Under the pieces are notes generated by a model that saw nothing but the letters and a program-made list of their open reading frames with translations, had not been told where the DNA came from and ran no database searches. Shown here one piece after another: positions 1-64,000 of a DNA stretch of 64,000 nucleotides. Numbering within the stretch: position 1 is the stretch's first letter; the number at the start of each line of letters is the position of its first letter. Origin of the DNA: Prorocentrum cordatum (Eukaryota); the NCBI GenBank assembly GCA_963575745.1, contig CAUYUJ010000070.1, positions 558,001 to 622,000 of the forward strand, given 5' to 3'. The translations under genes and the position numbers were made by a program.

Positions 1-892
1 AGGATCCGCTCCTCCCTGGACGGGGCTTGCCAAACTCGTCATCTACTCTCTGAAAGCAGCTGTTCAGAAAAATATCGCTGAGTGGTATCACCACAAACGA
101 AACTTCACCACTTGCTGTTTGCGATCACGCAAAACTGCCCTGCAACTTCTCCCACCCTGTACTCCCGTGAGACAAAGTGTTGTTACCATGGTGGGCGCGA
201 ACATTGTGTAGAGATGTTGTGAACCGTCTCCTGCACCTTGTGAACATGGCGCTACTGCGCCGCCGGTGCTGCCAGCCGCGGCTGCCGTGTTCTTGCCTTC
301 GTCTCCTCGGCGCCCACGTCACTGCTTCTTGCGGCGGCCCTGCTTGGCTCTCGCCCCGCCAGCTCTGCCGCACGTCGGCCCCCTCGCTTCCTGCGCCCCC
401 ATCTTTCCGGCGCCGAGCCCCTGGATCTGTGCCTCGCTTGGGCCGTGCCAGTGTCGGCGCCTCTGCGGCCTGCTGTCCAACTTCTCCTCCGCCCCCTGCC
501 GCTCCTCTGGCGCCTGGCGCCTCGTGTGGCCGCTTTCTTCTGGTGGGCTTGTTTTCCACCACCACTACCATAAGTAGGAGGGGGAGGGGATCCTCCTCCT
601 CCTCTTCCTCCTCATCCTCCACCTCCTTCCCCCCTCCAACTTATAGTGGCGGTGGTGGGAAACAGGCCCATCATCTTCTGCTTCCCCCGCTCCCAGCTTC
701 CTTGCACCCGGCCGCCCCGGCCTGCCTCTCAGCCCAGGGCACCTGGGCCACCGCGCGCTCCTCGCACCAGGTGGCTGACTCGATGTGCGCTGAGCGTGGC
801 CCGCCGGTGCTTGACCTGCCGTTGCCTTGCCAATGCGGCGCCTGGAGGACAAGGCGCCCTGATGCCTGCAGTGCGCCCCAAGGCTCCACCTC

Positions 893-897
893 AGAGG
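893..897 (+). repeat. 5-bp target-site duplication AGAGG (left copy)
   Basis: AGAGG immediately precedes the left LTR, and the same 5-mer follows the right LTR. Confidence 0.9.
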
Positions 898-1134
898 AGT
901 CCAAAGTGAGCTTGGTAGGTCACATTGCATCCATTTCCATGTCGGGGAATACGATATGTGTATGTGGATGGGTAGGATAGGAGAAGATCGATGTATCGGT
1001 TTTTCCAGCACATGGCGAATACCATGTCAGGTATCCGGGCAAATAGGGCGCGCGTGCCTTGAGCCACAAGGCAGCGACGCGCAGGCTATACTCTCGTGTA
1101 TATATATACACCCCAAAAGAGCTACCCTTAAAGT
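898..1134 (-). repeat. 3' LTR (237 bp)
   Basis: AGTCCAAAGTGAG...GCTACCCTTAAAGT aligns with 17014-17254, with roughly 15 substitutions and a (TA)n length difference by eye. Confidence 0.95.
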
Positions 1135-1588
1135 CGGGAGGGGAGGAGACGGAGAGTAAAGCCGCGCAGTCGCTAGGCTCTCGGCAATCGCGCGACAGCT
1201 CGAACGGAAAAACAGTGCTCGCAATCTAGTTCACCACTAGACAGAAGGGCGAGCTTCCTCGCCGGCGAGTTACCTCGCAAAGGTTTTCCACGCGTTTTGC
1301 AAAGAGAGCCCCTGGGGCGACCAAGGGCTAGCGGCCCGGTTAGAGGTTAGCCAAACAGGATATTCCCCTCCGGGCAAGAGATATTGAGGCAAGGAGCCTA
1401 GGAGAACTGGAAAGGCTCGCTGCCAAGCGTGAAAAATGGCATGGCCCGTTTCCGAGCGAGCTGGAGTGCGCCTACATAATAGGCGCCCGTGCTGGCTAGC
1501 TGGACCGCAGAGGCAACAAGGACAGACTAGAAACGATTCGGCTTCAGTTTTGTTTTGTCCTCAGGGCCCCGAAAATGAACAAACTGCT

Positions 1589-2293
1589 TCACGTCATACT
1601 CAACGACTGAGTACCTGACATCACTTCCAAAAGCAGCTCCCGATCGATACTCCCCTTTGTGTGCCCATCTGCGGTCATGTCCCTAGCGTCACACCACTGT
1701 ATGTTATGCACTATACCTATATCCATGAGCTCACGTATCCAACTGGTATGTCCTAGCAGGGTGCGTTCTGTCGGTATCTTGAGGTCTTTGCTAGACAGTG
1801 ACTTGTATACAGACTCGGCGTCTATCGTGAAGGATACTTTGACAGCCAGGCCTCCAACTTCACGCATATCCCGTAGTTGTCGCGGGGTGAGTGCCCCAGC
1901 CTTGAGCTCGTGGAGGGTGATGAGCGTGGGATAGCATTCATCAAGGTTGTGTGCAGCTGCGAGTGCCTTAGCGGCGTAGCTGGACCTCACCTGCAGTCGG
2001 TGTGACTTGCATAGACCGTCGCAAAGGTGAACGACGGATTTGCCTTGGGGCGAGCTTCCTCGCCTTAGCACGTTAGCCCCGCGAATGCCGTAGCCTTTGG
2101 TCTCGTCGTCCTCCTCCCCGGTGAATCTCCGATAACCAGAGTCACTGTGTATGTCTACCTCACCAGTCGGCTTCATCCGAGGGAAGGTGATGCGTTTCGG
2201 GCTGCTGATCAGCTTTCGCGCCACAGCATTCAGTCGCATGACTTGTAGGTTGGTGGGCTCCTGGATCTTCTGGAGAGACACCACATACACCAT
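1589..2293 (-). pseudogene. Copia RNase H domain (plus RT C-terminus)
   Basis: Motifs IHSDSG, VRSSYAAK(E)ALA, IDAESVY, WCDARDMTADGHTKG match copia RNase H; the conserved E appears as K. Confidence 0.9.
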
Positions 2294-3300
2294 GAGCCAG
2301 ACCTGAGCGAGGAGGCATAGGCGAGAGCTCCTCGCAGGCTAACGAACATGTCGGCAATGAGCTTGGTAGCCTTAGCTTCGGCCGCTGCACCTGTAAGTTC
2401 GGGATGTGTGATAGAACGTAGTTGTTTGATGTACTCGTCTTGGTCCATTATCACATCCCCTTGTTCGTTCTTGGTGTAGCGGACGGTACAGTTGGTGTAA
2501 GAGTGCGTGTTGAGCTTGCACTTGCCAAACACCTTTTCAACACGTTGCACGTAATCATCTACGTGTTTCTCTAAGCCTCTCATGTTGATGTCGTCGACGT
2601 GTTTTGCTGTTAACACATCCTGGCTGAATTCGAATTCTGGATCGTAACTAGTCGTGCGAGGTCTATAGCTCGAGTGGTCGTGCGAAGCTTGAGAGAGAAC
2701 GCCCTTGGGGCGTCTTTCGTACCGGTCCCTGGCTTCAGGCACCTAAGGCAGCGCCGGCTCTCATCATAAGAGGAGAAGCCCGGAAGGGTGCGAAGCACCT
2801 GGGCACCTCCTGGTGGAAGTGCGAAGCAAACCATGCGAGTTTCCTCGCCGGTGGCGTGAGCAAGTTCCTCATATGTCAGGCTTTTGAGGAATGCTTTGTC
2901 AATGTCCGTAGATGCTAAGATCCAGTCTGGATGACACGCCGCTTCACTTGCCAGAAGCCTCTGGGACTGTCGGCGAGCAATTCCCGAGAAGGTTTCCACG
3001 TCGAAAGCTTCCGCGTCCATAAAATCCACGGAGGGCAAGTCTGAGACGGATTGTTTTGACATTCTCGGTGCCCACCTTCACAAACTTCCACTTGCATACG
3101 TATCTTGACGTCGTAACGTTGGAAGTTTTCGATAAATCGTACATATCAAAACAGTGGTTGTCGAGCCAGATCTTGAGTTCGGTGTACAAGGCTTCGCTGA
3201 TATGCTTGGGATGTGCTGCTATGTCGGCCTTAGTAGTGAGTAGGTCATCTTCCTTAACTACTACAGCACGTTCAGCAGCCAATGATACGTATACTCTCAT
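2230..3300 (-). pseudogene. Copia reverse transcriptase, split by frameshifts over ORFs 2944..4254, 2610..3062 and 2230..2742
   Basis: SRYVCKWK, IRLRLALRGF, STDIDKAFL, LKPGTGTKDAPRAF, KHVDD (YxDD equivalent), MDQDEYIKQL. Confidence 0.9.
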
Positions 3301-4229
3301 CGTTGCGACCATACTTGGCTCGAGCTGTGCCAGTTGGATCTGATCCAGTACGACCTTTGTCACTTCTGGCGTAAAGCACAATTCGGCGCATGGGCGATAT
3401 TCGCCACTGTCAAGAGAGTAATCCTCGTCAGGTGTGGTCGAGCATAACGAGACAAAGCTAAACTCTTGCTGTTCAGGCTCGTCGCCGAGCGTATCCGATA
3501 CAAGAAGATCTTCCTCGCCCACCGATGCTGAGACCAAGACACATTGGTCGGGCAGCATAGTAGTTGGGACGCGGTAGAGACATTCGTCGGTCACCGACAT
3601 GGGATGAAGGTCCATACGCAGCTCATCATACCATTCCTCCATCATCATGGCCTGGATGCCGTGTTCCTCGCTTTCCTCGTAGATTGTGGACAGGCGACCT
3701 TCGCTTGGTGATGAAGCACCTGGGGTGCCTGGAGCAGGCCTGTCTCCAGGCTGGCCAGGTCTTTCAGACGTTGTGTCCGAGAGTTGATACTTGACCAGGT
3801 CGTCGTGAAACCCTAGGGAAGGAGCTTTTGACGTCAGGCACTGGATGAGTCTGGAGTGGGTGCTACCAGTGATTTGGGAGATGCTCAAACCGGTGCCTAC
3901 GCACTCGTAGTAGTGGAAGGCTGGGTTGACATCGCTGTCGCAGTGGATCAATGTCGACCCTGTGGCGCACTTGACTGAAGGTAGGTTGGGCACGCTCTTG
4001 GCCAACCTCACGGCTACTACGCGCGCAACTCTGAAGTAGTTTCGCACGAGATACTGTAGTGCCAGACGCGCGGGTGAAACTTGCTGTCGTCGGAGAGGTT
4101 GAGGTTTCCCTGTAGCCAGGGATATAGCCGAACACTTTGGCAGGTTTCCCTGCACCGAGGTGTGCCACGTAAGTGAGGACGGTCTGCATGGCCATGTTGT
4201 CCATGCCAAGTTCCCTGGTGAGAAGGCAT

Positions 4230-5290
4230 TCAATATATAGCGTGCGGCGAGCATCGGGGTACATCACAATCACCTTACGCGATCCTGCCTTGACGACTAC
4301 GCGTCCGCGTTCGGGCACGTTACGGATGGCAGGGAACGGGCCGTTCCAGCCTCTAGGATCGTCCTTAGTGGCCGTGGGTCGGTGATAGTCGACCCGCTCC
4401 CCAGCAGAGCATAGGCGAGCACCATCCGGCGCTGTCTTGGCCCTGAGGGCACGGTTCGTCTTCGCCACCGCCGTTGCCTGAGTTATTGCTTCCAGGCTAA
4501 CTTCCCTCACGCGGCGCTCGCGTTCGTGGCCTGACGTCTCGGGGCCCTTGGGAAAGTCAAGGGTGTCGAGGTCAGGAAGGAAAGAGGGTTGTCGCCCAGC
4601 GCGCGCTTGGCACGGCGATACACCGTTGTAGAACGTGAAAGCGTTAGTGGCGAAGATGCCTTCGGCTAGTACCCTGGTAAATACAATGGGGATGTTCTGT
4701 ATGTTCAGCTCTTCCTCAATCATGCGAAGAGTGCCTCTGAGGATGCCGTTACGCGACTCAATCGAGGTCGCGCGTTGGCCAGGCGCTCGGATACGCAGTG
4801 TCGTACCCTTATGCGCCATCATGGCCTTGGCGGTGTCGTTGTTGAGGGCACCTTCTCCATCCGAGTGCAGTACCTTGAAGGGTCCATGATAGGCGATCCA
4901 GCAGTAGTGGTAGGCGTTGAGTATAGTCTCACGCTCTTTGTCGGGGACTTCTTGGCCTGCTGTCAGGCGAATACATCGGTCCATAATGTGGAATATGATC
5001 CGTTTGTTGTAAAACATGAGATCTACTTCGCCTTCGTCAAGCCAATTTCCAGGGGGGCTCACTGAAGGTAACGTGGAGTTACCTGGGCGCTCCCAAGCTC
5101 TACACTCCCGACAAGTGTCGCAGACTTCTTTAATCATGTTTAATCGAACAGCGTCTAAACCCACCTTTTCGAGGATCAGCCTCATCTTGGGTTCCTTCGC
5201 ATGATACCACTGTAAGTGCAGTTTGCGGAGTTCCTTCTTGACTACATGAGGCTCATAACTGCGGAGGTTCTGCAGACTGCGTTGGATATC
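4230..5290 (-). pseudogene. Integrase (HHCC zinc domain + DDE core) inside ORF 3863..6109
   Basis: LRKLHLQWYH...CDTCREC (HHCC); EVDLMF, HSDGEG and IESRNG give the D,D,E triad; WNGPF C-terminal motif. Confidence 0.92.
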
Positions 5291-6029
5291 AGACCTCGTC
5301 CAGTCAGGCAATCGTGGGGCCCCCGAGCCAGTTGAGGCAAGAGGGTTCCTCGTGGCTCTCCGCAGTCGGCCCCCTTCGGCAACTGCATCTGGTGGTGGAG
5401 GTACACCTTGTAAGCGGCCACGGCGGGCCGCTACCTGTGGTGGTTCGCTCGACGACGCGGAAGGCGTGTTTCCACGCTCGGGCGCGTCTCGCAGTATATC
5501 ATAGCTGCTCGCACCTGATGTGGGATCGGTGTTCCCAGGGGCGCGTGGCCCTGGTGGCCTGGCGCGGGCGCCCTGGCGGCCACCCGATGCCGAGGCTTGA
5601 CCCTCACCCAGCCTGGGCAAGGGGTCCCACCAGGCTGGCACAGTGCGCCCCTCTGGGCCATGGTCATCAGGGAGTTTGAACGGCTCGGCAAAGCGGCATT
5701 TGCCGGGCTCGGTGTCGAGGTGGTTCTTAACACCCTTGCCCCTCGTGAGGTCCTTCTGGCATGCAGGACATGGCCAATATGCGGGGATGGTGTCGTGATG
5801 TTTACACTGTGTAGGATCCCTGTTGTGGCTAGGGCTGTCCTTGCGGACGTTGTCGATGCATGCTGGGCACGCGGCTACTTCTGGAATGACACGTGCACCA
5901 AGGCGTTTCATACGATCTCCCAGTTCGGCTCGATCAGAGAGGTCGGTAGGATAAGCCTGAGCGGTTCGCGCAGGCGCGTCTCCGCGCGCGTTGTCAATGG
6001 CTTTCGCCAGGTAGACGGCTTCCACAAAG

Positions 6030-6640
6030 GCGGACTGCAGTCGTCGGGTATACTGCTGTGCTAGTGAAAGCTCCTTGTTGCACGGCTGCGCATGCATGTG
6101 CCGTTGCACTTGAGCAGCCCGAAGGGTTTAAGAATCGCCTCGTCGTTGCTGGTGATATCCGTCGGCTTCTTGATATAGTCCCCAGCAGTATCCATGAGTC
6201 CCGTCGCACATTGGTCGATGCGTGCAGTTGTAATGTGTGATCGGTCGGCAAGTTCTTTCCATGGGGGATCTGATCCACCCATGTTCCTGTGGGTTGCTCG
6301 CGCATGAACCACCTCCGTGCGTTGTCTTGTGTCAAAGTTATTTTGCCACAGTAGGTTTTGTGTGGCAAGTCTTCTTTGTGGTGCTGTTTCCAAGTGTCGC
6401 AGTTGGCTTGGCAGTTGTAGTAGGATGGTGGTCCTGTGGTGGGGCAGCTCGGCTGTAGAATGGCGACCCGTACGTAGCATACTGCAAAGTAGTGGTCTAC
6501 AGCTCGCTGCACCGAGGGATCTCCCAGGTCGACGCACGTGGTCTTGTCTAGATTGCCGCCTGCGGAGAGGCCTCTTGAGAAGGCAAGCTTTGAAATGCCA
6601 CCCTCACCTCCACACAGCTCCAAGAAGTCGGCGCAGTTGT
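6030..6640 (-). pseudogene. Cytosine DNA methyltransferase-like domain (frameshifted)
   Basis: FLELCGGEGG (motif I-like), LQPSC (motif IV PC-like), MREQP (motif VI-like), then DQCATGL...IKKPT in the next frame; DNMT-bearing retrotransposons are known in dinoflagellates. Confidence 0.75.
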
Positions 6641-6745
6641 TGTTACCAGAGCATAGAGTAGCCACTATATTATATACATCGGCGTGTGTGTCGGGCAGAA
6701 ATGTGGGGAGGGTAGGGAACAGGTCATCTTCCTCGTCAGAGCTGA

Positions 6746-7986
6746 TCAGCTCGACGCGGACGTCAGTGCTCCAGGTCGCCATAAGGTCCTCTCCGAGTCC
6801 TGGCGAGTCATCGCCACTATCGTCGTTTCCATCTTCAACGTGCTTTTTGATGCGGCGAGGCTTGATGCCTGCTTCCTTTTCGGCTTTAAGCCTTTCCTTC
6901 TGTTTGATACGCGATTCAGTGGGTAGAACTTGCTCGTCGTGTTCACCGGTCTGCATGCCCATCGTCGCTGATGAGAGGGTACCTGCAACAATCGCCAGAG
7001 TCGGGAGGGGGAAGGACAGTCATCTATGATGACGCGTCTAGGTTTCTTTGGTGATTGAGCGGGCTCGTTGCCGAGCATGACCTGCTCCTCGGGCTGCCAG
7101 TACAAGCGTGTGCTGATGTTGGCAAACCCTTCGGGCAGTGGTACATGCCAATCATACCCCGTCGGTTGATCGGCTACTGCGATATCCTGGATAACTGTGT
7201 TAGTATCCAGGTTGATCGTCACACGTCGGATAACATCAGACCAATTTGGTCCACCTTTGTTGGTCGTCACATAGATTGTATATTATGGTCCGCACGCGTG
7301 TATGTGCTTAGGTATACCGGCACGTTTCCGTGCATAGTGTTTCCCTTCCCCAGGATCCGATCATTAAGGTGGCGAGTGAGCGTGATGCGTGCTTGTGCTC
7401 TCCATTCGGCATGTCGTGCCGTTTGGCCGTACCCATCCAAAACATGTTGTGGTATCGTCTGTTTGCACGTACATGCCCATAGCTTGGAGCTAATCGGTAT
7501 TGATGTGGCTACCTGCATATGTGAACCACTTGGTGTATCATCCTGCATATTGAACCTAATACCGAAAGGGCATGACCACATCCGCACTACGGCCAGCTTA
7601 AGATCTTCTAGGGTGTCACGTACTGGAGATAACTTCCAAACGTATCCCAGGGGTCCAAACACTATAATCACCATACGGAGCTTCCGTGTCTTCGTCAGAA
7701 GGTTCTGAATGCGTGACCAGTGTGGGGCTACTCTTTTACCTGGGGTCCTTACGTACCAGTCCCCTGGAGCGCTGACCCAGATTAGAGCGTAGTCCCCGCT
7801 AGATACCGCCCAAAAACACTCTGTGCCCACAGCTGTCATGAGCTCGTTGCGGGAGATACGGTCACAGGTAGATCCTCGGGTGCGGAGGTCAGCGCAAGCC
7901 TCTCTCGTATCCTCGATGACGAAAGCTCTCTTTTTATGGCGGGTTGCCCCGCTGTCCCTGTTACCCCCTGGCCTCTCGGCTAGCAT
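6746..7986 (-). pseudogene. Uncharacterised polyprotein segments between protease and DNMT-like domain (ORFs 7267..7986 and 6746..7270)
   Basis: Non-low-complexity ORFs collinear with pol; contains GPNWSDVIRRVTINLDTNTVIQD. Confidence 0.55.
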
Positions 7987-8499
7987 GCAAGGCGACGCGG
8001 GGATAGCGTCGCCCTGCCCTCTTCACGATGAGGAAGAGGGCCTTGTCGCGCTCGCCAGCATCTGAGCTTCTTGCAGATGCTGAAGCTCGGCCTGGCAGCG
8101 CGCGGTAGCCTCAGAGGCGGATTGCTCCGCAAATGTGGCCAGCATAGCCGGGTTGTCCGTTAGCTGCTTCAGGATGCCATTCGACCTCGCGTGGGTGACC
8201 GTCTGCAGCTCGCAAGGCGTGTACCCCATCACTATCTTCTTGCGTGTCTTCAACGCGTCCAACGGTGCAACACCTTCGCCGAGCTGGGCCAGTGTCCTGG
8301 CTACGGAGCAATCGAACGTCTCCAGATCGTCGATGCTGTCGCCTCTCGTCGCCGCCTTGGCGAGGACTGCGAGCAAGCCCTGAGGCAGGTCTCCCTGCAC
8401 CTGTTGGCGCTCTTGCGAAGGAGACGGCTCGCCCGTCAGCACCGTCTGGAATGACGTCGTACTCGTACTTGAGGCGGGTTGCCCCGCGGCCCCAAATCG

Positions 8500-8935
8500 G
8501 TCACACCTGATCGACAGATGGCCTGATGGCAACTTGGCTGTAGGCATGACTTTGGAGCCCTCGGGGAGTTCCATCTTGACCTGCCCCTTCCCTAGGAAGA
8601 TCAGCTTCTCCTGGCCTCGCTCAAGCACAATAATGGCGCGCTTGTCCTGCATGCTGTCGAGGCCCAGGATAGCCGGCAGGTCCTTGCCGCAACCCGACAC
8701 GATGTTGGTCTTGTACGAGTCGATCTGGGTCGAGCCCTGGTACTCGCAGGCAATGCTGAAGGTGCACACGGTGTCGGATGGGGCCGACCCCTCGCCTACC
8801 CCGTTTATGTTGAGCAACGAACGGGGTTCGAACGTACAGGGGCGATTGTGTGACTCAGCAGCCTGAACAAATTTGCGGCTCGTGTTCCACCCCCATTATT
8901 TTGATCTTCGAGCCCACATCTATGAAGATCGCGTT
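8500..8935 (-). pseudogene. Retropepsin-like aspartic protease (frameshifted)
   Basis: AIFIDVGS (D[T/S]G-like) at the end of ORF 8855..11074, then INGVG, LPAILGLDSM and PSGHL in ORF 8023..8817. Confidence 0.8.
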
Positions 8936-9899
8936 GCCGCCGTCCTCGAGAAATTGTCTGCTAGGCTGCTTGACGTGCACCGTTTCTGTTGCGCATTTTG
9001 CGACATCCCGCAGGCTTCCCCGCGTCTGGGACGCGCCTCCTGGCGGGTTTCCCCGCTCCTCTGGAGTTCGGCGCAGCCGCCCGCCGAATAACTCCAACAC
9101 TCTGGCACTCGGCCTGGTCGGTGCATACCTTGGCTGAAAATCCCGATGGAGATTGGCACGGGCCCCCGGCCGCTGTCCCGCGACTATTCGTGCCAGATGG
9201 ATAGCGTTGATGCCTTGTTCTTCCCGCCAGTTCGCATACTCGGCACGTATGCTGGCGCATTGGTCCTGAGTGGTACGGCGCGTCAACATCAGGTATGATT
9301 GCAGAGTTATGTCCTGCAGCCCCTCATCCATGACGTGATCCTGGTACTGCAACCACTCGTCGAACTCGTTGTTCGTGGCTGAGAGCTCGTCGGCCCGGGC
9401 CGCCACTACCGACGTCGCTACTGACGAGCCTGAGATGTCGAGCGTTTCGCTCTCAGGGTCGTTTGCGTCCAGCATGAAGGTAGTGTGCGCATTCTCCATC
9501 TGGGCTTGGAGGTGGCGAACCCGCTGCTGCCGTAGCTGGTCAGGATCCAGCGGCAGCTCGGCATCGCCCCCGCCTTGGGGGGACATCGGAGGAGCCACTT
9601 GTCCGATCCCAGGCTCGTAGTGAGTTGGAGGGACCGGCGAAGGTGGCGCGTTTGGCAGGTTGCCCTGCTGCGGCGCCGGCGTCGGGGTGAGCTGGTCGAA
9701 GTACCCCGTCTCCATCGGCGCGCGCACCTCCTCCGGCAGGCTTCCCCGCTGCTGGAGCTGATCCGCCTGCGTGTCCAGCGTCCTGGCCGTCATCGTTTCC
9801 ACCATGCCCCTCAGCTCCCGCAGCTCCCTCGCCGCTTGTTCGGGGGCCTGCGTGACGGAGCCGGTCCATGGGAACGACGACGCTATGATACCTGGTGCC

Positions 9900-10057
9900 C
9901 GGCAGATGGCACACACGGGTTGTTGGGGATCACCGTCTCGCTGGTTCGTGACATGGCCCACCACGCGCACGTTCCAGCATTCCTCGTGGAATAAATGGTT
10001 GCACCTCATGCGGTAGATGGTCTCCCTCGGCCTGAACTCCTCGAGACACACCGCGCA
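9900..10057 (-). pseudogene. RING-H2 (C3H2C3-type) zinc finger within ORF 8855..11074
   Basis: CAVCLEEF...CNHLFHEECW...CAICR. Confidence 0.9.
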
Positions 10058-11663
10058 GGTGTCTTCCATCCCGGCGTAGACCTCCACGTCCGCCGCCCTG
10101 GGGTACACCCGCCGCTGCCGCTCCAGCACCGCCTCGGCGTCCAGGAAGACAGCTGGGGGATCCCCAGCGACTGGCTGAGCCTCCGGCGCTGGGGCAGCTG
10201 CTGCTGGGGCGGCTGCCACTGCGGAGGCAGCGGGCGACGCTGCCGGCGAGCCCCCTCGCGTAGGTGAGCCCTTGCCCTTGCCCCTCAGTGCCTCAAGGGC
10301 TGCTGCGCGTGCTTGATCACGTACACTCTGCACCGCCTGCCGGCGTCTGAAACACGCCTGTTGGGTGTGGTATGTCTGCCTGATGTAGTCGGGCACTCCC
10401 CTGCTGCCCGAAGATATCACATGGGCTGAGGGCTGGACAACCACGTCCGGCCTCGTCGGTGCAAGCATAAATGACATATGATGGTACATAGACGGATCAC
10501 TGCAACGCGCGTTGGTAAGGCGATGAAATTGGCCCGCTGCTTCACGCACAAACCTATTCGGGAGCCTGGAGCCGTCTGGATACAACGGCGGATCCATGGT
10601 TGCGGCTGGCGGCCTCTGGCCTTGGGCCATGCTCGGGAGGGCATTGAAAACCGGGATAAAGGCTCGCTGCCGAGCGGGGTCGAACGGGTTCGGACCCTCA
10701 GGCTCCCAAGACCAGGCTGGCCTCCACCTCGGACCGCTTGGGTAAGGCAAGTTGTGGCTCTGCACCTGCTGCACCGCGGCTGCCACCCGTGTGCGGTAAT
10801 CGTCCGGCACCCCTGTAGGAATGTTCTGGTTGATCAGCGGTCGGTGCTGCAAAGGAGTGCCGGGCAGGTTCCCCTGCGATGTTGAGGGCGTGCCTGGTGG
10901 CATCATGCCCAGGAGAGCTGTGCCCTGTTCAGCTCGGGCCACGGCGATCCGCCCCATAAGGGTGCCGCTCGGAGCAGGACGCTCGGGTGTCCCGAATGGG
11001 GATTGCACCGGCATCGACGCTGCCGGCGCCATGCCCCTCGGCGTGCGCATGCTGTGCGAGGGGCCCCCTGGCATCTGCTCGAATCGAGCTAGCTATCCGA
11101 AGATGTCGCGGCCAAATGTTTGCGGATCTCCCTGCGGCTCGGGCAAGTCGTTCCTGATCCCGTTGACTGGCAGGTTTCCCTGCAGAGCCTGGCGGTTGCG
11201 CGTCACCATCGCGGACATACCTCCCCGACCTGCAGCCCAGGGGTCTTGTTGATAGAGTCTGTCCGCTAACTGTTCCACCTGCTCGGGGTTCAGAGCAGCC
11301 ACAATCTGATCAAGATCCGCGTTACTGAGGACTTGCCAGGATGCGGCGCTGGGCCCTTGGCTCGGAGCGCGGCTTGGCGGCTGACTGGGAGCCGCACTCC
11401 CCGCCTCACTGGCGTTGATCATGAAGACATGGTGAGTCTCGGGCTGGTTTTCGGCAGCGCGAGTTGGGTTGTAGTGGTCTCCCCACTCTCTCTGGCAGCA
11501 TGCTGATGGGGGCTCGTCGTCACGCCAGAGCGACATCCTGCACCCAATGCTCGCGATGCCCACTGGCTTCGAATTGCCAGGCGCATTCAGTTCGGCCGGC
11601 GTGCATCGTGCACGGCGGTTGCCTAAGTAGTGAGGGTTACGCCACTGCCTGCCGGTGGCGATC

Positions 11664-12420
11664 TCCTCCACATAGTTAATGTAGTAGGGCTCGATGACGC
11701 CGTCGACCCCTTCAGACAGCAACACGCCGTTGTCGGACCAGCAAAACTCGATGTTGTCTCTCAAGGCCTGGCGCCAGTCGATCGAGACGATGATCTCGGA
11801 CTCAGGGCCCCATCCGCTCTGAACGTCACGACGCTGAAGTGTCGGAACGAAGTGGATATGTGATCGCCCGGCCCCTTTCCTCTTGGCGTTGTGCTCCTTG
11901 CGGCAGGAGGGGCCGACCCGCATGATGCCCTCGAAAGCCGCCCACCTTGCACCGTGAACAGCCGCGTCAGGGCACGGGGCCGGTCTCCCGGCTGGGTTGT
12001 CACACAATACGATGTACATGTACAACGACCAAGGGGCCTTGAGCTTCCACGAGTGCCCCTGCGAAGCGCGGACGAAAAGATCAGCCATGCCCGTCTCTCG
12101 CATCAAGACCTTGAACTGCAACCGCTGCTTTTCCTCTCCGTCGGACTCATGGACGTGGACGATCGACATCGTGATTGCAGCCATCTCGTCGACCGACCTC
12201 CTGTAAAAGGTATCGGAGATAATCTTGTGCTCATCGGATTTCGGGTAGTACCCGTCGCGCCGATTGCCGTCCCTCCAGGGAAAGTTGAGCACGAGGTCGC
12301 GGAGGTTGATCCAGACGTCGCGGTCGTCGAACGTCTTCAACTTCCATACTGGGTTGTACGGCCTGTCCGGCGCGTGCCTACAGATCCGACTGAGGCACTT
12401 GCTGAGCTGCTTGAGCTTGT
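11664..12420 (-). pseudogene. kptA: Tpt1/KptA RNA 2'-phosphotransferase domain within ORF 11093..12811
   Basis: LSKCLSRICRH, KQRL, VRASQGHS, HGA (HGT-like), RSHIHF and IVSIDWRQALRDNIEFCWSDNGVLLSEGVDGVIEP give the complete ordered Tpt1 motif set. Confidence 0.88.
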
Positions 12421-13508
12421 AGTTGGTGTTAGGAATGATGCCCCTCTGGCGGCAGCTCGTCATGAACGCCTCGTCGACCGAACGGATAGGAGGAAGCTTT
12501 CGTGGCGCACGCCGATCGAGAATCATCTCCAGGCTTCCGCTCGTGAATGAGGTGTCACCGGGGTGGCGCAGTTCATCTTCTGGTTGGGCTGCTGCCGCTG
12601 CTTCTGGAGCTGCTGCTGATGACGAGGCTGCGGCCCCTGATGATGAAGACAGCGGCGGCAGCGCCCAGCGGGTCTCCCCGCGACGCCTCTTGGCCAGCAC
12701 TGCTTTTGCTAGTAGGCACCCAGCGGCCCCGAGGCATGGCACCCTCCTCGGACTCCTTGGAGCGCGTCGCCACTGGCGCTGCAGGCGTAGGTGTAAACCT
12801 TGTACGCTCAAACGCCTTGGCCTTGTTGGCGAAGGAGCCGCTCCGGCTCGGCTGACGCCTGTGGACCTCTAGGGAGTCCTGCGGCTGTTGCATGGCGTCA
12901 GATCTCCGTGCAGGGCTTGCCCGGGCTGCTGGTATCGGCACCTCGGCGACGGGCCTTCCCATCTGCACGTTGAAGCCAAGCTCCTCGGAGTTGGTAGAAG
13001 GGTTATTCTGCTTTTCGCCTGAGGGCGTCCTATCTCCACGAGTCTCACTGTCGGAAGCCTTTGGGATCGTGGGAAGCTTCCTTGCTTCGGCTTGCGACTC
13101 CTGCAGCATTCGGCGAGTTGCCTCGCGACTGCGTTCTTCCGCCAACCGCTTGCGTTCTGCCTCTGCTGCGGCTCGTTGGACCTCCAGCTCGTCGTCGCTC
13201 GTCATTTCGCATGTGCGGGACTGGCTAAATACGCCAGGCGGGTTTTCCCGCGGCGAGCGAGTCATTGGGGAAGGAGGATCGCTGAGGCGCCTGGCCTCGA
13301 GACGGCTGTTGACCACGCTGATCTCTTCCTGAGTCATGGGCACAAGAGGTGGATGACCCTCCTTTGCAGGAGTGCGGCCTCTGTTGGGGCTCAGAACGTC
13401 GCTGGGGCCGACAGGACAGCCAGGTCGGTGTTCCTGGAAATCCTTAGAGCACGGGCCGCAGGCCGCGTCAGGCCTGCAGCGGCGGCGCTCCTCGACGACG
13501 GCTCTCAG

Positions 13509-13638
<130 letters not shown>

Positions 13639-15269
13639 GCACTGCCTCTTTACCAGGACGTCGAATGTTCGTAGCGACCTGATGTCCGCCCCGTATAGAC
13701 CTGCCCTGAGCGCCCCCGTAGATCGGATTGCCCAGTCCATAGGCAGAGCGTTCGCCCGTTCTGCGCCTGGGATCGTTGTAGGCCAGCAGCTGACCCCCGC
13801 GTCGGGCAGCGTGCTCTGCTGGAGCTGCCTGCCGATGCTCACGTGGGAGTCGTCCTTGGGGGTGTTGATCGTCTCTGGGACGCGTGTGTGAGCGAGACCT
13901 CCTGGCCCGGTCGCCTGCTGGTGGCGTCGCTGGCATGGCCTGGGCAGGAGTTGGCGTCGCGTGCTGGACAGGAGTGGGCGGCACATGGTGGGCAGGCAGG
14001 TCTCCCTGCTGGTGAGGGTCGGTCATGGCGTGGTCGTGTGCGGGTTGTCGTGCGTTGGTCTCGTCTTCGTCGAAGTCCACCTCCTCGTCCTCGCCGTCGA
14101 TGTTCGTCATGAGGATGGTGGTCTCGTCCTCGCACAGTCCACAGCAGTCCCCATCTTCGGCTTCTGAGGTCGGATTGCCATTGATAAGAGTCAACGGCCC
14201 ATTCGGGACAGGCAGGTTTCCCTGCTGTGGTGGCGTCTGCGCACCGCTAGGCTGTCCTGGCGTTGGTGGTATGATGGTCGGACCAGGCTCGTTACCGAGC
14301 TCGGCGTACGTCTCGAGCTGAGCGTAGTCGTAGGAGGGCTGCCCGATGATGTTGCGCATAGCCGTATGGCCGGGGTAGTACCACGCCGCCTGGAGACCCC
14401 ATCCAGGCGGAGGAGGTGGCTGTTCGCTGCTGGTGCCGGGCCCGTTTCCGAGCTCATCTTCGCGCTCGTGGGTACGAGCATGGCCCCGCTCGCGCGTGGT
14501 GATGGCCCGCTGAGGGGCTTGGCGCCAGCGCCCCCTCGCGCACCATAGGTGCCGCTGTACGTCGTCGGGGAGCGCACTGTCGATGAGAGAGAAGGCAGCC
14601 GTCAGCAAGTCCGCGTCGTCACAAATGTCTGAGTCCTGCAGCATCATTTGGCCGCTCTCGACATTTTGCTGACTGTATGGATACTCTTCAGTTTGAGCGG
14701 CATGCATCTGCATGAGGGTCTGCAACGCCGTGTATGGTCCGTACACACCCGGCGCGAGCATGCCAGGTGGCTCATGCGGGTTGCCTGGCACGCCCGCGGT
14801 GAAAGCATGGGCCTCCGTCTCCATCAACTCGCGGTAGTGTGGCTGGTACACTGGAGTAGGCCCGTTTCTGGGCAAGGGGTCGAACTGGTGCTGAATGTCA
14901 CACTCAACCTCCGAGGGCGTGGCTTCGGCGGTGTCGACCTCCATCTCGTCCTCGTCGCTGCTCTCGAAGGCCATGATGTTGCCTGGATTGCCGAACATCC
15001 AGTCATGGAACGAAAGGGGCTGGTTTCCCAGCGCCCCGCCCTCAACAGGCGTGAGCTCGACGGCTCCGATGTTGCACAGGCGGAGGCACTCGAGGTAGAA
15101 GGCGTAGAGCCCGTGGCCGCACGCCCCGATCTCGTCCAGCGCGTCCATGTTGCTGACCCACGTGAAGAAGATCTGCTCCATGGCCTCGAACTGCTGGAGA
15201 CTGAAATACTCAATCGCGGGTTCACTTGAGCCCAAATGAACCTCGGACGTTCTACCCTTTCCGTTCCCC

Positions 15270-16600
15270 TCCACTGGACAATCCTTCACAAGATGGTCTG
15301 GGTGATCACATCCATGGCACTTCAAGATTTGGCCTTCTCTACCTCGCGGGTTTCCCCGCCTACCTTTGCCTTTGCCTGAGGTTCCCCCACGGCCTTTCCC
15401 ACGACCCTTTCCCCCGAAAAATATTTCGTCATACTGATCGTCTGAGAGCCTCTGGAGGAAAGTCGTGATGCCCCGTCCGTTCAACCTTCGGCGACCCCGT
15501 TTGCCCTTGCCTTTGCCCTTGAAGCTCCTCCTGGTCCTCCTCCTCCCGCGACGCACTGGTTTCGTGTAAACCTCCTCCACCTACGCTTTGCTTGCTGTAA
15601 TAACCAAAACAGATGCTCGGCACGCTGATCGCCACTTTCTATTTGCATGATATCTGACCAATCGAACGGTTCGACACCACCTGACGATATCGCGTCGGTG
15701 TCAGTGTCTGAGTCAAAGTCATCATCTCCTAAGTAGGTGGATACTCCGCCGCTCAGTGGGTTCGCTTCCCCCCATAGACAGAGGCGAGGCTGAGGTTCTC
15801 TAGGAGGAGGGCTGGTTGCCAAACTAGGTTGTGATATATCCCCTGCTAGTAGTGCGGTAGTTTCACCAGGATCGTCGGCCCATATGTTTGCGGGCACATT
15901 TCCAGGCTGAGCACCAGAGGTTAAGGTAGTATAGACAGTTCCACTGCCAGTTCCCCTTCCCCTTCCAAATACTGATCCAATATTCCCAGGAGGCCGTTCG
16001 GCCAAATGGCCAACCGAGCGCATCCTCTCACACAGATATTCATACTGTTGCTGTGTTCGGGGCAATTGATGGTTCAGTGGTTGTACGAGTTGCATGGCTC
16101 GCTGGTTGCCGACGCCTAAGGCGCGGAATAGGATGGTCGTAAGTAGCTGGAAGCTGTGAAGATCAAAGCCCACCGAATGTGCCTCAAGACGGGCCATTTC
16201 GAACCGCGCGAGGGTTACGTCGATTCGCTCTCCGTGAGGCACGTGGAAGTCGATGAGCTGAGTGCCTGAGGTGAGTTGGCGCTCGTCCTCTAGGCGTTCG
16301 AACTTCATGTTTAGGAGGAACATGATATATGTTACTGGGTCGGTGTGGACACCGCCGATGTCCGCACCATTGTTTATGATGTCAGGATGTCAGGTGGAAC
16401 CCTCATGGCGAGTGTCCTCGCGAGGCCGCCCAGGCCGCGTTGGATGGCGGCCGCTTGGGCTTGTGGCGTCATGCGCCCGCTCGTGGCGTTAAGCCACGCG
16501 TTGGCCTCGCAGACGTAGTCGCGAAAGGGTGCGTTGCCTTGCGGGTCCCAGTAGGGGCCATGTGCTTGCCCATCAGTTCCGTTGTCTCCTCGGCGCATGT
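15270..16600 (-). pseudogene. Gag-like region with CCHC zinc knuckle (frameshifted over three ORFs)
   Basis: PYWDPQGNAPFRDY...W...T N-terminal motif, helical capsid-like ORF 15481..16323, GKGKG repeats and CHGCDHPDHLVKDC at about 15278-15320. Confidence 0.8.
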
Positions 16601-17039
16601 GTCCGATTGCCGCGCCCAGCGCGAACCATAGAATGGCGAGGATAACCAAACCCAGGCTGTGGAGGTATGGCTGGCTATCGGGCGCGTTGCCGCGCTGGGG
16701 CATGGGTGGTTGCGCCTTGTCAAGTCTGCGAGGCGCCTTGTCTTGCGGGTCCCCCCGCTTGAGTTTCAGGTACTGCGCCTTCGGCTCGTTTCCGAGCGGT
16801 CGGTGATAGCGTAGTGATGAAGCGTATGTGGTACCAATGTTGTTGTCTAGACGTCGTACCTCTCGTGTTGCTTCTTGGTCTTGAGTTGGTCCTCGTAGGT
16901 GTTGGTGGAGTGGTAGCGCAGGGTAGAAAGTGGTCACGAGGATCGTGCCCAGTAGCATAAGTGTGAGAAGGGCAAGAGCTGACCACACGAGAGTGCGGCC
17001 AGCTCCGCTACCAAGTCCAAAGTGAGCTCGGTAGGTCAC
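16374..17039 (-). CDS. First ORF of the element: two hydrophobic segments in frame with the Gag N-terminus
   Basis: LVWSALALLTLMLLGTILVTTFY and LGLVILAILWFALGAAIG precede the PYWD motif; the true start codon is uncertain. Confidence 0.5.
   Translation of the reverse strand: MTYRAHFGLGSGAGRTLVWSALALLTLMLLGTILVTTFYPALPLHQHLRGPTQDQEATREVRRLDNNIGTTYASSLRYHRPLGNEPKAQYLKLKRGDPQDKAPRRLDKAQPPMPQRGNAPDSQPYLHSLGLVILAILWFALGAAIGHMRRGDNGTDGQAHGPYWDPQGNAPFRDYVCEANAWLNATSGRMTPQAQAAAIQRGLGGLARTLAMRVPPDILTS
17003..17013 (-). promoter_or_regulatory. Primer-binding site TGGTAGCGGAG (probably tRNA-iMet)
   Basis: Abuts the 5' LTR, begins with TGG (complement of CCA) and resembles known iMet PBSs such as TGGTAGCAGAG. 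Confidence 0.85.
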
Positions 17040-17254
17040 ATTGCATCCAATTCCATGTCGGGGAATACGATATGGGTATGTGGATGGGTAGGATAGGAGA
17101 AGATCGGCGTACCGATCTTTTCAGCACATGGCGAATACCATGTCAGGTATCCGGGCAAATAGGGCGCGCGTGCCTTAAGCCATAAGGCAGCGACGCGCAG
17201 GCTATACTGCCGTGTATATATATATATATACCCCCAAAGAGCTACCCTTAAAGT
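17014..17254 (-). repeat. 5' LTR (241 bp)
   Basis: Direct repeat of 898-1134, followed on the minus strand by the PBS. Confidence 0.95.
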
Positions 17255-17259
17255 AGAGG
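17255..17259 (+). repeat. 5-bp target-site duplication AGAGG (right copy)
   Basis: Matches 893-897. Confidence 0.9.
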
Positions 17260-17939
17260 GGCCCAGATGGGGTCATCCATGCTTCCCGGACGCATCAGTG
17301 ACACAGGCTCTAGCACCACGCACCCACCCCGCTTGTGCAGAGCAGTCCTGGAGACTCTTTGTCCAATCCAGCCGACGCAGGCACAGGTCTCAGAACTCCC
17401 TCCCTCACGCCACCCTCTCCCAATTTTACCTCCCTACTTCGCTCCCTTTCCTTCGCCTCCCTTCCTGCAATCCGTTCCCTCGCCTAGGTCCCTGTCGCTC
17501 CCCTCCCTTCCCATTCCTCCTCTTTGTCTAACAGTCTGTCCCGATACACCCATACAGATACCCCCCTTGCCCGAATTCCGATAAGACGGCGCCTTCTTGA
17601 AGCATATCTTGCACTGGGTCTTGGCTGCTATCTGCTGGATGTGCGAACCTCGGCGGCAAATTACGGACAACCCATCACATACATGAATCGGAAAGGAGGG
17701 GCGCAAGGAGGAGGAAGGAAAGAGAGCGAGGGTGCAGCAGCGGGAGCGAGGGGAAAGGAACCAAAGGTAGCAGGGGAACGGGAAAAGCGAACTGGAGGGA
17801 GCGAGAGCAATCGCGGAAGGGAAGCACGCTGGAATGTAGTAGCCGAACTGGGCGCAGGGCAGGACATGTAACGACGGAGACAGGCAGAACAAGATGGGAA
17901 CTAGACGACGCCAAAATAGCCGCAACTGGCAATCGTGAG

Positions 17940-18642
17940 TGTATACATATATACATATACATGTAGGTATACATCTGCATGCATGCATGCATGCATACCT
18001 GCATGCGTACATGTACATACGTACCTGCATGCATGTATACATGTATACATGCATGCATGCATGCATGCATGCATACATACATACAGCCATACAAGTGTAA
18101 ATGCATACATCTATACATACATGCGTATATACAGATGTGAATCCATATGTATGTACATACCTGCGTACCTACCTACGTACATTCATGCATACGCACATAC
18201 ATGCATACATACTCGCACTCATGCATGCATACGTATATACATATATATATACATAGATACATGCATGCATGTATGCACGCATGCATGTATGCAGGTATAC
18301 ATACATGCATATCTGCAGACAAACATACATACATATATACATACGCACACATAGTTATATACACCTAATTACATACACATATACATAGATGCACGCATTC
18401 ATCCATCCATGCATCCATCCATCCATACAGTCGTCCATCAATACATACATACATGCATGCATGCATGCATGCATGCATACATACATGCATACGCATATGC
18501 ATGCATACACATGCAGGCATGCATACATACAGCCATACAAACATGCATGTGTGCATATATGCACACATGCATTTCGGCACACATACACATACATGCATGC
18601 AGGCAGACAGACAGACAGACAAACATACAGACAGACAGACAT
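17940..18642. repeat. Compound tetranucleotide microsatellite (CATG/CATA/CATC/CAGA)
   Basis: Directly visible. Confidence 0.95.
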
Positions 18643-19065
18643 ACTCCCATTGTTCTATATTTCTATCATGTGGGACCCCTGCGGACCCCCTCCCCCTTCG
18701 GGATCCCCGGCGCCCAGGGCTCCTGGACGTCCCCTCAGAGGGTCCGGCAAGATGTCCCGGCCCCCAGAAGTCCCTGCCAAGCCTTGCAAATGGGTCGGCG
18801 GCGGTCCCAAGAGACCCCCATAGACGGTCCAAGATGGCCTCCAGCGGCTCCACACGCCCGAAGACAATACAAACTTCACCCCCGAGGGCTTTCGAAACGC
18901 AGAAAAAAACATCCCAGCAAAGCCTCCTAACAGCGATGTGTAGGAGCATATCTGGAACCATTCCCCTTAAGATTCAGATGAGAATCCAGTTGTAGAATTC
19001 TGCTGTTCTCGCAGTCGTAGTCGCATTCGCGATGACAGTCGCAGTGGCAACGGCAGTCGCAATTC

Positions 19066-20568
19066 ACAGCCTCAGCCTCAGCCTGCCTCAGCCTCAGCCT
19101 CAGCCTGCCTCAGCCTCAGCCTGCCTCAGCCTCAGCCTCAGCCTGCTTCAGCCTCAGCATCAGTCTGCCTTCAGCCTCGGCCTCAGCCTCAGCCTGCCTC
19201 AGCCTCAGCCTGCATCAGCCTCAGCCTCAGCCTCAGCCTGCCTCAGCATCAGCCTGCCTCAGCCTCAGCCTCAGCCTGCCTCAGCCTCAGCCTCAGCCTG
19301 CTTCAGCCTCAGCCTCAGTCTGCCTTCAGCCTCGGCCTCAGCCTCAGCCTGCCTCAGCCTCAGCCTGCATCAGCCTCAGCCTCAGCCTCAGCCTGCCTCA
19401 GCATCAGCCTGCCTCAGCCTCAGCCTCAGCCTGCCTCAGCCTCAGCCTCAGCCTGCTTCAGCCTCAGCCTCAGCCTCACTCAGCCTCAGCCTCGGCCTCA
19501 GCCTCAGCCTGCCTCAGCCTCAGCCTGTCAGCCTCAGCCTCAGCCTCAGCCTGCCTCAGCTCAGCCTGCCTCAGCCTCAGCCTCAGCCTCAGCCTCAGCC
19601 TCCTCAGTCTGCCTTCAGCCTCGGCCTCAGCCTCAGCCTGCCTCAGCCTCAGCCTCAGCCTCAGCCTCAGCCTCAGCCTGCCTCAGCATCAGCCTGCCTC
19701 AGCCTCAGCCTCAGCCTGCCTCAGCCTCAGCCTCAGCCTGCTTCAGCCTCAGCCTCAGTCTGCCTTCAGCCTCGGCCTCAGCCTCAGCCTGCCTCAGCCT
19801 CAGCCTGCATCAGCCTCAGCCTCAGCCTCAGCCTCAGCCTCAGCCTCAGCCTCAGCCTCAGCCTCAGCCTCAGCCTCAGCCTGCCTCAGCCTCAGCCTCA
19901 GCCTGCTTCAGCCTCAGCCTCAGTCTGCCTTCAGCCTCGGCCTCAGCCTCAGCCTGCCTCAGCCTCAGCTGCCTCAGCCTCAGCCTCAGCCTCAGCCTCA
20001 GCCTGCCTCCTCAGCCTGCCTCAGCCTCAGCCTCAGCCTCAGCCTGCTTCAGCCTCAGCCTCAGTCTGCCTTCAGCCTCGGCCTCAGCCTCAGCCTGCCT
20101 CAGCCTCAGCCTGCATCAGCCTCAGCCTCAGCCTCAGCCTGCCTCAGCCTCAGCCTGCCTCAGCCTCAGCCTCAGCCTCAGCCTCAGCCTCAGCCTCAGC
20201 CTCAGCCTGCTTCAGCCTCAGCCTCAGCCTCAGCCTGCCTCAGCCTCAGCCTCAGGCCTCAGCCTCAGCCTCATCAGCCTGCCTCAGCCTCAGCCTCAGC
20301 CTGCCTCAGCCTCAGCCTCAGCCTGCTTCAGCCTCAGCCTCAGTCTGCCTTCAGCCTCGGCCTCAGCCTCAGCCTGCCTCAGCCTCAGCCTGCATCAGCC
20401 TCAGCCTCAGCCTCAGCCTGCCTCAGCATCAGCCTGCCTCAGCCTCAGCCTCAGCCTGCCTCAGCCTCAGCCTCAGCCTGCTTCAGCCTCAGCCTCAGTC
20501 TGCCTTCAGCCTCGGCCTCAGCCTCAGCCTGCCTCAGCCTCAGCCTGCCTCAGCATCAGCCTGCCTCA
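19066..20568. repeat. (CAGCCT)n hexamer satellite with CAGCCTGCCT variants
   Basis: Directly visible, about 1.5 kb. Confidence 0.97.
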
Positions 20569-21002
20569 GCATTCAAAATGTGGCCCAGGAATGGAGTTCT
20601 GGGAACTCGAAGAACACGAAGTGGCCTACAGTTGGCTCCGGGCATTCAAAATCATGCCCAGGAATGGAGTTCTGGGAACTCGAAGACCACGAAGTGGCCT
20701 ACAGTTGGCTCCGGGCATTCAAAATCATGCCCAGGAATGGAGTTCTGGGAACTCGAAGACCACGAAGTGGCCTACAGTTGGCTCCGGGCATTCAAAATCA
20801 TGCCCAGGAATGGAGTTCTGGGAACTCGAAGACCACGAAGTGGCCTACAGTTGGCTCCGGGCATTCAAAATCATGCCCAGGAATGGAGTTCTGGGAACTC
20901 GAAGACCACGAAGTGGCCTACAGTTGGCTCCGGGCATTCAAAATCATGCCCAGGAGTGGAATTCTGGGAACTCGAAGACCACGAAGTGCGTTACTGTTGG
21001 CT
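20569..21002. repeat. 73-bp tandem repeat, about 5.9 copies
   Basis: GCATTCAAAA unit starts at 20569, 20642, 20715, 20788, 20861 and 20934. Confidence 0.95.
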
Positions 21003-21159
21003 AAAAAAATCCCCGGCATCCTCCCCTGGATCGCGCCCAGACCCCCCTGGGGCGTCAAGATGCTCTCTTTTGACCCTACTAGAAACCTATCAGTCTTCGC
21101 TGTTAGGTAATAACTGTCCATTGTTTTTTGTCCGATTTGGTATTCTCGACTGTTCAACG

Positions 21160-24100
21160 TTGCGGGCGTCCGAGAACGCCCGAGAGGCATCGAAAATCAT
21201 TCCAAGACGACCAAAAAACATTCCGAACACCCAAGGAGATCCCCAAGACGGCCCAAGAGGGCTCAGACACTGCCCACAGAGGGCCCCATGACGGCCCAAA
21301 ATTGCTCCGAGACGCCCTCCAGAAGCATTCAAGCCGTGACTCGAGACAACGGGTCGCGGCATGATGGCCCGATGAACCCCCAAGAGGCCTCCAGAAAGCG
21401 CCAGGGACGTCTCCAGAGGCGCCCGATGGAGCCCTAAAAAGTTTGTGCGAAGTATAACGGAAATAGCAACCAAGAGCGATCGCTGTTCTCATTGATCTAC
21501 CTCTCTCTCACTATGCCTGCATGTTGGACGTGAAGGACCAACGAGCGTTGCGCGAAGCGCCAATGCAGTCTTGTGCGTATGTACGTAAAGATGCAGGTAT
21601 GTAGGTATATAGATGAACATGTTTATAGGCACATGCACATACAATGTGGTACATACTATATATGCATGTGTGCTCATATGTATATGCATCTATATACGTG
21701 TATACACAACTATGTCTATATAGATATACATATAGATAGATATATAGATAGATAGATAGATAGATCGATAGATAGATGGGTGTATAGATACACACCTCCA
21801 CCGCCGTTCCTTAGAATTCTCTGCATATAATAATGTAGATATTGTGCACGGGGCCCACAACCCTGAGTTCCGGGCGTTCTCGAGCGCTCTGGGGCGTTCT
21901 TGGCCGCTCTCGTTCGCTCTTGGCCGCTCTCGCGCGATCTCAGCGCGTTATGCGGGACATGCATGTCCAACTTTGTTTCAGATGGCCCCAGGGGCCGTCC
22001 TGGAGCCTTCTTTGGCGCCCCTGGGCCGTCTTGGAGGCCCTGGACAGCGGCCCACGAAGCAAAATGTGTCAAAATCCGTTGCATTTTTATGTTTCAGCAT
22101 TACCGCCGTCTCGGTCAGCAGAGCCTCCGAAACGACCCAGGAGGCGCCTAAGATCGCCCCGAAGCGGCACAAAAGCCCCGAAGAGGGGCCCAAGAGGCCA
22201 CCAAGACGTCCAAAGAGGGGCCCAAGATGGGGAACACGAACTGATACTTTGAGCCCTAGGCCCCAAGCTGGTCCCAAGGTCCCCCCCCGAAGCAAGCGAG
22301 GTGCGCCCAAGAGGCCCAAAAAGGCCCCATCTAGGCCCCGAAAGGCCCAAATCAGGCTCCAAGAGGCCCCCAAGACGCCCCAAGACCCCCCCAAAACCGT
22401 ATCCAATAGGCATCCGAGGGGGGCCCCCCAAGAGATCCTCACCGGCACCAAAGAGGCCACTGACCTACAACCAAGGCAGGGTAGCGAGATGTGCCGAAGG
22501 CCACTATATCCACCGCCCCCTGCTGGCTTGCCACAAGGGTGCCTGGCGGGCTGAGGTTCAGGAGCTTTTGGTTATTTGGGAACTCCCCCTGTGGCTTCGG
22601 CCCAGCGCGCCGGCCACCCGGAATTTGCAACGACCGTTGGTCTCACCGGTCGAAACGGCTCCCAGGTGGCCTGCAAGACAGCCAAGATGGCCACAAATTC
22701 GCCCAAGATGATCCAACATGGCCTCCAACACGGCCTAAGAAGGTCCAAGATGCCTCCAACTCCTCCCAAGAAACCACCACGACGGCCCGAGATGGCTCCA
22801 AAATGGCCCTCAGACGGCCCACGAGGCCTCCAAGACGGCCCAAAAGGCCTCCAGAAGGGTATCCAAAAAGGCCCGAGGAGGCAAGAACCATTGATCCACC
22901 ATAGGTGTTTTGAAGGATTTGGGCAGTTGCTTCTGTTCGGCTTCCCGACGGCCCGGGACGGCCCAAGAGGCCCCCGAGATCGCCCCAAGATCGCCCAAGA
23001 GGCCTCCAAGATGGCCCAATGACGACTCAAGAGGCCTCCATGACGGCCCTGGAACGCCCCAAGATGGCCCCAAGTCGGTTAAGAGAGGCTCCCAAGACGG
23101 CTTCCGACGGCGGCAGACAGGCCAGGAACGCCATAAGACTGCCAAAGAGGCCCCGAACACGCCCCCAAAGGCCCCCTTCCCAGAAGCCCCGAGGGAGCTC
23201 CTAGGAGACCCCAAGCATGGCCCAAGAGACTTCCAAGAGGCGCCCCCCTTCTCCTCCAGCGGCGCGCGCAGGTTTCCCGCGCGGCCGGAGCGCAACCTCC
23301 CCAACCCACGCGCGACCTACCGCTCGGCGGCGAGCCGCCCCCGAGGAGGAAAGGGTGCGCCAGCTGGGGCCTATACCTCGGCATGCCCGGGGAGCGTAGG
23401 CGAGCGCCACCATGTGCACACGGTCCCACCGCCTGGCGCCGCGGTCCCACCGCCAAGCGCCAGCCGCGAGGTCCAGCCCGGCAGCCCCTGCGCTGCCCCT
23501 CGCCCGTGCCGCCAGCGGCTGGGCGCCTCGCCGCTGTCAGTGCGCGCCGCCCTGCGCCTGCTCCGCGAGCCGCGCCGCCTCAGCGCCCGCGCCCGCGCCT
23601 CCAGCGCGCCGCCGCCGCCGCCGCCGCCGGGCCGCCGCTGGTGCGGTGCGCTCCCAGCTTCGCGCGCCTCCTCCGCGAGCCCGCTGCCCAGCCACCCCGC
23701 TGCCCTGCCAGCACGCTCCACGGCCAGCTCGCCGGCCCCCTGCCGCCCCCCTGCCGCCCGAAGCAGCGCCCCTGGCGCCGCGCGCCGCTCGGTGCCGCCG
23801 CGGGCCCGCAGCCCTGCCGGGCAGCCGGCCCCCTGCTGCCCGCGGTGCCCCGCCTCCCCGCCGCCGGCCGCCGCCCCGCGCCGAGCCAGCCGCGGTCTGG
23901 CGCCCCTCTGAGCCGCCCGGCTCCAGCGCCGCGGCCGCCGCCGCGGCCGCCGCCTCCAGCCGCTTCCATGCCTTCAGCCGCCTGCCTCTTCCTCGCCCTC
24001 GCCTGGCGCCGCGGTGCCCTCTGGCCGCCCGCTGGGGAGAGCAGCGCCCGCGAGGCCCGTTGGCCCTGACTCAGCGGCGCTGGCGCCAGCCCGTCTCGCA

Positions 24101-25285
24101 GCCGCGGGCGCGGCGACCGCCCGCCAGGGCCTGGCCTGGGTGGCGGCCAGCACCGCGTCCGCAGCGTGCCGTTGCAGCACGCTTCCGAAAGCCTGCTGGA
24201 GCTCACGGATGGCCGCTGAACGCCGCGCGCAGGAACGCCTTCTTCCTCCTCCTCCTCCTCCTCCTCCTCCTCCTCCTCCTCCTCCTCCTCCTCCTCCTCC
24301 TCCTCCTCGTCCTCCTCCTCCCTTTCCCTTCTTCTGCTCATTATCCTCTTCCTCACGTGTTCCCCGAAAGGTTTCAACGACGGTTGGGGGAGCACAAGGT
24401 CCGATAGCTCTTGCCCAACTTTCGGCCACTTCGGCGCTTCCAAAAAGGCAAGGCCAAAAAGGCAAGGGGCTGCGGTGATTCGCCGTAGGCGTCTTCGATC
24501 CGCCGCCCCGTGTAAATCTATCACAGAGGTGCCTGGCGTGTTGAATCTTTGACTGTTTTTAATGATTGGAGGCCCCAGGGTTTCGGCCCACCGCGCCGGC
24601 CACCAGAAAGGCCGCGCCAAGCCGCACAATCCGCCGATTTGTTTGTCAAATCGTCCCAAGACGGCCAAGATGGTCTCCAAGATGGCCTCCAAGACGCCCA
24701 AGATGGTCCAAGATGGCCTTCAACACGGCCCAAGGGGGACCAAGATGCCTCCAACTCCGCCCAAGAAGCCACCCAGACGGCCCAAGATGGCGTCAGAATG
24801 GCCCAAGACGGCCCAAGAGGCCCCAAAAAGACCTCCACGACGGTCATATAGAAGCATTAAAAGACTCCCCAGGAAGGCCCGAAGATGCAAAAATCATTCA
24901 TTGCCCAATGATTTTTTGAAGGATTCGGGCAGTTGCTCTTCTCGGCCTCCCGACGGCCCGAGACGACGCAAGAGGCTCCCGAGATCGCCCCAAGATCGCC
25001 CAAGAGGCCTCCAAGATAGCCCAATGACGACTCAAGAGGCCCCACGACCCCAAGACGGCCCCAAGAGGGCCCCAAGGCGGCCCAAGACGCCTCCTAGCAC
25101 CGAAGATGGCCTCCATGACGACCCTGGAGCGCCCCAAGAGAGCCCTAAGACTGCCCAGAGAGGCTCCCAAGACAGCTTCCGGCGGCGTCAGACGGACCAG
25201 GAACGCCCTAAGACTGCCAAAGGGGCCCCAAACAAGCCCCCAAAGGCCCCCACGAGGCCCAAGGAGGCCCCGAAAAGGCCTCCTA
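21160..25285 (+). repeat. Cluster of GGCCCCAAGA/CCAAGATGG-rich dispersed repeats (several copies, interrupted by other sequence)
   Basis: Shared blocks TTCGGCCCAnCGCGCCGGCCACC (about 22596, 24582) and TTTTGAAGGATTyGGGCAGTTGCT...CCCGACGGCCC (about 22907, 24913); similar sequence at 50560-51235. Confidence 0.75.
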
Positions 25286-25593
25286 GATCACTGTCGGCTT
25301 CACTGCAGGTATCCTTTGATTTGAAGTAGTTACTGGGCCTCGCCATCGCCCATGGGTACCCCGACGCTGCGGCCCGTCAGGTGCCACGGTCCCCGCTGCC
25401 GAGGCCGGGTGCGACAGCGCGCTCAGGCCCGAAGTCTTCTGCCTCTGAGTGCCCCCTCCTCTCTCCTCCTCCGCGGCCGCCCCGTCTGTCTCAGTCTCCC
25501 CTCCTGCACGCTGGGCAATTCGCTTTTCGGTGTCCCCGTTTAGTCCGACCGCTGGTGCAGCCAATCTGCCTCGCCGCCGATGAAAAGTGTAAC

Positions 25594-25874
25594 TATGCGT
25601 GTGTGCAGGTGTGTATGCATGTGTGTAGGTGTGTATGTATGTATGTATGTATGTATGTATGTATGTATGTATGTATGGATGTATGTATGTATGTATGTAT
25701 GTATGTATGTATGTATGTATGTGTGTATGTATGTATGTATGTATGTATGTATGTATGTATGTATGCTTGTATGTATGTATGTATGTATGTATGTATGTAT
25801 GCATGCATGCATGCATGCATGCATGCATGCATGCATGCATACCATGTATGTATGTATGTATGTATGTATGTGTG

Positions 25875-25906
<32 letters not shown>

Positions 25907-26450
25907 TGTATGTGTGTATGTATGCATGCATGTATGTATGTATGTATGTATGTATGTATGTATGTATGTATGTATGTATGTATGTATGTATGTATGTATG
26001 TATGTGTGTGTGTGTATGTATGTATGTATGTATGTATGTATGCATGCATGCATGCATGCATGTATGGATGCATGTATGCATGCATGTGTGTATGTATGTA
26101 TGTATGTATGGATGTGTGTATGTATGTGTGTATGTATGTATGTATGCATGTATGCATGTATGTATGTATGGTTGTATGTGTGCATGCATGCATGCATGCA
26201 TGCATGCATGTGTGGATGCATGTATGCATGTATGTGTGTATGATTGTATGCATGTATGCAGGTATGCATGTATGTGTGTATGTATGTATGTATGTGTGTA
26301 TGTATGTATGGGTGCATGCATACATGCATGCATGCATGCATGTATGTATGTATGTATGTATGTGTGTATGTGTGCATGTGGGCATGTATGCATGTATGCA
26401 TGTATGTGTGTATGTATGTATGTATGTATGTATGTATGTATGTATGTATA
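25594..26450. repeat. (TATG)n/(CATG)n microsatellite
   Basis: Directly visible. Confidence 0.97.
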
Positions 26451-28042
26451 CTGCGTGGGGAACACCGTTGATATACATGGCGCGATTACAAACACATCAG
26501 TTAATCATCAGAGTACAAAAACTCACTGGGTGGGCTTGGCCTGCTGGGTTGCATGGCTTGGCTAGGGGGGCAGTTTTGGAAGACTTATGGAATCACCTCA
26601 GTTGGGACTGGGCGGGCTGGGTTGGCTAGGCTGGCCGAGCTGGCTTGGATGGCTGGCTAGGCTAGGATGGGCTGGGAAGCAGGGAGTTCGAGGGTCCCAC
26701 GACCACAAGACGACAGACGACTATGGCGGTGCTGCTGCTGCTGCTGCCGCTGCGGCTGCAGCTGCTGGCGCTCTTGCTGATGCTGGTGCTGGCATTGGTG
26801 CTGATGCTGGTGCTGCTGGTACTGGAGCTGGTGCTGCAGGGGTTGATGCTGGGCTGATGTTGGTACTGCTGCTGGCTGCTGGATCTGGTCTTGGGACGCT
26901 TCTCCTGCTGTGTCCGACTATTGGCGCCGCTACCACTACCACCACCACCACTGGCATGGAAACGTCTCAAGAGGTGCGGTCTCGGTAGCAAGTCCGGCGC
27001 TGGACCCAGCATCCAGGACTGGACCTCTGGACGCTGGACTTTATTATCGTCGCGGCCCTCGTCGTCGACGTCGTCGTCTCATAATTCCTCCCCCATCCTC
27101 CTCGTCGTCCACCTCCTCCCCTGCCTCTTCGCCTTCGTCGTCCTTCTCCTCATCCTCCTCCTCCTCCTCCTCCTCCCTCTGTCCTCCACCTCCTCCTCCT
27201 CCTCCTCCCCTCCTCCTCCTCCTCCTCCTTCTACTCCTCCTCCTTCTACTCCTCCGTGTCCCCCATCCTCTTTCCAAAGATAGCGGCCAGCGACCCCGAG
27301 AGGCCCCACGAGGACACCACGAGGGCCCCGAGAAGATCCCGAGAGGGCCCCGAGAGTCCCCAAGCGGCTCCCTTAGATCAAGGTACCCTCGGACGCAAGG
27401 ATGGCAGAAGCGAAGCACCCACGCGGCCCAATAAAACCGCCGCGGCATGGGAACATGTTTCAGCACGTGTCCACCGCCCCTCTGCGCGCCCTCGCCAGGC
27501 TTCCAATGCGGCTGCTGCATGCTCAGATACAACCTTGATCATAGCAGCACGCCTGGGCATACATTCTGCATCTGTTCGGTGTTCCACCGGTGTTTCTGGG
27601 CGGCTGCTCCACTGCATGTTACTTCCCTTCCCTGCTCAGAACAACTCGCATGCCCATCGTTTCTGGATGGGCTGCCACGATTACGCGACTCGTCAAGAAT
27701 AACGACTCAGGAATACCGTATATGATAGAATTATCCCGGCAAAGCAACCTAACAGCGATGTGTAGGAGCATATCTGGAAGCATTCCCCTTAAGATTCTTG
27801 TGTGAATCCACTTGTAGAATTCTGCTGTTCTCGCAGTCGCGGTCGCATTCGCAATGACAGTCGCAGTGGCAACGGCCTTAGGATCCAATGGAATCCTAAG
27901 GATTCCTAGGGATTCCTGAGGCATCCTTAGGCATCCTTAGGAATCCATAGGAATCCGTGGGAATCCTTAGGAATCCTTAGGAATCCTGATTCCTACGGAT
28001 TCCTAAGGAATCCTAGGGAATCCTAAGGATTCCAAAGCATTC

Positions 28043-29722
28043 GCCTGCCTCGGCCTCAGCCTCAGCCTGCCCCAGCCTCAGCCTGCCTCAGCCTCAGCCT
28101 CAGCCTGTCTCAGCCTCAGCCTGCCTCAGCATCAGCCTCAGCCTCAGCCTCAGCCTGCCTCGGTCTCAGCCTCAGCCACAGCCTCAGCCTGCCTCGGCCT
28201 CAGCCTCAGCCTGCATCAGCCTCAGCCTCAGCCTCAGCCTCAGCCTCAGCCTGCCTCAGCCTGCATCAGCCTCAGCCTCAGCCTGCCTCAGCCGCAGCCT
28301 CAGCCTGCCTCAGCCTCAGCCTCAGCCTCAGCCTCAGCCTCAGCCTCAGCCTGCCTCAGCCTGCTCAGCCTCAGCCTCAGCCTGCCTCAGCCGCAGCCTC
28401 AGCCTCAGCCTCAGCCTCAGCCTCAGTCTGCCTCAGCTCAGCCTCAGCCTCAGCCTGCCTCAGCCTCAGCTCAGCCTCTCAGCCTCAGCCTGCCTCAGCC
28501 TCAGCCTCAGCCTCAGCCTGCCTCAGCCTCAGCCTGCATCAGCCTCAGCCTCAGCCCCAGCCTGCCTCAGCATCAGCCTTAGCCTCAATCCTGCCTCAGC
28601 CTCAGCCTGCCTCAGCCTCAGCCACAGCCTCAGCCTGCCTCGGCCTCAGCCTCAGCCTCAGCCCTCAGCCTCAGCCTCAGCCTGCTTCAGCCTCAGCCTC
28701 AGTCATCAGCCTCAGCCTCAGCCTGCCTCAGCCTCAGCCTCAGCCTCAGCCACAGCCTCAGCCTCAGCCTCAGTCTGCCTCAGCTCAGCCTCAGCCTCAG
28801 CCTGCCTCAGCCTCCTCAGCCTCAGCCTCAGCCTGCCTCGGCCTCAGCCTCAGCCTCAGCCTCAGCCTCAGCCTCAGCCTCAGCCTCAGCCTCAGCCTCA
28901 GCCTCAGCCTGCCTCAGCCTCAGCCTCAGCCTCAGCCCTGCCTCAGCCTCAGCCGCCTCAGCCTCAGCCTCAGCCTCTCAGCCTCAGCCTCAGCCTCAGC
29001 CTCAGCTCAGCCTCAGCTTCAGCCTCAGCCTCAGCCTGCCTCAGCCTCAGCCTCAGCCTCAGCCTCAGCCTGCCTCAGCCTCAGCCTCAGCCTCAGCCTC
29101 AGCCTGCTTCAGCCTCAGCTCAGTCTGCCTTCAGCCTCGGCCTCAGCCTCAGCCTGCCTCAGCCTCAGCCTGCATCAGCCTCAGCCTCAGCCTCAGCCTG
29201 CCTCAGCGTCAGCCTGCCTCAGCCTCAGCCTCAGCCTGCTTCAGCCTCAGCCTCAGTCTGCCTTCAGCCTCGGCCTCAGCCTCAGCCTGCCTCAGCCTCA
29301 GCCTCAGCCTCAGCCTCAGCCTCAGCCTGCCTCAGCCTCCTCAGCCCTCAGCCTCAGCCTGCTCAGCCTCAGCCTCAGCCTCAGCCTGCCTCCTCAGCCT
29401 CAGCCTCAGCCTCAGCCTCAGCCTCAGCCTCAGCCTCAGCCTCAGCCTCAGCCTCAGCCTCAGCCTCAGCCTCAGCCTCAGCCTCAGCTGCATCAGCCTC
29501 AGCCTCAGCCTCAGCCTCAGCCTCATCTCAGCCTCAGCCACCTCAGCCTCAGCCTCAGCCTGCCTCAGCTTGCCTCAGCCTCAGCCTCAGCCTGCCTCGG
29601 CCTCAGCCTCAGCCTCAGCCTGCCTCAGCCTCAGCGTCAGCCTCTCAGCCTCAGCCTGCATCAGCCTCAGCCTCAGCTTGCCTCAGCCTCAGTCTCAGCC
29701 TGCCTCAGCCTCAGCCTGCCTC
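28043..29722. repeat. (CAGCCT)n hexamer satellite
   Basis: Directly visible, about 1.7 kb. Confidence 0.97.
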
Positions 29723-29726
29723 AAGA

Positions 29727-30106
29727 TTGGTGTTTCGGGAACACGAAGAACACGAAGTGGCCTACAGTTGGCTCCGGGCATTCAAAATGTGGCCTGGGAA
29801 TGGTGTTCTGGGACACGAGAAACACGAAGTGGCCTACAGGTGGCTCCGGGCATTCAAAATGTGGCCTGTGAATGGTGTTCTGGGAACACGAAGAACACGA
29901 AGTGGCCTACAGCTGGCCCCGGGCATTCAAAATGTGGCCTGTGAATGGTGTTCTGGGAGCACGAAGAACACGAAGTGGCCTACAGCTGGCCCCGGGCATT
30001 CAAAATGTGGCCTCGGAATGGTTTTCTGGGAACACGAAGAACACGAAGTGGCCTACAGCTGGCTCCGGGCATTCAAAATGTAGCCTGGGAACGGTGTTCT
30101 GGGAAT
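29727..30106. repeat. 72-73-bp tandem repeat, about 5 copies, same family as 20569-21002
   Basis: Recurrent ACACGAAGTGGCCTACAGnTGGCyCCGGGCATTCAAAATG. Confidence 0.93.
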
Positions 30107-32009
30107 GGATTCCTAAGGATTCCTAAGAATTCCTAAGGATTCCTAAGGATCCCTAGGGCTGCCGGATCCTGCCGGATCCCCTGTCCCGGTCCCGCCTAGA
30201 CCCCCCTGGGGCGTCAAGATGCTTTCTTTTGACACCACTAGAAACCTATCAGCAAGAGCTGTTTGGCAAAAAAGAAAAAAAGGGTAGCAGTGTTCAAGGG
30301 CACGAACCATACCCGTACATCAACATCGATCCTGGAAGAGTCAGGGTTTGTGCTCCGATTGGCCCCCGTGGGCAGTGGCAGCACCGCAAGAGGGGAAGTT
30401 GGTGCTCGAGCTTCGACAAGAAAAGCCTCGGGGAGAGAGGACAAATTGGGCTTCCAACTCCCACCCCCTCCCCTCGGGCTCGCCCTTCTTCCTCTCCCTT
30501 CTTTCCCTCTCCTGCTTCCCGCTGCTCCTTCTCCTGCTGAGCAATTAAAGAGAAGTGGCCAAGCAAGTGCGGCGCAGCCCGAAGCTAAGACCAGAGCCGC
30601 CGGGGCCAATCACCTTGGTGATGGTTTTGCTGGCAGTCCCCCTAAGACTCACTCATTCTCCTCATACAGCCGTTACTCTCTCTCTCTCGCCCCCTCTCTC
30701 TCTCTCTCGCTCCCTCCCTCCGCCCCTCTGACGAGGAGGCCATCAACACACAAGGGCTGACAAATACACCATGGAAAGCACTACCATACCACGACTACGA
30801 CCACGACTGAAAGACTACGACCGACACATCCCAGAAGAATTGGAGGGGAAATGCAAAACATATTCACACACACACACCGGCGCGCGACCCAGACCACGGT
30901 AACAGCATTGAAAGCTCCGCTGATCACGAGCGCGACCACTCACAACCGCATTCGCCACCGACGCCGAAGTACGGCATCGATGAGGACACATCGTGGCTGC
31001 TGCCACATGCCGCCTGCTCCCTCCTCCCGATCCTCTCTCCACCCCTCCGTCTCACCCTCCTCCTCTTGGCATCTAGCTACGAAGGCCCCGCGATCTCGCC
31101 GTATTGGCCTGTACGGCACCTCGACTCGAAAAGGTGATACGATGAATGATTCGCATTCGATGTTCAATGCGTGCTCCTGTGCTTCACACCTCCTCATGCT
31201 CCCCTCCTTATCCTTACTCGACTCGCAAGCGGGAAGGCACGCTGCTCGAAGGAGAGGAAGTGCGACACAGGAAGGCTCAGATAGATCTGGAGGCTATTGA
31301 GAGGCAGATCGAGAACCTGCTACCCTAGCCAGACTACGACATATACTGCTTCAGCAAGCGTTGCTAATGTGGTGTAGATCACCCCACGTGCATGTTTCGT
31401 GACGTGAGATGGTGTGAAGAACCAGTGAAGGGTTTGCTCCTCTCCTCACTTAACCTCGCTCGTGCATCGTACGTAGCAAGCAAGCCTGACTGGAAATAAC
31501 ATTAATGTGCGTCGCACAGCCAGTGTTAGCAAGCTAGAGTCGGAGCTTCAAGCAGTGGTAGATCGATCCACACCCCGCCAGTCGTTGTCCAATGCTCTGT
31601 AAAGCCGTACATGGACAATTCAATCGAACCCCATTACCGATGAATCGTCATCATCAGCATTACCAGGAGAACCCACGCAGCGAGCTTGCATTGAGGGTGC
31701 CCCGCCCCTCCCCAGACCCCCCTCTCTAAGGTTGGCGTTCGGCATCCCCACAAAGGACGGTGCACCGCTGCAACACTGATGCGGGGGTTGAAGGGGTCTC
31801 CCGCGGTGTCCAATCCTTGCCATGCTGAGTGCGGTGGCGGAGCGAGACCAGATCACTACCCATTGGCCGTGCCAATCAACATTGAGGAGGGATACAGGGG
31901 GGTCTCAGGCTTCCAACTCCCACACTGTACGCCGTGGCGCGCTTGGAGTCGACCTCGCGTTGAACCACTGGCCGCGTCCACCCCCAGAGGCCCCGACCCC
32001 GCCGCCCAG

Positions 32010-32289
32010 CCAGCGAGGCAGCAGACGAGACGGTCCACTAGGCAGCTAACGAGGCAGCCAATGAGGTAGCCGACAAGGCAGCAGACGAGGCAGCCAACGA
32101 GGCACCCCACGAGGCAGCCAACGACGCAGCCAACGAGGCAGTCGACGAGGCAGCCAATTCGGATCTCATCTCATGTGTGCTACGAGCAAACAAACCTAGC
32201 TTGTGCACGTCTTCGATTTAACCCGACGAGGCAGCCAGTTCGGATATCATATCATGTGTGCCACGGGCTGACAAACCTAGCTTGTGCAC
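32010..32289. repeat. 12-mer (ACGAGGCAGCCA)n array followed by a 65-bp duplication (32144-32208 / 32225-32289)
   Basis: Directly visible. Confidence 0.8.
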
Positions 32290-32626
32290 TAGTTCGGTTT
32301 TAATTGTTATCTACCGAAAGCCAGACATCGGAGTTGGGTGTAGAATGTTCTGCAGTTCCAGAGGCTCAGAATCACATTGATAGTTGCCGCCAGTCAGCAG
32401 TATGACTCAAGCCATTTGGCTCGTAGGCTCACACTCGGAATCGAGATTGGGTGGGGGAGTTTTGGGGGAGGCGGAGGGTGCGCGAGCGGGTAAGGGCAAA
32501 CGCGAGGAAGAGGGGAAAAGAGGCGATGGGAAGAGGAAGGGAGCCGAAGGAGAGACTTGAACGAAGGAGCTCCCACTTGTTTCAATCTCGCCATCCCGTG
32601 GGGCGACAACGAGGAATCGCGGGCAC

Positions 32627-33232
32627 CTCGCCGATCAGAGGCTTGGCCACCTCCACCAGGTGCACGGAGAAAGACTCGTTGGAGTTGGAGGTGTCCGAGT
32701 GCAGGAACGTCACCTCTGCGTGGGGGAGGGGGGGAGCGGCGAGGGGGGGAGAGGGGGCGAGAAACGAATGAGGCGAAGCAGCAGCGCGGGGAGGAGCAGG
32801 CAGCGAGAACGACAGGGAGGAGAGAACTGACCTCCTTACACGCCTGGCTCAGTGGCCACCCGTCCTAGAGCCGGACGGGTGCCGGGGCCACGGCAAGACA
32901 TGGGAGGATGGAAGAGGAGGAGTGAGGAACGAGGAGAGGGAGAAAGAGAGGGAGGGAGGAGGCCGTGGAGAGGAGGATGAGGAAAAACAGGAGGATGAGG
33001 AGAAGGCGGAAGAGAAGGACGGAGGGAGGAGGAGGTTTGCTGGGTGACTACCCACCGCCGCCACAGCTAAACAGCAAAGGCGAGAACGCCGACCTCCCCA
33101 GATGGGGGTACGGGGGGGGGGGGGGGGGCAACATTCTGTCGGGGGGTGCCAAAGGCGTCTCTGGCCCAGTGTATTCCCAGTTTTTCTTTGGAGCTCCTGG
33201 AGCGAGGTTGGGCCAGGGACTCGTGGCAAGAC
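32627..33232 (-). CDS. Three candidate mini-exons of an unidentified host gene (33150-33232, 32832-32864, 32627-32713)
   Basis: Each has an AG acceptor and a GC or GT donor; phases join as GLATSPWPNLAPGAPKKNWEYTGPETPL-DGWPLSQACKE-VTFLHSDTSNSNESFSVHLVEVAKPLIGE. Confidence 0.55.
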
Positions 33233-34699
33233 CTGAAGGGGAAGGGGGTGATGCAGCCTGCAGCTGGCTTCGGCCCCGCTGGCGCCTGCGGAGCCTGGAG
33301 GCGTTGGGGGAGTCAGCCACGTAAGCTGATCCGCGGACTGCCCCATTTATAATCGCCTTTCGTCCGACCCGTCGAGCGCGAGCGCGAGCGCGAGCCCGAG
33401 CCCGAGCCTGTGCCCGAGCCCGAGCCCGAGCTCGAGCCCGAGCGCGAGCGCGAGCGCGAGCCAGAGCCCGAGCCCCAGTGCGAGCACAAGCCCGCCTCCA
33501 ATTCAGGACAGCGCGGAAACAGACGCGGTCCCTCCACCCCAACGGTCAGGCAACCGACTGGGCGATGCCTCACGGCCCAGGAGGCACTTCGGGCAGCCCA
33601 CAAACGGAACAGCGAGGCATGGCATGGCACGGCACGGCAAGGCACGGCATGCGCCCAAGGCAATCAAGGAACGAGACAACACGGGGCGGCACGGAACGCA
33701 TCGGAAGGAATCACGAGCCGTGACACGGCACGGCACGGCACGGCACGGAACAGCACGGCGCGGCACAAGCCCAACGAAATCACCAGGCACGATCGGAAAT
33801 GGCACGACTCGACGGCACAGAGGGGCACGACGGCACTGGACGCCATGGCAGGCGCCCGACGGAATCATGAGTCGGCAACCCTTAACCCCTTCGAAAACTG
33901 GGGAAGACCTTGCAGCATTCGCAGCGTGGAGAATGCGTAGGGAACTCTCGCAGCATTATGTGTCTACCACGGCCCATTCAAACATGTTGATCTGTCAGTG
34001 TCGCCGATGCCTCCAGTTACGTTCCGCTGCACCACGTAACATCCACTCGCATTGCATTCCGAACAATTGTATCCCAACGCGTCCAGTTACACCCCACCAC
34101 GTTCCGTGATGCTCGAGATGGCTATTGCGCGCAGCCACGTGTACGCGCGAGGTGACAAGAAACAAGGCCAGCTTCACAGAAAGCTACTGGTAAACGCGTT
34201 GGGCCAGAACGGTGAGGGGGAAGCTTCTTGACGATCGGCGCTGCTGCACTGCGCTGCACTCATACTTAGTAGAGCACAAGCAAGGCCCCCGACCAGACGC
34301 GGTCGCGGAGGTGACCCAGGGGCTGGGCGATTCGATCAGTCAGCCCCGCAGCAGAGGCACTTCCCCCTCCTCCTCCTCCACCTCCTCCTCCGCCGCCTCC
34401 ACCACCTCAACAAACACAGGATTGCCACGCTTTCGGGATCGTCCCGCCCTCAGTGGCTCCAGAGCAGCCCACTGCAGGACGGGGCGGCATGGACGATCCG
34501 ACAGCCCGCGCGGCATGCCGCGTGCCTCTCGGGGGCTCCCACCACCCCCACCCCCTCCTACTCCCCACCGTTCCTCTCCCTCGCCCGCGGCCGCCCCAGG
34601 CTCCGCCTCGTTCAGCTTCTGCTGCACAAGGTCATGCGCGGCCTGCAGCTTGTACTCTGGGCCTCTGCGGAGGGCATGAAGTGTGTAAATGTAGATATG

Positions 34700-35330
<631 letters not shown>

Positions 35331-36799
35331 TAATCCGCCGACCCGGCGTATGAGTTTCTCAGAGCGTGGGCTTGAGATCGCCCAAGCTTCGCTCTGCAGA
35401 GAAGGGGGGGGGGACGTTTTTGTCCGTCTAATTTCCTACATTTTTCCATTGAGCGCCAGGGGAGGGGAGTCGCCACGGCCCCGGCCCCGGCCCCAATCCC
35501 GGCCCCGGGCCCCGGCTCCCGGCACCCGTCCCGGCCCCGGCCCCGGCCCTGGCCCCGACCCCGGCCGCTTTGGTGGTGGCGATGACATATGAGATCTATG
35601 TCAGACGAAGTCACTTGTAAGTTAGTTGAGTTCAATCTGAAGTTAAGTGTAAGTAAATTGAAGTTGTTAGTTATGAGATATATGAAGATCCTGCAACTGA
35701 CATCCACATCGAACTTAAACCAGTAGCATGTACAATTGAGACACATGCAGAATATACATTACTTGTGTGCGCCCACTTGCCATACTTATAACATACTTAT
35801 AGTTATACGTATACTTATGATAAATATGAGTCCGATAAGTTTGGTGTTGCGTCTGTTTTTGAAAAGGGGGTAGAACAACAAACAAACGCAGGTTGGTCGG
35901 CCGCGTGCTCCGTCAGGCAAGCGACCGAGAAGGCCGTCCTGAACCGAGTTCAACCCGCGCAGCCTGGGGGGTAGGAAGGAGGGGGCGGCGGGAATGGCGG
36001 GGGGAGGAATGGGGGGATGCCATGCGCATTGGCGGCACACCGCCCGCACTTTCCTTCGCGGCGCGTTCTGATGTGATTCGTTTCGGCGGCCCACCGCCCA
36101 CGTCTTGCAAATGCTGATTTCAATTTTTTCGCATCGGCGGTGCACCGCCCATCTTCTGTCATCGCATTTGGCGGCCCACCGCCCACGTTCCCTTGATTGC
36201 GCCAGGTGTTTCTTCACGCATTGGCGGTGCACCGCCCATCGTGGGGCTTTGCCCGCGCATTGCAATTTCCATGCATCTGTCATCGAATTTGGCGGCCCAC
36301 CGCCCACGCCCCCTTGATTGCGCGAGGTGTTTCTTCACGCATTGGCGGTGCACCGCCCGCGGCTCACGCTCAATCAGATGCCGGTTTGTTTCGCCGCAAT
36401 GGCGGCACCCCACCAACGGGAGGGAGGGGGGGGGGAAGAGGGAGGGAGGGAAGGAGAGCAGGAGGGGGACGCGAAGCGCTATCTCATTCCCCGCTGCCCC
36501 TTTCCCGCCGAGCGCCTCGGGCGGCGCTGGGGGGGGGGGGGGGCGCCCCCGGGGGCCCACCGAGCGCCCCGGGGCCCGCGGCGCGATGGAGCGCGCCCAG
36601 GCTGCCCTGGGCGAGGCAGCGGCGGCGCTTGCAGCGGCGAGCGGGCCCTCCAGGGGTGCTGCGGAGAAGCTGCACTACGGGGGGCTGCGCGCTTGCGGAG
36701 GGCGAAGTGTGAGTGTCGGGTCAAGTTCCGTCCGAGAGGCCATCCATCCCCCCCATCCCCGCCTCCGCGCGGCGGCGCGCCGCCCCCCCCCCCCCCGCG

Positions 36800-38300
36800 C
36801 GCGCTCTGCGTCTGCAGGTGGACGCCGACGGAGAATAGGCAGCTACTGGCGCAGCTCGGGCAGGCGGGGTTCAGTCACGAGTTGGTCGGCGCCGCGTCGA
36901 AGCGGCTCTGCGGGAGGCGCCCGATGGCCAAGGGGCAAAGTTACGAGTGCTCCGTGGATGCGTTGCCTGCCTCCACGTGGCACGCGCTGCTGAGCCCAGC
37001 CGAATCGTTCGCTTCGAAGCTTGTCAGCGCGATGCGCCGCCTGGAGCGCCTCGGGCTCCGCAACCCTTCCGAGGCGACGTTTGGCATGCCAGGTGCGCTC
37101 ACGTGCCTGGCGCGCTAACGATCAGGCATCGAGAAGAACACGCCGACCCCGCAGTTCTTGGATGTGCATTTGCAGTTGGCGAAGACCACGCGGCGCCCCC
37201 CCGCGTACACGGCTGCCCGGGGCAAGGCGGCTGAGTTCGTCGGCGAAGCGTTCGCCCCGGAGGGGCCCGCGCATGCGACATTTGGGCTTCTCGGGACGCA
37301 GGCCCTCATGAGGTTCATCAATTTGCGCGGCTGCAAAGCCGCAGCGGGTGGCGCCCAGGCAAAGCTACAGCGGGCGGCGTTGGCGCCGATCGCCATCGCG
37401 CCCCCGACCGCCCTCGCGCGCCTGGCGCCGCCGCTCCAGACGCTAGCCGCGACGCCAGTCGCGACGCCCCCCTTGGCAGCCGCGACGCCAGCGGCGTTGC
37501 CGTTGGGGGTGATCCCAGTCCACAGCACCCGTGGCGGGCGGCCGAACCCCGCGGCGGGCGCCCTCTCGCAGCGCAGGCCCGCGCCGCCCCCCCCCCCCCC
37601 CCAGCAGCTCCCGCGGGCAAGCCCGCCGCGAAGTCGGGCGCGGCGAGCGCGGCCGCGGCTTCAGGGTCGGCCGCCGGCCCCCAGGCCCCCCGCCTCGACG
37701 TCGCGGCGCTGAGCTCGAGCGAGTCCGAGGTGGACGCGAAGGAGGCACAGCAGAAGAAGGCAAATGTTCTTTGACGGTAACCTGGGCCCTCCCCCGCTGC
37801 CCCCGCGATTCACGGGGGCGCGCCGCTGCCCTGGGCAGCGGCGCGCCCTCTGCGCGCGGGGGCGCCGCAGGCGCGGCGACTGGTTATTGCCACTGCCGAG
37901 GTGAAGCCGAAATTGCCGCCGGCGAAGCTGCCTGCTGACGCTGCCCTGGCCCTCCTCCAGGCGGCGGGGCAACGCGCGGCCTCTGGCTGGAAAGCACAGA
38001 AGGGTCAGAAGAAGCAGAGGAGGTCCGATGCGGTGGCGGCCCTCGCGAAACAGGCGGCCTCGACGAAGACAGATGCTTCGGCGAAGAAGAAGGCCTCGGC
38101 GAAGCCGTCGGCGGCGAAGGCAATGGCTTCGGCGACGCCGAAGGCGAAGGCGAAGGCGAAGGCGGCATCAGGCAAGCTGAAAGCACCGCGGTGGGACGAC
38201 GAGACCACTCGCAGCCAGATCCCCCTCAGGAACGGGCGCTTCGGGCCAGGCGGCGCCAAGTCCAGGAAGTACAAGAACGGCGTCGAAAAGGACACCTCTG
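36800..38300 (+). pseudogene. Degenerate accessory ORF(s): LGLRNPSEATF-containing segment plus a Lys/Ala-rich basic segment
   Basis: Protein-like translation in parts of ORFs 36318..37118 and 37901..38638, broken by frameshifts; function unknown. Confidence 0.45.
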
Positions 38301-39330
38301 GGTCCCACCCCCCCAGTCCGATCGGCGCGGCCACGGGGCTCAATGCGCGGCAGCGCGGCGCGTCGCTGCGTAGCGCCGTGGCCGCGCGTGGCCTCGCTGC
38401 AATCATAGACGCAAGAGACCTCGCGAGCCACTTTGCGTCTATAGCGGCTTCCATCTGCCACTCAGGAGGCCGCCATCGCCTGGGCCAAGGCGACGGTGCA
38501 GAGCGAGCTCGAGACCCGCAGCCGCGAGCTCTGAGGCGACCCGCCTCGGCGGCGCGACGCACCTCTCGGGCGGCCCTGCTGCGGGCGGCGCGCGGGGCGC
38601 CTAGCCCGCGTTCAGAAAACAAAAAACTCGGATCGTAATACGAGTCCAGTCGGCCCCTGTTGGTCCCCGCGCTGCTCCTCTGCAGCCGTTTCTCTTGCGG
38701 TCGAGGCGGTTCTCTCTGGTTTGTCTGGCGGTGCACCGCCGCCACCTGACGTCGGCGGTGTTCCGCCTTTTGTTCGTTCGATTACCATGGCCATCCTCAT
38801 TTGCGCGACCCCCCCCCGCCCCCCCCTCCCCGCCCCCCCCGCGCCTCTTCAATTCACGCAGCCCGCCCCGTGGGCCCCGCGGCCCCCGCTGGCGGCGCCC
38901 CCCCCCCCCCACCCACCCCCCACCCCCCGCGCCGCCCCGCAGCCGCGGGCGGGTGCCCATGGCGAGCGCGGGCGCGGCCAGCAGCGCCAGCGGCGACTCC
39001 GCGGAGGCGCCGAGAATTCAGAAAACGCTTGCTCAGCCCATAGCGTTCGCTTGGGCAGTGCAGCTCGGCTTCCTGGATTCCCGCTGAGATGCACTTGGCG
39101 GCCCCAGGGGCGAGCGAGGCGCTCTTCGAGCGGGTCGCCGAAGCCCTGAACCTCTTCGAGATGATGTACGCCAAGGCTCGGGGGGAGACGGATCGAGCGC
39201 GCCCGGGGCCCACGCGCCCCCCCCCCCCCCCCTCCTTCGACCGCGTTGGCCTGGATGCGGGCGGCGGCGGGGCGGGGCCCAGGGCCGACGGTGCTCTCGG
39301 CGTTTACCTTGCCTTGCGCAGGAGGCTGGC

Positions 39331-40167
39331 ATGGATGACATCATCGCCGACCCCGCGCCCCCAGGGTTGGAGACGGCGGAGGGCTCCGCCAGCAGCGGCT
39401 CCGACGGCCCCCCCGACGTCGGCCCGGCGACGGCACCGACAATCACCCCCGTCCACCTCCAGGGCGCCGCGCCGAAGTCGCCGCCACGTCGCACCCGAGA
39501 CGTCGGCGGCGCGCGGCGGCCGCAGCAGCAGCATCAGCAGCTGCCGTCGCAGCAGCCTCAGCCGCAGCAGGAGCCGCAGCCGCAGCCCCATCCGCAGCAG
39601 GAGCCGCAGCAGGAGCCGCAGCCGCAGCCTCAGCCGCAGCAGAAGGAAAAAGGCTTCCCGTGGCGCGCGGCGCCGCCGCGAGCAGGCGCGCCCAACGTGG
39701 GCGCCTTCGTCGCCAAGGTGCCCGAGGTGCCGAAAGCGTTCTCGGCGCCAGAGGCAGTGGTGCAGGCGCACAAGTTCTTGCGCTCGCTGTTGAGCGAGGA
39801 CGCGCCCATCGCCTGGAACGCCGAGCGCGTGGCCAAACCACTCGAGCTGCTGCAGCGGCACGTCGGCCTGTGGGGTCGCGCGACCAGGGGGCCGCCCGCG
39901 CCCGCGCACGGTGGCCCGCAGACATGGCGCGGCCAGACGTGGCGCAAGAGCGGCATGCGCTGGGGCAACCGCGGCGGCTCCGGCGCCAAGTCGGCGCACT
40001 ACGCCGCCAAATACGGCCGCGCGCCGCCGCCCAGCGCTCCGCAGGCCGACGGCCCCTACGTCGCGCCGTCGCCGAAGTGGCCGCCGCCGCCGCCCCCGCG
40101 GCCTCCCGCGAAGGCGCGCCCCGCGGCGGCGGCGCCGCCGCCGCCGCCATGGCGGCGCGGCTTGTAG
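39331..40167 (+). CDS. Hypothetical Pro/Gln-rich protein (278 aa), probably transposon accessory
   Basis: ATG-started ORF with a coherent C-terminal GPQTWRGQTWRKSGMRWGNRGG motif. Confidence 0.4.
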   Translation: MDDIIADPAPPGLETAEGSASSGSDGPPDVGPATAPTITPVHLQGAAPKSPPRRTRDVGGARRPQQQHQQLPSQQPQPQQEPQPQPHPQQEPQQEPQPQPQPQQKEKGFPWRAAPPRAGAPNVGAFVAKVPEVPKAFSAPEAVVQAHKFLRSLLSEDAPIAWNAERVAKPLELLQRHVGLWGRATRGPPAPAHGGPQTWRGQTWRKSGMRWGNRGGSGAKSAHYAAKYGRAPPPSAPQADGPYVAPSPKWPPPPPPRPPAKARPAAAAPPPPPWRRGL

Positions 40168-43100
40168 CGCTGAGGCCCGTGGGCCAGCGGCCCTGACGAG
40201 GTCGCGGCGACAACCCCCTCGGAGGTCGGACGCCGACTGAAACATCCATCGGGGGGCGGGGCGATGCGGGGGCGGAGGGGCGGTGGACGGCGGGCCAGGA
40301 TACAAATCGGAAAGGACGCGGGCGGCAGGGGTTTCGGTCGGCATCTGATCTCCGATTTGTTCAGCTGATCGCAGGCGCGGCGCGGGCCCGTCCGCGGCAC
40401 GGCGCGCGCGGGCGGGCGCGGGCCCGACCGCGAATATCGCTTGCGCACCTCGCAATTGGCGGGGCACCGCCTGCCGCCGGTTCTCGCTGCCCCCAAAACT
40501 TCGCCCAACTGCGGCGGTGCACCGCCTGCCATCGGCTCTCGTCGGCGGCACTCCGCCGAACCTCGGCGGCGCACCGCCTGCGCGCGCCCCATCCGCCGCC
40601 CACCCTTCCCCCACCATTCCCCTCATGATGTTGTCCGCTCCCGCAGGCTCTGGCTCGAGCTTGCGCCGAGCCCCTCCCGCGCGCGCCATCGCGGGCGGCC
40701 CTCCTTCGCGCCGTCCTTCGCGCGTGCTCTCGCGGCCCCCCAGCGCGGCTTGCTTCGCGCGCGGTCTCGCGCTCTTCGGCTACTGCTGCCTCTGCGGCTT
40801 CGCGATGCCCGTGATCACCATCTTCGGCATCAACTGCCCCTTGTCGGGAAGCTGCAACAAGGGCGGCCACTTCTTCCAGGGCGCGACGGCCGAGGAGGCG
40901 CAGCTCAGCTTGAAGAACAACCTTCAGAAGAGCTCGCACCACCTGCTGGAGGAGGTCGACGCCGAGCGCCAGCTGTCCATCGCCAAGGTCGGCGCGACCG
41001 AACGCACGCACGCCCGCGTTTTTCGGCGGGCCTCGGCGGCGCTCGGCACACCGAGGTCCGAGCGCTGCCGAGGTCCGACGAATGGCGCGAGCGGGGCGGG
41101 GCGCGCTTGAAGGTCTAGGAGTGGACGGAGGACACCGACGAGCGGGAGCGCTGGCAGCGGGTCAACGACGAGAACTGGGCGCAGCGCAACCGCCGCCGCG
41201 GTTCCCGCTCGTCGCCGCACTCGCCTCCCCCCGAGCAAGTTGCTGCTCTGAACCAGTCGGCGACCCTCGCGGCGTTCCCGAAGGGCAGCGGGAAGGGTGC
41301 GCCGATGACCCTCAGCGTCGGCGGCCCGAGCGCGCACGTTTCCGCTGGCGTCGCGGCCGACGCCACCGCGGCGCTGAATTCGCAGCAGTGCCAGGTGATC
41401 CTGGACTCCGTCACCAGGGCGAGGACGTGCGCGGCAGCCTGCCAGGCAGTGGCGGAGAGGAGCCTCACGGCCTTCCGCGCCGAGTAGGCGGCCCTCGGCG
41501 ACCTCCACGAGACGATGGCGTCGTGGCTCGCGAACAACGCGTCGCGAGGCCGCGACGCCGCGCCCCGGCGCCCTGCCCCGCTCTCGGAGGGGTGGAGGAG
41601 AAGGAAGAGGAGGAGGAAAAGGAGGAGGAGGAGGAGGAGGAGGAGGAAGAGGGGCGGAGGAGGAGGAGGAGGATAAGGAGGAGGAGGAGGAGGAGGAGGA
41701 CCTCTTCGGCCGCCCGCGGTGCTCGGTCGGCCCGCGCCGCCCGCCCTGCCTGCCGTCGCGCTCGCGGCGCTCGCGAGCGCGACGCCTTCGCGCTCGCGGC
41801 ACTCGCGAGCGCGCCGTCCCCGAGGCATTCGCGAGCCTCGCTGGCGCTCGGCCTGCCGTCGCGCCCGCTGCCTCTGAGGCCCGACGCCTCGGAGGCACTC
41901 GCGAGCGCCCGCGGCCTCCGCGGGGGCCCGACGCCGACTGACAGACCGGGGAGGGGTAGGGGGGGGAGGTGCGGGGGGCGGCAGGGCGGGCAGTGACTCG
42001 GCGGGGGGCGGGCGGGAAGGCTGTCGGTCGGCTTCTGGCCCCCGCAACCCTTCATTAATTGTGGCGTGCGCTCGCGGCTCTCTTCTCGTCGCGGGACAGT
42101 CCGCGACGCGCGCCCGCTAGCGCCGCTGGCAGAAAGTTCGAGGGCGGGCGACGGCGGCGGCGACGACGACAACGAGGCCGACGACGGCGACGACGACGAC
42201 GACGACGAGGACGAGGACGACGACGACGGCCATTCGGATCACCGCCATCATCATCATCAACATCGTCATCATCATCATCAGCATCAGCATCATCATCATC
42301 AGCAGCATCATCACCATCACCATCACCATCACCACCTCATCACCACAAACATCGTCGCCACATAATCATGGCGAATAGCGGAGTATCGCGGCGTATCTCG
42401 GCGCATCGCGGCGCATCGCGGCATATCGCGGCGGCGCGATACGCCGCGATACGCCGCGATACGCCGCGATACGCGGCACGGTGTACTTGGGTGACGACGT
42501 CGCCCGACGGACGGCGACGACTGCGATGATGACGGACGGGGCCGACGACGGCGACGACGGCGACTACCATCCTCATCGCCAATATCATCATCACCACCTC
42601 ATCACCACCAACATCGCCACCACCATCATCATCACGGCGACGACGACGACGTCGACCACCATCACGACCTTCATCATCATCGCCATCATCATCACGACGA
42701 CGACGATCATCATCACCACCACCATAATTACAACCACCACCTCATAGACACCATCATCGTATCCCATCCTCGTCGCCGCACCACCAACTCCTCATTTGCA
42801 CGTGTTCGTCGGCGGAACACCGCCCATCGGTTGCCTTGAGCCCAAAAGAATTGGGGGGCTCATGGCCCAGGTGGCCGCGTCGGCGGGGCACCGCCCATTG
42901 TTTTGTTTAACGTCTTCGTCGGCGGCGCACCGCCCATCGGTCGTCGTTGTCGGCGGCGCACCGCCCATTGTTTGACGTTTTCGTCGGCGGCGCACCGCGC
43001 GTCGGTCGTCGTTGTCGGCGGCGCACCGCCCATTGTTTGCATGTCTTCGTCGGCGGCGCACCCCCCCCCCGCTCGTCGTTGTCGGCGGCGCACCGCCCAC

Positions 43101-43396
43101 TGTTCGCATGGCTTCGTCGGCGGCGCAACGCCCAACTGTTGTCCTTGTCGGCGGCGCACCGCCCATTGTTTGCATGGCTTCGTCGGAGGCACGCCGCCCA
43201 ACTGTTGTCCCTGTCGCGGCTGTCGCATCGCGCCGCGCGTCTTCGGCGGCGCACCGCCTGTTGTTCCAATCGTTCGCCCATTGCTGTCTCGTTCCCCTTG
43301 CCCCTGCCCCCTGCCATCCTCCAATGGCGCCCCCCAGAGCTGCTTCGGCCCCTGCGCGCCCGCAGCGCGCCAGCGCCGCGTGCGCCGCGCGCGCCA

Positions 43397-45472
43397 TGGA
43401 GCAGCCCGAGGCGCAGCCCGAGGCGCAGCCCGAGGCGCAGCCCGAAGCGAAGTCGCCCGCGCACCCCCCCCCCCTCCGACTCGGGTGGCGAGGCAGCCTC
43501 GGTGAAGAACGAGGCGCAGGAAGCAGGCTGGGTGAAGGCCGAGGAAGGCGCCAGCACCGTGGCGGAGGCCCGTGCACCTTCGGCTTCGCCCAAGGCCAAG
43601 TCGCCTGCGCCTCCGCAGGAGCCGCCGCCGCAGGGGAGCGCGGCGCGCGCGCCCGAGGGGTCCGCGGCGCCTGCGAAGCCACCGCCGATGAAGAGAGGGC
43701 CTGCCCTCCGCCGCCCCGCCGCCGCGCAGCCCTCCAAGCAGCCCCCCGCGCAGGCCTTGCTTGCTCAGTTCTTGACAGCGAAGAAGAGCGGAGGGGCGCC
43801 GCCAGCGCAGCCAGCGGAGGGCGCGCAGGTCAGCAAGGCCAAGGCAAAGCAGAAGGCGAAGGCCAAGCAGCAGGCGAAGGCAAAGCAGCAGGCGAAGGCC
43901 AAGGGAGCAGCAAAGGCGGCACCACCGCCGCAGGAGGCAGACGCAGCAGCCGGGGCGGAGGAGGCAGAGCCACAGCAGCAGGCTAAGGCGCGCCATCAGC
44001 GGAAGAAGGCAGAGGCGGCAGCAGAGGCGGCAGCAGAGGCGCCGTCAGCAGAGGCGCCCCTGGCCGCGGCCTCAGAGGCACCTCCCAGCACGGCCCAAGC
44101 AGAGGGAGGCCACTTCGCCACGGGCTACGACCCACCTCGCGGAGGCCCGACGCGCCCCAAGTGCGGTCGCGATGCGGAGAGCGTCCGGTTCAGGCTGGCC
44201 CAGAAGAGCGTCAACACGCGGTGGTGTGGGAGCTGCAGCAACAAGAGCTCGACGGTGCAGCGCAACTATGCGTTCTGGCCACCGCGCTCGTTCGCGCTCA
44301 TGCGCAAGGTGGACCAGCAGGCGTTCTGGCGCTCCATGGACGACCCTGCCATTGAGAACAGCGTGCAGTTCGAAGAGCAGCTGGTGAGGGTCCTCAGCGT
44401 CGCGAGGAAGGAGCGGCTCACGGAGAGCAGGGGCGGGAACTGGAAGCCCTTGTCCGTCTGGACCCAGGAGGGGTTCGACGCGGACGCCATGCGCGCCCAC
44501 AACGACGCGAGGTACAAGTCGGACCTGAAGCAGGATTGCTACCGCATCCGCATCGAGGGCAGCAGGGAGGAGAGCATCGAAGAGACAGTGAGGCGGGAGC
44601 TCCAGGAGAACAAGAGGCCGCCGAGGCCGCCGTCCCCGCCGAAGCACCGCTCGCCGAGCGGCAGCTGCGAGGGCCGATCGGACGGGAGCGTGGAGCGCAC
44701 AGGAAGCCGCAGCGTCGACAACCGCCGCTCAAGGAGCCGCAAGGGGAAGCGGGGCCAGAAAGGCCGTTCGCGCAGCCGCGGCCGCAAGGCGGCCAGCACG
44801 AAGGGCCGCTCGACGAGCCGCGGCCGCAGGGCGGCCAGCACGAAGGGCCGCTCGACGAGCCGCGGCCGCAGGGCGGCCAGCACGAAGGGCTGCTCGAGGA
44901 GCCGCGGCCGCGCGGCGGCCAGCACGAAGGGCCGCTCGAGGAGCCGCAAGGCGCACAGCAAGAAGGGGAAGAACCGCTCGAGGAGCCGCCAGGAACACAG
45001 CAAGAGGGCGAAGAAGCTCTCCCCCAGCCGCAAGAAGGACCGCTCGACGAGCCGCAAGGAGCACGGCAAGAGGGCGAAGGACCGCTCGCGCAGCCGCGGC
45101 AGGCGCGAGCGCAGCAAGAGCCGCGCCAGGAGGGACCGCAGCGAGCAGAAGCGTGTCCAGAAGGCCATGAAGGATCGCAAGGCGTTGGCGATGAAGACTC
45201 TGGAGAAGACGGGGTCCCGGGACGTGCAGCTCGCATCGCCCATCGACGACGATGACTGCAAAAAGGTGCCCAGCTGGGCGGCGAAGAACGCCAAGGACAG
45301 CCAGAAGGAGATCTCGAAGCCCAGAGGTGCCGCGAAGTCGTCGCCCGAGGACCCCAAGGGGAGCCTGCCGTTCGAGTCGAAGGCCCTGGAGGAGGCCACC
45401 GTAGAGGCCAAGCTCGCCGTCGGAGGCCTGCGTTCGGCCATCGAGCACGCGAGCTGCCCAACTTCCTTTTGA
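43397..45472 (+). pseudogene. Hypothetical protein with Cys motif, W-rich core and Arg/Ser-rich tract (part of ORF 42947..45472)
   Basis: KCGR...WCGSC...WPPRSF...QQAFW...WKPLSVWTQEGFD, then RS repeats and a helical C-terminus; the start is probably frameshifted. Confidence 0.55.
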
Positions 45473-46479
45473 TCCATCGGGGCCCTGACCGCGATCGCAC
45501 GGCCGACCGACGCGCTGAGAAGGCGTGGATGGGCGATTCGAGCGAGCAACCGCGACAGGCGGCTCCGCCGACCGTGCCCGCCGAGATCCTATAGAGATCC
45601 GCACCTCGACCGAACGATCGCGATCGATCGCGTTTGGATCGATCGCGTTGGGATCGATCGCGTTTGGGTCGATCGCGCCTGGATCGATCGCGTTTGGATC
45701 GATCGCGTTTGGGCCCCGATCGATCGCGTTTGGATCGATCGCGTTTGGGTCCCGATCATGCTTCTGTAGGCGAAGAAGTACAACAAGAAGTCCGCCCTGA
45801 GCTCGAGCCCGCCAGAAACTGCGACGCCCTGAGATGGGCGGCGGCGCCGCGCTGGCAGGCGCGCTGGAGGCGCCCTGGACGTCTGCCACCGCCCGCGCAG
45901 ACTTCCATTGGTTTGGACAAAACGCCCATTCATCCTTCGTCCGCCCCCCCCCCCCCCCCCCCTCCTCACCCACGGCGCCCTCGTCTTCATGCTCCTCGTT
46001 TTTTTTTCTGGCGGTGCGCCGCCCATGACCGGCCGTCCGCCGACGGCGGTGCTCCGCCTCCTGCCCATGCCCCGCGCCCCTCTGGCGGTGCACCGCCCGT
46101 TGTCCATTCGTCGTCGGCGGCGCTCCGCGTCTTGATCTCTGCAATCGCTCCTCCGACCCCCCCCCCTCCCCGCCCCACTTCATCACTCGAAGGGCGCGCT
46201 GCGCCTCGCGCGCTCCGCCGCCGCCGCCCGCGCGGCGGGGGCGGCGCCCGCGGCGGCGCGCCAGCGCCATGGCAGAGTGATGGCGAGCCCCCTCTACGCC
46301 CTGCCAGGGGCGCGGGGGGGGGGCCTTCTGCCAAGCGGCAGGGGCTGCAGGAGGCAGCGCATCTGCGGGGCGCCTCGCGGGCGGTGCTGGACAGGTGCAC
46401 GGAATTCAAAAGTCATCCTGCGCAATGTGTTTGGGAGGGTTTGTTTTTGCTCGAACAGATAAAAATTAACATGCACGTT

Positions 46480-48200
46480 CATGCGCACCCCCCCGCCCAC
46501 CCCGCGCAGGGTGTCCCGCGCCCTGCTGCGGGACGACGGCGAACACGCGACGGCGGCCACCGCGGGCGCCGACGCGGCTCGAGCTGTGTCGCCGCTTCTG
46601 GACGTCATCGAACTGCCGCGCCGAGGCGGCGGCCCAGCGTTCAGGCGGACTGCGCGCTTGCCCGACAAGCTCGCCCCGAAGCTTGCCCACCAGGCGGGGC
46701 CTTGGAGCGAGCGGTTCTGGGCGGCGATGCAGGTGTTCCCTTCGTCGCCAGCGCAACCGCGGCGCATGCTGCTCTACCGCGACGACGTGGTCGTCGGCGC
46801 GCAGCTCAGAGCTGCAAACCGCAGGGCGTCCATTGCCGTGTACATCAGTTTCTTGGAGCTGGGCACATACCGTCAAGAAGAGGGCGCCTGGCTCCCGCTG
46901 GGAGTCCTTCGCTCAGAGGAAAAGAAGCAGGTCTGCACAGCGGGCCTGGCAAGGGCCGTCCTGCGGCGCCTCTTCCTCGGGCCCGGGCGCGGCGCTTCCG
47001 ACGTCGGCGCGCCTCGGCTGCACTTTAAGTGCCACAGGCTGAGCATGGGCGAAAGCGCGGGCAAGGACACCTTTTTCGTACGAGGGCTCTGGCGGTTGGC
47101 GGCCCCGCTGCAGCTGCAAGAACGTCGTGCTCGACCAAGGGTCTGGCAGTCTGAGCCCATGGGACCCGACTGGTTACCTGGTGGGCCTCGCTTGCGTCGA
47201 AGCCTCGAGGTTCGACCCGTTCACTGCGGAGGCGCCGGGGGCGGGCAATGCGCGACCGACGACGCCGTGCTTTCACGCTCGGCGCGCCGCCACAAAGGGG
47301 CGGCCGCGCGCGAGGGCGCTGGCGTTCGCGGTCACCGCCCGCGGCCCGCCCCCCAAGGAGTTCGCGACCGCGCACGACGAGCTCGTGCAACTGCAACGTA
47401 CGGCGAGCCCAGGGCCGTTCGCGAATCTCCAGTCCGCGTACGGCATCACAGTGAACGAGTTGTCCCTGATGGCCGACGTGGAACTCAGACGTGTTTGCCC
47501 GCTGGACACATACACGCGCGACCCGATGCACATCATCCTGGCGAGCGGAGGCACGTTTCAGGTGGAGGTGTTCTGCTTGTACAGAGCAGTGGCGCGCGTG
47601 ATCCCCGACGCGTGGGATCGGCGGCGAAACGAATTCCAGCGCTGGGCTCCAGGGCGCGGCGGAGGGAAAGCTCCGCTGCATCTCTTCTCCCCAGCCAGGA
47701 AGAAAGCCTGCGTCGAAGCAGGGCATTTCGACGGCTCTGCGTCGGACTGCCTCGCCGTCCTGCCGTTCCTGAGGAATTGGCTCCATGTGGATTGATTGCC
47801 GCGACACCCTCTCTTCCAGGCCCACGTGCGGTCCTTTGATGCCATGCATGGCGTCCTGGAACTTTACTTGGCGGCGAAACGCGGCGGTTGCCCAGACACG
47901 TTCGAGGCCGATTTCAAGCGCCATGTCGGGTTGGCGCTCAGGAAGCACGTGCGCGCCTACACGGACGCGTGGGTCGTGCCTAAACATCACTATCTTCGGC
48001 ACGCAGCTGCGCAGGCGGCGGAGGATGGGTTGATGCTCGATTGCTTTGTGTTCGAGCGGAAGCACAAACTCATCAAGGACACCGCGGGACACTATGACCG
48101 CTTAGAAGGCATGGACAAGGATGTGATCACCCAAGTCGTGGCCACGTACCTGCAAGAGTCCTTCGCCGCGCAGCGCCAGTCGCACAAACGGTGGCCGACC
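46480..48200 (+). pseudogene. CACTA/EnSpm (CMC)-like DDE transposase, frameshifted
   Basis: LLYRDDVVVGAQL, YISFLELG, DPMHIILASG, PKHHYLRH and DCFVFERKHKLIK follow the order of CMC motifs YxDD / DxMH / PKxH / FExKH. Confidence 0.72.
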
Positions 48201-49090
48201 CCTGAACTCGAGGGGACCATCGGGCAGCGCGGTCGGGGCAAAATGGGCCTGGCGCACGCGCGAGCGCGCGGCTTGGCCCCGACGGGGGCGCCCCCGTGCA
48301 TTCAGGCGCGCCCTTTCGGGGCAACGCCGAGGCTCGCGCGCGCACCAGGGCCCATCCAGGCACGGCGCGCTGACTTGTCGTCGGGCTGCGGTCGGCGGCC
48401 TCGTCTACGGCAGCGGGGACGCGTGGCTCGACGATCGTGGAGCCGCTGGACTTGGTGGTGTCGCGGCCTGCGCCTGGGGAGTCCGCGTGGCGGCCGCGAG
48501 GAGGACCGAGGGGTGGCCACAAAGAGGGGGGGAGGGGAGATGGGGGACGAGGCGGAGGGGGGGACGGAAGGCGGAGGGGGAGAAGGAGAAGGGGGGGCGA
48601 GGAGGAGGGGAGGGTTCCCCCCGCTCCGCCGCCCCATAGGATGCGGCGCGCTGGTTGCCGAGGGCGTTCCGCGGCTCCGCCTGGGCCCCGGTCCCACCCC
48701 AGGCTCCGACCCGATTTCCGGCTCCCCTGGCCGGCCCCGGCTCCCGGCCCCCAACCCCGCTCCCGGTCCCGGTCCTGGCCCCAGTCCCGGCCCTGGCCCC
48801 GGCTCCAGGTGCCCGCACAGGCCCCGACCCTGGCTCTGGCAATGGCCGCGGCCCCCGCCCGGCTCCTGGCCCCGGCCCCAGCCCTGGCCCCGCGGCCCTG
48901 GCCCCGGCCCTGGCTCTGGGCTGGGCCCCGGCCCTGATCCCGGCTCCCGGTCCCGGCTCCGGTGACGGCTCCGGTCCCTGTTCCACCCCCGGCCCCTCCT
49001 AAGCATCTTCGTGGTCAACACTGATGAACAATATTCGACATTATTGAACCACGTCACTTTGACCCTAAATGCGCTTGATCCGAAAAAGAC

Positions 49091-49112
49091 ATTGAGCCAG
49101 AATGGCTACGGA
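49091..49112 (-). other. Dinoflagellate spliced-leader (DinoSL) relic
   Basis: Minus strand TCCGTAGCCATTCTGGCTCAAT vs DinoSL DCCGTAGCCATTTTGGCTCAAG (20/22). Confidence 0.85.
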
Positions 49113-50559
49113 GGAGGAGGGGGAAGGTAAATGACAAACTTACACAAAAATGCAAGACCAAGGAAACAAGGGGGCACGCGCACACAAATGCACAACAACT
49201 ACACCACCGCGCGGGGTTCGCACCGTCGCCGCCGCCGCCGCCGTCGCCGCCGCCGTCGTCGTCGCTGTCGTCGTTGTCGGCGTCGTCGGCATCGGACGGC
49301 GCTTTTAGGACGGGGCGCCCTGCAATCGCTTCGTCGCCGTCACTTGGAAATTCCAGAACCCCGTTTAAGACCAAATGAGCGACGCAAAAAACACGGCGTC
49401 GTCTGCGCCGACATTGGCGTGCAAACTGCCCGCTTAAGGGCCTGCATAAGCGCCCCAGTGTGGCGTGGCACGATGGCGACCCGCGTAAGCCGCCGCCCGT
49501 TGTTGATCGTCGCTCATATACGCATGCGTCTCAAATCCCGAGTCTCGACCTTCGAGCACCCTCGCGAGTCCACATAGTCGTCCTCACCCTGCTCCCTCTT
49601 TCGTCTTCCCTCCACCCTGCCGCAGCGTGGTGGGCCAGAAGCGCCGCGCAAGAGCGAAGCACTTCCTGAGGTGGCAGGGGCCCGCATCATCAAACCTCCA
49701 GTGCATCGCCGACCGCCTCGAGAGGGCTGATTGGAACATGGACCTCGCCTGGGCGTAGTGCCTCGCGGAGCATGGCGAGGTGACCGCCCACGAGGTGCCC
49801 AAGTGGTGGCGGCGCAAGCTCGACAACAAGTGCACGATGCGGGCCATCGACGACGGGAAGCCTTCGAGGTGACAGCTGTGGGCGTGGCGGAGCACGCCAT
49901 CGAGTGGCCCAGGTCCAGTCGAGCGCCCAAGCGGGGGCGCTGAGGAGGCTGGGCGGCGCTGCCGTGCGAGGCGACCCAGCTGTGCCGGTGGCCTCGCGGA
50001 CCTGGCGGTGGCGCTCTTCATGTCCATCGGCGTCGTTTACTGGGACTTCGTCAGGGGCACCAGTTTCCCTAGCTGCTTCCAGCCGTTGCGACGCGGGGGC
50101 CCCCGAAGGCCAGCTACCGCTGTCTCAACTCGCCCTCCTCTGACTGTGGCTGCTAGTGAGGGCGGGGGAAAGGTCCTGATGTCTCGCGACTCCCCCCCCC
50201 CCGGACCTCCTCGGCGCGGTCTTCGCCGTGGAGGAGGCGCTGAGCAGACCGTGTGTGGGCTCCACTACGCACGCATTGCATCAATGTGTTGTGGGGTCAG
50301 CGTCACCACCACAAGTGTCGTCACTATCGTCATAATCGTCGTCATAATCATCAGCAGCAGCATCATGAGCAGCAGCAGCATCATCAGCATCATCAGCATC
50401 AGCATCAGCATCAGCATCAACATCAGCAGCAGCAGCATAAGACTAGTAATTCGCCGGCCCAACGGGCCAGAGGCGTGCTAAGATCTCCGGTAACTGGTTA
50501 ACAATTCTCTAGTTCGCGCGCGCGGGGCGGCCCCTGGGGGTCCCCGGACGAAAAGTACC

Positions 50560-51235
50560 CCGGCAAGGTCCTGAGAGAGTCCCGGGAGGAGTCCCCCAGA
50601 GCGCTCCAGGAGCGCTCCATGAGCGCACCAACAGGGCTCCGAGACGTCCCCGAGAGCCCCAAGAAAGGCCAAGAGGCCCCCAAGAGGCCCCCAAGATGGT
50701 ACACGAGGGGTCCGACATGCCACAAGATCGCTCCAAGACGCCCAAGATAGCCCCCAGACGCCCCAAGAGGCCTCCCAGAGCACTCCCAAGAGGGCCCCCG
50801 GAGGCAAAATTCATTGTTTTTCCATGGGTTTTTTTAAGAGATTTTGGAGCTTCCACCTTTTCGGTTCCCGACGCCCCAAGACGGCCCCAGAGGCCCCCAA
50901 GATCGCCCCAAGAGGGCCCAAGAGGCCCCCAAGAGGGCCCCAAGATGGCCCAAGAGGGCTCGAAGACGGCCCAAGAAGCCTCCAAGACGGTCCAAGAGGG
51001 CCCCAAGAACACCCCCAAAGGGGCCCCAGAGAGGGAACACGAAACAAATTTTCGCGCCCTCGGCCCTAAGAAGCCCCTACGAGGCCCCAAGAGGCCCCTA
51101 AGAGGCCCCAAGAGGCCCCCACGAGGCCCTCAGGAGGCCCCCAAGAGTCCCCCAAGCGGCCCCAGGAGGCCCCCTAAATGCCCCCCCGAGCGCCCCAGGA
51201 GTCCCCAAGCGGCCCCAGGAACCCCCAAAGCGCCG
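50560..51235 (+). repeat. GGCCCCAAGA-rich dispersed repeat
   Basis: Recurring GGCCCCAAGA units; related to 22600-25285. Confidence 0.75.
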
Positions 51236-51307
51236 CATTGACACCAGGCCCTCGGGCAAACGGCAGACATGAGACCGTATGGGCCGGCGGAATGAGCGAA
51301 GCGATTC

Positions 51308-51508
51308 AATAATAAAAATAGTAGTAATAATAATACTAATAAGAAGAATAATACTAAACATACTAATAACATTAATACTAAGAATAATACTAATGATAAT
51401 GATAACAATGCTGATGATGGTACGAATACGAATTATTCCAGCAACAACAACAATAATAATCATCATCATCCTCATCAGCATCATTTATCATCACAATCAT
51501 TATCATGG

Positions 51509-51578
<70 letters not shown>

Positions 51579-51617
51579 GTTCATCATCGTCATCACCAGC
51601 ATCATCAGCACCATCAG

Positions 51618-51653
<36 letters not shown>

Positions 51654-51793
51654 AATCAGTATCAGCATCATCACCATTATCATCATNNNNNNNNNNNNNN
51701 NNNNNNNNNNNNNNNNNNNNNNNNNNNNNNNNNNNNNNNNNNNNNNNNNNNNNNNNNNNNNNNNNNNNNNNNNNNNNNNNNNNNNNCACCACC

Positions 51794-51844
<51 letters not shown>

Positions 51845-51858
51845 GTCAGCAGCAGCAG

Positions 51859-51893
<35 letters not shown>

Positions 51894-51894
51894 G

Positions 51895-51928
<34 letters not shown>

Positions 51929-52760
51929 ATCATTAGCAGCATCAATATCAACATCAACGTCGTAGTCAGCATCAGCATCATCAACATCATTATCAGCATC
52001 ACCATCATCAGCATCATCAGCATCATCATCAGCAGCATCATCATTGTCATCATGATCAGCATCATCATCAGCAGCAGCATCATCCTTATCACAATCACCA
52101 TCAATCAGCATCGCCATCATCAGCATCATTAGCTTCATCATCGTCGTCATCATCATCACCAGCATCATCAGCATCAGCATCATAACCATCATCAGCATCA
52201 GCAGCAGCCGCATCAGCATCAGCATCACCATCATCGTCATCAGCATCACCATCATCGTCAGCATCAGCATCATCATCAGCATCATCAGCAGCATCAGCAT
52301 CAACATCATCAGCATCAGCATTATCATCAGCATCATAATCAGCAACAGCAGCTGCATGACCATCATCATCTCATCATCACCATCACCGTCGTCATCAGAA
52401 TCATCATCACCACTATCATCCTCAGCATCAGCATCAGCATTATCATCAGTATCGTCATCAGCAGCATAATCATCATCAGCAGACTCTTTCTCCTCCTCCT
52501 CCTCCTCCTCCTCCTCCTACTCATCCTCCTCCTCCTCCTCCTCGTGTTCCTCCTCCTCCTCCTCCTCTCCTCCTCCTCCTCCTCCTCCTCCTCCTCCTCC
52601 TCCTCTCCTCCTCCTCCTCCGTCTTTCTGTTCCTGCAGCTCCTCCTCCTCTTCCTCTCCTCCTCCTCCTCCTCCTCCTCCTCCTCCTCCTCCTCCTCCTC
52701 CTCCTCCTCCTCCTCCCACCCCCATCCTGTTCCTCCTCCGGATCTTCCTCATCATCATCC

Positions 52761-52811
<51 letters not shown>

Positions 52812-52832
52812 CCATTATCATCCTCCTCCTCC
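51308..52832. repeat. (AAT)n/(CAT)n/(CAG)n/(CCT)n trinucleotide microsatellites
   Basis: Directly visible. Confidence 0.97.
51687..51786. other. Assembly gap (100 N)
   Basis: Run of N; contiguity across it is not guaranteed. Confidence 0.99.
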
Positions 52833-53049
52833 ACATCCAGGCCCTCGCAACTATCTCGTTTTCTGACACTGCCATGTCGTCACTTCACACACCGATCCCA
52901 TCATCACGCGGAGCCTCCCTGCATGCGCGGACATATTGCCGCTCGCAGGTCGGTCCTGAACACGCGACAGGAGGCAGCAAATGCTAGCATCTGCGAACTT
53001 CCCTTGCTTGTTCCATGTGAACAAGTAGCACGCGTGCCACGGCTCTTGC

Positions 53050-54650
53050 ACGGAAAGGAAGGGGGAGGAGGCGGAGGGGGCGCGCTGGCTGGTGCGTGGG
53101 GTGATGGAGGGGGCACTCGGGACGGGGAGGGCGGTGCCGTGCCGAAAGAAAAGGGTCGGGGCAGAGGGGGCGCGTTGGCTGGTGGATAGGGGATGCGGAG
53201 GGGGCGCTCGGGAGGGGGAGGGAGGTGCCGTGCCGAAAGAAAGGGGTCGGGGCGGAGGGGGCGCATTGGCTGGTGGATGGGGGATGCGGAGGGGGCGCTC
53301 GGGGTGGTGCCGCGCGGTGCCGTGCCGAAATGAAAAAAATGAAAAACAAAAAAACAAAAAAAACAAAAAAAACAAAAAAAACAAAAGAAAAAAAACAGGG
53401 GAATAAAAAATCGGCGCGGAGGGGGCTGTGCCGCGTCGGAATAAAGGGGTCGGGGCGGAGGGGGCGCGCCGGCTGGCGGATGGGGGGATGCGGAGAGGGC
53501 TCGGGCCGGAGGCGGCGCGCTGGCTGGTAGGTGGGAGGATGCGAAGGGTCTTCTCTAAGGGGAGCGCGCGAGAAAGCGCTCTGGCTGGTGGGTGGGGGGA
53601 TGCAAAGGGGGCGCGCGGGATGGGAGGGGGGGCGGTGCCGTGCCGAAAAGGAGGGGTCGGGACGGGAGGGGGCGGGGAAACTGAAAGAGGGTGACGCAAG
53701 GGGGCGGGCGGGGCGGGAAATAGCGGAGTGGGCGCCTGGTGGAATGTGGAAGGGGCGCTGAATGTGGAGGGGGGCGGTGTGGAAGGGGCGCGCGGGATGG
53801 GAGGGGGGCGGTGCCGTGCCGAAATGAAAGGGTCGGGGCGGAGGCGGCGCGCTGGCCAGTGGATGGAGTGATGGAGGTGGCGCTCGGGATGGGGGGGCAG
53901 TGCCGTGCCGAAATAAAGGAGTCGGGGCGGAGGGGGCGCGCTGGCTGGCGGGCGGGGTGACGCAGAGAGGGCGCTCGGGATGGGGAGGGCGGTGCCGTGC
54001 CGAGGCGTCGGGGCCGAGGGGGCGCGCTGGCTGGTGGGTGGGGTGAGGCGGAGGGGCGTGCGGGATGGGGGGCGGCGGTGCCGTGCCGAAATAAAAGGGT
54101 TGGGACGGAGAGAGCGCGCTGGCTGATGCGGGGGGGCGGCGGCGCAGTGCCGAAATAAAGCGGTCGGGGCGGAGGAGGCGCGCTGGCCAGTCGGACCGGC
54201 GCCGTGCCCAAATATAGCGGTTGGGGCGCAGCGGGCGCGCTGGCTGGTGTATACAAAAGGGGCGGAAGAAGCGCGCTGGCTGGTGGAGGGGATGGGCGGC
54301 GCCGTGTCGAAATAGAGCAGTCAGGGCAGAGGGGGCGCGCCGGCTGGTGGGACCAGCGCTGCGCCGAAATAAAACAATCAGTGCGGAGGGGGCGCGCTGG
54401 CTGGCGGGGCTGGTGTCGTGCCGAAAAAAAGCTGTCGGGGCAGAGGGGGCGCTGGGGTCGAGGCGGAGGGGCTGGCTGCGCGGGGGGCGCAAGTGGGGGA
54501 TCGGTGCCGTGCCGAAATAAATCGGTCGGGGCGGAGGGGGCGCGCTGGCTGGCGGGGAGACGGGGGCGGTGCCGTGCCGAAATAAAGCAGTCGGGGCGGC
54601 GGGGCCCGCTGGATGGCGGGGCCGGGTGCCGTGCCGAAATAGAGCGGTCG
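53050..54650. repeat. Degenerate G-rich minisatellite (about 55-65-bp units)
   Basis: Recurring GGCGGTGCCGTGCCGAAA(T)AAA..GTCGGGGCGGAGGGGGCGCGCTGGCTGG. Confidence 0.85.
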
Positions 54651-55179
54651 AGGAGGAGGGGGCGCCACCGGGTCGAGGCGAAGCTTCCTCCTTCTCCTCC
54701 TCCGCCTCCTCCTCCTCCTCCTTCTCCTCCTTCTCCTCCTCCAATCCCACCAGCCCTTTAGGGCGTAGGTGGTTTAGGGTGTTTCCTCTTCCGCCCCCTT
54801 CTTCCCCTTCGGGGAGGGGTTTATCATTGTTCCCTATTAATATACACCCCCTCCCCCAGGCGACTGGGAGCCAACCCAGGTCCATGCGGGCACCCCGCCA
54901 CCATCCCTTGTAAAAAAATACGCTGCGACGTACCCAACCCTTTCTATACATGTGGTGGTTACATTCAGGACCACTCAATGCTGACGGGCATGCTGGAAAA
55001 CCCGCAGTGCGGAAGAAGAGCACCCATCAGTGAACTCAGAAGAGCGCATCAAGAAGAGCAGCGGCAACGCGTAAGACGTACCTCCGCTGGGCCTCCCAGG
55101 AGCCCACGAAAATGGCGACAGTTGCGCAGATCGCAAGCCCCCCAGGGGGCGGCGAGGTCCCGAGGTGGTCCGCGTGCTC

Positions 55180-58235
<3,056 letters not shown>

Positions 58236-58236
<1 letters not shown>

Positions 58237-58554
58237 ATGATCCCCCCGCGCTCTGTTTCTCAGTTTCCTAGTGTCTGATGCCAGCGCCGTCTGGAATCTG
58301 ACTGCACACGAGCGTGGGTGAGCAGAGGCACGGCGGCGCACACTTCACCCGATGTGAAAGAATGGAAACGGCTTGGGCAAGGCCACGGGGAGCCGAAAAA
58401 CTAATTACGAGCGCGCATAGATCATTCACGTACAACTCACATGATCCCCCCGCGCTCTGTTTCTCAGTTTCCTAGTGTCTGATGCCGGCGCCGTCTGGAG
58501 TCTGACTGCACACGAGCGTGGGTGAGCAGAGGCACGGCGGCGCACACTTCACCC
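58236..58554 (-). repeat. Split direct repeats: B1 58440-58554, putative A2 58351-58439, B2 58236-58350
   Basis: Two 115-bp copies differing at two positions, separated by 89 bp. Confidence 0.9.
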
Positions 58555-58580
58555 ATATCACCCATAACATGATGTGTCAC

Positions 58581-59931
58581 CTACTTTGCTGCGCTGGGAG
58601 GAGTAGCTACACGCTTGCCACGGGCACTGAAAGAGAGCGGCGGCGGCGGCTGCACCGCGCGGCCTCTGAGAATCGAGTCCTCGAGCGCGTCTACCTGCTC
58701 CTCCAGCCAGCAGCGCAGCGCCAGGGGAAGCAGAGCGTAGTCTTTCATCATCATGCCTGACTTCTCGTAGCGCTGCACACTTTTGGTAGACATCCAGCCA
58801 CCGCGACGTTGCACCTCGTACAGGTTGCGATGCTTTTATATATATATATGTATCCCAGGAAGCGCCGTCATGGCGCAACTGGTAAGGTACAATATCTTGG
58901 CCGAGCAGTCGGCCTTGCTTACGAATTTCACGCACTAACTCTGGATAGGTAAACTGCCACAAGCTCTCATTTCGTTTTCCGACGGCTAGAATCTGAAGAA
59001 CTTCGCCCATCCATTCAAAACCCTGAGTGTCCCACAAGATGGTGTCGTCGTGAGTTCCTACTTTCGAGACCTGGTGGAGGTCTGACCTGTGTGCGAGCAC
59101 ACGCCACATGGTGTCGACCTTCATGGTAGGTGGGACCAGCGAGCCCCTGGTGAGCTGCATCATAGAGCCTGGGCGCAGGTAGGTGCAGAAAGCGATGATC
59201 GCCCAGATGGCCATGCCCAGGTGCCCCTCGTAGGCCAGCAGCGCGGCCAACCCTGCGACCGTCGGCAGGGTCAAGGGCTGTCGACTGCGCGGTGGGTCCA
59301 GCTTGGCCCAGCCCCTGGCAGCCCGCCAGGCTCGCGGAAGAGAAAGGTCGCCTAGCTTGCCAAAACGAGGTTGGAAGAACACCACGGCCGCGATCAACTT
59401 CTGACCGATGCCCGCGTCGTAGCCCAGCATGTACATGTGGGTCATGAAGGCGACGATGGCCACGTCGAAGTCCTGCGCTTTGTCGGTGTCCAGCTTGCGC
59501 TCGTCGACGTAGTCCACCAGGCCTCGATATAGCTTTCGATATTGCGCCCAGGTTCGCTCTCCTACCGAGCTTCGTTCTAGCACCGAAACGTGCTTCATAC
59601 CTGGCTCTTTTGCCATCTTCGCATGGTGGATCTTGCGCCTCAGCACGCGATCCTGCACGAGCGGGTTGCCATCCTCCTCCGAGGTCGTGCCGTCCGAAGC
59701 TTCCAGACGGCTGGCGCCCCTTTCCGCCTCCTCCAGCAGCACGGGCAAGGGGGGGCGATCGCGTCGCTGTGGCAAAGTAGCCTGCCACCTCTTCTCTAGT
59801 GGCAGCGGGTCCGCACGACGAAGAAGCACACGAACTTCCCTCTCCTCCGTCGGAGCCGCTCTCTTGGCCTTCCTCACCAAGGACATGATGAGCCCACTCA
59901 AGTAAAGAAGTAGAGCATGGTGGGACTTCAT
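58581..59931 (-). pseudogene. Tyrosine recombinase, frameshifted at a (TA)n tract
   Basis: TYLRPG (R), SKVG (K), YQLRHDG (HxxR box), then RRGGW...SVQRYEK (W and catalytic Y) in ORF 58581..58814. Confidence 0.9.
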
Positions 59932-62230
59932 GCTTGGCCAAAACGGCTACAGAGCACTGCCGTTCTCGAGCGAGACGGCGTATATCAGAAGCGACGCTCA
60001 ACTCGACCGTGCCCCCCCGATGCAGACCGGGGTCCCTTGAAGGTTTGTCGGAGCTGTTGAACTCACTCGGGATCCACCTGAACCCCACGGAGAGGTTTCG
60101 CGAGAGCGCCAGCGCCGCCGCCCGCCGAACCTGCACCAGCAGAGGAAAAGCACGGGCCCTGGATCTTGCAAAGCTGAGCGTGACACCGAGATTATCCCCA
60201 AGAGCCAGCAGACGACAGCTATGTACTCCAGGTTCCAAAACCACATTAGCGATCCCAAGGACTCCAGCTCTGGCTTCCCCCTCATGTACAATCATCTTTC
60301 TCCTCCAGGAATGGCAGAATAGCACTTCCCAGTCTTTCCCCACAAGCCCCTCGAGCGGAACCTCGGGAAAGGACAAGTCTTGCTCCCAAAGCTCCGAGAC
60401 GTCCTCGAACGACGGCGGCGGCGTCACAAACACCAGGGGGTCATCAGGGTCGAGGCAAGAAAGCGCATGCCCACGAGCTTGCGCAGCATCCTGACGAACA
60501 AATCTAACTCTCTCTTGGACTCCCCCCTGAGCGGCCGCCCAGGCAGGAGATCTAGTAGCAACACAGGCCCCAGCACCCTCAGGGCAGGAGTCATACGTCA
60601 ACACTTCTCCAAGCCAGCAGCGGGACCAGTCAGAACGGATAAGAGGCATGAGGTAGAGGAAAGACTCGAGCTCCTCACGCGCTGTTGGCCACAATGGAGC
60701 CCACGAGTGACGGCACCGCCGAGCGAACTTGTAGACCGAGGCGAAGCAGGAGAGGAGAGGACGCTGAAGCATAGCGAGGTAGGTGCAGTGGCCCAGAAGA
60801 ACCTCGAGGGCTTTTCCAGTTACCTTGGGCGCCTCCAAGAAAGCCCCCAGAGTCCAACGAATCTTCCAGTACCGCTTCCCCGCAGGCCTGAAACACTTTA
60901 GCTCCCCGTTGAACTCGATCCCAAGAGCGTCCCGAACCTGGCCAGCCTCCTGGACTTCGCGACACCGCATTTTGTTAGCGTTAAGAACGTTTTTGATGTT
61001 ATCAAGCGACTTCTGGACCTCAATCTGGTCCGCTCCCAAGACCCCCACGTTGTCCACATACACGTAAAAGACGGGCGCGGAGTCCTTACTTATGACGAGC
61101 CCGCCCCCCCCTGTCCTCCATCGCCACAGAGCCTTCCATCCCAGAGGCCTCCCGAACCAGGCGAGCATTGATACGCTGGGCCCCGAAGACCGACCAAGAG
61201 AAGCCCATGGGGAGCACAGCCATGGCGGCCCACGCAAGCCCGCCGTCTCCAGGAACCTCCCGTCCCCGAACATGCGCCAGACCTAGCTCTCGTGCGCGAA
61301 CGGGGGGTAGACAAAAATAGTCGCCCAAGTCGCTGTCTACACCGATTCTGCGAAAGCAGTTGTCCACGTCAAGAGACGCCTCAAAAAGCTCAACACCTCC
61401 CTCCACATCCAGGCGGGCGAAACTCTCAGGCGCGGCCAGCAGAGTACTAGGAGGATCTCGGAAAAGCTGGTTAGTGCGTCTCGCATCGATGATAAGTCGC
61501 TGTCTTCCATCCTTTTTTCGAACAGAGAACGGGGTGGCGATTTCTTTGGGCGTAGTCGACCACCTGATGAGACCACGACCGTGCAACATCTTCAGAAAGC
61601 GAACGTACTCGTGCCGTCGAGTGCGAAGCTTCTGGTCAAAATACGGGTTAATAGACTCGCCGTAGTCTCTCATTTGCATCACTTCCTTCACATCTCTCAT
61701 CATGCTCTTCCTAAAGTTCACCACCGCCTCCCTGTCCTCCTGAGAAACCAAGTCCTGAAGCAACATCCTGTCCTGGACTCCTTCGGGCAGAGAGACGAGG
61801 GCTCGATCGAACTCGACGACCGCGGAAGCTGCGTGGTCATAACCACACTTGCTCTGGAGGAGCTCGCGCACGGCTCCCTCCTCATCCAAAAAAGGCGGCA
61901 CAGGCGGCTGTTGGGTAACTCGTCCCGCGACAAAAACGCGAATCTCGCTCACCACCTCTTGGCGAACGAGAGGGCTCGAAGCTCGGGAATATAGCCAATT
62001 GAGGCCCGTCAAAACCTCCCCGAACTCACGCGACTGGTGGCTCCTGAGGTTCGATCCCCGCCTGCACCTTCTCGAGAGACGCGTCGGCGGAGAAGCAGCG
62101 TGGTCACAAAACTCGAGCGGAAACAGCGGCACCTGTCGTGCTTCCCGCGCATCACTCTCGCCTGTCAGCGTGCATGCCGCGCGGCGACTGCGGCGCGCAC
62201 TATCATCGGTCTTGCGGGCAAGGATGGAGG
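59930..62230 (-). pseudogene. DIRS-type reverse transcriptase-RNase H (frameshifted)
   Basis: KKDGRQRLIIDARRTN, LDVDNCF, VLPMGFSWS, YVYVDN; RNase H motifs TYDSCPEG, HEGEA, GDNLG, WIPSEFNSSDKPSR. Confidence 0.92.
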
Positions 62231-62232
62231 CC

Positions 62233-63642
62233 TCACTGATCTTTGCTCTCCTCCTTCTCCTTGCCCTTCCCTGTGGACTTCCCGCGCTTGAGGGCGACCT
62301 TGGCCTCGTCCCTCAGAGCCTTGGCCTTGCTGGTCTGTTTGTCGATCTCTGCCTCCTCTCGCACCTCCTTGGCCACGTAGGTGCGAAGCGCCGGCGCCAC
62401 AAGCTGTGCTCGGCGGTTGTAGCCCGAGAACTTATCAGCAATCTCGTAGTTCGGGTTCATAGGGTTCTTACCATGAGCCTCAAGTATAGCCTGCCATCTC
62501 CGCCCCAACCTCTCGAAGGCCGCGAGCGAAGCCACGTCAAGCTGATCGTAAGAGATAGCCAGTTCAAAAACCTCCGCCATCACCCGCATCTCGTGAATAG
62601 AGCGATCGTTCTCGCTCCATCCCGCCGTCTGGAGATGGCGCTCTAGCCAGAACGTAAGCACCATCGCCAGCTGGGCAAACGACATCATCAGCCACAAGAA
62701 AGTGCGAGGACCATCCAAAGGCCAGTCCGAGAAGGCGCCCTCGACCATCTCCTTGACCGAGTCCACCCAGACGCGCTCCCTGCGGTTGAAGGCATTGAAC
62801 TTCACCGACAGCGTGCGAACATCCTCGTCCGCCTTCTCGTCAGGCTCCTCACCCGCACCAGGAAGCTGCGGGCCAGCAGGAGCCCCCCGCAGGGCCTGGA
62901 GCCCTGTGGGCGAGCCAGGGCCTCCATCACGCTCCTCGGGCGTGTGAGTGCCACCCAGGCCCACCAGCAGCAGGGACTTGCGGCCCGCGAAGTAGCCATC
63001 GAGGTCGTCCACCTTGATTCGCTCGAGCGCCGCGACGACTGAGCCAAACTTGGCGAAGCCGCGGTTCCCGAGCTTGCACGCCACGGACTCCTTAGCGACC
63101 TGAATACTGATCCTCGCCACCTCCTGGTCCCCGTCGAAGACAGGCTCCGACACGACCCAGACCTCGTCATTCTCGGGAGCGTCGGCAAGGTCAGCCTGCC
63201 CATCAGCAGGCTGCGGCAGAGGAGGAGCAGGACCTCGCGGACCGAGGAGGGGCCGACGGAAGTTCCTGATCGCAAACGTGTCATCCCGCACTCTAGCGCG
63301 CGGGATCCCGTCGAGCCCCTCGTCGGCGATGACCTGCGACGCCTCGGCCCTAAGCTCCGAGAACTTGCCCCAGGGCACCGTCTGATCGAAACGGTAGATG
63401 GGCCTCGGTAGCCCCCTCGGCACCGTGCGACCTTTCAGCACCTCAACTCTGATGGGCCCGCGATCTCCCGTGGTCCTCCATTCCTCCGCGTAGACATCGA
63501 AGTCAGGCGAAGCCCCAACCCAGATACGTCTATCATCCAGTGACTTAACTTCCCTCAGCAAAATCCGCTCATGACCGTATTCGTCCCCTTCGTACCAGTA
63601 GATGGCATAGCCACCTGGCAGAGCCTCCACGGCTCCCGCCAT
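62233..63642 (-). CDS. Gag-like ORF1 of the YR retrotransposon (about 469 aa)
   Basis: Intact ORF upstream of RT; HERILL, SPDFDVYAE, DVRTL, DWPLDGPRT and YDQLDVASLAAFE motifs; basic C-terminus. Confidence 0.75.
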   Translation of the reverse strand: MAGAVEALPGGYAIYWYEGDEYGHERILLREVKSLDDRRIWVGASPDFDVYAEEWRTTGDRGPIRVEVLKGRTVPRGLPRPIYRFDQTVPWGKFSELRAEASQVIADEGLDGIPRARVRDDTFAIRNFRRPLLGPRGPAPPLPQPADGQADLADAPENDEVWVVSEPVFDGDQEVARISIQVAKESVACKLGNRGFAKFGSVVAALERIKVDDLDGYFAGRKSLLLVGLGGTHTPEERDGGPGSPTGLQALRGAPAGPQLPGAGEEPDEKADEDVRTLSVKFNAFNRRERVWVDSVKEMVEGAFSDWPLDGPRTFLWLMMSFAQLAMVLTFWLERHLQTAGWSENDRSIHEMRVMAEVFELAISYDQLDVASLAAFERLGRRWQAILEAHGKNPMNPNYEIADKFSGYNRRAQLVAPALRTYVAKEVREEAEIDKQTSKAKALRDEAKVALKRGKSTGKGKEKEESKDQ

Positions 63643-63914
63643 CACTGTTCAATGCGACCGAACCCTCCTCGACGAGGGGCAGCAACACGACGAGGACAAC
63701 AAAGCCGAGTGAGCAGACCTCCGACTGCTGCTCCGAGTAGCACTCCCAGGAGGCCGACGTTGGCAAGGGAGACGCCGGGGTCCGTGGGTGCGATGTAGCA
63801 CGTCCTGTTGAAGAAGTCGGGCGGCACCTCGCACACGGGATGACGTTCCAGCGGCAGCGGACACACACACACAGTCGGGTGCCTTCGGACACTCCGAAGG
63901 CCGAGGGCAGTCAC
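63642..63914 (-). CDS. Small Cys-containing putative membrane protein upstream of gag
   Basis: Hydrophobic VGLLGVLLGAAVGGLL followed by a basic tail; its stop overlaps the gag start as TGATG. Confidence 0.45.
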   Translation of the reverse strand: MTALGLRSVRRHPTVCVCPLPLERHPVCEVPPDFFNRTCYIAPTDPGVSLANVGLLGVLLGAAVGGLLTRLCCPRRVAAPRRGGFGRIEQ

Positions 63915-64000
63915 AGAAGCAGTCTGGGCACTGGTGTCGTGCGGAAAGTGAAGCTAATGAAGCGAGCTCCCTCGCAAGTCCGACTGCGAAGACACCGATG

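Follow-up and report, generated by a model that had tools for sequence, protein, structure and literature searches.

A 16.4-kb copia-order LTR retrotransposon at positions 898–17261 of the window (the whole 64,000-nt stretch of Prorocentrum cordatum DNA analysed here), with the minus strand as its sense strand, carries about 30 intact copies of a short GNRA hairpin and several decayed ones. The motif is almost certainly a selected nucleic-acid structure, and this structure is read on the sense strand. We tentatively propose, with rather less than even confidence in the statement as a whole, that the hairpins are a selected sense-strand motif serving as packaging recognition sites, specific to the lineage and read by Gag.

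The limits of the element are given by direct repeats at 898–1108 and 17014–17224 (94%) and at 1099–1141 and 17219–17261. Its landmarks are as follows.

898..1141, minus strand: 3′ LTR, about 245 nt, from direct repeats and alignment
17014..17261, minus strand: 5′ LTR, from direct repeats and alignment
17002..17013, minus strand: primer-binding-site-like (PBS) 12-mer, directly adjoining the 5′ LTR
15275..15322, minus strand: CCHC zinc knuckle of the Gag nucleocapsid, from the translation, with Arg/Lys/Gly-rich stretches on both sides

The 12-mer also directly follows the LTR in the related lineages L005 and L006, and the knuckle matches zf-CCHC_2 weakly (residues 87–102, E 0.61). The element also encodes a Tpt1/KptA domain (RNA 2′-phosphotransferase), whose lineage-specific segment carries hairpins too.

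The hairpin has the form GC-NN-G/GNRA/C-N'N'-GC, mostly followed by C, with a stem of exactly 5 bp; none of the copies has a sixth pair. A C follows the stem on its 3′ side in 24 of 28 copies, whereas a G precedes it on the 5′ side in two. The loops found are GAAA, GAGA, GCAA, GGAA, GGGA, GTAA, and GCGA, and the copies in the window comprise 11 different stems with unrelated flanks. They are listed here in sense order.

16784..16797, minus: GCTCG GAAA CGAGC, phase 2; opens the 5′ cluster, 205 nt past the PBS
16745..16758, minus: GCGGG GGGA CCCGC, phase 2; absent from the initial list
16682..16695, minus: GCGCG GCAA CGCGC, phase 2
15346..15359, minus: GCGGG GAAA CCCGC, phase 2; within the basic nucleocapsid part
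15019..15032, minus: GCTGG GAAA CCAGC, phase 2
14440..14453, minus: GCTCG GAAA CGGGC, phase 2; one U·G pair
14287..14300, minus: GCTCG GTAA CGAGC, phase 2
14212..14225, minus: GCAGG GAAA CCTGC, phase 2
13996..14009, minus: GCAGG GAGA CCTGC, phase 2
13359..13372, minus: CTCCT GCAA AGGAG; GNRA loop, outside the GC...GC family
13113..13126, minus: GCGAG GCAA CTCGC, phase 1
12668..12681, minus: GCGGG GAGA CCCGC; at the overlap of two long frames
11979..11992, minus: GCCGG GAGA CCGGC, phase 0; within the Tpt1/KptA domain
11170..11183, minus: GCAGG GAAA CCTGC, phase 2
10864..10877, minus: GCAGG GGAA CCTGC, phase 2
9655..9668, minus: GCAGG GCAA CCTGC, phase 2
9043..9056, minus: GCGGG GAAA CCCGC, phase 2; near-miss at 9010, 33 nt downstream
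8474..8487, minus: GCGGG GCAA CCCGC, phase 0
8385..8398, minus: GCAGG GAGA CCTGC, phase 2
8117..8130, minus: GCGGA GCAA TCCGC, phase 0; closing pair A-U
7939..7952, minus: GCGGG GCAA CCCGC, phase 1; G·U at one stem pair in run X1 contigs
7320..7333, minus: GCACG GAAA CGTGC, phase 2
7063..7076, minus: GCTCG GCAA CGAGC, phase 2
5974..5987, minus: GCGCG GAGA CGCGC, phase 2
5464..5477, minus: GCGTG GAAA CACGC, phase 2; shared site upstream of the integrase
4140..4153, minus: GCAGG GAAA CCTGC, phase 0; within a conserved integrase C-terminal peptide
3738..3751, minus: GCCTG GAGA CAGGC, phase 2
3477..3490, minus: GCTCG GCGA CGAGC, phase 2
2835..2848, minus: GCGAG GAAA CTCGC, phase 1; within a conserved reverse-transcriptase peptide, in the window only
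1444..1457, minus: GCTCG GAAA CGGGC; one U·G pair, non-coding 3′ sequence
1265..1278, minus: GCGAG GTAA CTCGC; non-coding 3′ sequence, a GAAG-loop copy directly after

The pattern GCNGGGNRACCNGC matches the window 15 times, always on the minus strand (4140–16758), against a mean of 0.25 and a maximum of 2 in 100 dinucleotide shuffles. For the wider pattern GCNNGGNRACNNGC the count is 31, of which 30 lie on the minus strand (1265–16797) and one on the plus strand (37964), compared with a shuffle mean of 2.95 and maximum of 8. Counted as perfect 5-bp GNRA hairpins, the element holds 29 on the minus strand and none on the plus strand, and the remaining 47 kb of the window two on the plus strand and none on the minus strand. 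Two further family copies in the element (14440 and 1444) have one G·U pair each. All family hairpins lie between the two LTRs and extend from 205 nt past the PBS to the 3′ untranslated part. The initial annotation had listed 15 such 14-mers; all of them exist on the minus strand, 14 among the GCNGGGNRACCNGC matches and the one at 16682 through GCNNGGNRACNNGC, but the list understated both the number and the extent of the copies. The near-misses that it mentioned are real but weaker, those at 9010 and 9737 having a GAAG loop with one G·U, that at 13238 an AAAA loop, and that at 4101 three pairs only.

Two stem positions covary, which bears out the covariation noticed earlier and speaks for a structure. 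Among the 30 minus-strand GCNNGGNRACNNGC sites, picked without requiring pairing, both free pairs are Watson–Crick in 27, two sites have one G·U, and one (14776) is unpaired; at the plus-strand match at 37964 the free positions are unpaired as well. The covariation score is 0.509 versus 0.089 in shuffled data and was reached by none of 500 shuffles, and true partners are paired in 98.7% of cases versus 23–47% for slid partners. Copies with a single mismatch on the sense strand have G·U 11 times, A·C twice, and other mismatches six times, and the corresponding antisense counts are 0, 2, and 4. An excess of G·U over A·C is the usual mark of RNA pairing. The hairpins probably fold in the RNA, where their predicted stability averages −7.9 kcal/mol and their predicted mean pair probability, in a 134-nt context, is 0.81. 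The restriction to the sense strand would suit the plus-strand DNA as well as RNA, and GNRA-type DNA mini-hairpins are unusually stable. The hairpins might instead work in the plus-strand cDNA while it is single-stranded, with a part, for example, in priming, strand displacement, or protection as reverse transcription proceeds. We regard this as quite unlikely. The 11 to 2 ratio is a signature of RNA pairing, and no primer-length purine tract is common to all copies. Moreover, a census of 5-bp sense-strand hairpins with any loop finds GAAA (17), GAGA (12), GGAA (9), and GCAA (8) commonest, with antisense counts of 0, 1, 0, and 2, and such a preference for GNRA over every other loop is typical of RNA tetraloops.

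The protein sequence does not account for the hairpins. When codons were shuffled synonymously with the proteins kept (300 shuffles), the mean was 3.3 hairpins and the maximum 8, versus the 29 observed. In a table of 32 hairpins, 30 lie on the stop-to-stop coding path and two in non-coding 3′ sequence. The copies do read in different frames, as the initial annotation had it, and occupy all three phases, but it understated the bias, since 20 of the 30 coding copies share one phase, encoding X-Gly-Asn/Asp-X-Pro, with six in phase 1 and four in phase 0. This bias would favour a repeated peptide, e.g., a protease cleavage or turn motif, with the hairpin as a side effect, and so would a nucleocapsid site in the relative L001, where a similar peptide is kept without the hairpin. 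The peptide reading is nevertheless scarcely credible and was rejected, as it is contradicted by the synonymous shuffle, the phase table (ten copies in other phases and two non-coding), and the covariation. The residues flanking Gly-Asn/Asp track codon reverse-complementarity (Q..L, R..P, L..E, H..V, R..A, and R..T), which is meaningless for a peptide. Against our preferred reading, a proxy test at the peptide level found no more than a weak excess of compatible X-G-N/D-X sites in 23 related proteins (30 versus 22.6 ± 4.1 expected). The phase bias also tells against it; we explain this bias by protein tolerance, Gly-Asn/Asp-X-Pro being turn formers, although a role linked to translation may lie behind it. 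The earlier claim of a nucleic-acid rather than a peptide signal is strongly sustained by the covariation, shuffle, phases, non-coding copies, G·U excess, and compensatory changes alike.

Those compensatory changes come from relatives. In 12 related metagenome loci (45.7 kb) there are 25 sense and four antisense hairpins, with a shuffle mean of 1.56. Stems are characteristic of the lineage: TCACG in L005 (10/10), GCACG in L006 (4/4), GCGCG in L009, and TCGTG in L003. Shared sites hold their pairing through compensatory changes; the site upstream of the integrase (5464 in the window) has three different paired stems across four lineages, those of L003, L004, and L009 differing from that of the window, and the changes there cost amino-acid changes. 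Short tandem duplication gave rise to some of the copies. In L005, L003, and L009 there are tandem pairs with similar flanks, spaced 33–51 nt, and the L005 copies have about 24 nt in common, flanks included, which would suit a neutral array spread in reverse transcription by template switching or by such duplication. Individual selection of every copy is therefore not needed. As an account of the whole array, however, a mutational by-product is very improbable, since point substitutions created the hairpins at 4140 and 2835, leaving the length unchanged and altering otherwise conserved residues, the window has 11 stems in unrelated flanks, the GNRA loop, 5-bp stem, and sense strand are always kept, and shared sites stay paired. 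The window and L005 have about 2 hairpins per kb, and L002 has one perfect sense copy in 6.7 kb; such wide differences make a strict need for the hairpins in assembly doubtful.

What the structure does is less certain than its selection. GNRA loops are classical tertiary-contact modules, and with many copies along the RNA they might dock into helices of the same molecule and draw the 16-kb genome together with no need for a protein to read them. This seems quite unlikely, because the canonical GAAA-tetraloop receptor does not occur in matching numbers (one of the two halves has a single sense-strand match, and only one candidate receptor-half pair lies within 200 nt), so the RNA compaction suggested initially is unsupported for this receptor. 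Docking would also leave the fixed stem base, exact 5-bp length, 3′ C, and lineage-specific stems unexplained.

A different RNA-level role is possible, though we doubt it. Everything that speaks for selection of a sense-strand structure holds for it equally, and the hairpins could be bound by a factor of the host or some other protein of the element (for nuclear export, exonuclease stability, or localisation), pause the ribosome or reverse transcriptase, or be substrates of RNA modification. The 20/30 phase bias might point to a connection with translation. Modification might be directed at the unpaired C that follows the stem; the invariant cytosines could be modified by a conserved domain of the retrotransposon family for which C5 cytosine methyltransferases, Dnmt2 among them, are the closest neighbours in structure (Z 5.3–6.9), and the window element has its RNA 2′-phosphotransferase domain. 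Against a methyltransferase substrate, the matches have Z < 8 with dehydrogenases mixed among them, and against a role of Tpt1, no Tpt1 was found in the NC-to-RING interval of L001, which still has hairpins. Rfam gives no matches for the hairpin at E ≤ 1, which counts against a known export or stability element. Lineage-specific stems would arise more easily through co-evolution with an element-encoded reader than with a conserved host factor.

In the packaging reading, the sense strand, i.e., the genomic RNA/mRNA of the element, carries a unit with a 5-bp stem, fixed G-C/C-G base, fixed G-C closing pair, and GNRA tetraloop, in which the two middle pairs covary freely and the 3′ side usually has an unpaired C. 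Most copies sit in tolerant polyprotein parts, in the phase reading X-Gly-Asn/Asp-X-Pro. Their likeliest role is that of multi-copy, lineage-specific sites at which an RNA-binding protein encoded by the element would recognise the RNA. The foremost candidate is the basic nucleocapsid part of Gag with its CCHC knuckle, which would select the RNA of the element among thousands of competing copies and condense it into particles. The knuckle lies between Arg-rich stretches, and packaging fits the lineage-specific stems and the cluster just downstream of the PBS (three hairpins at 205–307 nt in the window; four at 109–367 nt from the same PBS word in L005). [quoted passage not shown] Against Gag as the reader, zinc-knuckle nucleocapsids favour exposed G in loops, and GNRA loops are compact. 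Against packaging, the retroviral and Ty signals described so far are, to our knowledge, confined to the 5′ region and not genome-wide. We know of no repeated uniform hairpin motif described for Ty1/Ty3. In the phage N protein/boxB system a short arginine-rich peptide reads a 5-bp stem with a GNRA-type fold, and the Gag of the element likewise has Arg-rich stretches beside its knuckle; boxB, unlike the element hairpins, has a pentaloop, occurs once or twice per operon, and acts in transcription antitermination.

Among retroelements, Ty1/Ty3 resemble the element, as far as the source's account goes, in that their RNA is both mRNA and packaged genome, with cis elements within the coding sequence (PMC4974528). 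In alpha- and gammaretroviruses, packaging involves GACG tetraloops; the short hairpins that bear them are placed 3′ of the primer-binding site, often as a pair (PMC516450), as is the cluster in the window element and L005. They are described there in the 5′ leader only, with a loop able to kiss (PMC516450), whereas the element has GNRA loops and copies that run on across gag and pol into the 3′ untranslated part. Single-stranded RNA viruses use many dispersed stem-loops with a common loop motif as packaging signals, and those of MS2, picornaviruses, and the HBV pregenome are, like the hairpins here, short, scattered in the coding sequence of the packaged strand, and built on one loop recognition motif with varying stems that leave the proteins intact (PMC6281560). 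In that account they are degenerate, found statistically, and read by icosahedral coat proteins (PMC6281560), whereas copies in the element are near-uniform (exact 5 bp, fixed end pairs, GNRA) and belong to an LTR retrotransposon. A literature search found no paper describing such a hairpin array in retrotransposons, and a dispersed GNRA hairpin recognition signal looks to be undescribed for them; the array may be to retrotransposons what dispersed packaging signals are to single-stranded RNA viruses.

The sense (minus) strand of the 16.4-kb LTR retrotransposon at positions 898–17261 of the window carries a real and strongly non-random array of short hairpins. The pattern GCNGG-GNRA-CCNGC, recognized in the initial annotation, matches 15 times in the 64-kb window, always on the minus strand (4140–16758), against a mean of 0.25 and a maximum of 2 in 100 dinucleotide-preserving shuffles of the window. 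The free stem letters, which had been claimed to covary, are indeed complementary in all 15 matches. The accompanying list of copies was correct, except that it missed the one at 16745, and its fifteenth entry, at 16682, falls under a wider pattern. A scan for GNRA loops on perfect 5-bp stems of any sequence, in which the loop is a selection criterion and hence present in 29 of 29 hits, gave 29 hairpins on the minus strand between 1265 and 16797 and none on the plus strand there; the remaining 47 kb, both strands included, hold two, both on the plus strand. The earlier impression of a signal limited to one strand of the element thus withstands counting. GC stands at both the start and the end of 28 of these 29 hairpins, and the loop-closing pair is G-C in 27. 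Two further family copies with one U.G pair (14440 and 1444) bring the total to 31 sense-strand copies with a shared loop motif, dispersed along the element from 16797 to 1265, and the consensus is GC-NN-G / G-N-R-A / C-N'N'-GC. The base 3' of the stem is C in 24 of 28 copies, the base 5' of it is G in only 2 of 28, and a sixth stem pair is never present. The near-misses reported previously, with GAAG or AAAA loops or one broken pair, resemble decayed copies, as fits the 94% identity between the two LTRs of this insertion. Curated covariance models of Rfam gave no match at E <= 1 on either strand of 600–17600.

Covariation can be assessed without circularity with the pattern GCNNGGNRACNNGC, which leaves four N free of any pairing demand. 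It matches 30 sites on the minus strand and one on the plus strand (shuffle mean 2.95, maximum 8). Both free pairs are Watson-Crick at 27 of the minus-strand sites, two sites have one G.U and one is unpaired, as is the sole plus-strand match. Across the 30 aligned sites, pair 3-12 is GC in 12, AU in 8, UA in 5, CG in 2, UG in 2 and another combination in 1, while pair 4-11 is GC in 15, CG in 9, AU in 3, UA in 2 and another combination in 1. The covariation score of this alignment is 0.509 compared with 0.089 after shuffling, a value reached by none of 500 shuffles, and sliding the partner by 1–3 columns lowers the paired fraction from 98.7% to 23–47%. Counting GGNRAC sites, 27 of the 71 on the element's sense strand form all four outer pairs, compared with 0 of 21 antisense to the element and, outside it, 1 of 88 on one strand and 0 of 81 on the other. 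On all the evidence, we are close to certain that the motif is a selected nucleic-acid structure.

Several observations bear on the molecule in which this structure acts. When every perfect 5-bp hairpin with a loop of 3–7 nt was counted without bias in the element and its relatives, GAAA (17), GAGA (12), GGAA (9) and GCAA (8) proved to be the commonest non-repeat loops on the sense strand; the antisense counts are 0, 1, 0 and 2, respectively. Where a G-C-closed GNRA site has a single outer pair that is not Watson-Crick, this pair is G.U in 11 cases, A.C in 2 and another combination in 6 on the sense strand, compared with 0, 2 and 4 on the antisense strand. Such an excess of G.U over A.C is the usual signature of pairing selected in sense-strand RNA and, as a sequence pattern, lends indirect support to RNA folding. 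The hairpins have a predicted mean RNA stability of -7.9 kcal/mol, and within 134 nt of context their predicted mean pair probability is 0.81, whereas the antisense version reaches 0.56. Plus-strand cDNA has the same sequence as the RNA and would present the same array, but in view of the G.U excess an action of the hairpins on plus-strand DNA seems unlikely.

The organization of the carrier is listed below.

Features of the element in the order of its sense strand, all on the minus strand
17014–17261 and 898–1141: direct repeats (LTRs) of ~245 nt (repeat search, alignment)
17002–17013: primer-binding-site-like (PBS) 12-mer directly after the 5' LTR (sequence)
First in order: Gag with a CCHC knuckle between Arg/Lys/Gly-rich stretches (translation; weak zf-CCHC_2)
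11093–12868: RNA 2'-phosphotransferase domain Tpt1/KptA, PF01885, in the upstream ORF after Gag (E 4e-18, 66.5 bits)
8855–11092: RING finger (zf-RING_2/zf-RING_11) in the Gag-side ORF, after the Tpt1 segment (E 1e-8 to 2e-10, family range)
After the RING finger: protease-like part (order along the strand)
After the protease-like part: conserved domain (order along the strand)
Before the integrase: methyltransferase-like domain (structural neighbours of a predicted model)
After the methyltransferase-like domain: integrase (HHCC and D,D,E by eye)
After the integrase: reverse transcriptase (weak RVT_2, 20.3 bits, below cut-off)
Last in order: RNase H (translation)

Two LTRs and a PBS after the 5' LTR identify an LTR retrotransposon. 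Both the translations and the full-length relatives place the integrase ahead of reverse transcriptase and RNase H, which, judged from sequence, looks like the copia order. RVT_2 scores fall below the curated cut-off of 31.6 bits (20.3 in the window, 20–30 in relatives), and precomputed PF07727 and PF00665 (RVT_2, rve) annotations exist in some relatives. Related proteins with 38–58% identity share the architecture of the window element. Several frame breaks interrupt this copy, which is probably inactive. A sequence search of solved structures returned none for the protein P0002 and, for the Gag ORF, nothing above chance level.

The Tpt1 domain has no counterpart in the matching interval, from nucleocapsid (NC) to RING, of the related metagenome locus L001, and owing to this absence the segment appears to derive from a host gene that was captured in a lineage-specific way; we know of no report of Tpt1 in an LTR retrotransposon. 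The RING finger is kept in the upstream ORF of the family (L001 1670–3589, L003 1–1563, L006 3–2153), and a homologue search with the RING ORF found none at E <= 0.001 among 8000 scored candidates of 409–1304 residues. The conserved domain between the protease part and the integrase (window ~5997–7019, minus strand; L002 1387–2124, L001 4748–5485, L003 2557–3306) has no Pfam match. Its AlphaFold model (pLDDT 76.7) has as best structural neighbours, at Z 5.3–6.9, MET1, DIM-2, ZMET2, DNMT1, DNMT3A/B, M.HhaI and Dnmt2, mixed with short-chain dehydrogenases, which is suggestive of a relationship to C5 cytosine methyltransferases. According to de Mendoza et al. 2018 (PMC5890265), Copia elements of Symbiodinium are without a DNMT domain. 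In the window (TGA, 8023–8025, minus strand), an in-frame stop separates the ORF that contains the protease from the pol domains after it, and three relatives have one at the equivalent position, there TAG followed by G (L001 3590–3592, L003 1564–1566, L006 2154–2156). It is a candidate for programmed read-through, which would be unusual for copia-order elements.

Since most of the array lies in coding sequence, a peptide could in principle account for it. Of 32 hairpins listed, 30 lie on the stop-to-stop coding path and two in the non-coding stretch that separates RNase H from the 3' LTR. The coding hairpins use all three codon phases, as stated in the initial annotation, which understated a real bias: 20 of the 30 read X-Gly-Asn/Asp-X-Pro, while 6 are in phase 1 and 4 in phase 0. 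The accompanying claim of a nucleic-acid rather than a peptide signal is well founded, as the hairpins are lost in the codon-preserving shuffle that had been proposed as a check. When synonymous codons were shuffled with all proteins kept, a mean of 3.3 hairpins and at most 8 (300 shuffles) were left of the 29 observed, and codon permutation left 1.7. The residues flanking Gly-Asn/Asp are encoded by reverse-complement codons (Q..L, R..P, L..E, H..V, R..A, R..T, P..R), and the hairpins at 4140 and 2835 arose by substitutions that left the length unchanged but replaced conserved residues, in peptides that every aligned relative conserves. These three lines of evidence argue that the peptide is not the cause. 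A peptide-level proxy for the hairpins in 23 related proteins gave 30 against 22.6 +/- 4.1 expected, a weak and non-significant excess. A peptide repeat or cleavage motif was therefore rejected, conservation at the amino-acid level failing to explain the codon shuffles, the phases and the covariation, and we regard the probability of a peptide motif as close to negligible. Gly, Asn, Asp and Pro are loop-forming residues, and for this reason the phase bias is read as tolerance on the part of the protein. The regional distribution agrees with such tolerance: the integrase core (~4200–5260) has no hairpin, a single one falls in the reverse transcriptase-RNase H part, and they are numerous in Gag and the linker-rich parts.

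Related elements extend the picture. An integrase-alignment scan of metagenome contigs yielded 12 loci (45.7 kb in total) with 25 perfect sense and 4 antisense hairpins (shuffle mean 1.56, maximum 6 in 200 shuffles), and 23 of the 25 sense copies are G-C-closed; no relatives were found in viral contigs. If a single G.U is tolerated, the sense count rises by nine, with five of the extra copies in L001. Density ranges from ~2 per kb in the window and L005 to a single perfect sense copy in 6.7 kb of L002. Stem identity is homogeneous within an element and differs between lineages.

Sense-strand stems in related metagenome loci
L005: TCACG/CGTGA, 10 of 10
L006: GCACG/CGTGC, 4 of 4
L009: GCGCG, n=2
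L003: TCGTG, n=2
L004: GCGCG, n=1

A shared site upstream of the integrase stays paired throughout (GCGTG/CACGC in the window, GCGCG/CGCGC in L004 and L009, TCGTG/CACGA in L003), and pairing is preserved through changes that replace amino acids (T to A, P to I/N). A second shared site reads TCACG in L005 and GCATG with G.U in L006, and L002 has a one-mismatch version. The other sites are lineage-specific gains, some of them through tandem duplications of 11–12 codons that carry the hairpin (L005, L003, L009). Such duplications would be expected if the array were their neutral by-product, which is nevertheless very unlikely, given that the stem is kept by compensatory change both across the window copies and at sites shared with relatives. 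The Tpt1 segment, missing from the corresponding interval of L001, bears hairpins at normal density in the window, so that sequence joining the element acquires them. A uniform GNRA hairpin of exact length is thus kept by selection in multiple copies on the sense strand of the family, independently of protein sequence.

The family is abundant in sequencing run X1 (apparently DNA), with 5740 contig pieces of 80–99% likeness over 898–17261 and a very high summed depth. Transitions dominate the differences from the window, and among the best-supported 40 differences one touches a hairpin. Depth is several-fold lower over ~9.1–15.1 kb, the segment with Tpt1, and many family copies are therefore probably without it. 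A (TA)n(GA)n microsatellite (sense reading) at 13491–13636, at the upstream edge of this segment, may mark the junction of the captured sequence. Runs X2 and X3 cover only low-complexity stretches. In L005 (3697–4136) and L006 (8339–8601), a stretch the size of an LTR comes after the end of pol and leads into the PBS word and the Gag start known from the window, an arrangement that could reflect tandem copies, circles, or an assembly running through the LTR. Large simple-repeat arrays adjoin the window element at 17925–21075 (GCAT/ACAT-type at 17.9–18.6 kb, CAGCCT-type at 18.9–20.6 kb), with a 73-nt tandem repeat at 20496–21075. The stretch 36000–50000 has 68–74% G+C and long open frames on both strands without a Pfam match. 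Sixteen long ORFs elsewhere in the window also gave no Pfam match, a tRNA search of the window found none, and 100 N at 51687–51786 represent an assembly gap.

The retroviral packaging region lies just downstream of the PBS. Three hairpins of the window (16784, 16745, 16682) are situated 205–307 nt downstream of the PBS at 17002–17013, and in L005 the same PBS word (4125–4136) is followed by four (4245, 4281, 4464, 4503) at 109–367 nt. This position is that of the retroviral 5' packaging region, whereas the window copies are not confined to the leader but span the whole element. Multiple stem-loops with a shared loop motif are described as packaging signals (PSs) in ssRNA viruses (PMC6281560), and GACG tetraloop hairpins are described as taking part in packaging of alpha- and gammaretroviruses (PMC516450). 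PS-mediated assembly is the closest concept, and its defining features that can be read from sequence are found in this element. We infer the mechanism by reasoning: the hairpin would fold in the genomic RNA, and a protein reader would measure the loop, the unpaired 3' base and the 5-bp stem. The lineage-specific stems would be best explained by a reader that the element itself encodes and that co-evolves with the signal, the Arg-rich CCHC nucleocapsid of Gag being the obvious candidate. For this reason dispersed, lineage-specific packaging or assembly signals are the favoured reading, a plausible one that we hold at somewhat less than an even chance. Another role at the RNA level, in export, stability, pausing or modification, would draw on the same evidence for a selected sense-strand structure and is a possible, somewhat less likely explanation. 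Protein-free compaction by tetraloop docking would make use of the GNRA loops, but the canonical GAAA-tetraloop receptor is not enriched in the element, and we consider this quite improbable.

Dispersed cis-acting RNA hairpins are known, and the novelty lies in their LTR-retrotransposon carrier; a literature search that left bioRxiv supplements and subscription journals outside its range found no description of repeated GNRA hairpins in a retrotransposon. How LTR retrotransposons choose their own RNA for packaging is poorly understood outside the yeast Ty elements. Here the signal is clean, countable, mutable and visible in sequence, a 14-nt hairpin with ~30 repeats and natural stem variants in sister lineages. 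It opens to test the existence of dispersed packaging signals in retroelements, the codon-by-codon reconciling of RNA structure with protein coding, and signal-reader co-evolution under competition among copies. Annotators of protist genomes and metagenomes can also use the motif as a practical marker of the family and of how far, and from which strand, it is transcribed. More tentatively, the hairpins might serve as barcodes, each sublineage carrying in its ORFs ~10–40 copies of a 5-bp GNRA hairpin of its own, to be read by its own nucleocapsid or another element protein; in a bolder variant, the invariant cytosines would be methylated by the element's own methyltransferase-like domain. If barcodes exist, kin RNA would be packaged and thousands of rival or defective copies in the same genome excluded, and the family would then be the first retrotransposons known to use a genome-wide, PS-mediated packaging code, one in which an RNA signal and its protein reader co-evolve.

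Follow-up and report, generated by a model that had tools for sequence, protein, structure and literature searches.

The analysed window, a stretch of DNA of 64,000 nucleotides, carries an LTR retrotransposon of 16.4 kb whose sense strand is the minus strand. Its 5′ LTR (positions 17014–17254, minus strand) aligns with the 3′ LTR (898–1134, minus strand) with 92.1% identity over 241 nt, and direct reading shows a 5-bp target-site duplication, AGAGG, at 17255–17259 with its partner at 893–897. Just inside the 5′ LTR, a primer-binding-site-like sequence, TGGTAGCGGAGC, was read at 17002–17013 (minus strand); in our own reading it would be complementary to the 3′ …CCA end of a tRNA. No tRNA gene was found in the window. 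By inspection, a polypurine tract is likewise missing beside the 3′ LTR, where the sense strand reads CTCTCCGTCTCCTCCCCTCCCG and is pyrimidine-rich.

The coding pieces of the element all lie on the minus strand. A Gag-like ORF piece (15481–16389) is an open frame without a Pfam family, assigned from its position alone, and is followed by a CCHC zinc knuckle, CHGCDHPDHLVKDC (15278–15319), recognized by its motif (Pfam zf-CCHC_2 reaches just E = 0.61). The protease-like region, FIDVGSK … AILGLDSM (8650–8926), is frameshifted in this copy and was read from motifs, with no Pfam match. Protease and integrase are separated by roughly 2 kb of further coding sequence (5994–8022), consisting of open frames with no family and giving a weak C5-methylase lead; the single-sequence fold of the ORF at 5994–7019 was unusable (pLDDT 32.9), and the methylase-like reading of this ORF is therefore a lead only. 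The integrase (4745–5218) was identified by an H..H..C..C motif followed by D, D and E, together with an rve lead: the Atlas cluster nearest to this piece has rve (score 0.96, 195 shared features), carried by only 16% of its members. The reverse transcriptase consists of frameshifted pieces with DIDKAFL and HVDD motifs (2581–3093), one of which gives a weak RVT_2 match (E = 4.7e-4, 20.3 bits versus a threshold of 31.6). Finally, an RNase H-like end of pol (1652–2149) was read from motifs only, with no Pfam or PDB match. Searching ten ORF pieces of the element against Pfam at E ≤ 5 gave nothing besides RVT_2 and noise, and phmmer searches of the PDB with the integrase, RNase H and 5994–7019 pieces gave nothing meaningful. 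Integrase, reverse transcriptase and RNase H are mostly motif-read because the retroelement backbone is so divergent.

In the resulting gene order, the Gag zinc knuckle is followed by a linker, Tpt1, the conserved segment, the RING-H2, the protease, the extra 2 kb, integrase, reverse transcriptase and RNase H. As the first-pass annotation had stated, Tpt1 lies on the sense strand of the element, in the interval from zinc knuckle to protease, inside paired LTRs bounded by a target-site duplication. Its assignment of the element to copia is based here on the order PR-INT-RT-RNase H, the 5-bp duplication, the sub-threshold RVT_2 match and the rve lead. In the element sense the integrase motifs are 5′ of the reverse transcriptase motifs, with weak calls for both domains. 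The copy in the window is old and dead: a single stop, several frameshifts and a (CT)n microsatellite interrupt its polyprotein, although the Tpt1 domain is still open.

In this one element copy we also observed 33 dispersed hairpins with GNRA tetraloops (1266–16797, minus strand), which are strand-specific, being confined to the sense strand, and covarying. Their first stem bases are at positions 16796, 16757, 16694, 15358, 15031, 14299, 14224, 14008, 13371, 13125, 12680, 11991, 11182, 10876, 9667, 9055, 8486, 8397, 8129, 7951, 7767, 7332, 7075, 6009, 5986, 5848, 5476, 4152, 3939, 3750, 3489, 2847, and 1277. The hairpins were called in-frame and are spaced by approximately 500 nt. Rfam gave no match on positions 800–17400 at E ≤ 0.1.

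The Tpt1/KptA domain occupies positions 11708–12409 (minus strand) within an ORF piece of 591 aa, open from stop to stop (11093–12868, minus strand). The Pfam profile PF01885 (PTS_2-RNA) matches residues 154–387 of this ORF over profile positions 5–177 of 177, with E = 4e-18 and 66.5 bits (cut-off 26). Using phmmer, the only sequence matches in the PDB were human and mouse TRPT1 (7yw3, 9.1e-10; 7yw2, 1.1e-7). An AlphaFold2 model of positions 11609–12481, computed from a 63-row alignment, has a pLDDT of 87.8 and a pTM of 0.80, and all of its 22 Foldseek matches in the PDB at E ≤ 1e-3 are Tpt1, TRPT1 or KptA structures. The top matches, 7yw3 (E = 2.4e-13, TMt 0.71) and 7yw2 (TMt 0.75), extend over 265–266 columns, and both lobes of the predicted fold are aligned, namely the N-terminal winged-helix RNA lobe and the C-terminal ADP-ribosyltransferase-like NAD+ lobe. 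The motifs LSKCLSRICRH, KQRLQF, RASQGHS, HGA, GRSHIHF, SG and SDNGVLLSEG follow one another in this order. The first-pass annotation had listed these Tpt1 motifs in the same succession and had named the domain from them, an identification that the profile and the predicted structure now strongly reinforce. Taken together, sequence and model indicate that 11708–12409 is almost certainly a genuine Tpt1/KptA domain, a member of the family of NAD+-dependent transferases acting on nucleic-acid phosphates.

Two further conserved regions lie downstream of Tpt1 on the minus strand. The first is a segment immediately following the domain (..SRAPSQGPS..ASW..DPWAA; 11197–11395). The second is a RING-H2 finger (9899–10063), which matches PF17123 with E = 1.8e-8 and 34.4 bits versus a threshold of 27. 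The Tpt1 and RING pieces are in the same frame, one stop apart (11093–11095), and the distance between the two domains is about 560 residues.

The arrangement recurs in P0151, an uninterrupted metagenomic ORF of 1379 aa from another assembly, in which linker, Tpt1, RING and the start of the protease follow in the same order. P0151 aligns with positions 12556–8885 of the window in one frame, with 34.7% identity over 1284 columns and a single stop, which is on the window side; the two are collinear over P0151 residues 40–1336, and P0151 runs in frame into the protease motif IDVGS. Its own PF01885 match has an E-value of 1.7e-13 and 51.4 bits, with the RING downstream. Identity to P0151 is highest in the RING (52.7%), the post-Tpt1 segment (49.3%) and the C-lobe of Tpt1 (45.8%), and falls to 26–35% in the linkers; the N-lobe of Tpt1 is only 29% conserved and has insertions. 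P0018, with 35% identity, represents a third lineage containing Tpt1 and the downstream segment, which is found also in P0012, P0013 and P0033. Closer fragments, with 65–90% identity, number at least 25; 25 of 25 come from one EukProt set labelled Pyramimonas sp., and PF01885 is detected in 13 of them. The fragments P0011, P0017, P0012 and P0013 bridge both flanks of the Tpt1 domain, and P0017 reads through the position of the stop in the window. In addition, short contigs cover the Tpt1 ORF at ≥80% identity in three sequencing runs (357 in X1, 95 in X3, and 16 in X2), and the best DNA sequencing run matched 0.23 of the words; no RNA run was among those matched, an absence that carries no information. 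Among the relatives found, none is a full-length intact element with a continuous frame from Gag into Tpt1.

In a tree with 46 cellular Tpt1s, the P0151 type groups with that of the window in a single clade (SH-aLRT 92). A common origin is compatible with the placement of all six transposon Tpt1 rows, which stand apart from the cellular proteins; none of the latter is a supported sister of the transposon group. The best-supported 40 of 247 differences comprise 17 synonymous and 23 non-synonymous substitutions, a mild synonymous excess in which private decay of the window copy and family variation are mixed.

It is very improbable that Tpt1 is passenger DNA, i.e., a host TRPT1 captured or nested in a single copy or a host gene merely bracketed by an LTR pair. 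In favour of this view, the window contains only this copy, with no repeat of the element apart from the LTR pair, the word-indexed homologue search (E ≤ 1e-5) gave nothing in the "near" and "longer" length classes, the 25 fragments coming from the "shorter" one, and single-protein scans of metagenome contigs, with P0151 and with the window ORF, and of viral contigs revealed no relative. Against it, P0151 has the same order in an ORF without interruption at about 35% identity, and the Tpt1 domain of the window shares the frame of the adjoining sequence. The domain is also bridged on both sides, 25 close fragments as well as hundreds of contigs cover it, and the transposon Tpt1s are distinct from the cellular ones. 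The first-pass annotation had itself named a separately bounded insertion restricted to one copy as what would speak against its reading, and the shared order in P0151 and the bridging fragments show otherwise. Judging from these comparisons, a giant, multi-copy, copia-like family thus very likely has Tpt1 as an integral and conserved part of its Gag-Pol polyprotein. Since distant relatives retain both Tpt1 and RING, the element appears to have put a nucleic-acid-modifying enzyme of host origin to use for itself.

As to catalysis, the Tpt1 tetrad, which is essential according to the consulted portion of PMC6333775, is present in the window ORF as R164, H165, R249 and R335. Among 53 relatives and fragments, it is nearly invariant (R164 in 6/6, H165 in 5/6, R249 in 15/15, R335 in 16/16). 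Two other positions vary. The HGT motif, HGA in the window (residues 305–307), has T in 9, A in 9 and G in 1 of 19 relatives, versus 48 T and 2 S in the cellular rows. The arginine of S-G-x-R is G in the window and is missing in 15 of 16 relatives (D in 9, V in 3, G in 3, R in 1), intact P0151 among them, but is present in 48 of the 50 cellular rows; we infer that it corresponds to the NAD+-phosphate cage arginine, Arg139 of CthTpt1, a mapping made without an aligned CthTpt1 sequence. The first-pass annotation had taken both the change of HGT to HGA and the loss of GxR as signs of decay. Since both features recur in relatives, they are lineage traits and not decay of the window copy.

These substitutions could suggest that the domain is conserved as a non-enzyme, an RNA- or NAD-binding module which, for example, helps Gag/NC to select or retain the genomic RNA, possibly at the GNRA hairpins. 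Consistent with such a role, the N (RNA) lobe is remodelled by insertions, Tpt1 adjoins the nucleocapsid region, and the 33 sense-strand hairpins need some reader. However, pure binding would not require the essentially invariant tetrad, and within Tpt1 conservation is highest in the NAD+ lobe. Furthermore, in the excerpts of PMC6333775 changing the cage arginine to alanine costs the enzyme its activity at low NAD+ but leaves it active at 1 mM NAD+, and HGT contacts the adenosine 2′-OH of NAD+ through His and Thr hydrogen bonds that are possibly redundant. We regard a non-enzymatic module as improbable; in intact members of the family, the Tpt1 domain is probably catalytically active.

Overall, we favour, with a probability of roughly 0.6, the reading in which Tpt1 is a family module carried in the particle and acting on phosphates of the element RNA or cDNA. 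Being translated in the polyprotein upstream of the protease, Tpt1 would probably enter the virus-like particle together with the genomic RNA, the primer tRNA and the cDNA, where, with NAD+ as the donor, it would probably ADP-ribosylate a nucleic-acid phosphate. A 2′-phosphate left in the template is assumed to stall reverse transcription, and our first choice of function would be the removal of internal 2′-phosphates from the 16-kb RNA template, for instance after a cut has been resealed by a host ligase of the tRNA-ligase type; this assignment is tentative, with the odds against it. The second choice, somewhat more doubtful still, would be the addition of ADP-ribose caps to 5′-phosphate ends of RNA or cDNA, protecting them against exonucleases or ligation. 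Healing or capping had also been proposed in the first-pass annotation and is still hypothetical. Both 5′-phosphate capping and terminal phosphomonoesterase activities are described for the Tpt1 family in the available parts of PMC6182162 and PMC6573784.

An unlikely alternative is counter-defence, in which Tpt1, possibly with the RING-H2 as an E3 ligase, targets molecules of the host rather than those of the element. In its variants, marks on host RNA would be altered or removed, an ADP-ribose-derived signal would be produced, or nucleic-acid ends would be ADP-ribosylated and subsequently ubiquitylated by the RING, much as DELTEX E3 ligases ubiquitylate ADP-ribosylated nucleic acids (PMC10810221). 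The adjacency of Tpt1 and RING, the two best-conserved accessory segments, fits this idea, as do excerpts from the literature in which giant LTR elements collect ubiquitination-related domains (PMC6431247) and host silencing marks are the target of host domains captured by other LTR elements (PMC6673714, PMC5890265, PMC9289625). On the other hand, Pfam detects neither a Deltex C-terminal (ADP-ribose-binding) domain nor any other family beside the RING, and the long spacer separates the latter from Tpt1.

The particle-borne reading can be extended, speculatively and at long odds, to a family running its own NAD+-dependent marking and repair of nucleic acids. Particle-borne Tpt1 would ADP-ribosylate or dephosphorylate RNA or cDNA of the element, the RING-H2 may add ubiquitin-type chemistry and the GNRA hairpins would contribute handles on the RNA. 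The hairpins could either signal packaging or compaction or provide docking sites for the enzyme, and would thereby help to package and copy a genome that is three-fold oversized. If true, the element would encode the first nucleic-acid ADP-ribosyltransferase of a retroelement, and its hairpins would be distributed cis-signals of a type new to LTR elements.

Compared with cellular Tpt1/TRPT1/KptA (PF01885; 7yw3, 7yw2, 6e3a), the domain of the element has the same full-length HMM match, the same two-lobe fold (predicted), the Arg-His-Arg-Arg tetrad, and the same RAxQGHS, RxHIH, SG and S.NGVLLS motifs. However, cellular Tpt1 is a free enzyme of 180–250 aa, whereas here the domain is embedded in a retrotransposon polyprotein, shares just 23–33% identity with the cellular rows, and has insertions in the N-lobe and ahead of RxHIH. 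According to the part of PMC6333775 available to us, the reaction of Tpt1/KptA in taxa beyond fungal and plant tRNA splicing is not obvious. Its retention by a selfish retroelement ties the enzyme to a defined set of molecules, namely the genomic RNA, the primer tRNA and the ends of the cDNA, and its natural substrate therefore becomes experimentally approachable.

No retroelement carrying Tpt1 came up in our literature searches. The closest precedents, as far as described in the excerpts consulted, are an orchid Ty3/gypsy element with an m6A demethylase (PMC9289625), an arthropod Copia element with an MBD (PMC6673714) and retrotransposons with a DNMT (PMC5890265). As in the present element, a host-derived enzyme or reader domain is fixed in frame and conserved across copies; here, in contrast, the captured domain is Tpt1, positioned between Gag and protease and paired with a RING. 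NAD+-dependent chemistry on nucleic-acid phosphates would join the short list of LTR accessory domains as a new class of captured activity. Planarian Burro, as presented in the available part of a review (PMC6431247), is likewise oversized, with a very long polyprotein and accessory domains including ubiquitination-related ones; however, Burro is Gypsy-like (PR-RT-RH-IN), whereas the present element has the copia order (PR-INT-RT-RH), and the words "Tpt1" and "phosphotransferase" do not occur in that part of the review. With Ty1/copia (Pseudoviridae) the element shares the LTRs, the target duplication of 5 bp, a primer site reading TGG…, an integrase upstream of the reverse transcriptase and a sub-threshold RVT_2-type signal. 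It differs in being three times the usual length, in having all core domains below the Pfam thresholds, in lacking, by inspection, the polypurine tract, and in carrying Tpt1, the RING, about 2 kb of additional coding sequence and the 33 GNRA hairpins, additions which illustrate the extent to which a copia-type element can expand.

The 591-aa stop-to-stop frame at 11093-12868 (minus strand) matches the Pfam family PF01885 (PTS_2-RNA, Tpt1/KptA) with E = 4e-18 (66.5 bits against a cut-off of 26), its residues 154-387 spanning positions 5-177 of the 177 in the profile. The matching domain (11708-12409, minus strand) lies inside the segment 11664-12420 in which the first-pass annotation had listed the Tpt1 motifs, every one of which was found in the order claimed. 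This identity also held when tested by profile and structure. A phmmer search of all PDB chains returned only human and mouse TRPT1 (7yw3, 9.1e-10; 7yw2, 1.1e-7). With 63 aligned rows as input, AlphaFold2 modelled 11609-12481 at a mean pLDDT of 87.8 and a pTM of 0.80, and the 22 Foldseek matches of this model in the PDB at E ≤ 1e-3 are all Tpt1, TRPT1 or KptA. At the top of the list stand 7yw3, with E 2.4e-13 and a TMt of 0.71, and 7yw2, with a TMt of 0.75; each aligns over about 265 columns, so that both Tpt1 lobes are included. The segment is a real Tpt1 domain.

As first described, the domain sits on the sense strand of the element, an LTR retrotransposon of 16.4 kb, between zinc knuckle and protease, within paired LTRs and a target duplication. 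The 5′ LTR (17014-17254) and the 3′ LTR (898-1134), both in minus sense, are 92.1% identical over 241 nt; the duplication AGAGG is found at both element ends (893-897 and 17255-17259), and the primer site TGGTAGCGGAGC (17002-17013, minus sense) adjoins the 5′ LTR. The sense strand is a run of long open frames with few frame changes between them. In order, it carries on the minus strand a Gag-like open frame (15481-16389), a CCHC zinc knuckle (15278-15319), Tpt1, a piece of 745 aa whose RING-H2 finger (9899-10063; PF17123, E 1.8e-8) lies about 560 residues downstream of Tpt1 in the polyprotein, protease-like motifs (8650-8926), about 2 kb of coding sequence without assigned family, an integrase marked by HHCC and by D,D,E motifs (4745-5218), the reverse transcriptase (2581-3093) and an RNase H-like end (1652-2149). 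The sole break between the Tpt1 and RING pieces is an in-frame stop (11093-11095, minus strand).

Judged by their sequences, the core retroelement domains are very divergent. RVT_2 is the only one seen in Pfam, below threshold (E 4.7e-4; 20.3 bits vs 31.6), the integrase has an Atlas lead as its one database backing (score 0.96; in the best cluster, 16% of the members carry rve), and neither the integrase nor the RNase H-like piece matches any PDB sequence. We tentatively call the element copia-like because of its gene order, the 5-bp duplication and the weak RVT_2 and rve signals. No second copy occurs elsewhere within the 64-kb window. Overall, the window holds a dead copy, since its LTRs have diverged by 8% and its coding region, with one stop and at least four frame changes, also contains a microsatellite. 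This microsatellite, (CT)n followed by (AT)n at 13483-13646, lies at a frame change between zinc knuckle and Tpt1 and probably expanded secondarily in the dead copy.

Just upstream of the 3′ LTR (1135-1156), where a polypurine tract is expected, the sense strand reads polypyrimidine, CTCTCCGTCTCCTCCCCTCCCG. A putative coding frame of 248 aa (16374-17120, minus strand) begins within the 5′ LTR, ahead of the Gag-like piece, and contains two hydrophobic stretches recognized by eye and three GNRA hairpins (see below). Outside the element, 17900-21100 carries short, degenerate repeats in long arrays, first with ATGC/ATAC-type units and then with periods of 22 and 73 nt.

Searched exhaustively with HMMER, 1.84 billion representatives yielded 397 matches at E ≤ 1e-3. 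The best are not cellular enzymes; they are fragments with 60-87% identity that together cover the entire 591-aa frame, its parts flanking Tpt1 included. The match that decides whether Tpt1 belongs to the element is P0151, an uninterrupted 1379-aa ORF from a different assembly (contig of 4295 bp), which keeps Tpt1 (PF01885, E 1.7e-13, residues 228-461), RING (990-1044) and the start of the protease, its C-terminal end continuing in frame into the motif IDVGS. By tblastn, P0151 residues 180-1336 match a single frame of window 12556-8885, at 34.7% identity over 1284 columns; the one stop in this alignment belongs to the window sequence. Residues 40-86 match a different frame, at 12860-12720, indicating a frameshift in the window copy. 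Identity is highest in RING (52.7%), followed by the post-Tpt1 segment SRAPSQGPS..DPWAA (49.3%) and the NAD+ lobe of Tpt1 (45.8%); the lower values are those of the Tpt1 N-lobe (29%) and of the linkers (26-35%). Furthermore, fragment P0017 is open across the position of the window's stop, and in P0018, a third lineage at 35% identity, the downstream segment again follows Tpt1.

A word-indexed search of shorter proteins added 25 matches at 65-90% identity, 13 of them with PF01885 and all from one EukProt set labelled Pyramimonas sp. Logan contigs match the ORF at ≥80% identity in three sequencing runs: 357 in X1, 95 in X3 and 16 in X2. Those of X1 divide into 11 at ≥99%, 50 at 95-99%, 148 at 90-95% and 148 below 90%. 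By these fragments, P0151 and the contigs, the Tpt1-bearing family is highly repeated and old. A private, separately bounded secondary insertion of Tpt1 is contradicted by P0151, P0017, P0018, the 25 fragments and the contigs. In another EukProt fragment, P0009, read by eye, the first 24 residues are identical to the C-terminal stretch of the window's integrase piece (MQTVLTYVAHLGAGKPAKVFGYIP, 4080-4160), after which it enters the Tpt1 N-lobe (window 12290-12100); this composition suggests a rearranged integrase-to-Tpt1 junction in another copy.

The Tpt1 tree comprised 52 rows, 6 transposon and 46 cellular; 70 partial-coverage matches and all remaining transposon fragments were left out. The window type and the P0151 type form one clade (SH-aLRT 92), and none of the 46 cellular rows is a supported sister of the transposon proteins. 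All six transposon rows lie together to one side of a branch with support of 68; the branch of P0018 itself is very long. The cellular matches include two metagenome-derived proteins, P0014 and P0046, one of 776 aa with whole Tpt1 units in tandem, the other of 1700 aa with a C-terminal Tpt1.

Passages of PMC6333775 describe a tetrad, Arg-His-Arg-Arg, as essential in Tpt1. In the window all four residues are present (R164, H165, R249, R335), and among 53 relatives and fragments these sites are kept in 6/6, 5/6, 15/15 and 16/16, respectively. The HGA variant and the missing GxR arginine, at first taken for decay, are instead traits of the lineage. The HGT motif reads HGA in 9 of 19 relatives, HGT in 9 and HGG in 1, and the His and Thr hydrogen bonds of HGT are possibly redundant according to the same passages. 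The S-G-x-R arginine is present in 48 of 50 cellular rows and replaced in 15 of 16 relatives, including the intact P0151. It may be the NAD+-phosphate cage arginine of PMC6333775, whose alanine mutant is there reported as active at 1 mM and not at 0.1 mM NAD+. Forty of the 247 differences between the window and other copies were listed; these 40 (17 synonymous, 23 non-synonymous) hint at a mild synonymous excess, blurred by the window copy's own decay. Overall, Tpt1 is a conserved and probably catalytic domain, made as part of the polyprotein and placed upstream of the protease.

Chemistries described for the Tpt1 family are removal of internal 2′-phosphates, ADP-ribose capping of 5′-phosphate RNA or DNA ends, and removal of terminal 2′/3′-phosphates (PMC6182162, PMC6573784, PMC6333775). 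Tpt1 would enter the virus-like particle and act with NAD+ on phosphates in the nucleic acids of the element itself. We rank first a 2′-phosphate removal that would clean the 16-kb template after ligase-type resealing; reverse transcriptase is assumed to stall at a 2′-phosphate. Capping of 5′-phosphates at RNA or cDNA ends would come second. Action on an intron-derived 2′-phosphate of the primer tRNA is less likely, because the primer site, as we take it, resembles the 3′ end of an initiator-type tRNA, and such tRNAs usually have no introns. Alternatively, Tpt1 and RING together could serve counter-defence, as DELTEX RING ligases ubiquitylate ADP-ribosylated nucleic acids (PMC10810221); the Pfam search found no Deltex-type ADP-ribose-binding domain here, and we consider this role unlikely. 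Somewhat more doubtful still is a non-catalytic module binding RNA or NAD. Profile, fold and tetrad are those of the family, one conserved NAD+ contact is lost and another is ambiguous, which leads us to file the domain as a divergent Tpt1/KptA member of predicted activity.

We came upon a feature at the RNA level through a peptide that recurs (QGNLP, RGDAP, RGNPP and the like). The sense strand of the element contains 33 perfect hairpins with a 4-bp stem and a GNRA loop, from 16796 to 1277 (span 1266-16797, minus strand), spaced by about 500 nt. The same strand of the remaining 47.6 kb of the window has none, and the opposite strand 3 inside the element and 4 outside. When the element is shuffled with its dinucleotides preserved, a mean of 2.5 hairpins arises (SD 1.6; maximum 8 in 200). 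With 5-bp stems scanned for separately, the sense strand carries 29, and neither the antisense strand nor the other parts of the window have any. The flanking bases fit G-C-N-N-G[GNRA]C-N-N-G-C in 28/33 cases, and the G+C stems covary (CAGG/CCTG 7, CGGG/CCCG 6, CTCG/CGAG 4, CGAG/CTCG 3, plus others). Codon phase 0, encoding x-G-[N/D]-x-P, is found for 21 of the 33; residues 1 and 4 of this motif track codon complementarity, not chemistry. A single hairpin follows the last ORF, and a cluster of three is located 200-300 nt downstream of the primer site. Each of the 11 x-G-[D/N]-x-P motifs of P0151 contains a residue pair with complementary codons (0.062 expected by chance for each pair), and at least three of these motifs align with window hairpins. 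No Rfam family matches the hairpins. They could be read as distributed cis-acting signals in RNA or single-stranded DNA, perhaps for packaging or compaction of the oversized genome; a link to Tpt1 would be speculative.

Our search of the full-text literature, with Repbase and supplementary tables outside its scope, found no description of Tpt1 in a retroelement, and the term is absent from the giant-transposon review PMC6431247. Between protease and integrase, the ORF at 5994-7019 (minus strand) contains FLELCGGEGG, QPSCP and FMREQP, which by eye recall C5 cytosine methyltransferases. It has no Pfam family, its single-sequence fold gave no usable model, and its nearest named Atlas cluster is the C5 DNA methylase family (0.84, a lead only). 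If this reading were true, a DNMT-like domain would lie within a copia-type element. Passages of PMC5890265 describe DNMTs fixed in LTR elements, and Symbiodinium Copia elements without DNMT. An m6A demethylase domain is fixed in orchid gypsy elements (PMC9289625) and an MBD in arthropod Copia (PMC6673714), and giant Burro elements carry many accessory domains (passages of PMC6431247). Like the element studied here, the orchid gypsy, arthropod Copia, DNMT-bearing and Burro elements are LTR elements with fixed host domains.
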